From Thermofilum adornatum (GTDB lineage Archaea > Thermoproteota > Thermoprotei > Thermofilales > Thermofilaceae), in NCBI RefSeq assembly GCF_000446015.1, contig NC_022093.1, positions 1,410,001 through 1,442,000 on the forward strand: a stretch of DNA of 32,000 bases. The letters are read 5' to 3'. Under the pieces are notes generated by a model, which saw only the letters and a program-made list of their open reading frames with translations, did not search any database and was not told the DNA's origin. The position numbers were made by a program, and so were the translations under genes. Shown piece by piece: positions 1 to 32,000 of this stretch; position 1 is the first letter of the stretch, and every line of letters starts with the position of its first letter.

Positions 1-1
1 T

Positions 2-778
2 CCACGCTACCTTGAATTCTTCTCGAAGTGTACAGGAGACGAAGTCGAAAAAGTAATGCTTAACCCCGACATATTGCCCTTCCGCGACGCGAAGCTCATA
101 ATAGAGGAGGAACTGCCCGAGCCGCACCGCTATTTCCAGATACTCGAGGCCATTGCAGGCGGCAGGACAAGGCTAAGCGAGATCTCACACGTTACAGGCA
201 TAGAGCCACACAAGCTACCATACTACCTAGGCGTCCTCAGGGACCTCGGCTACGTCTACTACGAAAAGCCCCTGCTCGAGGGCAAACGCGGCACATACAG
301 GGTCAAGGAGCCTTATTTCGCCTTCTGGCTCAGGTTCATATACCCGTTCTACGAGGAGATAGAGTCGGGACTAAAGACACACGCCGAAACATATTTCCGG
401 AAAAACTTCAACACGTACCTAGGCCAAGTCTTCGAACAAGTCGCAGGAGAACTAGTCCTCCAAAAAATCAAACACACGAGGGCAGGCCGGTGGTGGAAGG
501 GAGACACAGAGATAGACCTCATAGCAATAGACGAGGAAACAGCCAAAGCCTACTTCATAGAATTCAAATACAGCTCCGACGTAGACCCAGAAACCGAGCT
601 AGACAAGCTCAAAAAGAAGACAACACTATTCGGCTGGAAAAAAGACACAAGGAAAGAAGAATACATACTCGTCGCAAAATCATTCAAGAGACAGTCAAGC
701 CAAGCCACAACAATAGACCAACAAAAACTCCACAAAATAGCACTAGAAACCCTAAACAACGAGAGAGAAAAATATTAA
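2..778 (+). CDS. Archaeal ATPase-family protein, C-terminal part only (winged-helix + DUF234-like PD-(D/E)xK module). The 5' end lies outside the window.
   Basis: The frame is open from the window edge (PRYLEFFSKCTGDEVEKV precedes the listed Met at 56). There is a wHTH-like segment RYFQILEAIAGGRTRLSEISHVTG and an endonuclease-like motif EIDLIAID...YFIEFKYS. The architecture is recalled from Arch_ATPase/DUF234 proteins. Confidence 0.6.
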   Translation, partial: PRYLEFFSKCTGDEVEKVMLNPDILPFRDAKLIIEEELPEPHRYFQILEAIAGGRTRLSEISHVTGIEPHKLPYYLGVLRDLGYVYYEKPLLEGKRGTYRVKEPYFAFWLRFIYPFYEEIESGLKTHAETYFRKNFNTYLGQVFEQVAGELVLQKIKHTRAGRWWKGDTEIDLIAIDEETAKAYFIEFKYSSDVDPETELDKLKKKTTLFGWKKDTRKEEYILVAKSFKRQSSQATTIDQQKLHKIALETLNNEREKY

Positions 779-987
779 CAAGCACCCGCTCGGCCTTATA
801 AAGAGCACTTTAGGTTGGTCTCTAAAGAAACAATTAGCACACGCTATTAAATAGTAGAAGATATACAAAAGATGATGTTGTTTTACTTCTCGGGAAAAAA
901 TGTGGCAAGCTCCCAAGGAATAGATCTGGAACTGACCACCTTAAATATATATCAGAGTGATGATTATAGAAAATAGAGAGTGGTCAA

Positions 988-1815
988 ATGATGGAGCTAA
1001 GCGAGCTCAAAACAAAGATACTAGCCCTGCTCAAAACAGACGAAGAATTCCGCTACGCAGTAGCAGGCATGATTGGCTACGACGAGATACTAAAAAGACT
1101 CCAGAAACACGACGAGAAGTTTGAAGAAATAGTCTCTATACTTAATAGGCACGAGGAGATACTTGCAAGACACGAAGAGAAATTCAAAGAAATACTGGCA
1201 CAGCTCAAAGAAATCCGGGAATCCCAAAGCAGGCTAGAAAACCGCGTTAACTCTTTAGACAACCGTGTAGACTCTCTAGAAAAAGGCGTAAACTCCTTAG
1301 ATAAACGTGTGGATTCTCTAGAGAAACGGATAGACTCTTTGGAGAAAAGTGTAAACTCCTTAGAGAAAAAAGTCGACTCTTTAGATAAACGTGTAGGCTC
1401 CTTAGAGGAACGCGTCGATTCATTGGCAAGCGCGATGATAGCAGGCTTCGCCGAGCTAAGCAAGTTCGCAGGCATAACCTTTGAAGAATTCGTAAGAAAA
1501 TTCCTAACAGCAAGCCTCCAAAAGTCAGGCCAGATACCCCAGGGATTAGAGCTCACAAGAAAAGTCATAGACAGCGAAGAAATAGACATCTTCCTAGAAG
1601 ACCCCCTCATAGTTGGCGAAGTAACAGCACACGCAGATACACCCCAGGAAGCCGACAAGCTCCTCAAAAAAGCAGAACTAGCAAAAACAAGGTACGCAAA
1701 GGAGCCCAAAAAAATACTAGTAATCCTCACAGCCAAAAGAGACGTAGCCCAAGAAATACAGAGAAAAGCAAAAGAGAAAAACATAGAACTAATAATAGGA
1801 AGAATAATAGACTAG
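988..1815 (+). CDS. Coiled-coil protein with nine perfect heptads and a C-terminal PD-(D/E)xK-like domain. Paralog of 12079-12729.
   Basis: 275-aa ORF. The N-terminus LLKTDEEFRYAVAGMIGYDEILKRLQKHDEKF aligns with LLDEDREFRLMVAGKLGYGDVLRRLERHDRKF of the minus-strand paralog. Heptads read NRVNSLD/NRVDSLE/KGVNSLD and so on. The C-terminus reads EIDIFLED..LIVGEVTAH. Confidence 0.7.
   Translation: MMELSELKTKILALLKTDEEFRYAVAGMIGYDEILKRLQKHDEKFEEIVSILNRHEEILARHEEKFKEILAQLKEIRESQSRLENRVNSLDNRVDSLEKGVNSLDKRVDSLEKRIDSLEKSVNSLEKKVDSLDKRVGSLEERVDSLASAMIAGFAELSKFAGITFEEFVRKFLTASLQKSGQIPQGLELTRKVIDSEEIDIFLEDPLIVGEVTAHADTPQEADKLLKKAELAKTRYAKEPKKILVILTAKRDVAQEIQRKAKEKNIELIIGRIID
1240..1428 (+). repeat. Tandem array of 9 x 21 bp encoding the heptads x-R-V-[DN]-S-L-[ED].
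   Basis: Units read directly from the sequence: aaccgcgttaactctttagac, aaccgtgtagactctctagaa, aaaggcgtaaactccttagat, aaacgtgtggattctctagag, aaacggatagactctttggag, aaaagtgtaaactccttagag, aaaaaagtcgactctttagat, aaacgtgtaggctccttagag, gaacgcgtcgattcattggca. Confidence 0.9.
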
Positions 1816-2005
1816 CCCCAAAAGCCCTAAGCTCCCTCAACACGACGACATATCAAAATCTAAAAAGCCCTGAGAAAATCTCTAAAACTTTTATCTTTTA
1901 AGTCCCCTAATGAACTTCTTTCGCTGACAGAACCACTGTATTCTTACCCTTAATCCAATGGAAAGAAAGCTTTTTGACTATATGCTGAAGTAATAAAAGG
2001 GATTC

Positions 2006-2842
2006 ATGGACAGATCAACTCGTACCATACTTGGGGCGATCGACCTTCTTCGTCCTGGAAACTGCCTAATAATCGGTTTCGCCGCCCTAGTGGGCTACAC
2101 GATTGGAGGAGGAAGCGACCCCTTAAAAGCGTCTCTACTGTTTCTGGGCGCCGCCATGCTTGGAGCCTGGGGGAACATTATAAACGACTTTTTCGACTTG
2201 GAGGTCGACAAGGTAAATAAGCCTTGGAGACCGTTGGCCAGAGGCATAATCACTCCACGGCAAGGTCTAACATTAGGGCTTCTTCTCGCCTCCCTTGGGA
2301 TCGCCTCAAGCATATCCGTGTCACTGGTGTGCGGGGCCCTAGCAGTAGCTAGTTTCCTCTTACTTTTCATTTACTCGTGGAGAGCCAAGAGTAGTGGTCT
2401 CCCAGGAAATATCCTAGTATCTCTCCTTTCTGCCCTAAACATCATTTATGGAGGAGTTGCATCTCCAAAACCACAGCTATCAATTCTCCCAAGCATCTAC
2501 GCATTCACGATTATTCTTGGACGAGAACTCGCGAAAAGCCTAGAAGACATAAAGGGCGACGCCGAGGCCGGCATAAAGACAATAGCCGTCCAACATGGTC
2601 CCAGGACGGCCATACAGGCGAGCGGAGCTGTCCTTCTAGCCCTTGTAGCAATAAGCCCCCTCCCGGCACTCTTCCTCGGCTACAGCACGAGATACCTCGC
2701 CCTCGCCCTTCTAGGCGTAGACCTGCCGATACTCTACTCACTACGACTGCTATGGAGGAACCCAGTAGCCAATGCATGGAGAGCCACCAGGATACTGAAA
2801 ATCCCCCTATTTATGGGTCTACTCGCATTCCTCCTCGGGTGA
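2006..2842 (+). CDS. UbiA-family polyprenyltransferase, possibly digeranylgeranylglyceryl-phosphate synthase-like.
   Basis: 278-aa polytopic membrane ORF. It carries the first Asp-rich UbiA motif NIINDFFDLEVDKVNKPWRPLARG, and the second acidic region ELAKSLEDIKGDAEAG. Confidence 0.75.
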   Translation: MDRSTRTILGAIDLLRPGNCLIIGFAALVGYTIGGGSDPLKASLLFLGAAMLGAWGNIINDFFDLEVDKVNKPWRPLARGIITPRQGLTLGLLLASLGIASSISVSLVCGALAVASFLLLFIYSWRAKSSGLPGNILVSLLSALNIIYGGVASPKPQLSILPSIYAFTIILGRELAKSLEDIKGDAEAGIKTIAVQHGPRTAIQASGAVLLALVAISPLPALFLGYSTRYLALALLGVDLPILYSLRLLWRNPVANAWRATRILKIPLFMGLLAFLLG

Positions 2843-2846
2843 AACC

Positions 2847-3440
2847 ATGAAAAGCGAAGTCTCAGCAGAGCTCAAGAGGAAAAGCATACATGTAATACCA
2901 GGCTTCCTAGCATACCCAGTAATCATCTGGATAGGCAGGCTAGCGGGGGTCATCATCTCTGCATTCTTCCTCCTACTCTACACCCTCAACGAGATATCCC
3001 TAAGGAAAGGCCTCAACATTAAAGTCCCAATAGCATACGACACCTACAAGATAATGGCCCGCCCAGAAGAAAGACAAGGCAGATACTTCACAGGCACAAT
3101 CTACTTCTGGCTCCTAACCCTCATCACAATAATCCTCCTAGAACCCCGTCGCGCAGTAGCGGCAATAATGATATCAAGCCTCGGAGACGCGGCCGCCGCG
3201 ATAACAGGAAAAGCAATAGATGGACCAAGATGGCCATTCAACAAGAGAAAGACACTTTCCGGATCCCTAGCAATGCTAGCTACAAGCATATCTTCCTGCC
3301 TCATAGTTGGCCTACAGCTCCCAACCTCACTCCTAGCGTCACTGACAGCTACAGCCATTGAAGCCTCTACCAGAACCTCTGTACTAGACGAGCTCACAGT
3401 CCCCCTGGCACTACTCCTAATCCTACTATTCTCCCCATAA
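2847..3440 (+). CDS. CTP-dependent polyprenol (dolichol/phytol) kinase / cytidylyltransferase-family membrane protein.
   Basis: 197-aa membrane ORF starting 4 nt after the UbiA stop. Family-typical motifs are ELKRKSIHV, GDAAAAITGKAIDG...KRKTLSGSLAML and ATAIEAS...LDELTVPL. Confidence 0.6.
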   Translation: MKSEVSAELKRKSIHVIPGFLAYPVIIWIGRLAGVIISAFFLLLYTLNEISLRKGLNIKVPIAYDTYKIMARPEERQGRYFTGTIYFWLLTLITIILLEPRRAVAAIMISSLGDAAAAITGKAIDGPRWPFNKRKTLSGSLAMLATSISSCLIVGLQLPTSLLASLTATAIEASTRTSVLDELTVPLALLLILLFSP

Positions 3441-3703
3441 ACCCATCTCACACCTCTCTGCAACTAATTTTCGTAAAAACCACTGCGACCCTTGATTAAG
3501 GTTAAGTAAGACCTAGAGAAATTCAATTGAGAAAAATAACTAGTGGATGTTTATAATCATTTAATACATCCCGAGAAAAGTCAGCGTCTATATAGATGCA
3601 ATCACCTTTAAAAGGCATTTAGAGAAAGCCTTAATTTGGAAAATCAAAAAGCCTAATCCCTAGCCAGCTTTTTAAGTCTGAAAGCAATTTATAATGTTAG
3701 AAT

Positions 3704-4234
3704 ATGGCAGTTGTGGTCCCCAGGAGGATCGCTGAGGAGCTCCAGAAGAGAGGCATCGACGCAGAGTCACTCATAATTGACTATCTTGCAAGGCTACTAC
3801 AACTAGACCCCGAAGCAACGGCCCAGTCCCACCTCGAACTAGCATTAAGATATCTAGAAGAGGGAAAAAGGCTCATAGAGAAAGATCCCGCCCAGTCAAG
3901 CGAAAAACTCTACAAAGCGGCAGAAGAGTCCGTCAAAGCCCTTGCAACATACCTTAACCTCAAAGAAATCCTCGAAGACGTCGAGAAAAATGGAAGATGG
4001 AGCATTGCTAGACTCGAAAAAGCCGTAGTAAAAATCTCACAGAAACTAGGATCCCAGTTCAGGTCATGGTGGGACACCGCATGGGCATTACACGTCTGGG
4101 GCTTCCACGAGGCAAAACTTGACACAGAAGACGTAAGAATGAGACTCCTTGACATCGAGAGCATAGTTCTGGAGGCACAAAAAATAATCGAGGGTGACAA
4201 GCAAACTACGAAACCAATGCGCAGAAACCAGTAA
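3704..4234 (+). CDS. PaREP1-family protein, copy 1.
   Basis: 176 aa. It is about 65-70% identical by eye to the 11294-11791 product (HLELALRYLEEGK, SEKLYKAAEESVKAL, WDTAWALHVWGFHEAK). The family name is recalled from Pyrobaculum PaREP1 proteins. Confidence 0.75.
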   Translation: MAVVVPRRIAEELQKRGIDAESLIIDYLARLLQLDPEATAQSHLELALRYLEEGKRLIEKDPAQSSEKLYKAAEESVKALATYLNLKEILEDVEKNGRWSIARLEKAVVKISQKLGSQFRSWWDTAWALHVWGFHEAKLDTEDVRMRLLDIESIVLEAQKIIEGDKQTTKPMRRNQ

Positions 4235-4378
4235 AGAGTCTAAAATAACTAAATCACATAGATAGCGCACTCCAACATGCCACCACACGAAAAGACCACA
4301 CAAAGACACTTTCAAAATCTAAATACACAAATTTGGGTTTTGTTCTTTTAGGTAGATTTTAATAACTGTGCGAACCAC

Positions 4379-5185
4379 TTGAACCATAGGTTTCATTCCG
4401 TGGATGTTTTCGAGAGAATCAAGAAGCAGTTCAGCCTAGTGGAGGAACTCGTAGAAGAGATGGAAACAGAAAACAGTTATAGGGGACTAGAGAGGCTAAT
4501 CCAGCTAACCATACAGGCCCCTCTCGATCTTGGTCTAATGGTAATTTCTGCTCTGGGACGCCAGAGGCCTAGAGCATATTCCGAGATAGGCTACATTTTG
4601 AGGGATCTCGGGATCCTAGATGAAGAGGACGCCTCCAAGCTGAGGTCTATGGCTGGTCTAAGAAACATCCTTGTACGTGCCTATGCAGACGTTGGCAGGG
4701 AAAAGGTATCTACCTTTGCAGAGAGGCTCAAAACAGATGCTCCAAGAATAGCTTCCATAATAATGAGACGCCTCGAAACCAAGCCCATAGACCCCCTAAG
4801 CGAAGACACGGACTCGCTAGTGGAAAAGCTGAGGCAAGTGTTGAAGGGCAGAGTTGCCATTGCCCTCCTCTACGGCGGCAGGACAAAGGGCTACATACTA
4901 AAAGGAGACTACGACATAGCAGTCCTCATGGAGCCACGATGCGATCTCTACAAGCTCGGAGAGCTAGCCGTAGACATAGCCGAGGCACTCGGAGTCCCCG
5001 AAGAAAAGGTAGACATCGTCTGCCTCGATTCCCTGTCCCCAGAACACGCCTTAGAGGCTCTAGACGGGAAGCCAATAATCGTGGAAAGCCCTGCCCAACT
5101 ATTCGAGTTAAAGCACAGGGTCATGATCCAGCTACTAGACCTCGAAGAAGACATGAAAACTATCGAAAACTTAGTTACAAAATAG
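4379..5185 (+). CDS. Single-chain HepT (DUF86/HEPN)-MNT (minimal nucleotidyltransferase) fusion protein.
   Basis: The N-terminal half has the DUF86 pattern LERLIQLTIQAPLDLG...MAGLRNILVRAY. The C-terminal half has the MNT pattern LLYGGRTKGYILKGDYDIAVL. The start is uncertain: TTG at 4379 or GTG at 4400. Confidence 0.7.
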   Translation: MNHRFHSVDVFERIKKQFSLVEELVEEMETENSYRGLERLIQLTIQAPLDLGLMVISALGRQRPRAYSEIGYILRDLGILDEEDASKLRSMAGLRNILVRAYADVGREKVSTFAERLKTDAPRIASIIMRRLETKPIDPLSEDTDSLVEKLRQVLKGRVAIALLYGGRTKGYILKGDYDIAVLMEPRCDLYKLGELAVDIAEALGVPEEKVDIVCLDSLSPEHALEALDGKPIIVESPAQLFELKHRVMIQLLDLEEDMKTIENLVTK

Positions 5186-5207
5186 TTCTTTTCTCCACTT
5201 TTCCTCC
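5186..5207 (+). terminator. T-rich tract immediately after the HepT-MNT stop codon, a possible archaeal oligo-T terminator.
   Basis: The sequence ttcttttctccacttttcctcc follows the TAG at 5183-5185 directly. Confidence 0.3.
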
Positions 5208-5390
5208 TAAAGCTTGGCTTTTCACAAAAGAATTCACACTTCGCCTCTCACAACTTACCCAAGGATAAGCTACACCTTAGCCACTTCTCCAAAAGCTTCC
5301 AGGGTGCGCGCGCTCCATCGATACATATATGTCTCAGAGGACAAAAAACAGGGTAAGACTAAACCTATGAATGAAGCCACCTAGAAAAAA

Positions 5391-5397
5391 TTTATAA
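5391..5397 (+). promoter_or_regulatory. TATA box for 5421-5822, with spacing that fits a leaderless transcript.
   Basis: TTTATAA is preceded by a purine-rich BRE-like agaaaaaa. Its centre is about 27 nt upstream of the ATG, the same spacing as in the paralog at 17571. Confidence 0.45.
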
Positions 5398-5420
5398 TTT
5401 CCTAAATAGTTTCAGCTTGT

Positions 5421-5822
5421 ATGCCGTCCTCTACCTCTGCGCCTGTGCCTCCAACGCTTTCTCAGATCCAAATCACGCCTAGCCTCGTTTCCGCCGCCTA
5501 CAAGCGTTCGCTGAGGTTCGGAGCCTTCTGGAGGCTCAGGCCGGAGGAGAGGGCAATCCTCCTTTTGGCTAGGAGGCTTAAAGCTATTAAAAGCCCAGCC
5601 CTACGCGAGGCAATACTCAGGATCCTCGAGAAAGTCTGGCCCTCCAAGGCAACAATGATAAAGGCCTATGAGGAGGGCCTAAAACTATTAGCCAAAAAGA
5701 TCCAGCTGGCGCTCGCTATTGGAGCTGTACAAGTAGCTGAAGCCCTTAGGAGGGCGACCCATGGCATAGTCCTGGCGCTAGGTTACTCCTATCAAAACAC
5801 ACCCCTATTCTACAGAGGTTAA
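5421..5822 (+). CDS. Conserved hypothetical protein of 133 aa, paralog A.
   Basis: It is about 75% identical to the 17602-18003 product. Both are 133 aa, both end in NTPLFYRG, and both begin with an S/P-rich APVPPT segment. I do not recognise the family. Confidence 0.7.
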   Translation: MPSSTSAPVPPTLSQIQITPSLVSAAYKRSLRFGAFWRLRPEERAILLLARRLKAIKSPALREAILRILEKVWPSKATMIKAYEEGLKLLAKKIQLALAIGAVQVAEALRRATHGIVLALGYSYQNTPLFYRG

Positions 5823-5835
5823 GCATGGGGGTAAA

Positions 5836-5928
5836 GAGATAAAGTTCACTGCACATGCCGAAGAAAAGCTCAAACGATTAAAGAACCTAGGAGTTACAAA
5901 GGAGAAAATACTAAAAGTCCTTAGCAAT
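5836..5928 (+). pseudogene. Possible decayed fragment of a small DUF4258-like toxin gene.
   Basis: It translates to EIKFTAHAEEKLKRLKNLGVTKEKILKVLSN, resembling the N-terminus of small 'xxFTxHAxxRLxxRgIt' proteins. There is no in-frame start and the reading frame appears to break after about 31 codons. Confidence 0.25.
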
Positions 5929-6113
5929 CGGGGTACTCAAAGATATTCTCGAGGAAATCATCAAAGCCCCAAAAAGAGAAATTGTAGAAATAACTTAGAA
6001 CGAGACCATCACATCTGAAGAACCATAACGCCCTTTGGATTCCCAATTTCTACGCGCTGTCTTCATCAAGATCGACACCAGTAGAATCAGCTTTGGCACG
6101 TCCAAACGCAGAA

Positions 6114-6123
6114 TTCTTAAAAA
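6114..6123 (+). promoter_or_regulatory. TATA-like box for the ATPase/TOPRIM pair.
   Basis: ttcttaaaaa is centred about 30 nt upstream of the GTG start at 6148. Confidence 0.35.
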
Positions 6124-6147
6124 CCAGCCAAACAAACTAAACACAAA

Positions 6148-7266
6148 GTGTCCAAATTGATAGAGTCAATCACAATCAAAAACCTAAGAGGAATCAAGCA
6201 ATGCACAGTAAACAACCTAACAGACATAAATATCTTTATAGGTAAAAACGGCGCAGGCAAATCCACAATACTAGAAGCAATCTACCTCGCCTCGTCCTGG
6301 GCAGAGCCAGAAGACCAAATAAGAGACATGCCAAAACACGAATATGTCATATCAAGGAGAGGTGGCAGAGGAAAATGGACAACTTACAAACATACACTCT
6401 GGTTCAACAAAAAAACCGATGAAGAGATCGAGATAAACTTCAACTTCAAATCCCAAAACAAACCAAACGAGTTGATATTTAAGCTTCCATACATGTATAA
6501 TCCTTCAAAAGTTGACTCTCCTGTATTAATTGAAGTTTCACGGCAGAGAATCCCTGAAATTGCTGAATACCACCACGCCCGAAAGCTATATCTCTCTAGC
6601 ACCGGCGATGCATGGAACCCTAAAACAAAAACTAGCTACAAAACCAGCCTCAAGGAAAAAGTTCTTTCATTTGCCGCGGAAGAGATAACGTACCTTGAAA
6701 ACGCAGTTCTACTCGATAACAGGTTCACGGTGAGCCAGCTCGAGCAAAAGGTGTGGGGAAAGATATTCGACAAGAGGCTTGACAAAGAAATACTAGAATT
6801 TATACGAGAGGAATACGAGCCCACAGCTGAAAGTATCCTCTATAAGCCAAGTGGTGAAGGCTTTGTACTCGCGTTCGCCCTGCCACAAACAACAGTAGAA
6901 ATAGACTCTCTGGGAGACGGCGCAAGAATGGCGATACTATACGCGTCCCCCCTACTCCTAGCAAGCGACACAGCCGTCCTAATAGAAGACCCCGAGGCAC
7001 ACCAGCACCCCGGAGGCCTAGCTACATTCACGAGGTTCGCATTCAAAACGGCGAAAAAGCAACGCCTACAGCTGTTCATCACGACACATAGTATCGAGCT
7101 CTTAAACATCGCAAAAGAAATCTCAAAAGAGCTGGGCCTAGGCCTGAGAATCTATTACATGGAGAGAGGCAAAGACGGCTACGTAGACGTACGAGCCATA
7201 GAGGAGCCGGACCTTGAAACCCTCCAGAAAATAGGACTAGACCCAAGAATGCTCCACATACTATAA
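6148..7266 (+). CDS. ABC/SMC-type ATPase (AAA_15/AAA_21-like), similar to the ATPase of OLD/PARIS-type systems.
   Basis: 372 aa with a GTG start. Motifs are Walker A GKNGAGKST, signature-like SLGDGARMA, Walker B/D-loop AVLIEDPEAHQHP and H-loop FITTHS. Confidence 0.8.
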   Translation: MSKLIESITIKNLRGIKQCTVNNLTDINIFIGKNGAGKSTILEAIYLASSWAEPEDQIRDMPKHEYVISRRGGRGKWTTYKHTLWFNKKTDEEIEINFNFKSQNKPNELIFKLPYMYNPSKVDSPVLIEVSRQRIPEIAEYHHARKLYLSSTGDAWNPKTKTSYKTSLKEKVLSFAAEEITYLENAVLLDNRFTVSQLEQKVWGKIFDKRLDKEILEFIREEYEPTAESILYKPSGEGFVLAFALPQTTVEIDSLGDGARMAILYASPLLLASDTAVLIEDPEAHQHPGGLATFTRFAFKTAKKQRLQLFITTHSIELLNIAKEISKELGLGLRIYYMERGKDGYVDVRAIEEPDLETLQKIGLDPRMLHIL

Positions 7267-7269
7267 GCT

Positions 7270-7950
7270 ATGCATATACTCCAGCTAAAGCCCCACCAGG
7301 AATCCTTCTACAAAGTGATACATGACAAGATTAAAGGCCTAGACGCAATCGTCCTATGCGAGGGCGCAAGCGACACAGAAGTAGCAAAAAAGATCCTCCG
7401 AAAAATAGAGAAAAAACTACCGAAAACCGACAAGCAGCCAGTTATCGCCTTCACAGACGCGGAGGGAAAAGAAAACATCCCACTCCTAGCCAGTGCCCTG
7501 CTCTTGCTCTCAAAACTCTCGAGAAAACTCAAGGCAATCGTTGTAATAATTGACGCGGACGAGGACACAGCTGAAAAAAGAACAAGAAGCCTAGTCGACA
7601 GCATACTCTCGCGCAAAGGAGACCTCCAGCTCCAGCTATCAGGCACCAAAAGAGACAACACGTCTAGCCAAGTCTTCATGTCCAACATACATGTAAACGG
7701 GAGAAAAATAAGACTCATAATCGCCGTAAACGGCGACCCAGGACTACGCTTAACCAAGCACACTCTTGAAGACCACTGCATTAACCTCATGGAACTATCC
7801 GTCCCAAAAGGAGCAACAAACGCCAAACAAATAGTCAACGACATAGCACTGTGTCTAGACAAAATAGACAAAACAGATCCACAAACAATATGCAGATCTT
7901 TTACACACATCTGCCGCGCACTAGAACTACTATACACAGAAACCACATAA
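7270..7950 (+). CDS. TOPRIM/DUF4435-like protein, the putative nuclease partner of the upstream ATPase.
   Basis: 226 aa, starting 3 nt after the ATPase stop. DAIVLCEGASDTEVAKKIL is a strand + E-G-x-x-D TOPRIM-type glutamate motif. AIVVIIDADED is a strand + DxD motif. Confidence 0.55.
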   Translation: MHILQLKPHQESFYKVIHDKIKGLDAIVLCEGASDTEVAKKILRKIEKKLPKTDKQPVIAFTDAEGKENIPLLASALLLLSKLSRKLKAIVVIIDADEDTAEKRTRSLVDSILSRKGDLQLQLSGTKRDNTSSQVFMSNIHVNGRKIRLIIAVNGDPGLRLTKHTLEDHCINLMELSVPKGATNAKQIVNDIALCLDKIDKTDPQTICRSFTHICRALELLYTETT

Positions 7951-8044
7951 ACAACCCAGCCAAAACAAAACAATCAAAGAGCCCTGACGCGTCCCAGCAA
8001 GCAAACACATAGCGAAAGGCCTAAGAAAGGCCATCTCAAGACAT

Positions 8045-8053
8045 ACATAAAAG
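8045..8053 (+). promoter_or_regulatory. TATA-like box for 8078-9094.
   Basis: acataaaag is centred about 29 nt upstream of the ATG at 8078. Confidence 0.3.
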
Positions 8054-8077
8054 TCGCATGCCAACGGGTTCCCATAT

Positions 8078-9094
8078 ATGCGAAGAGTCAAGCTCCGACT
8101 CGCTGGTCTACTCGTCGAGTTCACAGACAGAGAAAAAGCGCTAGCCCAAGTCCAAGAGTGGGCTGAAAGAGGCACAATCCAGCCTATAGTCATTTTTGGC
8201 CCCGAGGGATGCGGCAAAACAGCGCTCCTACGCCAGGCCTCCCACGTACTTAAAGATGCCGGCTACACAGTCTTCCACCTCTACCCACTTGACCGAATAT
8301 TCGAGGCAGACATCGAGGAGCCAGACATAAGGAAAGCCTTCCTAGACCTAGCCCAGAGAGCTCTCTCAGAAGACTCCCTTGGTAGGGTAGCCTGGGCAGT
8401 GTTCGACTTTATACGTGAAGCCCTCAAGAGAAAAAAGAGAAAGATCGCTGTCCTGGCGGACGACGTCTTCCAGGTCATTGGGGTTCAAAACGCCGCGGCA
8501 TACGTCAAGGGGCTACTAAACATGATAGAGCACCCACTCTATGACTACGAAAACATCGTAGCAATTGTGGCGACAAGCGAAGGCGTTTCCAGGAGAGAGA
8601 TAGCCAAGCATCTCTGGGCAAATCTAATGCCTATCTGGAACATGCCTAAAAACGGCTTCCAAGAAATCTACGAGAAACTACCCCACCCCAAGCCAGACTA
8701 CGAGAAAGCATGGAGCCTGACAGGCGGCAACCCCAGGATACTCTCAATCCTCTACGAGAAAAAATGGGACTCCAACACAACTGTAGGCGAGCTCGCCTCA
8801 AAAAAGCGGCTAACAGCCTTTATACTCTCGCTAAACCCGCAAGAGCGGGAATGGCTAGCCGAGGCAACAGAGGACCCAGACAAACTCTTCACAAGAGAAA
8901 AGCTACCACTCCTCGACAAACTTGTTGACCTCAACCTCATCGTAGACACCCTGGCATCTAGAGACCCACAACTCTGGGTCGACCAGCCCCCACCAGAGAA
9001 AGACCCACAGCTAGGCATAGGCAGACACATTGCCTGGCAGACGCCCCTACACAGGGAAGCAGTCAAAAAAGCACTAGAAGAATTTGCACGGTGA
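8078..9094 (+). CDS. Archaeal ATPase-family (Arch_ATPase-like) P-loop NTPase.
   Basis: 338 aa. Walker A is FGPEGCGKTALL and Walker B-like is IAVLADDVFQ. The C-terminal 40 aa are duplicated as a remnant at 12992-13111. Confidence 0.7.
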   Translation: MRRVKLRLAGLLVEFTDREKALAQVQEWAERGTIQPIVIFGPEGCGKTALLRQASHVLKDAGYTVFHLYPLDRIFEADIEEPDIRKAFLDLAQRALSEDSLGRVAWAVFDFIREALKRKKRKIAVLADDVFQVIGVQNAAAYVKGLLNMIEHPLYDYENIVAIVATSEGVSRREIAKHLWANLMPIWNMPKNGFQEIYEKLPHPKPDYEKAWSLTGGNPRILSILYEKKWDSNTTVGELASKKRLTAFILSLNPQEREWLAEATEDPDKLFTREKLPLLDKLVDLNLIVDTLASRDPQLWVDQPPPEKDPQLGIGRHIAWQTPLHREAVKKALEEFAR

Positions 9095-9307
9095 AAACAG
9101 GATATGTTTCCAAATAGCCATGCTGACCCCTAATTAAATGGGGAAATAGACATGAAGTCGGAAAATGAAAGTTGATGCAAGAGGGAAACCCCATTGCATA
9201 GAAAGCTGAGTCATTCTCTGGACACTAGACATATAGCATCATCAGATGCAACAGGTTTTTTAAAATGTTGTAATACTTTACAGTATAGGGGTCAAGTGGA
9301 GGACTGA

Positions 9308-9502
<195 letters not shown>

Positions 9503-9535
9503 ACGCGTGGAAAGAGGTAGGTAGGTGGAGGCAAG

Positions 9536-9685
9536 ATGAGGGTAAACTACGACCCAGAAGCAGACATACTATACATAATAATCAGGGAGGGTCCAATAAA
9601 GGACACTGTAGAGGCGGACGACGACGTGTTAATTGAGATTGCAGAGGACGGAAACGTGGCTGGAATAGAGATATGGAATGCCTAG
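9536..9685 (+). CDS. DUF2283-like small protein of 49 aa.
   Basis: The product is MRVNYDPEADILYIIIREGPIKDTVEADDDVLIEIAEDGNVAGIEIWNA, showing the YDxEADxLYI ... G.v.GIEI pattern. A purine-rich ggtaggtggagg lies just upstream. Confidence 0.6.
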   Translation: MRVNYDPEADILYIIIREGPIKDTVEADDDVLIEIAEDGNVAGIEIWNA

Positions 9686-9808
9686 AAAAATCTCCTAGAA
9701 CCAATCGTGAAAGTGTTCTCCGCAAAGATTAGAAAATCTCTTGAAGCAACTACGAGGCAGTAGACAATGGCTGAATTACATAGGAGCTTGTGCAATAGTT
9801 GCAGGGGC

Positions 9809-9880
9809 ATGTCTATAGGCAGGTAGGCTTTGGAGAACCCCGTGAAAGATTTGGCTGAATTGCCTTCGCAGAAGCGTTAA
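9809..9880 (+). pseudogene. Decayed 5' remnant of a paralog of the 13326-13643 gene.
   Basis: gggcatgtctataggcagg is identical to 13322-13340. Here it reads MSIGR followed by an in-frame TAG. The upstream 25 nt also resemble 13299-13325. Confidence 0.5.
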
Positions 9881-10088
9881 AGAATGGATAGCACAGCGCC
9901 CCCATAGACGCTTGATGACAAGGAGGTCATAGCCGCACTATCGCTAATATTATACCTCGCCTCGAGCCAAAGATAACTGGTCCACAAAAGACGAGACTTT
10001 CTAGAGTATCCCCTTCGCCCCTCTATTCTAACCCGCGAAACGAATTATTCCTTCACATGCTTCTTCGAGTATGTCCGGAGAAAACGCT

Positions 10089-10961
10089 CTAGGGGCTTAG
10101 TGGCCATTCCTGGAGTTTTCTCATTTTTGGCTCGACGAAGACTATCTTGAAGACTAGGGCCCCGATTCTTAGCTTGGCGGCGTAGTCGAGGAGCTCTTTT
10201 CTGCCGGACACTGTGTATTCTTTTTCCATTATTTCGGCTATGTCCTCGAGCTCCCTTATGTCGTCCATGGTGAATGTGTCTGGGTCCTTGTTTAGTAGCT
10301 CTCTGAGCCTGTTCTCTACCTCTTTAGTGTAGTACTTCGACCTTGAGCCGGGGATCATTCCCCTGAGAGCGACTAGAAGCGTTAACGCCTCAGTCCTGCT
10401 TACTACGCCTTTTTCCTCCAGGACCTTCAATAGGAGCTCGTTGAAGCCGAAGATTCCCTTCTCGAGCTTGTCCAGCCTGGTACTTACGCCATCAATTTTA
10501 CTGTCGACTTCACCAAGCTTGGCTTGCAGGCTCTTTGTTGTGGTCTCGAGAATCCCCAGTCTAGCGTATATATCCTTTACATCCTCCTCGATACCTGCCA
10601 GCCTGCTTTCCACGTTCCTTAACCTGGCGTCCATATTTTTCACCGTTGTCTCAACTCCTGTAAGCTTGTTTTCCACGCTCCCTAATCTAGTATTTATCTC
10701 CCTTACAGTATTCTCAACATCTGTAAGCCTCTTCTCCATGTTTTCCAACCTAGCTTCGTGGGCTTCCAGCCTTGTCTCCACGCCTTTAAGCCTGGAATCC
10801 ATGCTCTTCACAGTTGTCTCGAGGCCCGCCAGCCTAGTATCATGGGCATCCAGCCTCGCTTCTACCTCTTTGAACCTAGCGTCAATTTTTCCAAACTGTT
10901 TTGCAAGCCAGTATCCTAGGCTGGCTGACGAAGAAGCTATCGAGAGTAGGATAACAGCCAT
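10089..10961 (-). CDS. N-terminally membrane-anchored coiled-coil protein with about 20 consecutive heptads.
   Basis: The ORF is listed as 10089-10979 (GTG). The ATG at 10961 gives MAVILLSIASSSASLGYWLAKQF, a signal-anchor, and lies about 30-35 nt from the TATA-like ataatttaa (minus strand). Heptads read ARLDAHD/TRLAGLE/TTVKSMD/SRLKGVE and so on. Confidence 0.7.
   Translation of the reverse strand: MAVILLSIASSSASLGYWLAKQFGKIDARFKEVEARLDAHDTRLAGLETTVKSMDSRLKGVETRLEAHEARLENMEKRLTDVENTVREINTRLGSVENKLTGVETTVKNMDARLRNVESRLAGIEEDVKDIYARLGILETTTKSLQAKLGEVDSKIDGVSTRLDKLEKGIFGFNELLLKVLEEKGVVSRTEALTLLVALRGMIPGSRSKYYTKEVENRLRELLNKDPDTFTMDDIRELEDIAEIMEKEYTVSGRKELLDYAAKLRIGALVFKIVFVEPKMRKLQEWPLSP
10461..10880 (-). 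repeat. Degenerate array of about 20 x 21 bp encoding heptads x-[RTK]-[LV]-x-x-[LVMI]-[EDN].
   Basis: It is read from the translation, residues about 28-167 of the protein, with no stutter or skip in register. Confidence 0.75.
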
Positions 10962-11258
10962 GTTGATTACATCGTCCACGCCACGCCCCCTTAAATTATG
11001 GCTCCAAGGCTTATAAGGATTTCACACAGGAGGCCCGCAAAGCTGTAGGCAAATTTTGGCCATACCCTAGCAAAAGTATCGTAAATGAGACGACCCGCAA
11101 TCTTAACTAGGAAAGGTCCTTGCCGAAAACAACGAATCGCGTTAAGGGAAGGGGCCAATATCTTTAAATTGGAAGGCCCCTGTCTACTTTCTACCAAAAA
11201 TCTATAAACAAATATACTGAAAGCTGAAGAATCAAGCATTGTCGGTAGCCTTTAATTC

Positions 11259-11267
11259 AAAATATAT
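11259..11267 (+). promoter_or_regulatory. TATA-like box for PaREP1 copy 2.
   Basis: aaaatatat is centred about 31 nt upstream of the ATG at 11294. Confidence 0.35.
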
Positions 11268-11293
11268 GATTCACTAGATAGTGATAAAGGATT

Positions 11294-11791
11294 ATGAGCC
11301 TGACGATTCCTAGAAGACTAGCTGAGGATCCCAAGAGGAGAAACCTGGACCCAGAGCCCCTTGTAGTCGATTTTCTAGTCAGTATGCTGGAACCCGACCC
11401 CCACGCAGCCGCAGAGTCCCACCTAGAACTAGCTGTGAGATACCTAGAAGAGGGAAAGAATCTCATCGACACGGACCCCGTCCAGGCCAGTGAAAAACTC
11501 TACAAGGTCGCGGAGGAGGCCGTCAAGGCGCTCACAACACACTTCAACTTAAAGGATATCCTTGAAGATGTAGAGAAGAGTGGAACCTGGAGCCTCGGGA
11601 AGCTCGAGAAGGCCGTTCTAAGCATATCCGACAAGGTGGGCGACTGGTTCAGATCCTCATGGGACACTGCGTGGGCGCTCCACGTCTGGGGCTTCCACGA
11701 GGCAAAATTCGACGCCGAAGATGTCAGGAGGAGGTTGCCGAGCATCGATAGAATGGTTACAGAAGCCCAGAGGATCGCCGAAAAGAAGTAG
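11294..11791 (+). CDS. PaREP1-family protein, copy 2.
   Basis: 165 aa, a paralog of 3704-4234 (HLELAVRYLEEGK, SEKLYKVAEEAVKAL, WDTAWALHVWGFHEAK). Confidence 0.75.
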   Translation: MSLTIPRRLAEDPKRRNLDPEPLVVDFLVSMLEPDPHAAAESHLELAVRYLEEGKNLIDTDPVQASEKLYKVAEEAVKALTTHFNLKDILEDVEKSGTWSLGKLEKAVLSISDKVGDWFRSSWDTAWALHVWGFHEAKFDAEDVRRRLPSIDRMVTEAQRIAEKK

Positions 11792-12078
11792 CGCGCGCCA
11801 AAAAGGTCTAGAAGCACGGAGCATTAAAGAGCTAGAGGCAAACAGACTCATCCCAGCGAAAAAACCAACAGCCAAAGCACAGCGCTCACTCTCCACAACC
11901 ACGAGCCAACACCGGGGAGACGTAGAGCTACACGCAAACAAAACGGCCCTCCAGTACAGCGAGTCAACACACGCTTAAGCCTTCCTTATTAGCGCACGCT
12001 CTTACGTAAAACACACGTGAAAGCGCTTCAAGAATAGTCCTCCCATGCGAAAATACGCTGATAACACAAACACGTCGC

Positions 12079-12729
12079 CTACTCTATTATGCTTCCGCAT
12101 ATAACCTCTATACCCAGCTGTCTAGCCCTATCATAAGCCTCCTTATCAACGTTCACGGCGACCAAAAACACCCCGCTCACGCTCTTCGCCAAGTATTTCT
12201 CGACAGCCCTCACCTTCTCGTAAAGAGCCTCGACATGGTCCAGCTCAGCCCTAGACTTCACCTCCACCAAGTAGAGCTTCCCATCCCTAACAGAGACATC
12301 TATGTCAACAATCCTCCCCCTCACCCCAGTAATGCTCCCATCCCTATCCGTAAACCTCAGCTTTTCCACCTTGCCAGGCTCGATCCCCCTTTTTTCTAGC
12401 TCCTCCCTGAATATCTCAAGCACCATCCTCTCAAGATCCTCCCCCCACCCCCTTCCCATGCTCCCAATGGTAACCTCAACCCTCATACTTAACTTGTTGA
12501 AGTCCTCCCTAAGCTTCTTCATCTCAGCGTTAAAGTCTCCTCTCAGCTTACTCATCTCGGTGTTGAAGTCTTCCCTAAACTTCTTTATTTCGTTGACTAC
12601 CTTGTTGAATTTCCTGTCATGCCTCTCCAGCCTCCTCAGGACATCGCCGTACCCAAGCTTCCCGGCTACCATCAGCCTGAACTCCCTATCCTCGTCTAGA
12701 AGCCTTAGAAACTCCCCCCTCAGGTTCAC
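12079..12729 (-). CDS. Coiled-coil (hendecad repeat) protein with a C-terminal PD-(D/E)xK-like nuclease-fold domain. Paralog of 988-1815.
   Basis: The ORF is listed to 12897, but homology with the 988 paralog begins at the GTG at 12729 (VNLRGEFLRLLDEDREFRLMVAGKLGY). The C-terminus IVDIDVSV...LYLVEVKS is a D..D...E-x-K motif. Confidence 0.65.
   Translation of the reverse strand: MNLRGEFLRLLDEDREFRLMVAGKLGYGDVLRRLERHDRKFNKVVNEIKKFREDFNTEMSKLRGDFNAEMKKLREDFNKLSMRVEVTIGSMGRGWGEDLERMVLEIFREELEKRGIEPGKVEKLRFTDRDGSITGVRGRIVDIDVSVRDGKLYLVEVKSRAELDHVEALYEKVRAVEKYLAKSVSGVFLVAVNVDKEAYDRARQLGIEVICGSIIE
12496..12594 (-). repeat. Tandem array of 3 x 33 bp encoding the hendecads [KS]K[FL]R[EG]DFN[TAK][EL][MS].
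   Basis: Plus-strand units are gttgaagtcctccctaagcttcttcatctcagc, gttaaagtctcctctcagcttactcatctcggt and gttgaagtcttccctaaacttctttatttcgtt. Confidence 0.85.
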
Positions 12730-12991
12730 ACGAAAAAATAGGATCGAGAGATACAAAAACACACCACTGATAGCAACCTTAAACCCTTCCGAAAGTTCCA
12801 CTCGCCTATCACACCGCCTCAAACATCCAATACTGAAAACAAAGAAAAAGCCCCAACAAATCGGAGACCCCTCACACCTCCATGAATACACATACACCTC
12901 AGAGGACCATAATTACCATCAGAAGAGGCTTACATGATAACATCCCTTCCAAGAAAACTCAGCCACATGCAACAAATCAGGCAGAACGTGC

Positions 12992-13111
12992 CTCTGGGTC
13001 GACGAGCCACCACCCGAAAGGAACCTAGACCTCGGCATCGGCAAGCACATAGCCCAGCAAACAACAATACACAGAGAAGCGGTCAAAAAGGCGCTAGAGA
13101 ATGCTGAGTAA
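12992..13111 (+). pseudogene. 3' remnant (about 39 codons plus stop) of an archaeal-ATPase paralog.
   Basis: It translates to LWVDEPPPERNLDLGIGKHIAQQTTIHREAVKKALENAE*, which aligns with the C-terminus LWVDQPPPEKDPQLGIGRHIAWQTPLHREAVKKALEEFAR* of 8078-9094. Similarity stops abruptly upstream of about 12990. Confidence 0.65.
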
Positions 13112-13291
13112 AAAACCTGAAACCGTGCACACAGTGCCTAGAGCCTAGGCGCGCACTATTCCCAGGGACAGTGCCGTGGCTAGTGCTAGGAGGAGTTGCC
13201 AGCAGGTTTTTTCTCCTTTTCGTGAGCTCTTAGGCTATCGAGTTGCGTGCTAAAAGCATGGGATGTGAAGAGTCATCCACCTCAGTCATAC

Positions 13292-13299
13292 TTATATAT
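13292..13299 (+). promoter_or_regulatory. TATA box for 13326-13643.
   Basis: ttatatat is centred about 30 nt upstream of the ATG at 13326. Confidence 0.35.
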
Positions 13300-13325
13300 T
13301 GACTTACTGTAACATCTTGTTGGGC

Positions 13326-13643
13326 ATGTCTATAGGCAGGCAGCTCTTAGAGGAGCTTAGGAGAGACGAGGAACTTAGGAGGAATTTGGCTGAGGAGCTC
13401 CTGCCCGAGGTCCTAAGACACAGAGACCTCAGAAAGGCAATGCTCCTAGCATTATCTAGAGAGATGGCCACAAAGGAGGACATAGAAGAGCTGAAATCCT
13501 ACGTAGACGCGAGGATCAACGATGTAAATAGGAGGATAAGCGACCTCTACGTCGTCGTCAAGGCATCCCGGGTCGCCATCATAGCTACACTAATCTCAAC
13601 AATACTTGTACCACTCATACTGAGAATCCTCTTCCACTCCTAA
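13326..13643 (+). CDS. Tail-anchored coiled-coil protein, DUF1640-like pattern.
   Basis: The ORF is listed from the TTG at 13299. The ATG at 13326 (MSIGRQLLEEL...) is preferred because of the TATA spacing and conservation with the 9809 remnant. It contains MATKEDIEELKSYVDARINDVNRRISDL followed by the C-terminal TM segment VAIIATLISTILVPLILRILF. Confidence 0.6.
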   Translation: MSIGRQLLEELRRDEELRRNLAEELLPEVLRHRDLRKAMLLALSREMATKEDIEELKSYVDARINDVNRRISDLYVVVKASRVAIIATLISTILVPLILRILFHS

Positions 13644-13878
13644 CCACCGCTAACACTTATCCCTGCAAATCACATCAGTAAAGCCTAACAACGAAACCAG
13701 GCAACCTTCCCAGACCTCCCAACAGTGAATAGCCCCAAATAACAAAAAACTCTAGGCATGCAACGCTCTGCCCAGAGCAAGAACAAGGTGCACTATAGAG
13801 AGCAATAAAAGTTTCTATTCAATAATCGTATGGCTATTCGAAGAATTAAAACTTCGCATCATAGAAAAACTCAAAACA

Positions 13879-13888
13879 TTTATTATTA
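13879..13888 (+). promoter_or_regulatory. TATA box for the rml operon.
   Basis: tttattatta is centred about 26 nt upstream of the ATG at 13909. Confidence 0.4.
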
Positions 13889-13908
13889 TGGCTTAGATAT
13901 TTTCCCCT

Positions 13909-14979
13909 ATGAAGGGCGTCGTTCTCCACGGGGGCCTAGGCACACGTCTCCGACCCCTAACGCACACAGGGCCCAAACAGCTTCTCCGTATTGCTGGAAA
14001 GCCTGTCTCACAGTGGGTCCTAGAAGACCTACGGGAAGCAGGAGTACGGGACGTCGCAATCATACTTGGAAACCTAGCTCCCGAGAGGGTCGTAGAGTAC
14101 TATGGGGACGGCTCCTGGCTAGGCTTGAACCTCACCTACATCTACCAGGGATACCCCTACGGCCTTGCACACGCAGTATACCTTGCAAGGGACTTCGTGG
14201 GTGACGAGCCTTTCGTCGTCTACCTCGGGGACAACGTGATACTCGAGGGCATAACACACTTCGCCAAAAAGTTCGAGGAAACCGATGCAGAGGCAATGGT
14301 CCTCCTGACAGAGGTAGAGAACCCCCAGCGCTTCGGCGTAGCCAAGTTCCAGGACGGGAGGCTTGTAGGCTTCATCGAGAAGCCAAAGATACCGCCAAGC
14401 ACCCTAGCACTCGTCGGCATATACTTCTTTAGGTCCCCAAAGGTCTTCGGGGTCATCGAGTCCCTAAGGCCGAGCTGGAGGGGCGAGCTAGAGATAACAG
14501 ACGCGCTCCAGGGGCTCATCGATAGGGGACTCAAGGTCGAGTACGGCGTGATCAGGGGCTGGTGGAAAGACACGGGGACTCCACAAGACATATTGGAGGC
14601 CAACAGGCTTCTCCTAGACGCGAAGTACAGGGAAAAAGTGGTCAAAGGCCAGGTTCAGGCTTCAAGCGTAGAGGGCAGGGTCTACATAGAGGAGGGCGCG
14701 GCCATTAGGAACAGCACGGTAAGGGGACCCGCATTCATAGGCTCGGGCACAGTCATCGAGGACTCCTACATTGGTCCCTACACGAGCATAGGCAGAAACT
14801 GCAAGTTCACACGGGTAGAGGCAGAGAACAGCGTATTCATGGACGGGGTCCAGCTAGAAGACATACCAGAAAGGATCACAGACAGCATTATAGGCGCAGA
14901 GGCAATAATCAGAAGCAATTCTTCAAAGCCCAAAGGCCTAAAACTAATAGTCGGAGAAAAATCAGTGATCGAGATATGA
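13909..14979 (+). CDS. rmlA: Glucose-1-phosphate thymidylyltransferase, long archaeal form with a C-terminal left-handed beta-helix domain.
   Basis: It has the GGLGTRLRPLT nucleotidyltransferase motif, hexapeptide-repeat-like C-terminus (VEGRVYIEEGAAIRNSTVRGPAFIGSGTVIEDSYIG), and operon context with rmlB/D/C. Confidence 0.8.
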   Translation: MKGVVLHGGLGTRLRPLTHTGPKQLLRIAGKPVSQWVLEDLREAGVRDVAIILGNLAPERVVEYYGDGSWLGLNLTYIYQGYPYGLAHAVYLARDFVGDEPFVVYLGDNVILEGITHFAKKFEETDAEAMVLLTEVENPQRFGVAKFQDGRLVGFIEKPKIPPSTLALVGIYFFRSPKVFGVIESLRPSWRGELEITDALQGLIDRGLKVEYGVIRGWWKDTGTPQDILEANRLLLDAKYREKVVKGQVQASSVEGRVYIEEGAAIRNSTVRGPAFIGSGTVIEDSYIGPYTSIGRNCKFTRVEAENSVFMDGVQLEDIPERITDSIIGAEAIIRSNSSKPKGLKLIVGEKSVIEI

Positions 14980-15977
14980 GGCTACTCGTTACCGGCGGGG
15001 CAGGCTTCATGGGCTCAAACTTTGTACACTACATCTATGCCTCGCGCCCAGACGCAGAGATCCTCGTATACGACAAGTTCACCTACGCCGGCAGAATAGA
15101 GAACCTAAAAGAGCTGGACACCTCGAGGGTCAAGATAGTTAAGGGAGACATCCTAGACCAAGAAAAATTCACTGAGACCCTTAAAGCTTTCCAGCCAGAC
15201 TACGTTGTACACTTTGCCGCCGAAACCCACGTAGACAGGAGCATAAAGGACCCTTCCATATTCATAGACGTAAACGTCAAGGGCGTATACATTATACTCG
15301 AGGCTCTACGCAGACACGACGGCCCCAAGCTCATACACATATCCACAGACGAGGTATACGGAGACATATCAGGCGAACCAGTAACAGAGGAAGCCCCCTT
15401 CAAGCCCAGTAGCCCATACAGCGCCAGCAAGGCGTCCGGAGACCTCCTCTGCCAAGCATACTGGAGAACATACAGCCTACCCGTAAGGATAGTCCGGCCC
15501 TCCAACAACTATGGGCCCAGACAGTTCCCAGAAAAACTAATACCCAAAACAATCCTACGCGCACTGAACGGTTTGCCGATACCAGTCTATGGCGACGGCT
15601 CCCAGGAGAGGGACTGGCTCTACGTCGAAGACTTCTCCAGGGGCCTGGAAACAATAATACTCAGAGGCAGAGACGGCGAGGCATACAACCTCCCAGGACT
15701 AAACCCCAAAACAAACATCCAAGTCATACAAGACATACTCACGCTCCTCGGCAAGCCCCACAGTCTCATAACATTCGTCCCAGACAGGCCCGGACACGAC
15801 AAGAGATACGCGATGAGGGGAGACAAGGTACTCAGCCTAGGCTGGAAGCCCCAGACACCCTGGCTAGACGGGCTCAGAAAAACAATCGAATGGTACAAGG
15901 CAAACGAGTGGTGGTGGAGGCCCCTCCTAGGAGACGAGTTCTTCTCAAAAGACACTCCCTGGGGTGGGACAAGATGA
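14976..15977 (+). CDS. rmlB: dTDP-glucose 4,6-dehydratase.
   Basis: Rossmann motif VTGGAGFMGSNF and SDR catalytic motif YSASKASGD are present. The product is 333 aa. The start overlaps the rmlA stop (ATGA). Confidence 0.9.
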   Translation: MRLLVTGGAGFMGSNFVHYIYASRPDAEILVYDKFTYAGRIENLKELDTSRVKIVKGDILDQEKFTETLKAFQPDYVVHFAAETHVDRSIKDPSIFIDVNVKGVYIILEALRRHDGPKLIHISTDEVYGDISGEPVTEEAPFKPSSPYSASKASGDLLCQAYWRTYSLPVRIVRPSNNYGPRQFPEKLIPKTILRALNGLPIPVYGDGSQERDWLYVEDFSRGLETIILRGRDGEAYNLPGLNPKTNIQVIQDILTLLGKPHSLITFVPDRPGHDKRYAMRGDKVLSLGWKPQTPWLDGLRKTIEWYKANEWWWRPLLGDEFFSKDTPWGGTR

Positions 15978-16870
15978 GGGTACTCGTTACTGGTGGAAGC
16001 GGGCTACTAGGCTCAGTCCTAGTAGAAATGCTTGCACAGAACGGCCACAGCGTTATTGCCACGTATAATGCCCACGAGCCTAGACAAATACAGGGCGTAA
16101 AATGGGTCAAGATAGACATCTCTAGGGGCTATTTGCTCGAGGACCTCGCATGGAAAGAGAAGCCCCACGCAATAATACACAGCGCCGCCATGACAGACGT
16201 AGACAAGTGCGAGATAGAAAAAGAAAAGGCATGGAAAACAAACGTAGAAGCAACCAGGAGCGCCGTGAGGGCCGCCAGGGCCGTAAACGCCCACATAATA
16301 TACATATCAACAGACTACGTCTTTGACGGAGAAAAGGGAAACTACGGGGAAGAAGACCTCCCAGCCCCAGTCAACTACTACGGACTCACAAAGCTCGTAG
16401 CAGAAGAAATAGTCAGGACAAGCGACGTCCTATACACAATCGTAAGGCCCAGCGCCATATACGGCCTAGGCGGTAGCAAGAAAAGCTTCGCAGAATACGC
16501 CGCAGACAAGCTCACAAGGGGAGAAGAAGTCCCAGCACTCGTAGACCAATACGTATCCCCAACATACAACAGGTACCTAGCTTCTGCGATACTCAAGATA
16601 CTCGACACGCGTCCCCTCGGCACAATCCACGTGGCGGGACAAAGGACAAACAGGTACGAATTCGCCCTAACAATAGCCGACATACTCGGCGCCCCAAAAA
16701 ACCTAGTCAAACCAGCAAAAACCCAGGACATGAAGCACTGGCTGGCCAGGAGGCCAAGAGACTCCAGCCTAGACACCTCAAAGGCAAACAGGCTACTAGG
16801 ATATACACACGAAAATAATAAAGCCCTCCAAGACTTCGTAAAAGAGTACCTCGAAAAGAGGCGTCCCTGA
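15974..16870 (+). CDS. rmlD: dTDP-4-dehydrorhamnose reductase.
   Basis: MRVLVTGGSGLLGS begins at the ATG at 15974, which overlaps the rmlB stop (ATGA). The listed upstream extension from 15890 lies inside rmlB. YGLTKLVAE is the YxxxK motif. Confidence 0.85.
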   Translation: MRVLVTGGSGLLGSVLVEMLAQNGHSVIATYNAHEPRQIQGVKWVKIDISRGYLLEDLAWKEKPHAIIHSAAMTDVDKCEIEKEKAWKTNVEATRSAVRAARAVNAHIIYISTDYVFDGEKGNYGEEDLPAPVNYYGLTKLVAEEIVRTSDVLYTIVRPSAIYGLGGSKKSFAEYAADKLTRGEEVPALVDQYVSPTYNRYLASAILKILDTRPLGTIHVAGQRTNRYEFALTIADILGAPKNLVKPAKTQDMKHWLARRPRDSSLDTSKANRLLGYTHENNKALQDFVKEYLEKRRP

Positions 16871-17400
16871 TGGCACTAAAAAACGTTAGGGAGCTAGCCC
16901 TCCCAGGAGCAAAACTCGCAGAACTAGAACGCTTCGTAGACGAGCGAGGTCTCTTCCACGAGCTAATCCGCGCCGACTGGGATCAGCTGCTAGGCGACGA
17001 CAAGCTCCTACAGGCAAATCTCTCAGTAACATTCCCAGGAATAGTAAGGGCCTGGCACCGCCACCTAAGAGGCCAAGTAGACTACTTCTTCGTAGCCAGG
17101 GGATACGCAAAGATATGCGCATACGACGACACCACACAAGCCCTGCTAGAAGTAGTCCTAAGCGGAGACAAGCCACAAATACTACGCATACCCGGACACT
17201 ACTGGCACGGCTTCAAGGCAATAGGCCAAGAACCAGTCTACCTAATATACTTCGTAAACAAGCTATACGACTACCAAAACCCAGACGAAGAAAGACGCCC
17301 ATGGAACGACCCACAAATAGTCCCCAACACAATCAACGGCAAAAAAGACGACCCACGAACAGGCAAACCATGGGACTGGTTCCACCCACCACACAAATAA
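16870..17400 (+). CDS. rmlC: dTDP-4-dehydrorhamnose 3,5-epimerase (cupin).
   Basis: 176 aa with ERGLFHE, RAWHRH and HYWHGF motifs typical of RmlC. The start overlaps the rmlD stop (TGATG). Confidence 0.85.
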   Translation: MALKNVRELALPGAKLAELERFVDERGLFHELIRADWDQLLGDDKLLQANLSVTFPGIVRAWHRHLRGQVDYFFVARGYAKICAYDDTTQALLEVVLSGDKPQILRIPGHYWHGFKAIGQEPVYLIYFVNKLYDYQNPDEERRPWNDPQIVPNTINGKKDDPRTGKPWDWFHPPHK

Positions 17401-17570
17401 AAAACACCCAAAGAGCCACAAATCCTCCTATAACAAAAATATTTTTCACAAGCCCGAAGCACCCACCATAGAGAACAGGAAAAACAACCAGCAGTAAACA
17501 TCTCCAGCAATGAAAATGCATCGACGCGCGCCTACAAAAAGATAAATAACCGGCCAAAAAAGGCATAAAA

Positions 17571-17578
17571 TTTATATA
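17571..17578 (+). promoter_or_regulatory. TATA box for 17602-18003.
   Basis: TTTATATA is preceded by A-rich ggcataaaa. Its centre is about 27 nt upstream of the ATG, identical spacing to the paralog promoter at 5391. Confidence 0.45.
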
Positions 17579-17601
17579 TTTTTTCTCAATTACCCACACG
17601 T

Positions 17602-18003
17602 ATGTCGCCCTCTTCCTCTGCGCCTGTGCCTCCAACGCCTCCAGCGATACAAATATCTCCACAGCTCGTTTCCGCCGCCTACAAGCGCGCACTACGCTAC
17701 GGAGCCTACTGGAGGCTCAGACCAGAGGAGAGGGCGCTCCTTTTCCTCGCCAGGAGGCTTAAAGCTATTAAAAGCCCAGCCCTACGCGAGGCAATACTCA
17801 GGATCCTCGAGAAAGTCTGGCCCTCCAAGGCAACAATGATAAAGGCCTATGAAGAGGGCCTTAGACTGTTAGCCAAAAAGATACAGCTAGCCCTAGTAAT
17901 AGGCGCAACACACATAGCAGAGGCACTCAAAAAAGCCAGCCTGGACACAATCAAGATACTAGGAATACAGTACATAAACACACCACTATTCTACAGAGGC
18001 TAG
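17602..18003 (+). CDS. Conserved hypothetical protein of 133 aa, paralog B.
   Basis: See 5421-5822. Positions 17752-17852 are identical nucleotide-for-nucleotide to 5571-5671. Confidence 0.7.
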   Translation: MSPSSSAPVPPTPPAIQISPQLVSAAYKRALRYGAYWRLRPEERALLFLARRLKAIKSPALREAILRILEKVWPSKATMIKAYEEGLRLLAKKIQLALVIGATHIAEALKKASLDTIKILGIQYINTPLFYRG

Positions 18004-18266
18004 GAGATGAACGTGCGAGAGCCAGACACGCCACTCATACCTCTTGAGAAGCAAGAAGAAGAGAGCAACAGAAGCCGTAGCAAGATGAAGCCATGTATAG
18101 GGGCTACTACCTCCACGTCCTCGGCTCCAAGCGCTAAGTCTGGGGACAAAGTCGTCAAGAAAGGATCCTTGCACGTGTGATTGCCAGGGGATCATAAAGA
18201 AAGACTTAAGCGAATCAAGGGTCAGCGATAAAAATATAAGAGTAGTCAAAGTTCAATATCGAAGCC

Positions 18267-18503
18267 ATGAGCAAGACTGTTTCCATTAGTGTCCCCGAGG
18301 ACATCTGGATTCTCATATCAAAAGACGAGCTACTTAGAAAGGCCATGGAGCGTATTGCTGTCGAAGAATTCAAAAAACTCCTACTAAAGTACTTTGTAGC
18401 AGAAGAGATCGCCGGAGCCGTGAATGAAAACGAAATAGCCAGAATAGATGAAGAGCTAAAGGAAAAAATTTGGGGAGAATTAAAACAAAAATGGAACTTC
18501 TGA
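18267..18503 (+). CDS. Small acidic protein of 78 aa, possibly an RHH/antitoxin-like DNA binder.
   Basis: The N-terminus MSKTVSISVPEDIW resembles the beta-strand start of ribbon-helix-helix antitoxins. TATA-like gataaaaatataag lies about 30-40 nt upstream. The assignment is weak. Confidence 0.45.
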   Translation: MSKTVSISVPEDIWILISKDELLRKAMERIAVEEFKKLLLKYFVAEEIAGAVNENEIARIDEELKEKIWGELKQKWNF

Positions 18504-18549
18504 TTGACAGTAGCAAAGTAATATCAGCAGTGGTAGCGCGTGCATACTT

Positions 18550-18918
18550 ATGAATACTGATCCTGAAAGAATTACGAAAGGACTCGCTCCTTTAATTGAG
18601 TTACTGAAAATTCTTGGCAAAATAATTCGACAAATTGCCGAGTATGAAGAATCAGAAGGACAAAGTCTCGACAATGCACTCAACGAGCTTTTTAAACCCG
18701 AAAATCTGGCTAAACTTTCAAAAGAGCTTCCTATCGAAGTATTTGGTAGCTTTATGGCATCCATGGTGAGATTTTCAGTGCTTTATAGCAAGCTCGTAAA
18801 CTTTGGCTCACTAAGTCCAGAGGAAAAGAAACAAATTGCTGTTGAGTTGGAAGAAATAGCAGCAAGCTGGGAGAAATTCGTTCAAAAACTGCAAGAGATC
18901 AAAGATAAAAATGAGTAG
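18550..18918 (+). CDS. Hypothetical helical acidic protein of 122 aa.
   Basis: It is the first gene of a translationally coupled trio. I see no recognisable motifs. Confidence 0.5.
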   Translation: MNTDPERITKGLAPLIELLKILGKIIRQIAEYEESEGQSLDNALNELFKPENLAKLSKELPIEVFGSFMASMVRFSVLYSKLVNFGSLSPEEKKQIAVELEEIAASWEKFVQKLQEIKDKNE

Positions 18919-19345
18919 TAATAGAATAGAAATCTCAATACGAAGCCTCCCCATTGTAAAAGACTGGAGCCAAATGGCTCTTTCACTTTTCACTAAATTC
19001 AACTTTACCCAATTGCTCACAACTCTTATGCAACAAGTTCTACCTCGGCTCATTCATCCCCAGAAAATCCAAGGCATAACAATATCCAGCTCTCCCAACA
19101 TCGGTCCCTACATACTCATCGAGCTTGACCTAAATGCCAGCGAAGCATTCAAGATATGGGAAAACCTTGCAGACACACTATACCCTCAAACAAGGGTGCC
19201 AGTATTCGTTGTCTGGAAAGGCGAAATGGATCTAAGCCCGTCTGACTTTGGAAAAAGACTGGCAGAAATACTCGCCAAGATGAACACATCCCTCTTCACA
19301 CTAACCCACCCCGTCGACCTCACAAAAGAACTCAGCGAGGAATGA
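18911..19345 (+). CDS. Hypothetical protein of 144 aa.
   Basis: Its start overlaps the upstream stop by 8 nt, and its stop overlaps the PIN gene start (ATGA). I see no recognisable motifs. Confidence 0.5.
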   Translation: MSSNRIEISIRSLPIVKDWSQMALSLFTKFNFTQLLTTLMQQVLPRLIHPQKIQGITISSSPNIGPYILIELDLNASEAFKIWENLADTLYPQTRVPVFVVWKGEMDLSPSDFGKRLAEILAKMNTSLFTLTHPVDLTKELSEE

Positions 19346-19920
19346 GCTCCGCCTGCTACCTAGACGCCAACATAATAATCGCGCTGCTTTTCCCTACAGA
19401 CGCCCACCACAAAAACTCATTAGAAAGAGTATACCATCTCAACATGCAGGGAACAAGACTTGTAACATCAACTTATGCCCTCGTCGAGGTAACAAGAAAC
19501 ACTCTACACACATTAAGTCAACTCGAGCAAGGCAAATACATATTCGCCGAGCCCCTGCCCCAATACATACGGCTCCTCCAAAACCTCAACCCAAACCAAC
19601 GCTGCGAGGCCCTTCTCAACTATATCATTTCCTACATTAAAAACGGCTTCCACATCGAAGTAATCGAACAGGAATACCTCTACGAAATAGAAACAACCAA
19701 CAATACAAAAATAGCCAAACTCTTCCACGAGGCCATAAAGCTCTCATGGATAAATATAAGGACAAAAGACCTACTCCACATAGCAATAGCCAACCTCCTA
19801 AAAACCCACGGAGTCAAATGCATCATCACAGCGGACAAAACCGACTTTGAGCCAATCAAGCAGACCCTAGAAAAAGACCTCGACCTAGAAGTAGAAATCC
19901 TAACCACACAACAATCATAA
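19342..19920 (+). CDS. PIN-domain (VapC-like) ribonuclease.
   Basis: 192 aa. The acidic PIN residues are in the expected order: YLDANIIIALL (D), YALVEV (E), TKDLLHIAIA (D) and IITADKTDF (D). Confidence 0.65.
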   Translation: MSSACYLDANIIIALLFPTDAHHKNSLERVYHLNMQGTRLVTSTYALVEVTRNTLHTLSQLEQGKYIFAEPLPQYIRLLQNLNPNQRCEALLNYIISYIKNGFHIEVIEQEYLYEIETTNNTKIAKLFHEAIKLSWINIRTKDLLHIAIANLLKTHGVKCIITADKTDFEPIKQTLEKDLDLEVEILTTQQS

Positions 19921-19986
19921 AAAATACCAGCATGGGGCCTCAAGGCAACCAGCAAAATACTTGTGAAATGGTCTATTAGGTAAAAT

Positions 19987-21129
19987 ATGAGTAGCGAGGA
20001 GCCAGACGTAACATTCATTTTTCCCTCAAAAAACGAGGAAAAAACAATCGCAGAAGTCATACAAAAAGCCCAAAAAGCCGCCCAGCAACTCGGCCTAACA
20101 TACGAAATCATAGTCCCAGACAACTCCACAGACGCCACCCCACAAATAGCCACAAGCCTCGGAGCAAAAGTAGTCACACCAGACAAGCACGGCTACGGCT
20201 ACGCCTACATATACGCCCTCAGGCACGCAAGGGGCAAATACATAGTCATGGCAGACGCAGACGGCACATACGACCTAGAAGAAGCACCAAAACTCCTACA
20301 GCCACTCCTCCAAAACGAGGCAGACATAGTCCTAGGAACACGCCTAAAAGGCAAAATAATGCCGGGCGCAATGCCATGGCTCCACAGGTACATAGGAAAC
20401 CCCCTCCTAACATTCATCCTCAACAAGTTCTACGGAACAAACGTCTCCGACGCCCACACAGGCTTCAGGGCCGCCAAGAGACAGGCAATACAAAAACTAA
20501 ACCTAAACACCCCAGGAATGGAGTTCGCCTCAGAACTCCTAGCAAAAGCCGCCTACCTAAAACTCCGCATAACAGAAGTCCCAATAACCTACTACCCACG
20601 CAGAGAAGGAACACAATCAAAGCTAAACAGCTTCCGTGACGGCTGGCGCCACCTAAAATACCTACTCATACTAGCCCCCAAGTTCCTCTACTACATCCCC
20701 GGCGCAGCCATGCTCATTACAGGCATCGCACTAATGCTAGCCTCAGTCCTACGTGCCAACCTCGGATACTCCCCAGGAATACACTCAGCCATACTAGGAA
20801 GCATGCTAACAATACTAGGAAACACCCTCACAGGACTCGGACTAATAGCAGACCTCCACCTAGCCAAAACAACCGGAAAACCCACAAGCAGAATCACCAA
20901 CATACTCGTAAAACTCACAGTCGAAAAAACCCTAGCAATAGCCGCCACCCTCATCACGCTGGGACTACTTTACACACTCTACCTATTCGCCATATGGATA
21001 CAATCAGGATACAGATATCTACCGCTACGAGGAGAAAACGCTTTAGCCCTAACACTTATCGTCCTAGGCGCCCAAACAGCGGCAACAGCACTAACAGCAC
21101 ATCTCATCCGGGCAGAACAACGAAACTAG
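19987..21129 (+). CDS. GT2 glycosyltransferase with a C-terminal 4-TM domain (dolichyl-phosphate hexosyltransferase-like).
   Basis: The motifs VTFIFPSKNEEKTI, VPDNSTDATP and VMADADGTYD (DxD) are present. Hydrophobic helices occupy residues about 230-375. Confidence 0.8.
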   Translation: MSSEEPDVTFIFPSKNEEKTIAEVIQKAQKAAQQLGLTYEIIVPDNSTDATPQIATSLGAKVVTPDKHGYGYAYIYALRHARGKYIVMADADGTYDLEEAPKLLQPLLQNEADIVLGTRLKGKIMPGAMPWLHRYIGNPLLTFILNKFYGTNVSDAHTGFRAAKRQAIQKLNLNTPGMEFASELLAKAAYLKLRITEVPITYYPRREGTQSKLNSFRDGWRHLKYLLILAPKFLYYIPGAAMLITGIALMLASVLRANLGYSPGIHSAILGSMLTILGNTLTGLGLIADLHLAKTTGKPTSRITNILVKLTVEKTLAIAATLITLGLLYTLYLFAIWIQSGYRYLPLRGENALALTLIVLGAQTAATALTAHLIRAEQRN

Positions 21130-21371
21130 CAAAAGTTCTCGGAGCCTGCCCAGAAATCTTAAATCTTGCAACAATAGTCAAAGAACTTGAACAACGAAAC
21201 CTAGAATTTCTTCGTTCTCCACACTGGCTACCACTACTCCTACAACATGGATCGCATATTCTTCCAATAACTACAGCTACCAGAACTCAAAAATAATCTA
21301 AAAGCCTGCTACAGCATCCGCACTAAAAAAGCTAAGAGGCTAGACGAGTACAGCACAACCCATTGATAGGC

Positions 21372-22406
21372 ATGTCTCAACCTAATAGCTACTCGACAAA
21401 AAGCTACAATTTCGAGGTGCTTGCAGTGATCGTCAATTACGACTCGAAGCCCTTCCTAGCAATTGAAAGAATGTTGCTCAAGGGGCTCGCCGATCTAGGA
21501 CGCTACACGAAGATCAAGCTTCTCCTCGTCGACAATTACAGCACCGACGGTAGCTTCGAGGAGCTAAAAGAGCATTCAAAGCGCCTCGGCGTCGACACGG
21601 AGGCTGTAAGGCTGAGCAAAAACTATGGGTTCGCAAGAGCTGTCAACATCGCCTGGCACTATGCGTTCAAGCGATGGAAGTTCAAGTACTTCATGCTCCT
21701 AAACAACGACCTCGTAATCGTGCCGAACAACGTCGCAAAGCTACTCAAGTACCTCGAGATAGACAACGTAGCAGGCGTCCAAGGCACGCTAATGCAAGCA
21801 GACAACCCACGCCTCATAGACAACGCGGGCTTCGCCATAGACACATTCGGGCTAACCTACCCCATATGCAGGGGCTACACGATCAAGTGCGCGAAGACAT
21901 GCCACCCAAGCTTCCTCAGCGGGGCCTTCTCCGTATACAGAGCCGACGCGATAGAAAAGCTAGGCCAACCCTTCCACAACGCGGTAGAAGCCTACTTTGA
22001 CGACAAGTACCTCGGCTTGAGGCTATGGAGCACAGGCTACAACCTACTCCACGTTCCCCTTGTAGTCGCCTACCATCTCGGGAGCGCAAGCTACGCCCCC
22101 CAGGTCAAACTTAAAAGTCCACAATGGTTCGAGGGTGTACTACTGGCAGAGCTTGCGCCATCATATGTTACTGATATAAAAGCTAGGTATCTTTTAATAA
22201 TTCTTTGGGGAATGACCTCTGCATTTTTGTCTATTATATTTCTTTCAAATTATGTTAAGAATTTTATATTTGCTTACAGGACTGTAAAAATTTTAAAGAA
22301 GAATAAGAAAGAGTTTATCAAAAACTTTAGTATTTTACCTTCAATAACATTAAGTCTTTTACTACTTATAGCAAGAACCAAAAAAGGCTTAAAACTACAA
22401 ACATAA
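21372..22406 (+). CDS. GT2 glycosyltransferase (rhamnosyltransferase-like) with a C-terminal TM tail.
   Basis: LAVIVNYDSK, LLVDNYSTDGS and MLLNNDLV are present. The start is ATG 21372, or the listed TTG at 21363. The last 80 codons lie in AT-rich sequence. Confidence 0.75.
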   Translation: MSQPNSYSTKSYNFEVLAVIVNYDSKPFLAIERMLLKGLADLGRYTKIKLLLVDNYSTDGSFEELKEHSKRLGVDTEAVRLSKNYGFARAVNIAWHYAFKRWKFKYFMLLNNDLVIVPNNVAKLLKYLEIDNVAGVQGTLMQADNPRLIDNAGFAIDTFGLTYPICRGYTIKCAKTCHPSFLSGAFSVYRADAIEKLGQPFHNAVEAYFDDKYLGLRLWSTGYNLLHVPLVVAYHLGSASYAPQVKLKSPQWFEGVLLAELAPSYVTDIKARYLLIILWGMTSAFLSIIFLSNYVKNFIFAYRTVKILKKNKKEFIKNFSILPSITLSLLLLIARTKKGLKLQT

Positions 22407-22407
22407 C

Positions 22408-22677
22408 ATGACGTCGTTGTTAATGTTCCTAAAAATGGGGTGCACGCGTGGCGCGATTGTAGAAAAGTTGCTAAAGTTATTTTTGAATGTTTTTGTTACA
22501 GGTTTTCTTATTGTTGTTTTACTTCTGCTAAGTGTTTCTATTAATAATGTATATTTGAGAAAATATGAGATTTCTAATGAATTGGCCAGATACGCCTATT
22601 ATGCTTTTACTGTTTTATTGCTTGCTTTGCTGATATATCTTTTTTTAAATGAAAAACATTTTCCAGGGTGTTCATAA
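22408..22677 (+). CDS. Small two-TM membrane protein of 89 aa.
   Basis: The ORF starts 2 nt after the previous stop and has two long hydrophobic segments. It lies in an AT-rich region, so a chance ORF is less likely but not excluded. Confidence 0.35.
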   Translation: MTSLLMFLKMGCTRGAIVEKLLKLFLNVFVTGFLIVVLLLLSVSINNVYLRKYEISNELARYAYYAFTVLLLALLIYLFLNEKHFPGCS

Positions 22678-22678
22678 T

Positions 22679-23773
22679 ATGAAAAGTGGGATAAGTATAA
22701 TTATACCCAATCTCAATGGTGAAAAAGTTTTACCTTTTTGTTTGAGAAGTTTAATTAATCAAACACTTTCAAAAGGTAATTATGAAATAATTGTAATTGA
22801 TAATAATTCTACCGATAAAAGCACACAGATATGTGAAACATATTCTAAATTGTATAAATCTCCTAGAATTAGGTGTATAAAATTTTCACGAAACTTAGGT
22901 TATGGCAATGCGATTAACATTGGCGCCAAATATGCTCAATATAAATACATCTTGGCTACTAACAATGATATAATTTTTCATCCCTTTTACCTGGAAGTAT
23001 TACTAGATACTTTAGAGTATGTAAGAAGTAGAATGAAAAACGTTGTAGCCGCAGTTGGTTTACATTTCTATTATCCTGAGGTAACTTGTATCAATTCAGC
23101 AGGAGGACTATTATCCATTGTGGGTGGTCATTATAGATATTATGGGCGTTGTCTTGGGCAATCAGATTTCAGAAATTTCATGAAACAAGCTGTGAATAAG
23201 AAAAAAAAGAAGATTTTTTCTTTAACTGGTTTTGGAACTGGTGCAGCACTTCTTATTGATAGAAGTATATTCATGAAAATTGGAGGATTTTATAAATTGT
23301 ATTTTGCAGGCGTTGAAGAGTTTGATTTAGGATTATTATTAAATCTTTTAGGTTTTAGAATTATTTTTGTTCCAACAGCAGTGCTTTTTCATCGTGAAAG
23401 TTTTACCTTTAAGAGGAAAGGGCTTAATGATACCAATAAAATAAAGGCCTATTTGCCTGGCAATTATATTTATGTCTCCACTTTAATTCAAGGGGTTGAT
23501 CGTATCTTTGCATATTTATTACTTTTTTCTTTCTCTATCTTTATTTTCGCATTCTCTTTAGTAAAAAAAGATAAAAATCTTTCTAGAAGCATAATTGAAG
23601 TATACAGATTTATAACTTCAGATTATTTCAATAAGAATTTAGTTGCACGAAGAGCACAATTCAGGATAACTTTACATCAATATTTTGAAACGAAAAAAAT
23701 TCTAAAAAGTTTAAAAATGTGGAAATCACCCTTAGCCATTATAGTGGATACCTTTAGGTCCTTCTTGTCATGA
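22679..23773 (+). CDS. GT2 glycosyltransferase.
   Basis: ISIIIPNLNGEK, VIDNNSTDKS and ATNNDIIF are present. The ATG at 22679 is preferred over the listed 22649, which overlaps the previous ORF. Confidence 0.75.
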   Translation: MKSGISIIIPNLNGEKVLPFCLRSLINQTLSKGNYEIIVIDNNSTDKSTQICETYSKLYKSPRIRCIKFSRNLGYGNAINIGAKYAQYKYILATNNDIIFHPFYLEVLLDTLEYVRSRMKNVVAAVGLHFYYPEVTCINSAGGLLSIVGGHYRYYGRCLGQSDFRNFMKQAVNKKKKKIFSLTGFGTGAALLIDRSIFMKIGGFYKLYFAGVEEFDLGLLLNLLGFRIIFVPTAVLFHRESFTFKRKGLNDTNKIKAYLPGNYIYVSTLIQGVDRIFAYLLLFSFSIFIFAFSLVKKDKNLSRSIIEVYRFITSDYFNKNLVARRAQFRITLHQYFETKKILKSLKMWKSPLAIIVDTFRSFLS

Positions 23774-23810
23774 TATTAAGAAAAATCTATAAGCGCGCAT
23801 CTCATAACAA

Positions 23811-24875
23811 ATGTTTCAAATTAAAAGTAGCAATATGGTAAACGTAAATAACAATTATAATTATATTAGCATTGTCATTGTTACATGGAATGGCAAACAC
23901 TATATTGGAACTCTCTTTAATTCCTTATCGAGAATACTTAATAGACATCCAAACATTGAAATAATAATAGTAGATAACGGAAGTACAGATGGAACTCAAG
24001 ACATAATTAAAACTATTATAGAAAGATTAAATTTAAATAGTCGAGTTACCGTTAAATGTCTTAATAAAAATCTCGGTTTTATGGGAGGTAATAATGTAGG
24101 CATTATGTTTGCCAGAGGCAAACTAATATTTATGTTAAATCAAGATACATATTTGCATGATGAAGCACTAGAAAATGTTTTCCAAATTTTTAATAGCGAC
24201 CCTAAAATTGGAGCTACGCAATGTCTCCTACTCCAGTATCGGCATCCCCACATTTTAGACTCATGTGGGGATGAGTTCAGTAGCTTAGGAACAGGTATAA
24301 TCGGTTGTTTTGGAGAAAGATTTACTAAAGTTTTAGCAGAAATCAATGAAAGAAGAGAGATAGTCTTAGCAAGAGGTGCAGCACTCATCATCAGACGAGA
24401 GGTGCTCGAACTATCAAAGAAAATTTTTGGAACATACTTACCCACCTATCTTGTAGCACCCTACTATGAGGATTGGTTTCTGTCAATATTCACAAAAGTA
24501 TTGGGCTATAAACTCTTACTTATACCCAGTTGTATAGTATATCACGATTCCTTAAAACAAATACATCGTGATCCGTATACTTTATATAATGCTGTTAATA
24601 TCTTTGTACAGTTTCGTGCACCAATTTTCATGATTCTTGGAACAATTGGAACGATTGCATTTTCATCCGTTTTCATTTCTAAACAACCGTTAAAATTGCT
24701 TATTTGTTTTAGAGCTCTACTAAGGAAACTCAGGAAAAATATTCAAATGAGGTATTATATAGATATACTAGCTAAACAAAGAGGAATAGAGCTTAAAAAT
24801 TTATGGAAGACGAAAAGAAAAACTACAGATGCCCTTAGATGGTACTTCACTTTTCTGCAATTAACTCGAAAATAA
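23811..24875 (+). CDS. GT2 glycosyltransferase.
   Basis: ISIVIVTWNGKHY, IIVDNGSTDGT and MLNQDTYL are present. The start is uncertain, with an alternative ATG at 23835. Confidence 0.75.
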   Translation: MFQIKSSNMVNVNNNYNYISIVIVTWNGKHYIGTLFNSLSRILNRHPNIEIIIVDNGSTDGTQDIIKTIIERLNLNSRVTVKCLNKNLGFMGGNNVGIMFARGKLIFMLNQDTYLHDEALENVFQIFNSDPKIGATQCLLLQYRHPHILDSCGDEFSSLGTGIIGCFGERFTKVLAEINERREIVLARGAALIIRREVLELSKKIFGTYLPTYLVAPYYEDWFLSIFTKVLGYKLLLIPSCIVYHDSLKQIHRDPYTLYNAVNIFVQFRAPIFMILGTIGTIAFSSVFISKQPLKLLICFRALLRKLRKNIQMRYYIDILAKQRGIELKNLWKTKRKTTDALRWYFTFLQLTRK

Positions 24876-24914
24876 AGCGTAAAAAATTAATAAATTGTGA
24901 TAGATAGAAACAAA

Positions 24915-26150
24915 ATGAGTAAAGATACAAAACTTGTAATAGTATGTAACTACACCTTTCCTCTAGCAGGAGCACCTTGGAGAAGAATTGAATATTTTTC
25001 AAACTTTCTCTCTAGATACAAAATGGATGTAACTGTCATAGGAGCAATTGAATTAGGCAGAGAAACTTCTAAAATGATTAAAGCTATTAGGGGAATAAAA
25101 TACGACAAGTTCAGAGTATTTAATTTGCAATGGCGTATTGGAATATTTGCTCTAATAATTGAAATCTTTAATTTCATAGGAACTTTCCCCTTATTAATAA
25201 TTTTACCCGTGTTAAAACCTAAGATAGTTTATATTTCTATACCTTATATTGAAACATTGCCCACCGCATATTTAGTAGCTAGGTTAATAGATGCAAAAAT
25301 AGTTATAGATGTACGTGATCCATTGGAATACTGGCCAAGCTGGACAAAAGGTTTTACTCGAAAATTTTTTGGTTTTCTTACTTTGCTTGATTACATACTT
25401 ATGCGTAAATCTGACCTTGTTCTAGCGGTTACTCCTGGCTTAATTAGGCTCCTCGCACAACAAGGCATAGTTGCACATCTTGTAATGAATGGCGCTGATA
25501 CGCAAATTTTTCGGCCTTATCCTCGTAGCGAAGTTAGAAGAAAACTTGGCCTAAACGATGATGCCATAGTGCTTGTCTTCAGCGGTCGCTTAGGCGGCTA
25601 CTACGACGCTATCCCCCTCCTTCATGGAATAGCTAGGTTGTCGAATGCGCTAAAGAAGAAAGTGGTATTGTTGCTCGTCGGAGGTTTTGGAGACGCATCA
25701 TATGCGAGTAAGTTTGTGCGAATAGCGAAGGAGCTGCATTTATCCAGCAACATAAAGGTTCTGCAACCGATACTAGATGCGCGTACGCTGGCGGAGGTCC
25801 TTTCAGCCGCGAACGCGGGGGTCGTCACGCATGTGACCTCGGAGCTGTACGACCCGGCAATACCAGTGAAGTTTTATGAGTACTTAGCTTGCGGCCTCCC
25901 CGTTATAGCTTTGAGTAGGCGCGGCTCGGAGCTCTGGAGGCTGATCGAGAAGTGGGGGGTGGGTTTTGCGTGCGAGCAGCACGACCTTGATTGCATTACG
26001 AGAGCTTTGGAAAAAATCTTTGACGAAAGCACTATGGAAAGCATCAGGGCTAATGTCCTTCGCGTAAGACTCCTTATCGATAGGCGCCGAGCTGCGGAGA
26101 AGCTGTACAGCTTGCTCCGCGAACTGCTGGAGCCCAAGAGGGATGCTTAA
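24915..26150 (+). CDS. GT-B fold (GT4-like) glycosyltransferase.
   Basis: The C-terminal domain has VLVFSGRLGG...FYEYLACGLPVIA, an E-x7-E-type region. The ATG at 24915 is preferred to the listed GTG at 24897. Confidence 0.7.
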   Translation: MSKDTKLVIVCNYTFPLAGAPWRRIEYFSNFLSRYKMDVTVIGAIELGRETSKMIKAIRGIKYDKFRVFNLQWRIGIFALIIEIFNFIGTFPLLIILPVLKPKIVYISIPYIETLPTAYLVARLIDAKIVIDVRDPLEYWPSWTKGFTRKFFGFLTLLDYILMRKSDLVLAVTPGLIRLLAQQGIVAHLVMNGADTQIFRPYPRSEVRRKLGLNDDAIVLVFSGRLGGYYDAIPLLHGIARLSNALKKKVVLLLVGGFGDASYASKFVRIAKELHLSSNIKVLQPILDARTLAEVLSAANAGVVTHVTSELYDPAIPVKFYEYLACGLPVIALSRRGSELWRLIEKWGVGFACEQHDLDCITRALEKIFDESTMESIRANVLRVRLLIDRRRAAEKLYSLLRELLEPKRDA

Positions 26151-26153
26151 CCC

Positions 26154-29100
26154 GTGAGCAAGGGAGGAGTAGCTGGCTCTGTAAGGCGCGCTGTTATGAG
26201 AAGCGAGATCTTGCTAGTGACACTGGTAATTTTTCTTGCATCCTTGCTATCCTTCATCGTTGCCATCTATGTTTATTACCCGTGGCCCGAAAAACTGGTG
26301 ATACACTCCTCGCTGATTGCGTTTTCCTTTTTCATCGCCGTTTGGAGGCCTGGTAAGCAGCTTCGTATACTGCTACGGTTGCCGCGAAGAACCGTCGCAC
26401 TTTTACTCGTAGCAGGCTTTGTCGCGTTGGTTGTTGCAAGCATAATACCGATTCCCTGGCTGGCGTTGTTCCTTGCGCTAATGTACGCTGCCCCTGTAGT
26501 CGGAGTTTCGTTGGCAGAGGCATTAAAGCTCAGAGGGATTTTTGACGATGCAGTAGGCTTCGCGTTATTTTCCTTCATCATTGGTTCAACGTTCTTCGGA
26601 GTTATAGCGTTGGGTGCTTCCCTTTTCTTAGGCTTTCCGGGAAACCGCTACGCTGTGTTGGTGCTTGTGGCTTTGCATACAATCCATGTTGTTGGTATCT
26701 ACTCGAAAAAATCTAAAAGCCAATTAATTGAAATGAAAGGTGATAGTCTTTTGTTCATAAGCTCTTGGTTAACGCTCATCTATAATTTCTACCTGATATA
26801 CTATCCAAACGATGTGTATCTTCCGGGCGAGGACATGCTGCGACATTACATGTGGTCGGTAAATCTCGTAAGAAACCCCTGGAAATTCCTAAGCCTCAGC
26901 CCCGATAATTACCTGGTTTTCCACTCGTTCGAAGGGGGGCTCATGCTTTTGGCGAACTGCTACGACGCTCCGCTTCTCAACAGCGTTCTCCTGCCCGTAG
27001 CTCTCCTGAGCACGCTGGCGCTAGCCCAGCTTACCGCTAATGTCGCCGGGAACCCCGCATCCAGAAACATTGCGCTGATACTCCCGTTCGTCTTCTCGGG
27101 TTTGGGCTGGCTCTACCTCCTCCTCAACAGGCCGGCGAGCCCTGCGGCGTACTTCGCAGCTCTGGCGAGCGGTAGCGAAAAAGTGTACAGAAATTTAATG
27201 TACATACCGTTTCCGCTTATGTGGCCCGTACCTCAGCCCTTCTCGGTCGCCGCCTTTCTTCTCTTCCTGTCCCTCCTTCTTAAGATGGTTAAGCTGCAGG
27301 GCACGCTTCCTGGATCTGCTGTCGCAGCCGGCTTGCTGATGTTCTCGATGCTGTCCACGCACCCCCCGCAGGGTATTATGGCGGCAGCGCTCCTCACGCT
27401 GTTGGCGCTCCTTTGGGGCAAAAGCCTTTCCAGCGCCCTGAAGCCCATCTGTCTGGGAGCGCATGCAGGCGCGCTCGCGGGAGGAGCGCTCAATATGGCA
27501 ACGGTTTACCTCGCTCTTCAGGGTGCGCCCCGCTTAGAGAACCTTATGCTGCTGCGCGTTGCGGCTTTCTTCGCGCCAGCACTAGCAGCGGCAGCCGCGC
27601 TCGCCCTCAGCTCTTTCGGTATAGGGTTGGAGCCCTTGTTCGCGAGACTGGCCAAGCGCTTGCGCGTGCGAGCCCCTGTAGCGTCGGCGTTGGGCACTTT
27701 CCTGCTTATTTTAGGGGTTTCCGTCGCCTTAGACCCCTCCAACACCTTCGCTACGAGCAGGGCGGATCCGGGATGGGTTGTAGGTCTGGTGCCCTGGTTC
27801 ATCTACGCGATCTTATTGGGCGCAGCTTTGCCGCTAGGGTTATACGGTTACGAGCTGCTAGCTCGCGAAGGCTCGAAAGCTCCAGTCGCTGTGCTGGGTC
27901 TGCTCGCGGCTCTCGCTGTCGCTGTGGGCAGAACCCTAGGTTTTTTCAACGCCTCTGGGATCGACACGGGCTACTGGGGCGAAAAGAGGTTCGTCCTTTT
28001 CGTTTACATCGCGCTAGCGCCACCCGCCGCCTACGCGTTAGAGCGACTCGCCCGTGGCAGATCCCTGAGAGTCGCTATCCTCAGCCTTCTGCTGGCCCTT
28101 TTGGCCGTCAACGCGGCGGTAAGCGCCTCGTACTGGGGCATCACGAGTGAGCGCGGGAGGATAAGCGATACCGAGAAGGCGGCCTTCGATAAGCTGGGCG
28201 AGCTGCTATGGGCCAACCCGAACCGGTGGGTTTTTTCGCCCACGCTCCGGAGCAGGGACGCCTCTGCCTTCGCGGCGCCGATCTACTATGTCTTCGCGGA
28301 TCCCTCCTACAGCTGGCGGTGGCAGGTTCCCGAGCTCTCGCTCGCGATCTTTAGGGCTAGGAACTTAGACCCGCCCTACGTCTACATCAACTGGGCGACG
28401 AACTCGCAGCCCGCCCGCTCTGGCTGGATCGGCAGGATCCTCCTGCCCCGCCTGCCTAAGCTGTTCAGCGTGGGCTCGATCGACGTGTACGACGCGCCCC
28501 TGCTGGCGCCGCCGGTCCCCAACGGAAGCGTGGCGCTCGCGATCCCGCCCGTCTGGGACGAGTCAGTCGACGAGGCCTACCTCCTCCTCTCGCTGGCGGG
28601 AGTGAACTTCACAAGTGTGCTGGGGATTGACCCCTCTCTCTACAGCTACAGGGTTATTGTCCTGCCTTATGACACATCAGAGGAGAACAGGACAGTTACC
28701 ATTGATTTACTCAGCACCCCCATTGCATTTACCAGCGGTTCCGTGAATCTCGACTCTGAGTCAGTCGAGCTTGGTGGTCGCCAGGAGAGACTAGGCAACA
28801 TTGTGGTGTGGAGGAACCCATTCTATCTATTCCCTGAGGCGATAAATGTTACCGTGAGGTTTGAGGTGAGGGAGTACAACCCAAAGGTTCTAAACTATTT
28901 TTACTTCATTTATGATTTCAAGGATGAGGGGAACTATCGGTACGTGGGAGTAATGTTTACGGAGCAAAATAAGGTATACATGCTTAACTGCTTGGTTACA
29001 AACGGTAAAGCTTATTGCATACCAGCTTGGCCGGGTATTTTTTTAGGGAATATTGATAGAGTAACTGGAGATCATTTATTGAATCTTTCCTTTAATTTTT

Positions 29101-30089
29101 CGAAGAGAGAACTCTGTACGACTTTAGACGCATTAAATCGAACTTGTTTTAACATAAGCTTTAGCGGGGGATCCATCGGGGTGCGTGTGGATCGCTTTTG
29201 GGCGGTAAAGGTAAAAGAGATGTTTATCACTACACGCATTCGTAACTACCTGAACTTAGAGAGGCTAAAAGCTGAGAACCGCACGCTTATAGTTTTTCAG
29301 CGAAAGCCTGTCACCAATGAAACAGGGGAAATTAGATATGGGGAAAACCTGACAATTTATGGGGAACAAATTCTAGATAACAAAACACATATAAATTCTA
29401 CTTTTATACCGGAGAGATACTATAGTGAAATTAATTATGCTAATTTGGTTGCTAGCAATATTACTTTTTATAATCTAAGTCTGACAGCGTCTAATCTATT
29501 AGTGATCCCACTTGACTCTTTACGGGTTTATCAGCATAACAAAATTCAGAATTTAACATCAGTTAGATATTTAATAATCGAAAGTCCCTCTGAAAAGGTT
29601 CTCAATGCTTTTTACGTGCAGGCAAACGTTAAAGGTGGCATAGGTTTCTACGCCAAGCTTGAAGCTGATAGGATGTATGTTCCAAATGGGAACGTTAGCG
29701 TGTATTTTGATGATGGCGTTATTAGTGAGCTGAAAGGAGACTTATTATTTGAGGGTAAATTCTTGGTGCTGGCTAGGAGGCCTATTTTCACGGCTCAGCG
29801 CTCGGTTATTAGGGGGGTGTTTGGGCAATCCTTGCTTTATCCCTACTTAGCTCGCGACTTAATTGTAATTGGAAACGCAACGTTTAGATTTGTTCGTGGT
29901 GATGACTCCTTTTTATATTTCTTTGTAGATGCTAGCAATTCTAAGATTATGTTTGACCCCTCCCTTAACATTTACTCAGAGTGGGAATCTGTGCCGTTGG
30001 TGCTGAAGTACTCGTATTGGATTATAGTTATTATCTGTGTTTTTATTGCAAAAAGATTGCAACGTTTGTTGAAGAGGAGGAGGCCATGA
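26154..30089 (+). CDS. Polytopic membrane protein of 1311 aa with a large sequon-rich extracytoplasmic C-terminal domain and a terminal TM anchor. Possibly a GT-C-like glycosyltransferase or glycan polymerase.
   Basis: More than 15 hydrophobic helices occupy the first 700 residues or so. By my count the last 500 residues or so hold 18 N-x-S/T sequons. The final helix is YWIIVIICVFIA followed by the basic tail KRLQRLLKRRRP. No WWDYG motif is present. The start is GTG 26154 or ATG 26196. Confidence 0.75.
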   Translation: MSKGGVAGSVRRAVMRSEILLVTLVIFLASLLSFIVAIYVYYPWPEKLVIHSSLIAFSFFIAVWRPGKQLRILLRLPRRTVALLLVAGFVALVVASIIPIPWLALFLALMYAAPVVGVSLAEALKLRGIFDDAVGFALFSFIIGSTFFGVIALGASLFLGFPGNRYAVLVLVALHTIHVVGIYSKKSKSQLIEMKGDSLLFISSWLTLIYNFYLIYYPNDVYLPGEDMLRHYMWSVNLVRNPWKFLSLSPDNYLVFHSFEGGLMLLANCYDAPLLNSVLLPVALLSTLALAQLTANVAGNPASRNIALILPFVFSGLGWLYLLLNRPASPAAYFAALASGSEKVYRNLMYIPFPLMWPVPQPFSVAAFLLFLSLLLKMVKLQGTLPGSAVAAGLLMFSMLSTHPPQGIMAAALLTLLALLWGKSLSSALKPICLGAHAGALAGGALNMATVYLALQGAPRLENLMLLRVAAFFAPALAAAAALALSSFGIGLEPLFARLAKRLRVRAPVASALGTFLLILGVSVALDPSNTFATSRADPGWVVGLVPWFIYAILLGAALPLGLYGYELLAREGSKAPVAVLGLLAALAVAVGRTLGFFNASGIDTGYWGEKRFVLFVYIALAPPAAYALERLARGRSLRVAILSLLLALLAVNAAVSASYWGITSERGRISDTEKAAFDKLGELLWANPNRWVFSPTLRSRDASAFAAPIYYVFADPSYSWRWQVPELSLAIFRARNLDPPYVYINWATNSQPARSGWIGRILLPRLPKLFSVGSIDVYDAPLLAPPVPNGSVALAIPPVWDESVDEAYLLLSLAGVNFTSVLGIDPSLYSYRVIVLPYDTSEENRTVTIDLLSTPIAFTSGSVNLDSESVELGGRQERLGNIVVWRNPFYLFPEAINVTVRFEVREYNPKVLNYFYFIYDFKDEGNYRYVGVMFTEQNKVYMLNCLVTNGKAYCIPAWPGIFLGNIDRVTGDHLLNLSFNFSKRELCTTLDALNRTCFNISFSGGSIGVRVDRFWAVKVKEMFITTRIRNYLNLERLKAENRTLIVFQRKPVTNETGEIRYGENLTIYGEQILDNKTHINSTFIPERYYSEINYANLVASNITFYNLSLTASNLLVIPLDSLRVYQHNKIQNLTSVRYLIIESPSEKVLNAFYVQANVKGGIGFYAKLEADRMYVPNGNVSVYFDDGVISELKGDLLFEGKFLVLARRPIFTAQRSVIRGVFGQSLLYPYLARDLIVIGNATFRFVRGDDSFLYFFVDASNSKIMFDPSLNIYSEWESVPLVLKYSYWIIVIICVFIAKRLQRLLKRRRP

Positions 30090-30826
30090 CTGAAATACGC
30101 GAAACCGAAGAGCCTGTCGAGCTGAGTGTCTGGGATTTGAGCGGAAGAGAGAGGCATAAGCAGGAACGCAGGGCGCAAGTAACAGCTTGGTTCCTAAAAC
30201 CTGGAGAGCGAGATGTTATCATGGATGTTGGCTGTGGTGATGGTTTTGTGACTAGCTTCTTCTTAAAGGCCGGCTTCGTGGTGGGTTTGGAGCCTTCGTA
30301 TCACTCACTCGAGATTGCCAAACGTAAGGTACCTAAGGGTAATGTCCAGTTTATTTGCGCTGATGCGCGCTTTATTCCTTTGAGAGCCAACTCAATAGAT
30401 AAGGTGGCTATACTTGAAGTTTTGGAGCACTTGCCCCGAGCTTCTCAACAAATGGTTATTGAGGAAATCGATAGAGTTTTGAAAAAAGGTGGGATTCTCG
30501 TCGTCACGGTGCCTTACAAGGAAAAGATTATTTATACCCGCTGTATCCACTGTGGAAAGCTGACTCCATTGTGGGGCCACTTACATTCTATGGACGAGGA
30601 GAAGGTTAACAAACTCTTACCTCCGAGCTACGTGCTTGTAGCCAAAGCGCATTTTCCAAATCTAGAATTAATATCGATGTTAGGTATTTTTCATAGATTA
30701 CCATTTCCATTATGGTTTATTATTAATAATTTCCTTGGAATTATAAAAAAAGGATATTGGATCTTGGTCAAATATAAGAAATTTTTAAATGAATGTAAAA
30801 TTAGAGAAAAACCCATTATTGAGTGA
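30086..30826 (+). CDS. Class I SAM-dependent methyltransferase with a CxxC element.
   Basis: It has motif I VIMDVGCGDGFVT, then ILEVLEHL, LKKGGILVVTVP and CIHCGK. The ATG at 30086 overlaps the upstream stop (ATGA). Confidence 0.75.
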   Translation: MTEIRETEEPVELSVWDLSGRERHKQERRAQVTAWFLKPGERDVIMDVGCGDGFVTSFFLKAGFVVGLEPSYHSLEIAKRKVPKGNVQFICADARFIPLRANSIDKVAILEVLEHLPRASQQMVIEEIDRVLKKGGILVVTVPYKEKIIYTRCIHCGKLTPLWGHLHSMDEEKVNKLLPPSYVLVAKAHFPNLELISMLGIFHRLPFPLWFIINNFLGIIKKGYWILVKYKKFLNECKIREKPIIE

Positions 30827-30830
30827 GATA

Positions 30831-31052
30831 ATGTTAACTCCAAATCGTATCTGTGTAATTGGGCTGGGGTATGTTGGTTTGCCTACTGCTGTTGTTTTTG
30901 CTGGCAAGGGGTATGAAGTTGTTGGTGTGGATGTTGACGCTAAGAAGGTTGAGGCTGTGAATGATGGTAGGTGTTATTTGAGGGAGCCTGGGCTGGACGT
31001 TCTTTTGTGTGACTCAGTGTCTAAGGGGTTTTTGAGGACTAGCGCGCTCTAG
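30831..31052 (+). pseudogene. Truncated N-terminal fragment (about 73 codons) of a UDP-sugar 6-dehydrogenase (WecC/Ugd-like).
   Basis: MLTPNRICVIGLGYVGLPTAVVFAGKGYEVVGVDVDAKKVEAVNDGRCYLREPGLDVLL is the Rossmann N-terminus of enzymes that are normally about 400+ aa. The frame stops at 31052. Confidence 0.55.
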
Positions 31053-31060
31053 GGTTCTTA

Positions 31061-31069
31061 ATATTTAAA
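31061..31069 (+). promoter_or_regulatory. TATA-like box upstream of wecB.
   Basis: atatttaaa is centred about 22 nt upstream of the ATG at 31087. Confidence 0.3.
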
Positions 31070-31086
31070 AATGAGGAGTGGGCTGT

Positions 31087-32000
31087 ATGAAGATTCTTTC
31101 CGTGGTCGGGGCTAGGCCCAATTACGTTAAGTTGGTAGCGGTACACGATGTCTTCTCAAGGTTTTTCGAGCACGTTGTAGTGGATACTGGCCAGCATTAT
31201 GATTATGAGATGAATAGGGTGTTTTTCGAGCAGCTGGAGGTTCCAGAGCCGGACTACTTCCTAGGTGTAGGGAGCGGCTCTCACGGGTACCAGGTGGGGG
31301 AAATTGTTAAACGGGTGGAGGAGGTTTTGCAGAGGGAGCGACCTGACTTTGTGGTTGTTTATGGAGATACGAACTCGACTCTGGGTGGCGCGCTTGCGGC
31401 TGTGAAGGCGGGGTTTAGGGTTGGGCATGTGGAGGCTGGGTTGAGGAGTTTTGATATGTCGATGCCGGAGGAGGTGAATAGGAGGGTTGTGGATCATGTG
31501 TCGCATTTGCTTTTTGCGCCTACTGGGAGTGCGTATAGGAATTTGTTGGCTGAGCGGGTTCCTGGCAGGGTCTTTGTTACGGGTGATGTTCATGTTCGTG
31601 CTTTGAAGAGGTGGCTTCCTATAGCGGAGGAGAGGTCTCATGTGTTGGAGAGGCTTGGGCTGGATCCTGGCTATGTGGTTGTAACTCTTCACCGGGCTGA
31701 GAATACCGATGACCCAGCACGCCTTTCCAAGATTGTTGGTCTGCTGGTTGGTCTTGCTAGGCGGGAGCGTGTGGTTTTTCCTGTTCATCCGAGGATCAGG
31801 AAGAGGCTTGTCGATTTGGGTCTCTGGGAGGGTCTTAGCGGTAGCGGTATTGTTTTGTCGGAGCCTTTGGGCTATTTGGACTTTCTAAAGTTGCTGAGTA
31901 ATAGTCGGCTTGTGGTTACTGATTCTGGTGGTGTTCAGAGGGAGGCATACCTCTTAAGGAAGCCCGTAGTTGTTTTGCGTGGGGTCACGGAGTGGGTCGA
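31087..32000 (+). CDS. wecB: UDP-N-acetylglucosamine 2-epimerase (non-hydrolysing). The 3' end lies outside the window.
   Basis: My own translation gives MKILSVVGARPNYVKL...VVVYGDTNSTLGGALAA...VGHVEAGLRSFD..MPEEVNRR..DHVS..LFAP...VTLHRAENTD...VFPVHPR...TDSGGVQREA. The gene is absent from the ORF track because no stop occurs before the window end. Confidence 0.85.
   Translation, partial: MKILSVVGARPNYVKLVAVHDVFSRFFEHVVVDTGQHYDYEMNRVFFEQLEVPEPDYFLGVGSGSHGYQVGEIVKRVEEVLQRERPDFVVVYGDTNSTLGGALAAVKAGFRVGHVEAGLRSFDMSMPEEVNRRVVDHVSHLLFAPTGSAYRNLLAERVPGRVFVTGDVHVRALKRWLPIAEERSHVLERLGLDPGYVVVTLHRAENTDDPARLSKIVGLLVGLARRERVVFPVHPRIRKRLVDLGLWEGLSGSGIVLSEPLGYLDFLKLLSNSRLVVTDSGGVQREAYLLRKPVVVLRGVTEWV

Follow-up and report, generated by a model that had tools for sequence, protein, structure and literature searches.

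A probable split OLD-like nuclease module, an ABC ATPase gene paired with a DUF3226 gene, in Thermofilum adornatum

[quoted passage not shown] The PARIS proteins form an AriA6:AriB3 complex, from which a trigger induces the release of AriB, with cleavage of tRNA (PMC11464382); the other mechanistic precedents are OLD and Gabija (PMC6755086, PMC10568477). The OLD nucleases -- Class 1, with P2 and Ts OLD; Class 2, with GajA; and Class 3, with retron Eco8 -- carry both parts on one polypeptide, and the catalytic residues of Bp OLD are E400/E404/D455/D457/E508 (PMC6755086). MADS is an 8-gene, methylation-associated system, in which DUF4276/Mad4 is a member of the Toprim superfamily (PMC12065111). 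HEC-01, the most similar of the tested systems, did not protect E. coli against phage in the published assay. PDC-M38 (A+B) is a guilt-by-embedding candidate (bioRxiv 10.1101/2024.01.29.577857), and no mention of it was found in the searchable literature. No tested ABC-ATPase/Toprim system of hyperthermophiles was found in the literature searched. Few archaeal antiviral systems beyond CRISPR and restriction-modification are known to have been tested at all.

The gene pair described here lies in a 32,000-nucleotide stretch of T. adornatum DNA, the whole of which is called the window below; its features are collected in Table 1. A first-pass annotation had marked the pair as OLD-nuclease domain content on two polypeptides, and both open reading frames were found where it had put them, on the plus strand, with 3 nt between the gene 1 TAA and the gene 2 ATG. 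Every motif that it quoted is also present: GKNGAGKST, SLGDGARMA, AVLIEDPEAHQHP and ITTHS in gene 1, LCEGASD and IIDADED (residues 93-99) in gene 2. As a set these are far beyond chance, being invariant or nearly so in 55-58 homologues. The true start of gene 1 could lie three codons downstream of the one given, since the TTG at 6157 matches the "MIES..." starts of homologues. Nothing supports the 221-AA antisense ORF at 7308-7973, most likely a mirror artefact.

Table 1. Features of the ATPase-DUF3226 pair and its surroundings, in positions of the window
Feature	Position	Strand	Remarks
Gene 1, 372-AA OLD/AriA-type ABC ATPase (AAA_15/AAA_21)	6148..7266	+	GTG start, TAA stop
Walker A / P-loop GKNGAGKST, residues 32-40	6241..6267	+	G32, N34, G37, K38, S39 invariant (n=55 homologues)
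ABC signature-like motif DSLGDGAR, residues 253-260	6904..6927	+	G256, G258 invariant
Walker B and OLD-family "E(D/E)PExHQHP" motif AVLIEDPEAHQHP, residues 276-288	6973..7011	+	E280, E283 invariant
H-loop TTHS, residues 312-315	7081..7092	+	S315 invariant, T313 54/55, H314 48/55
Gene 2, DUF3226-family protein of 226 AA with a Toprim fold; predicted metal-dependent nuclease	7270..7950	+	ATG start
Toprim motif 1, strand and LCEGASD, residues 29-35	7354..7374	+	E31, G32 58/58; C30 53/58
Toprim motif 2, DxD equivalent, strand and IIDADE, residues 93-98	7546..7563	+	D95 55/58, N in 3
C-terminal motif KHTLEDH, residues 163-169	7756..7776	+	candidate second-metal or general acid-base site
Conserved two-gene cassette block (putative promoter region, gene 1, gene 2)	6099..7964	+	blastn against related locus L015
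TATA-like A/T box TTCTTAAAAA	6115..6124	+	read by eye, ~25-33 nt upstream of GTG start
ATPase_2 (PF01637) gene, recurrent neighbour	8078..9094	+	Pfam 7.9e-63
PaREP1 genes	3704, 11294		window neighbours
HepT-MNT fusion	4379		window neighbour
DUF234 fragment	56		window
PIN gene	19342		window
TA fragments	5826-5995		window
ATPase_2 remnant	12992-13098		window

Judged by its sequence, gene 1 is a complete OLD/AriA/PtuA-type ABC ATPase with all of its nucleotide-binding and hydrolysis motifs intact, as the first-pass annotation had proposed. It matches the Pfam profiles AAA_15 (5.8e-26) and AAA_21 (1.7e-15), as well as the PADLOC models for AbiLi (7.9e-33), PDC-M38A (2.7e-29), AriA (3.6e-27) and HEC-01A (2.3e-16). 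Beyond the invariant residues of Table 1, D253, L255, D257, A259 and R260 of the signature-like motif are kept in at least 90% of the 55 homologues; in the Walker B motif, all 55 have D or E at position 281, while P282, H285, H287 and P288 are each kept in at least 93%. The counterpart of this last motif in P0244, a fused archaeal OLD-like protein with both ATPase and Toprim parts, is LLIEEIENHQHP. The AlphaFold2 model of gene 1 (pLDDT 92.8) lacks a long coiled coil, and its best Foldseek matches in the PDB are PtuA, the T. scotoductus OLD and Rad50, at about 1e-13 (7e-13 for the Ts OLD structure 6P74).

Gene 2 had been described as "TOPRIM/DUF4435-type". The Toprim part of that description stands, with the conserved Glu and DxD both in place, while DUF4435 does not: PF14491 gives no match to gene 2 at E<=10 and none to any of 58 family members at E<=0.01, and the DUF4435/AriB identity has been rejected. 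The protein belongs instead to DUF3226 (PF11536; 35.1 bits, E 1.6e-8, against a gathering score of 27), as do 53 of the 58 family members, and its T. adornatum orthologue is labelled "DUF3226 domain-containing protein" by NCBI. With gene 1 named [quoted passage not shown] in UniProt, the earlier statement that the two proteins match no known family does not hold; to call the pair "undescribed" was likewise too strong, given the NCBI label, the PADLOC-DB candidate PDC-M38 and the published architecture class. DUF3226 itself has no mention in the searchable literature. The Pfam match does not reach beyond residues 26-116, or positions 2-85 of the 208 in the model, and the conserved C-terminal half (NG...KHxIEDH...FxHI) lies outside it.

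The relationship of gene 2 to the OLD nucleases is seen in profiles, fold and residue layout. OLD-like_TOPRIM (PF20469) scores 19.4 bits against gene 2, below the gathering score of 23.2, but is matched by 32 of the 58 family members at E<=0.01 (best 1.1e-7), and the fused protein P0244 aligns over 154 columns (hhalign 94.7%, E 6e-8) with all three motifs in register, KHTLEDH standing against SHSFEDY. A PDB sequence search with gene 2 and the family profile gave nothing significant; the best matches were PH0156/2P62 (E 0.15 with the profile, non-significant), which is also reported to be the structure that a lactococcal AriB matches best (PMC11381338), and the "Toprim domain-containing protein" 2I5R (E 1.4). 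The model of gene 2 is highly confident (pLDDT 94.7, pTM 0.91), and its best Foldseek matches in the PDB are the catalytic C-terminal regions of OLD (6NJX/6NK8) and the Toprim effector of retron Eco2, with probabilities of 0.92-0.98, though these are distant matches (E about 5e-3, TM 0.36-0.48). The putative catalytic residues are kept across the 58 members, down to about 20% identity, which answers the question of Glu and DxD conservation: besides E31 and D95 (Table 1), position 35 is D or E in all 58, and at position 97, where the DxD has its second Asp, 48 members have D or E and 10 have N. Within KHTLEDH, H164 is kept in 48/58, E167 in 52 (with D in 5 more) and D168 in 54, while position 169 is H or Y throughout. 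E31 and D35 show the E-x3-(D/E) spacing of OLD E400/E404 and, in sequence register, E31, D35, D95, D97 and E167/D168 are spaced as in Bp OLD; together with H164 and H169 they would match the layout of the OLD two-metal nuclease site.

The two genes form a conserved cassette. Between the window and the related locus L015, 78% DNA identity is found over exactly the block given in Table 1, with the flanks unaligned at that level. The A/T box near its left edge, TTCTTAAAAA, we infer to be a putative archaeal promoter for a leaderless or short-leader transcript. In related loci the ATPase-DUF3226 intergenic distance runs from -4 to +11 nt. The two genes occur together wherever this could be checked. 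In every DUF3226-anchored locus with room for it, the gene immediately upstream encodes the ATPase and, reciprocally, DUF3226-derived sequence lies directly downstream in 33 of 38 ATPase-anchored metagenome loci (at least 33% identity, with room). The two proteins also diverge together: when related pairs are compared with that of the window, the ATPase/DUF3226 identities are 77/66, 51/42, 49/40, 38/20 and 32/24%.

The family is rare. An exhaustive search, on which the estimates of breadth are based, found 130 clusters of gene 2 relatives among 1.84 billion representatives (a deep-alignment search gave 16 proteins); 129 of the 130 representatives are stand-alone proteins of at most 235 AA, and members with a named source come from thermophilic archaea. 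Complete T. adornatum genomes, those of 1910b and 1505, carry the pair (AGT35916/7 and AJB41719/20), in copies at least 90% identical to those of the window, so that a pattern-based scan of GTDB genomes, which returned only two Desulfurococcaceae MAGs, is not evidence of absence. No viral or plasmid relatives were found in IMG/VR patterns, INPHARED, PLSDB or BFVD. Of mobile-element hallmarks, neither tRNA genes nor inverted repeats were found in the window, and its direct repeats all come from fragments of PaREP1 and ATPase_2 paralogues. Similar pairs, most of them unannotated, also make up a diffuse set, in which ATPases at 23-31% identity precede proteins of about 220-250 AA whose N-terminus has a hydrophobic strand and "EG"; their existence suggests that current defence catalogues may under-call the ABC ATPase-Toprim pair class.

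The neighbourhood described in the first-pass annotation is borne out by PaREP1, the HepT-MNT fusion, ATPase_2/PF01637, a DUF234 fragment and PIN in the window, and related loci have HEPN/MNT, PIN, PaREP1 and ATPase_2 genes and extra AriA/mad3/HEC-01A-like ATPases nearby, along with single Cas6, DrmD and BrxH-like genes. Ordinary metabolic genes are also found beside the pair, and no canonical restriction-modification or CRISPR system adjoins it within the window. The rarity of the family, its frequent decay and its HEPN/MNT, PIN and OLD-like ATPase neighbours fit an accessory conflict or defence module rather than a housekeeping one.

Taken as a whole, the preferred explanation, to which a probability of about 0.65 is given, is that genes 1 and 2 form a self-contained, co-transcribed module, an OLD-family nuclease in two polypeptides that is gated by its ATPase. 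The profile and structure ties of DUF3226 to the OLD C-terminal region indicate that this split OLD-like module is of the PARIS ("Class 4 OLD") type. The most likely mechanism is modelled on PARIS, OLD and Gabija: the ATPase would bind the nuclease and keep it in check until some signal of viral or plasmid invasion altered the nucleotide or oligomeric state of the ATPase; the nuclease, then freed or activated, would cut nucleic acid -- host tRNA or DNA -- and growth would stop, aborting the infection. The physical complex, the trigger and the substrate are all put forward on the strength of these analogues, and homology and genomic context likewise suggest an antiviral role.

One possibility is that the functional unit has more than two genes, with the PF01637 ATPase_2 gene as a third component, for example a sensor, in the Thermofilum/Desulfurococcales clade. 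ATPase_2 proteins are STAND/Orc-like AAA+ proteins with a winged-helix tail. No other family is as frequent among the 148 neighbours that were pooled. Of about 29 loci in the clade whose ABC ATPases are at least 44% identical, about 11-12 have a homologue of 44-64% identity next to the pair; these homologues have diverged to much the same degree as the ABC ATPases. PF01637 genes are, however, highly multiplied in these genomes, so that some adjacency is to be expected -- a DUF234 fragment, its second, and an ATPase_2 remnant are found in the window itself -- and both the distance and the orientation vary, with at least three arrangements (downstream on the same strand, upstream on the same strand, upstream divergent). 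Intact pairs that are more distant and have long flanks (L030-L036, L054, L012) lack the gene, as do L001/L004, and the block shared with L015 ends before it, its protein being 53% identical there as against 77/66% for the pair. In the window it probably forms its own transcription unit with its own promoter, a TATA-like CATAAAAG being found in the 127-nt spacer that precedes it. A three-gene unit is accordingly considered unlikely. The larger proposal, that DUF3226 pairs are a distinct split OLD-like immunity class, mainly of hyperthermophilic archaea, which with PF01637 makes up a three-part sensor-switch-nuclease in the Thermofilum/Desulfurococcales clade, is a speculative one that we would not expect to hold; if it did, it would be a first step towards a function for the PF01637/DUF234 paralogues, whose large expansions in Crenarchaeota lack an explanation.

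Alternatively, the pair could be a selfish, TA-like addiction module, a nuclease toxin restrained by its ATPase and maintained by post-segregational killing or drift, with no specific antiviral benefit. Its two genes make a tight operon and have TA-type genes around them (HepT-MNT, PIN and TA fragments), its distribution is patchy with frequent decay, AAA_21 also carries the Pfam label "putative AbiEii toxin, Type IV TA system", and a copy of at least 90% identity that is annotated in a different order, in Zestosphaera, hints at mobility. Against this stand the searches of plasmid and virus records, which found no homologue, and the fact that the characterised ABC ATPase plus Toprim systems -- OLD, Gabija, PARIS and retron Eco8 -- all act in phage defence; addiction and abortive-infection defence are in any case compatible, and a purely selfish role seems rather improbable. 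A housekeeping repair or recombination module, analogous to RecF plus RecR or to Rad50-type machinery, would account for the matches of the gene 1 N-terminus to NCBIfam recF (3.3e-12) and Rad50 (2.2e-10) and to PDB Rad50 (about 5e-6), for the Rad50 structures among its fold matches and for a Toprim partner, since RecR, the partner of RecF, carries that domain (PMC12065111, reference 80: Aravind et al. 1998). These matches nevertheless cover only the P-loop region of about 45 residues, at 46.2 bits against a cut-off of 172 for recF and 39 against 700 for Rad50, and the ATPase is missing the long coiled coil; with a family that is extremely rare, often pseudogenised and set in variable regions whose neighbours differ between genomes, a housekeeping role is very hard to credit, and the RecF/Rad50 identity has been rejected on scores and distribution. 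That decay raises the prospect that the T. adornatum pair is itself a no-longer-functional remnant, about a third of the close-relative loci reached via the ATPase being truncated or frameshifted; yet in the window both genes have their full length and no catalytic motif is damaged, other contigs have copies of 99-100% identity, the copies in complete T. adornatum genomes are at least 90% identical, and both models are highly confident, so that a remnant is most improbable here.

If the pair is a split OLD-like module, it offers DUF3226 a testable function, that of a two-metal Toprim nuclease under a dedicated OLD-type ATPase, and extends the OLD/PARIS design principle to Crenarchaeota. The compact, thermostable proteins, with their confident models, should be useful for structural work on ATPase gating. 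The finding is incremental rather than surprising, and the existence of such pairs could have been foreseen by a specialist.

The PARIS-like architecture proposed for the pair is supported by the profile and fold comparisons. As in PARIS, two co-directional genes encode an AAA_15/AAA_21 ATPase, matched by the AriA model, and a stand-alone Toprim protein with Glu and DxD, and the ariA-ariB adjacency is mirrored by the 3-nt spacer. The nuclease side differs: AriB's DUF4435 is absent, the PADLOC AriB model has no match and the fused AriAB model is touched by only two of the 58 members. The proteins are also of different size (372 and 226 AA, as against about 53-55 kDa and 35 kDa), and PARIS is often phage- or satellite-borne, whereas relatives of the pair were not found on viruses or satellites and the named members are from archaeal thermophiles. 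With the OLD classes it shares the ATPase lineage, the E(D/E)PExH.HP motif and, as read from sequence, a Toprim layout of E, an acidic residue at E+4, DxD and a further acidic pair downstream. OLD, however, is one polypeptide while here a TAA stop separates two ORFs, gene 2 reaches a TM of only 0.36-0.43 with the OLD C-terminal regions, and no UvrD-like helicase or retron partner was found near the pair in the window.

Of the other two-gene systems, AbiL is related through its ATPase only, AbiLii having no match to gene 2 at E<=10. HEC-01A matches gene 1 in two short stretches, while HEC-01B reaches only 1.5e-3 with gene 2 and is matched by nine of the 58 family members. NCBIfam MAD3 matches gene 1 at 8e-8, its 31.8 bits being far below the 420-bit cut-off; mad4 is matched by 26 of the 58 members but not by gene 2 itself at E<=0.01, and no methyltransferase or other MADS gene was found beside the pair. 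PDC-M38 is the nearest catalogued two-gene entry (PADLOC), of candidate status only and weak on the nuclease side: PDC-M38A (PDLC04608) aligns with residues 1-326 of gene 1 over model positions 1-323 of 367, while PDC-M38B (PDLC04624) gives a marginal 1.7e-5 and covers only the N-terminal Toprim half of gene 2 (residues 19-113, model 7-92 of 220), though 35 of the 58 family members match it, at best with 8e-11. The PDC entries derive from RefSeq genes that lie inside BREX, DISARM or type I RM systems, and the pair of the window does not lie inside any such system. It is, then, a rare archaeal variant of the familiar OLD/PARIS design and not a new kind of system.

The first-pass annotation had read gene 1 and gene 2 as a split ATPase and TOPRIM pair, and both ORFs, with every motif quoted for them, were recovered at the coordinates it had assigned. 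A TTG at 6157 offers gene 1 an alternative start, agreeing with the "MIES..." N-termini of its homologues, and a TATA-like box upstream suggests, from its sequence and placing, that the two genes may share a leaderless or short-leader bicistronic transcript. L015, a related locus, shares 78% DNA identity with the window over 6099-7964 alone, and these ends define a discrete cassette. The two proteins are 99-100% identical to Thermofilum adornatum proteins, labelled in public databases "DUF3226 domain-containing protein" (gene 2) and [quoted passage not shown] (gene 1), so that to call the system undescribed was an overstatement.

Features of the window around and beyond the gene pair
Feature	Position	Strand	Remarks
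Coiled-coil protein	988-1815	+	DUF7310-type heptad repeats; six tandem repeats in 21-nt register, 1234-1422
Coiled-coil paralogue	10089-10979	-	DUF7310-type heptad repeats
Direct repeat	3719-4018 / 11309-11608		PaREP1 paralogues, 71%, either side of region
HepT-MNT fusion	4379-5185	+	268-aa single ORF; HepT-like HEPN RNase, residues 26-114; MNT/Pol-beta nucleotidyltransferase, residues 149-234
133-aa gene	5421-5822	+	upstream of pair; no Pfam match
Short broken frames	5826-5995	+	e.g. ...KIKFTAHAEEKLKRLKNLGVTKEKILKVL...; between 133-aa gene and gene 1
TATA-like A/T-rich box	6115-6124		TTCTTAAAAA; ~25-33 nt upstream of gene 1 start
Gene 1	6148-7266	+	372 aa, GTG start
Gene 2	7270-7950	+	226 aa, begins 3 nt past gene 1 TAA
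ATPase_2 (PF01637) "archaeal ATPase"	8078-9094	+	
Direct repeat	8972-9078 / 12992-13098		remnant of second ATPase_2 3' end, 76%
Direct repeat	9805-9835 / 13322-13352		
RmlABCD-like genes	13909-17400		surface-polysaccharide cluster
Low-GC stretch	22000-25000		30-33% GC; three family-2 glycosyltransferase genes
1311-aa ORF	26154-30089	+	58-60% GC stretch; no Pfam match at E<=1e-3

Gene 1 matches AAA_15 (5.8e-26) and AAA_21 (1.7e-15) in Pfam, and an AF2 model built from a 55-sequence alignment (pLDDT 92.8, pTM 0.93) shows a compact protein without a long coiled coil. Its top PADLOC models are AbiLi (7.9e-33), PDC-M38A of a two-gene phage-defence candidate (2.7e-29, nearly end to end) and the PARIS ATPase AriA (3.6e-27), followed in order by NsnB, GajA, HEC-01A, Old and PtuA. 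No NCBIfam equivalog was reached; RecF, Rad50 and MAD3 covered the P-loop region alone, scoring far under their cut-offs. The closest PDB folds are PtuA (Septu and retron Eco7/Ec78), Thermus scotoductus OLD, retron Eco8 and Rad50, all at ~1e-13. Invariant across the 55 homologues are G32, N34, G37, K38 and S39 of Walker A, G256 and G258 of the signature-like motif, and E280 and E283 of a Walker B with the OLD-family extension (E280-(D/E)-P-E283-x-H-Q-H-P); Q308 and the H-loop T-H-S315 are also conserved.

Gene 2 had been assigned to the DUF4435 type, which does not hold: neither the protein nor any of 58 family members matches DUF4435 in Pfam, and it is DUF3226 that scores above threshold (35.1 bits against 27, residues 26-116). 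OLD-like_TOPRIM falls slightly short (19.4 bits, threshold 23.2), and PADLOC gives PDC-M38B (1.7e-5, N-terminal half alone aligned) and, more weakly, GajA, Old and HEC-01B (each ~1e-3). HMMER, run exhaustively with a 13-sequence profile over 1.84 billion representatives, recovered only 130 clusters at E<=1e-3, almost all of them stand-alone proteins 200-235 aa long. Among the 58 members, DUF3226 is matched by 53, OLD-like_TOPRIM by 32 (best 1.1e-7), PDC-M38B by 35 (best 8e-11) and mad4 by 26, with Old (13), GajA (10) and HEC-01B (9) rarer. In their alignment, which reaches down to ~20% identity, E31, G32 and G66 are invariant, position 35 is always D or E and position 169 always H or Y; D95 and G155 are each kept in 55, D168 in 54, E167 in 52 (D in five more), R104 in 50 and H164 in 48, while position 97 is D or E in 48 and N in 10.

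The AF2 model of gene 2 is very confident (pLDDT 94.7, pTM 0.91) and has the Toprim order, beta1(26-30)-alpha-beta2(58-63)-alpha-beta3(89-95)-alpha-beta, followed by a beta-hairpin region and a helical C-terminus. Foldseek places the OLD catalytic C-terminal regions 6NJX, 6NK8 and 6NJV and the retron Eco2 Toprim effector at the top of the PDB (probability 0.92-0.98); with E ~5e-3 and TM-scores of 0.36-0.48, no solved structure is close. By hhalign the family aligns over 154 columns (probability 94.7%, E 6e-8) with P0244, a fused archaeal ATPase-Toprim protein of 545 aa whose ATPase half carries gene 1's SLGDGAR, NHQHP and LFITTHS motifs, and all three gene 2 motifs fall in register (LCEGASD/LVEGPED, IIDADE/VIRDLDK, KHTLEDH/SHSFEDY). 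The two-metal site of Burkholderia OLD consists of E400, E404, D455, D457 and T506/E508, plus K562 (PMC6755086); gene 2 E31, D35, D95, D97 and the downstream E167/D168 follow the same order, with equal E-to-E+4 spacing. Profile, fold, alignment and residue order together identify gene 2 as a Toprim-fold protein, a separately encoded homologue of the whole catalytic region of OLD-like nucleases.

The co-occurrence of the two genes is borne out elsewhere: in every DUF3226-anchored locus with upstream room, an AAA_15/AAA_21 ATPase of 341-394 aa lies immediately 5', at -4 to +11 nt, across similarities ranging from 66% to borderline (L015, L001/2, L004, L007-9, L010, L011, L012 and the P0112 contig). 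Their identities to the window fall in step (ATPase/DUF3226 77/66, 51/42, 49/40, 38/20 and 32/24%). From the ATPase side, 80 metagenome loci were surveyed, and 38 with >=33% identity and >=~300 nt downstream were counted; DUF3226-derived sequence directly follows in 33 and is absent in five (L021, L024, L055, L076, L096). About 21 of the 33 seem intact or are interrupted only by the end of the contig, and in about 12 one or both genes are truncated or frameshifted (L019, L022, L026, L027, L028, L042, L060, L064, L066 and others); L013 and L016 are decayed likewise. The broken share is unusually high among close relatives (the loci just named without L028 and L042, and L096). Part of the frameshifts may be assembly errors; the clean truncations in L019 (after 26 residues) and L022/L026 (after ~77) are not, and the high share of broken copies suggests a costly, frequently inactivated module. 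At L021 an ABC ATPase (623-1684) 52% identical to gene 1 overlaps by 4 nt a 262-aa non-DUF3226 protein (1681-2469) that has a PP-loop-like SGGKDS motif and is matched by neither Pfam nor PADLOC; this may be an effector swap. ATPases only 23-31% identical to gene 1 (L072, L080, L084, L088, L093, L095) precede 219-254-aa proteins that open with a hydrophobic strand and "EG", have a later D-x-D, and are homologous to the gene 2 family (hhalign 96%, E 5e-9) but are barely picked up by Pfam or PADLOC. They appear to form a broader and under-catalogued group of split ATPase-Toprim pairs, and some, judging by eye from Ala/Arg/Gly-rich translations, seem to be bacterial.

The region around the pair is paralogue-rich and rearranged. 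Its near neighbours are a DUF234 fragment, the coiled-coil proteins, two PaREP1 genes, the HepT-MNT fusion (toxin and antitoxin, usually two genes, on one polypeptide), the 133-aa gene, ATPase_2 and a DUF3782/PD-(D/E)XK protein, with dTDP-rhamnose and glycosyltransferase genes and a PIN protein farther along; no tRNA genes or inverted repeats were found in the window. The broken frames resemble toxin-antitoxin gene remains, as the first-pass annotation had noted. The 133-aa protein has a 74% identical homologue at L019 2905-3282, adjoining a decayed pair, and thus travels in the same neighbourhood. The low-GC glycosyltransferase genes, part of the surface-polysaccharide cluster and set off by a sharp fall in GC (39% to 60% over the remaining window), were probably acquired horizontally; glycosyltransferase and methyltransferase genes flank the 1311-aa ORF. 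Among 148 non-redundant proteins <=2.7 kb from the pair at 37 loci, the commonest families are ATPase_2 (7), HEPN (5), AAA_21 (5), MNT-type nucleotidyltransferases (4), PaREP1 (2) and PIN (2); PADLOC adds AriA/mad3/HEC-01A-like ATPases and one each of Cas6, DrmD and BrxH/HmaA-like proteins, and everyday metabolic genes are interspersed.

Of the loose ends, the PF01637 ATPase that recurs beside the pair is the most interesting. Within the closer clade, homologues of the window copy (44-64% identity) adjoin the pair in ~11-12 loci, variously oriented (L015 12174-13184 and 9026-9718; L020 7785-8795; L066 2167-3171; L073 2447-4455; L019 3900-4895; L071 1596-2597; L013 8865-9869, minus strand), and none was found beside more distant pairs; it could be a clade-specific third component or a mere co-resident of the same variable regions. 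Named hosts are Thermofilum, Desulfurococcaceae, Thermoproteales, Zestosphaera and Ca. Methanodesulfokora, and searches of phage, archaeal-virus and plasmid records turned up no relatives. Two proteins at least 90% identical to those of Thermofilum (MEM0038954.1, MEM0038955.1) lie on a 38-kb contig of a Zestosphaera sp. (Desulfurococcales) MAG, which points either to a recent movement of the cassette between orders or to mis-binning. Rarity, patchiness, decay and neighbourhood favour an accessory conflict module over a housekeeping one. We infer, with a probability of roughly 0.65, that the pair is a split OLD-like ATPase-gated Toprim nuclease module with an antiviral role, in defence or abortive infection; its substrate may be either tRNA (PARIS-like) or DNA (OLD/Gabija-like), the data favouring neither.

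Split ABC ATPase and Toprim pairs are an established class, an architecture shared by AbiL, HEC-01 and Mad3/Mad4, and the split design and the PARIS/OLD analogy drawn at first reading both stand. PARIS, for which "Class 4 OLD" has been proposed (PMC10568477), serves as the reference for mechanism: three AriB are held by a hexamer of AriA until a viral trigger frees them to dimerise and cut tRNA-Lys (PMC11464382). The PADLOC PDC set comprises 145 untested candidates chosen because they lie within BREX, DISARM or type I RM systems, and in E. coli the HEC-01 pair failed to protect (bioRxiv 10.1101/2024.01.29.577857). DUF4276 and RloB are recent additions to the Toprim group (PMC12065111). For its survey of AAA15/21 defence proteins the PARIS paper used a set of domains that lacks DUF3226 (PMC11464382), and no searchable paper names that family. 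PH0156/2P62, the top, non-significant PDB sequence match of the gene 2 family profile (E 0.15), is also given as the best structural match of lactococcal AriB (PMC11381338), which links the DUF3226 and AriB Toprim branches. The pair thus has the same design as the known split pairs, and differs from them in its other, uncharacterised Toprim family, its smaller proteins and its hyperthermophilic archaeal hosts.

Follow-up and report, generated by a model that had tools for sequence, protein, structure and literature searches.

The gene and its neighbourhood

On the plus strand of the window (the whole 32,000-nucleotide stretch of Thermofilum adornatum DNA that was analysed) lies a real open reading frame of 1311 codons with a GTG start, in the company of rmlABDC, an AglJ-like GT2 gene, three further GT2 genes, a GT4 gene and a methyltransferase gene. 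Neighbours of this glycosylation type bear out the proposal of an earlier note, made from the sequence, that the large gene forms part of a locus for glycan assembly. The genes considered here are:

19987..21129, plus strand: AglJ-like GT2 of the dolichyl-phosphate hexose synthase type (TIGR04182, E 7.7e-53)
24897..26150, plus strand: cognate GT4 glycosyltransferase, GT4a, with its stop codon 3 nt ahead of the large gene
26154..30089, plus strand: the large gene, 1311 aa
30086..30826, plus strand: SAM-dependent methyltransferase, in ATGA overlap with the large gene

The overlap, at 30086-30089, consists of the ATG of the methyltransferase gene (30086-30088) and the TGA of the large gene (30087-30089), in agreement with the translational coupling that had been proposed. 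Proteins sharing a 90%-identity cluster with the large protein are annotated 'hypothetical protein' of T. adornatum (WP_148684582.1 / AJB41743.1), and near-identical annotated proteins are present in this species, strain 1505 among them. Direct searches of Pfam, NCBIfam and PDB sequences returned zero matches for the 1311-aa protein. It belongs to an undescribed family: a profile search recovered 238 clusters with the same architecture, and a genome scan placed members in Bathyarchaeia, Nitrososphaeria (ammonia-oxidising archaea) and other Thermoproteota.

Gene order is kept in this family down to about 20% identity, with GT4a followed by the large gene and then by GT4b and/or one or more methyltransferase genes. 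GT4a represents an orthologous group, and all loci inspected for this gene have an ortholog of it directly before the large gene. The second GT4 of the relatives, GT4b, is encoded downstream of the large gene or, in one member (P0062), forms a domain fused beyond the C-terminal TM anchor, i.e. on the cytoplasmic tail. Several related loci carry a methyltransferase gene at most two genes downstream, or adjacent on the opposite strand. Among 89 ORFs neighbouring the gene at 24 loci, 32 GT4, 13 GT2, 9 NDP-sugar enzymes and 8 methyltransferases were counted; Wzx, Wzy, ABC-transporter and STT3 families were all missing from the 25 families listed for these loci, and no small flippase gene was seen. 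In the family, the AglJ-like gene is not among the conserved neighbours; it possibly belongs to the same system as the supplier of a Dol-P-sugar donor.

Domain organisation and topology

The large gene (plus strand throughout) is divided as follows:

26154..26738: N-terminal extension with six TM helices, residues 1-195, without STT3 counterpart
26739..28136: STT3-like 13-TM core, residues 196-661, delimited by hhalign, conservation and topology
26832-26834, 27360-27362, 27981-27983 and 27987-27989: nearly invariant outer-face core residues D227, H403, E610 and R612, respectively
28137..28823: membrane-proximal alpha/beta domain, residues 662-890, conserved family-wide (its AlphaFold2 model is unreliable)
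28830..29237: predicted ConA-like beta-sandwich 1, residues ~893-1028 (AlphaFold2, block-mean pLDDT 60-91)
29442..29960: predicted ConA-like beta-sandwich 2, residues ~1097-1269 (AlphaFold2, block-mean pLDDT mostly 72-93, with two dips of 56-63)
29991..30089: C-terminal TM anchor and basic cytoplasmic tail, residues 1280-1311, plus the stop codon

The protein has about 20 TM helices in all, 19 in residues 1-663 and the C-terminal anchor. The number of 19 was read by hand from the helices of an AlphaFold2 model and a hydropathy scan, the latter giving 15 non-overlapping hydrophobic peaks in the same residues. Lysine plus arginine amount to 33/117 in the predicted inner loops versus 10/143 in the outer loops, and the predicted topology places D227, H403, E610 and R612 all on the outer face. 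The restriction of sequon enrichment to the predicted external part and the GT4 domain behind the anchor in P0062 speak for the same topology. The family-invariant G117 lies within the N-terminal extension. Sub-threshold matches to DUF1616 (Pfam) were obtained for 3 of 34 relatives (best E 4.9e-6) and none for the window protein itself; the sole match inspected, in P0064, scores 24 bits (gathering threshold, 31.6 bits) over residues 88-177, a region corresponding to this extension.

The single TM helix near the C-terminus (about 1280-1300) and the basic tail behind it (KRLQRLLKRRRP) are as first described. A soluble-looking C-terminal domain is also present as claimed, with its onset at about residue 662 and not at 820; the extracellular part comprises 618 residues. 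Recounting the N-x-S/T sequons gave the same 18 versus 1 as before: of 19 in total, the TM part (residues 1-663) contains a single one, and the other 18 belong to the extracellular stretch 664-1279, where composition-preserving shuffles predict 5.3 (z = 6.5). This density is the highest in the family, which as a whole shows a 1.63-fold enrichment, in the extracellular domain only. The extracellular domain is very probably itself N-glycosylated.

Conserved in the membrane-proximal domain are E674, S700, P726-E727, the NFT sequon at 818-820 and D826; position 750 is N in the window protein and D in 75 of 76 relatives. As modelled, the distal extracellular part consists of two ConA-like (LamG/galectin/CBM-like) beta-sandwiches. 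Taken together, the two were matched by Foldseek to tandem LamG/LNS structures (laminin LG4-5, neurexin LNS) and to tandem galectins (E 1.5e-5 to 1e-4, probability 0.97-1.0). For sandwich 1, the family profile also matched the CBM66 of levanase 4azz (E 0.009), and relatives have Pfam matches to CBM_11, Laminin_G_3 and 3keto-disac_hyd.

Remote relationship to STT3

The earlier note could not assign the protein to any family. This is now superseded, since profile comparison identifies it as a very distant STT3/AglB relative, a remote member of the STT3 superfamily that is devoid of WWDYG. In hhalign, a profile of 76 family sequences was linked to STT3/AglB/PglB profiles of 45-72 sequences with a probability of 96.9-97.0% (E 1.4e-10 to 8.8e-11; 476-486 columns), the linked stretch being residues ~200-755, and reversed-sequence controls of the same comparison reached 6-7%. 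A profile confined to the Thermofilum clade gave 79% (E 1.6e-5) in an unchanged register. An STT3 HMM matched 11 family members weakly, each time with HMM positions 377-502, and two of four STT3 sub-clusters gave no signal when used alone.

In this alignment D227 (invariant, 76/76) coincides with the catalytic EL1 Asp of STT3 (DPYxxxR; hhalign confidence 7-9) and R612 (75/76) with the Arg that begins the third-last core helix of STT3 and is nearly invariant there (confidence 9). In PglB, that Arg contacts the lipid phosphate. Conservation of D227, H403, E610 and R612 extends to 75-76 of the 76 sequences for each, and H231 and position 406 are further nearly invariant outer-face sites of the core, the latter being Q here and E in 71 of 76 relatives. 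With Q at 406 and N at 750 the window protein may be less active than its relatives.

Over its first 90 or so residues the membrane-proximal domain aligns with the beginning of the external domain of STT3, its own first helix pairing with the STT3 helix that precedes WWDYG (confidence 7-9). At the position of WWDYG itself the profile alignment has an 8-column gap; it stops about 60 columns further on, which sets the limit for comparing the DK/MI motif of these enzymes. Neither WWDYG nor a similar motif is found in the 1311-aa protein, as had been noticed before, and the pattern W[WYF]D[YFW]G gave 0 matches among 165 family sequences scanned. The second acidic motif of STT3, in EL2 (RTxxGxxDxE / DxD), has no conserved acidic pair as counterpart in the aligned family region, where there are partial preferences only (D/E at 342 in 39/76, D at 347 in 30/76). 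The position aligned with the TIXE/SVSE Glu of EL5, 542, is V here and E/D in just 30 of 75 relatives.

AlphaFold and Foldseek, suggested earlier as a check, gave fold matches for the distal domains. For the membrane part, the model of residues 1-900 has a pLDDT of 43 and is unreliable, and the Foldseek search with it, which yielded no significant match (AglB 7e9s at rank 11, E 0.59), is meaningless, so that the GT-C fold is read here from the sequence profiles. Searches of Pfam/NCBIfam with the protein at E up to 10 gave no match to Wzy_C / O-antigen ligase or polymerase, Wzx/MOP flippase, PMT_2/ArnT, YfhO or DUF2206/2298-type GT-C families, and none of these was detected in 34 diverse relatives at E up to 0.01-0.05. 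A profile comparison with ArnT was negative, with an ArnT alignment too shallow for this to count.

Proposed function

With moderate confidence we favour the view that the product of the large gene is a GT-C glycosyltransferase of STT3/AglB descent, competent in catalysis, which no longer reads N-x-S/T sequons. Among the roles contemplated in the earlier note (GT-C-type transferase, glycan polymerase or chain-length factor, N-glycosylated envelope protein) it is the first that is favoured by the STT3 profile link and the in-register alignment of the invariant Asp. The deletion of the WWDYG loop, together with the attachment of two ConA-like lectin-type domains, makes a carbohydrate the most likely acceptor, and the reaction would then polymerise, ligate or branch a surface glycan instead of modifying a sequon Asn. 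The donor is presumably a dolichol-linked glycan. What the analysis establishes is the homology, the conservation of the outer-face residues, the topology, the lectin-like fold, the GT4 partnership and the distribution of the family, while catalysis, a lipid-linked donor and the nature of the acceptor are inferred.

We propose that GT4a, the other GT2/GT4 enzymes of the locus and the methyltransferase would build a glycan on dolichol phosphate or pyrophosphate at the cytoplasmic face, joined in the relatives by the second GT4, encoded downstream or fused to the tail. After flipping to the outer face, the dolichol-linked carrier would be bound there by the 13-TM STT3-like core, with R612 contacting the phosphate and D227 plus H231, H403, residue 406 and E610 serving as the putative catalytic and metal-binding site. 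The core would then pass the glycan on to its acceptor, which the extracellular part would hold in place. More tentatively, the family as a whole might be an archaeal glycan polymerase/ligase that arose from an N-oligosaccharyltransferase and that, together with two dedicated GT4 partners, makes or attaches, in Thermoproteota, a surface polysaccharide or a glycan other than N-linked that has so far gone unrecognised. If this is true, the family fills the Wzy/WaaL role in Thermoproteota including soil and marine ammonia oxidisers and Bathyarchaeia, lineages in which we know of no archaeal enzyme for that role.

It is unusual for GT-C enzymes to be so closely linked, physically, with cytoplasmic GT4 enzymes, an arrangement that would fit an export scaffold as well. 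Such an STT3-derived, non-catalytic or export-type membrane protein would dock the cytoplasmic GT4s and guide or flip the glycan, lipid-linked or still growing, through the membrane, and the lectin-like domains would receive it outside. The tight, conserved gene spacing with GT4a and the tail fusion of GT4b in P0062 are compatible with this idea, as are the six TM helices that STT3 does not have, the degeneration of several STT3 catalytic motifs and the lack of a flippase or transporter among the 25 families listed for the neighbourhoods. We nevertheless regard it as rather unlikely. Pfam/NCBIfam searches of the protein and its relatives detected no transporter family, and a passive scaffold would hardly account for the conservation of D227, H403, E610 and R612 on the outer face, a pattern usually seen in active sites.

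WWDYG binds the Ser/Thr at position +2 in PglB and AglB structures and is, to our knowledge, universal in known oligosaccharyltransferases. Its absence from all 165 family sequences, matched by the gap in the profile alignment, and the lack of conservation of the EL2 acidic motif and the TIXE Glu make it improbable that the large protein is still an N-oligosaccharyltransferase, that is, a second, locus-dedicated AglB paralog that recognises its acceptor without WWDYG and transfers the glycan of the locus to Asn. Such a paralog would be in line with the STT3 homology, the retained EL1 Asp and conserved Arg, the position of the gene in a glycan cluster and the precedent of archaea with several AglB paralogs (PMC3703281). 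A published gene inventory of Nitrososphaera viennensis, however, reports a single aglB, with WWDYG, and lists no member of our family under that name (PMC12153357).

The family's highest sequon density, the lectin-like fold and a distal domain that diverges fast and is mosaic between alleles would fit a protein that mainly serves as a heavily N-glycosylated surface component (adhesin, envelope component or virus-exposed antigen), with the membrane part as its anchor. This is very unlikely: a 19-helix membrane domain with invariant polar residues and STT3 homology exceeds a mere anchor, and the operon link to GT4 enzymes is conserved.

Composition step and module boundary

The mid-gene switch in composition, placed by the earlier note at 28.62 kb, is real by quantitative GC3 analysis and lies 200-370 nt further downstream:

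28820..28995, plus strand: GC3 change-point zone (0.67 to 0.38), at the module boundary where the relative L002 is split by an in-frame stop

The likelihood plateau covers codons 887-947 (window 28.82-28.99 kb) and the gain in log-likelihood is 39-42, which is highly significant; total GC begins falling at about 28.65 kb. Marked GC richness, ascribed before to the first 700 residues or so, applies to codons 220-900 only (GC3 0.7-0.9), the first 220 codons having a GC3 of about 0.5. The step separates a conserved membrane-proximal module (1-890) from the distal beta-sandwich module and is not where the membrane and soluble parts meet.

The switch had been taken to suggest that the extracellular domain was acquired or exchanged separately. 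It is no proof of acquisition: the module of two beta-sandwiches and a TM anchor occurs throughout a family diverging to about 20% identity, and the same GC3 step is present in 4/4 close Thermofilum alleles examined, so that it predates their divergence and does not reflect a recent acquisition. There is some support for an exchange of the distal domain between alleles, in that nucleotide identity to allele L004 drops from 0.93-0.95 (codons 601-800) to 0.45-0.49 (codons 1001-1200), and the two modules of L002 are separate adjacent ORFs with an in-frame TAA exactly at the module boundary. That split, the fragmented state of L015 and L019 and the composition shift at the junction could also hint at two genes wrongly joined or a pseudogene fusion, which is extremely improbable given the fused architecture of the great majority of full-length representatives listed, of most genome loci and of all close Thermofilum alleles, the origin of the window from a 1.75-Mb contig and the near-identical T. 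adornatum proteins already annotated.

Comparison with known systems

STT3/AglB/PglB (CAZy GT66, GT-C fold) share with the large protein the 13-TM core by profiles (97%, E 1e-10), the N-in topology, an external domain that follows the last core helix and aligns at its start, and the EL1 Asp and conserved Arg in register. The large protein differs from them in having no WWDYG and no conserved EL2 DxD/E or TIXE, in its six additional N-terminal TM helices, in an external part that bears two predicted ConA-like domains and ends in a TM anchor and cytoplasmic tail, and in the conserved operon of its gene with GT4 enzymes; Pfam STT3 and NCBIfam models miss it. Another dark family recently tied to STT3/PglB, by HHpred and Foldseek, is the YfhO-like 'component 27' of about 665 aa, annotated YfhO (Durairaj et al. 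2023, PMC10584680). In contrast to the present family it is bacterial and without lectin-like domains, and the large protein has no Pfam YfhO match.

Three-component GT-C systems consist of a polyprenyl-P-sugar synthase, a flippase and a GT-C enzyme (PMC11127046). An AglJ-like Dol-P-hexose synthase in the locus of the large gene is reminiscent of these systems and of Haloferax AglS, and with it the large protein could add single sugars from Dol-P-sugar to extracellular glycans. Unlike there, no small flippase was seen, PMT_2 or ArnT-type similarity is absent and the AglJ-like gene is not conserved. Wzy polymerases and WaaL/PglL-type ligases (Wzy_C) have no sequence similarity to the large protein, whose membrane core is, by its profile link, STT3-derived. 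The resemblance to them lies in the proposed role, in which a glycan carried on polyprenol would be handed over at the outer face to an acceptor other than Asn, and in the setting, a variable glycan locus whose genes are low in GC and exchangeable.

The mycobacterial EmbA/B/C and AftD proteins are GT-C arabinosyltransferases that carry periplasmic carbohydrate-binding modules and use decaprenyl-P-arabinose as donor. They differ from the large protein in this donor and in belonging to another domain of life; no sequence link was found (no Pfam Arabinose_trans match), and Emb and AftD are not among the best 50 fold matches for the C-terminal model. In both cases, however, a polytopic domain of GT-C type is combined with extracytoplasmic modules, jelly-roll or lectin-like, in which a glycan acceptor could be held, and for transfer to a glycan, as proposed here, EmbA/B/C and AftD offer the best functional analogy.

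The gene and its product

The open reading frame at 26154-30089 on the forward strand is real, comprising 1311 codons with a GTG start, and the observation made on it in the earlier note was confirmed overall. It begins 3 nt past the stop codon of a GT4 glycosyltransferase gene (GT4a), and its TGA and the ATG of a methyltransferase gene overlap in the ATGA described previously. In a hydropathy scan of the protein, residues 1-663 gave 15 hydrophobic peaks that do not overlap, and a further peak lies at about residues 1280-1300; hydropathy combined with the helices of an AlphaFold2 model reads as 19 predicted transmembrane (TM) helices in residues 1-663. The external part is followed by a TM anchor and the tail KRLQRLLKRRRP. 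In an N-in/C-in topology, lysine and arginine make up 33 of 117 residues of the inner loops versus 10 of 143 of the outer loops. One relative (P0062; 1967 aa) carries a GT4 domain fused past the C-terminal anchor, which places the tail in the cytoplasm and hence supports N-in/C-in topology.

The soluble domain that had been noted is present, but it starts at residue 662 and not at residue 820. Its reported density of N-x-S/T sequons was borne out: one of 19 lies in the membrane part and 18 lie in the external loop, which spans 618 residues from the last core helix to the anchor and for which shuffled sequences predict 5.3 (z = 6.5). Across the protein and its relatives (hereafter, the family) enrichment is likewise confined to the external part, with 1031 sequons observed and 634 expected (1.63-fold), as compared with 237 and 220 in the membrane part. 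The sequon NFT at residues 818-820 (DNA 28605-28613), within the membrane-proximal part of the external region, is conserved across the family and reads N-Y-T in 60-70 of 76 relatives; the enzyme may itself be N-glycosylated at this site.

An archaeal family

Neither Pfam nor NCBIfam returned a family match for the whole protein, three fragments of it or distant relatives, and HMMER profiles found no membrane-protein match among PDB sequences. Mates in the 90%-identity cluster (WP_148684582.1 and AJB41743.1) are both annotated 'hypothetical protein'. A word-indexed search yielded only 17 proteins (34-81% identity), those with a source name being from Thermofilum MAGs, and a protein search with a 76-sequence profile added nothing to them. 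When the first 900 residues served as query, an exhaustive profile search retrieved 238 clusters at 50% identity. These relatives, mostly of 1200-1500 aa, are built alike: a polytopic N-terminal region precedes about 600 residues outside the membrane, and an anchor with a basic tail forms the C-terminus. With a degenerate DNA pattern designed by hand from two conserved blocks, 20 genome loci were located, all of them true members by hmmsearch, in Bathyarchaeia, Nitrososphaeria (Nitrososphaera, Nitrosocosmicus, Nitrosopolaris, Nitrosopumilaceae) and other Thermoproteota.

On some contigs, family members occur as paralogous pairs that are adjacent in a Thermoproteota MAG (L020, 392-7998, minus strand) or a few kb apart on one contig, both in another MAG (L008, 7063-12966 and 15497-19699) and in a Nitrososphaera MAG (L012/L017, contig JBBRRH010000048.1). 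A full-length member (L014; hmmsearch score 1033) was found on JAFGAC010000099.1 of a MAG labelled 'Clostridiales bacterium'. This contig is probably mis-binned archaeal DNA; if not, it represents a rare bacterial occurrence of the family.

Conservation was assessed in 76 diverse members, mostly 16-23% identical to the T. adornatum protein. D227 and G556 are invariant (76/76 each), H403, P547, E610 and R612 are each present in 75 members, and H231 in 66. D227, H403/406 and E610/R612 are all predicted to lie in outer-face loops or at helix ends. Three family-typical acidic positions are substituted in the T. adornatum protein (Q406, V542 and N750); position 406 is Glu in 71 and position 750 Asp in 75 of the 76 members.

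Homology to oligosaccharyltransferases

STT3, AglB and PglB are regarded as a single-function family that is defined by the WWDYG motif. A reference set was assembled by scanning metagenomes for the back-translated motif WWDYGY and retaining the 72 ORFs that reached 550 aa, had eight or more hydrophobic segments and carried the motif past residue 350. When aligned to this set with hhalign, the family profile matched over 476 columns (probability 96.9%, E 1.8e-10), family positions 213-754 pairing with STT3 positions 24-569 of 790. The full-length family profile gave 97.0%, and an independently built 45-sequence alignment 96.9% (E 1.4e-10, 486 columns). Upon reversal of either profile the probability fell to 6-7% (score 35-36). 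A profile restricted to the Thermofilum clade reached 79% (E 1.6e-5) in the same register. STT3 sub-clusters taken singly gave 94% in one case and 75% in another, and two others gave no signal. A plain STT3 HMM weakly matched 11 family members, each at HMM positions 377-502.

In the resulting register, helix 196-216 of the T. adornatum protein corresponds to STT3 TM1, the invariant D227 (PGxDIxRHY) falls on the EL1 Asp of STT3 DPYxxxR, and R612 on an Arg that hardly varies in STT3. The external domain opens with a helix (E674..A677..L681..D688) that coincides with the W..aL.WL..N helix preceding WWDYG. Alignment confidence at all these points is 7-9. The WWDY residues themselves fall in an 8-column gap, and no family member has a similar motif, in agreement with the lack of WWDYG pointed out in the earlier note. 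The EL2 motif RTxxGxxDxE has no conserved counterpart in the family, and the position of the TIXE Glu is Val in the T. adornatum protein and carries an acidic residue in just 30 of 75 relatives. The six helices in residues 1-195 are without STT3 counterpart.

An AlphaFold2 model of residues 1-900, made from a 17-sequence alignment, had a pLDDT of 43, and its Foldseek matches were noise. Comparison with ArnT was negative against a profile so shallow (Neff 1.6, its homologs sharing 76% identity or more) that even STT3 missed it. Matches to DUF1616 (sub-threshold), to DUF4350 and GH42M (weak, in the proximal domain) and, in two relatives, to NCBIfam TafC, described in the literature as a haloarchaeal fimbrial subunit, were judged too weak or peripheral.

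Lectin-like domains and exchange of the distal module

AlphaFold2 modelled residues 660-1311 with confidence only at about 893-1028 and 1097-1269, both of which are β-sandwiches. Foldseek related these domains to tandem LamG/LNS domains (laminin LG4-5, neurexin), to tandem galectins and to the lectin-like half of the binding domains of botulinum toxins (E 1.5e-5 to 1e-4, probability 0.97-1.0 overall). Sequence comparison supports this relation: the family profile matches levanase CBM66 (E 0.009), and relatives match Pfam CBM_11, Laminin_G_3 and 3keto-disac_hyd.

A mid-gene switch in composition had been placed at about 28.62 kb. The switch is real, but this position was slightly early: the likelihood plateau that locates the change point in GC3 covers codons 887-947 (28.82-28.99 kb). 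Codons 1-220 have a GC3 of about 0.5 and codons 220-900 one of 0.7-0.9; from codon 900 on it is 0.34-0.46. Four close alleles (L030, L031, L003 and L004) have the same step, from 0.79-0.91 just before it to 0.29-0.40 after it, which is faint or missing in L005 and L001, relatives that are more distant and lower in GC. Since all close alleles have it, the step predates their divergence, and recent horizontal acquisition of the C-terminal module in the T. adornatum genome can be dismissed.

The L004 allele is 93-95% identical to the T. adornatum gene in codons 601-800 and 45-49% identical in codons 1001-1200, and, judged by these identities, its distal-domain cassette is evidently another one. 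L002 encodes the two modules in neighbouring ORFs, with an in-frame TAA at the equivalent of residues 888-895, exactly the site of the composition change. The presence of the distal module across alleles and relatives indicates that it is an ancestral part of the family, which nevertheless evolves and recombines as a unit. The possibility that the ORF might be two genes joined by a sequencing error was rejected because the fused form is the norm in the family. Split members were nonetheless seen: in L002 (7787-11902) an ATG-initiated ORF follows the TAA at the module boundary, in L015 (807-4993) the distal part occupies an overlapping ORF in another frame, and L019 (2623-6528) is in four pieces. 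Natural two-gene variants, pseudogenes and assembly errors are candidate explanations.

The glycan locus and its GT4 partners

Genes of the glycan locus in the window
13909-17400: rmlA, rmlB, rmlD and rmlC
from 19987: AglJ-like dolichyl-phosphate hexose synthase (GT2)
in addition: three further GT2 genes
from 24897: GT4 (GT4a)
adjoining the large gene (ATGA): methyltransferase
30789-31052 (87 codons; match 30846-31043): truncated remnant of a UDP-sugar dehydrogenase
about 31075-32000, forward strand: UDP-GlcNAc 2-epimerase (WecB-like), extending beyond the window end

A GT4 gene lies directly upstream of the large gene in every locus examined, with a gap of at most 34 nt except in L005. The best matches of GT4a are these upstream genes (68% to 29% identity, E from 0 to 6e-39), whereas the other GT4 genes of the same loci match it with E 1e-12 or worse. 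Many loci have a second GT4 gene just downstream, and it is this group to which the GT4 domain of the P0062 fusion is closest. Methyltransferases, UDP-sugar dehydrogenase and epimerase are also frequently encoded downstream. The WecC-like dehydrogenase remnant is N-terminal and covers residues 19-84 of a 449-aa homolog; in L006 and L007 a full dehydrogenase gene occupies this position between methyltransferases and epimerase. The epimerase of the window is 40% identical to that of L007 and, at the DNA level, shares 91% identity with L004. A 175-aa ORF on the opposite strand (31261-31788) is an antisense artefact over it. Among 89 neighbouring ORFs at 24 loci, 32 encode GT4 and 13 GT2 enzymes, 9 NDP-sugar enzymes and 8 methyltransferases; Wzx, Wzy, ABC transporters and STT3 are absent from the 25 families listed in this census. 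Two related clusters include B12-binding radical SAM genes (L002, 2556-4016; L007, 4011-5435), and the rmlC-like ORF (dTDP-sugar isomerase, 16870-17400) has an additional match to Pfam Polysacc_synt_C (E 6.5e-15).

DNA similarity to close alleles begins in the middle of GT4a (about 25.1-25.4 kb) and ends at about 30.0 kb. The N-terminal, acceptor-side half of GT4a shows 18-54% identity, with a GC3 of 0.21-0.27 in the window strain only, as against 67-94% identity (76-94% in the last 140 residues) and a GC3 of 0.5-0.67 in the C-terminal, donor-side half. This half is part of a block of about 3 kb (22.4-25.4 kb; about 30% GC, GC3 0.23-0.25) that also holds two GT2 genes and whose right edge, inside GT4a, is where DNA homology with related strains sets in. 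The difference between the halves thus marks the block as strain-specific; it looks as if the acceptor-side half of this GT-B enzyme had been replaced along with its neighbours.

At positions 1-13000 the window carries several genes that are characteristic of the variable genome in Thermoproteales.

Genes in the upstream part of the window
3704-4234 and 11294-11791: two PaREP1 genes
4379-5185: HepT/nucleotidyltransferase-type ORF
6148-7950: AAA_15/AbiEii-like ATPase with DUF3226 partner
8078-9094: archaeal ATPase
12079-12897, minus strand: DUF3782/PD-(D/E)XK protein
further on, 19342-19920: PIN-domain ORF

Discussion

Profile comparison makes the T. adornatum protein the first example of a previously undescribed branch of the STT3 superfamily in archaea. 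The role in glycan assembly proposed in the earlier note is supported in part and sharpened: the most economical reading is that of an active GT-C enzyme from the oligosaccharyltransferase lineage. Lipid-phosphate and catalytic elements would be retained on the outer face and the sequon-reading loop lost, while the lectin-like domains would be so placed that they can bind a carbohydrate as acceptor. Assembly of the donor on dolichol phosphate would fall to the dedicated GT4 partners together with the variable enzymes of the locus. Polymerising, ligating or branching of glycan are candidate reactions, and a novel mode of protein glycosylation is conceivable. The principal alternative, a scaffold for export or assembly that derives from STT3, accounts for the tight coupling to GT4 but leaves unexplained why Asp, His, Glu and Arg residues on the outer face are invariant. 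If the active enzyme indeed belongs to a sister family, one that kept the membrane catalytic core, lost the sequon reader and gained lectin-like modules, the oligosaccharyltransferase scaffold has been re-used for another acceptor.

The family occurs in ecologically dominant archaea (Nitrososphaeria, Bathyarchaeia, hyperthermophilic Thermoproteota), always in GT4-rich clusters without a detected polymerase, ligase or flippase family, which makes it a specific candidate for a step that is missing from the assembly of surface glycans in archaea and a testable gene for glycoproteomic and EPS work on ammonia oxidisers. In a glycoproteomic study of Nitrososphaerota, N. viennensis is reported to have a single aglB, with WWDYG, and no member of the present family is listed in it as aglB (PMC12153357). 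A literature search found no STT3-like family without WWDYG described. A bacterial YfhO-like family has been linked to STT3 (PMC10584680), but it is unrelated to the present family in length, taxonomy and architecture. Distal-domain type and glycosyltransferase repertoire showed no simple pattern of co-variation in the few loci at hand. The distal domain, which is mosaic and low in GC, and the flanking glycosyltransferase genes suggest strain-level variation of the cell surface, as in bacterial O-antigen loci.
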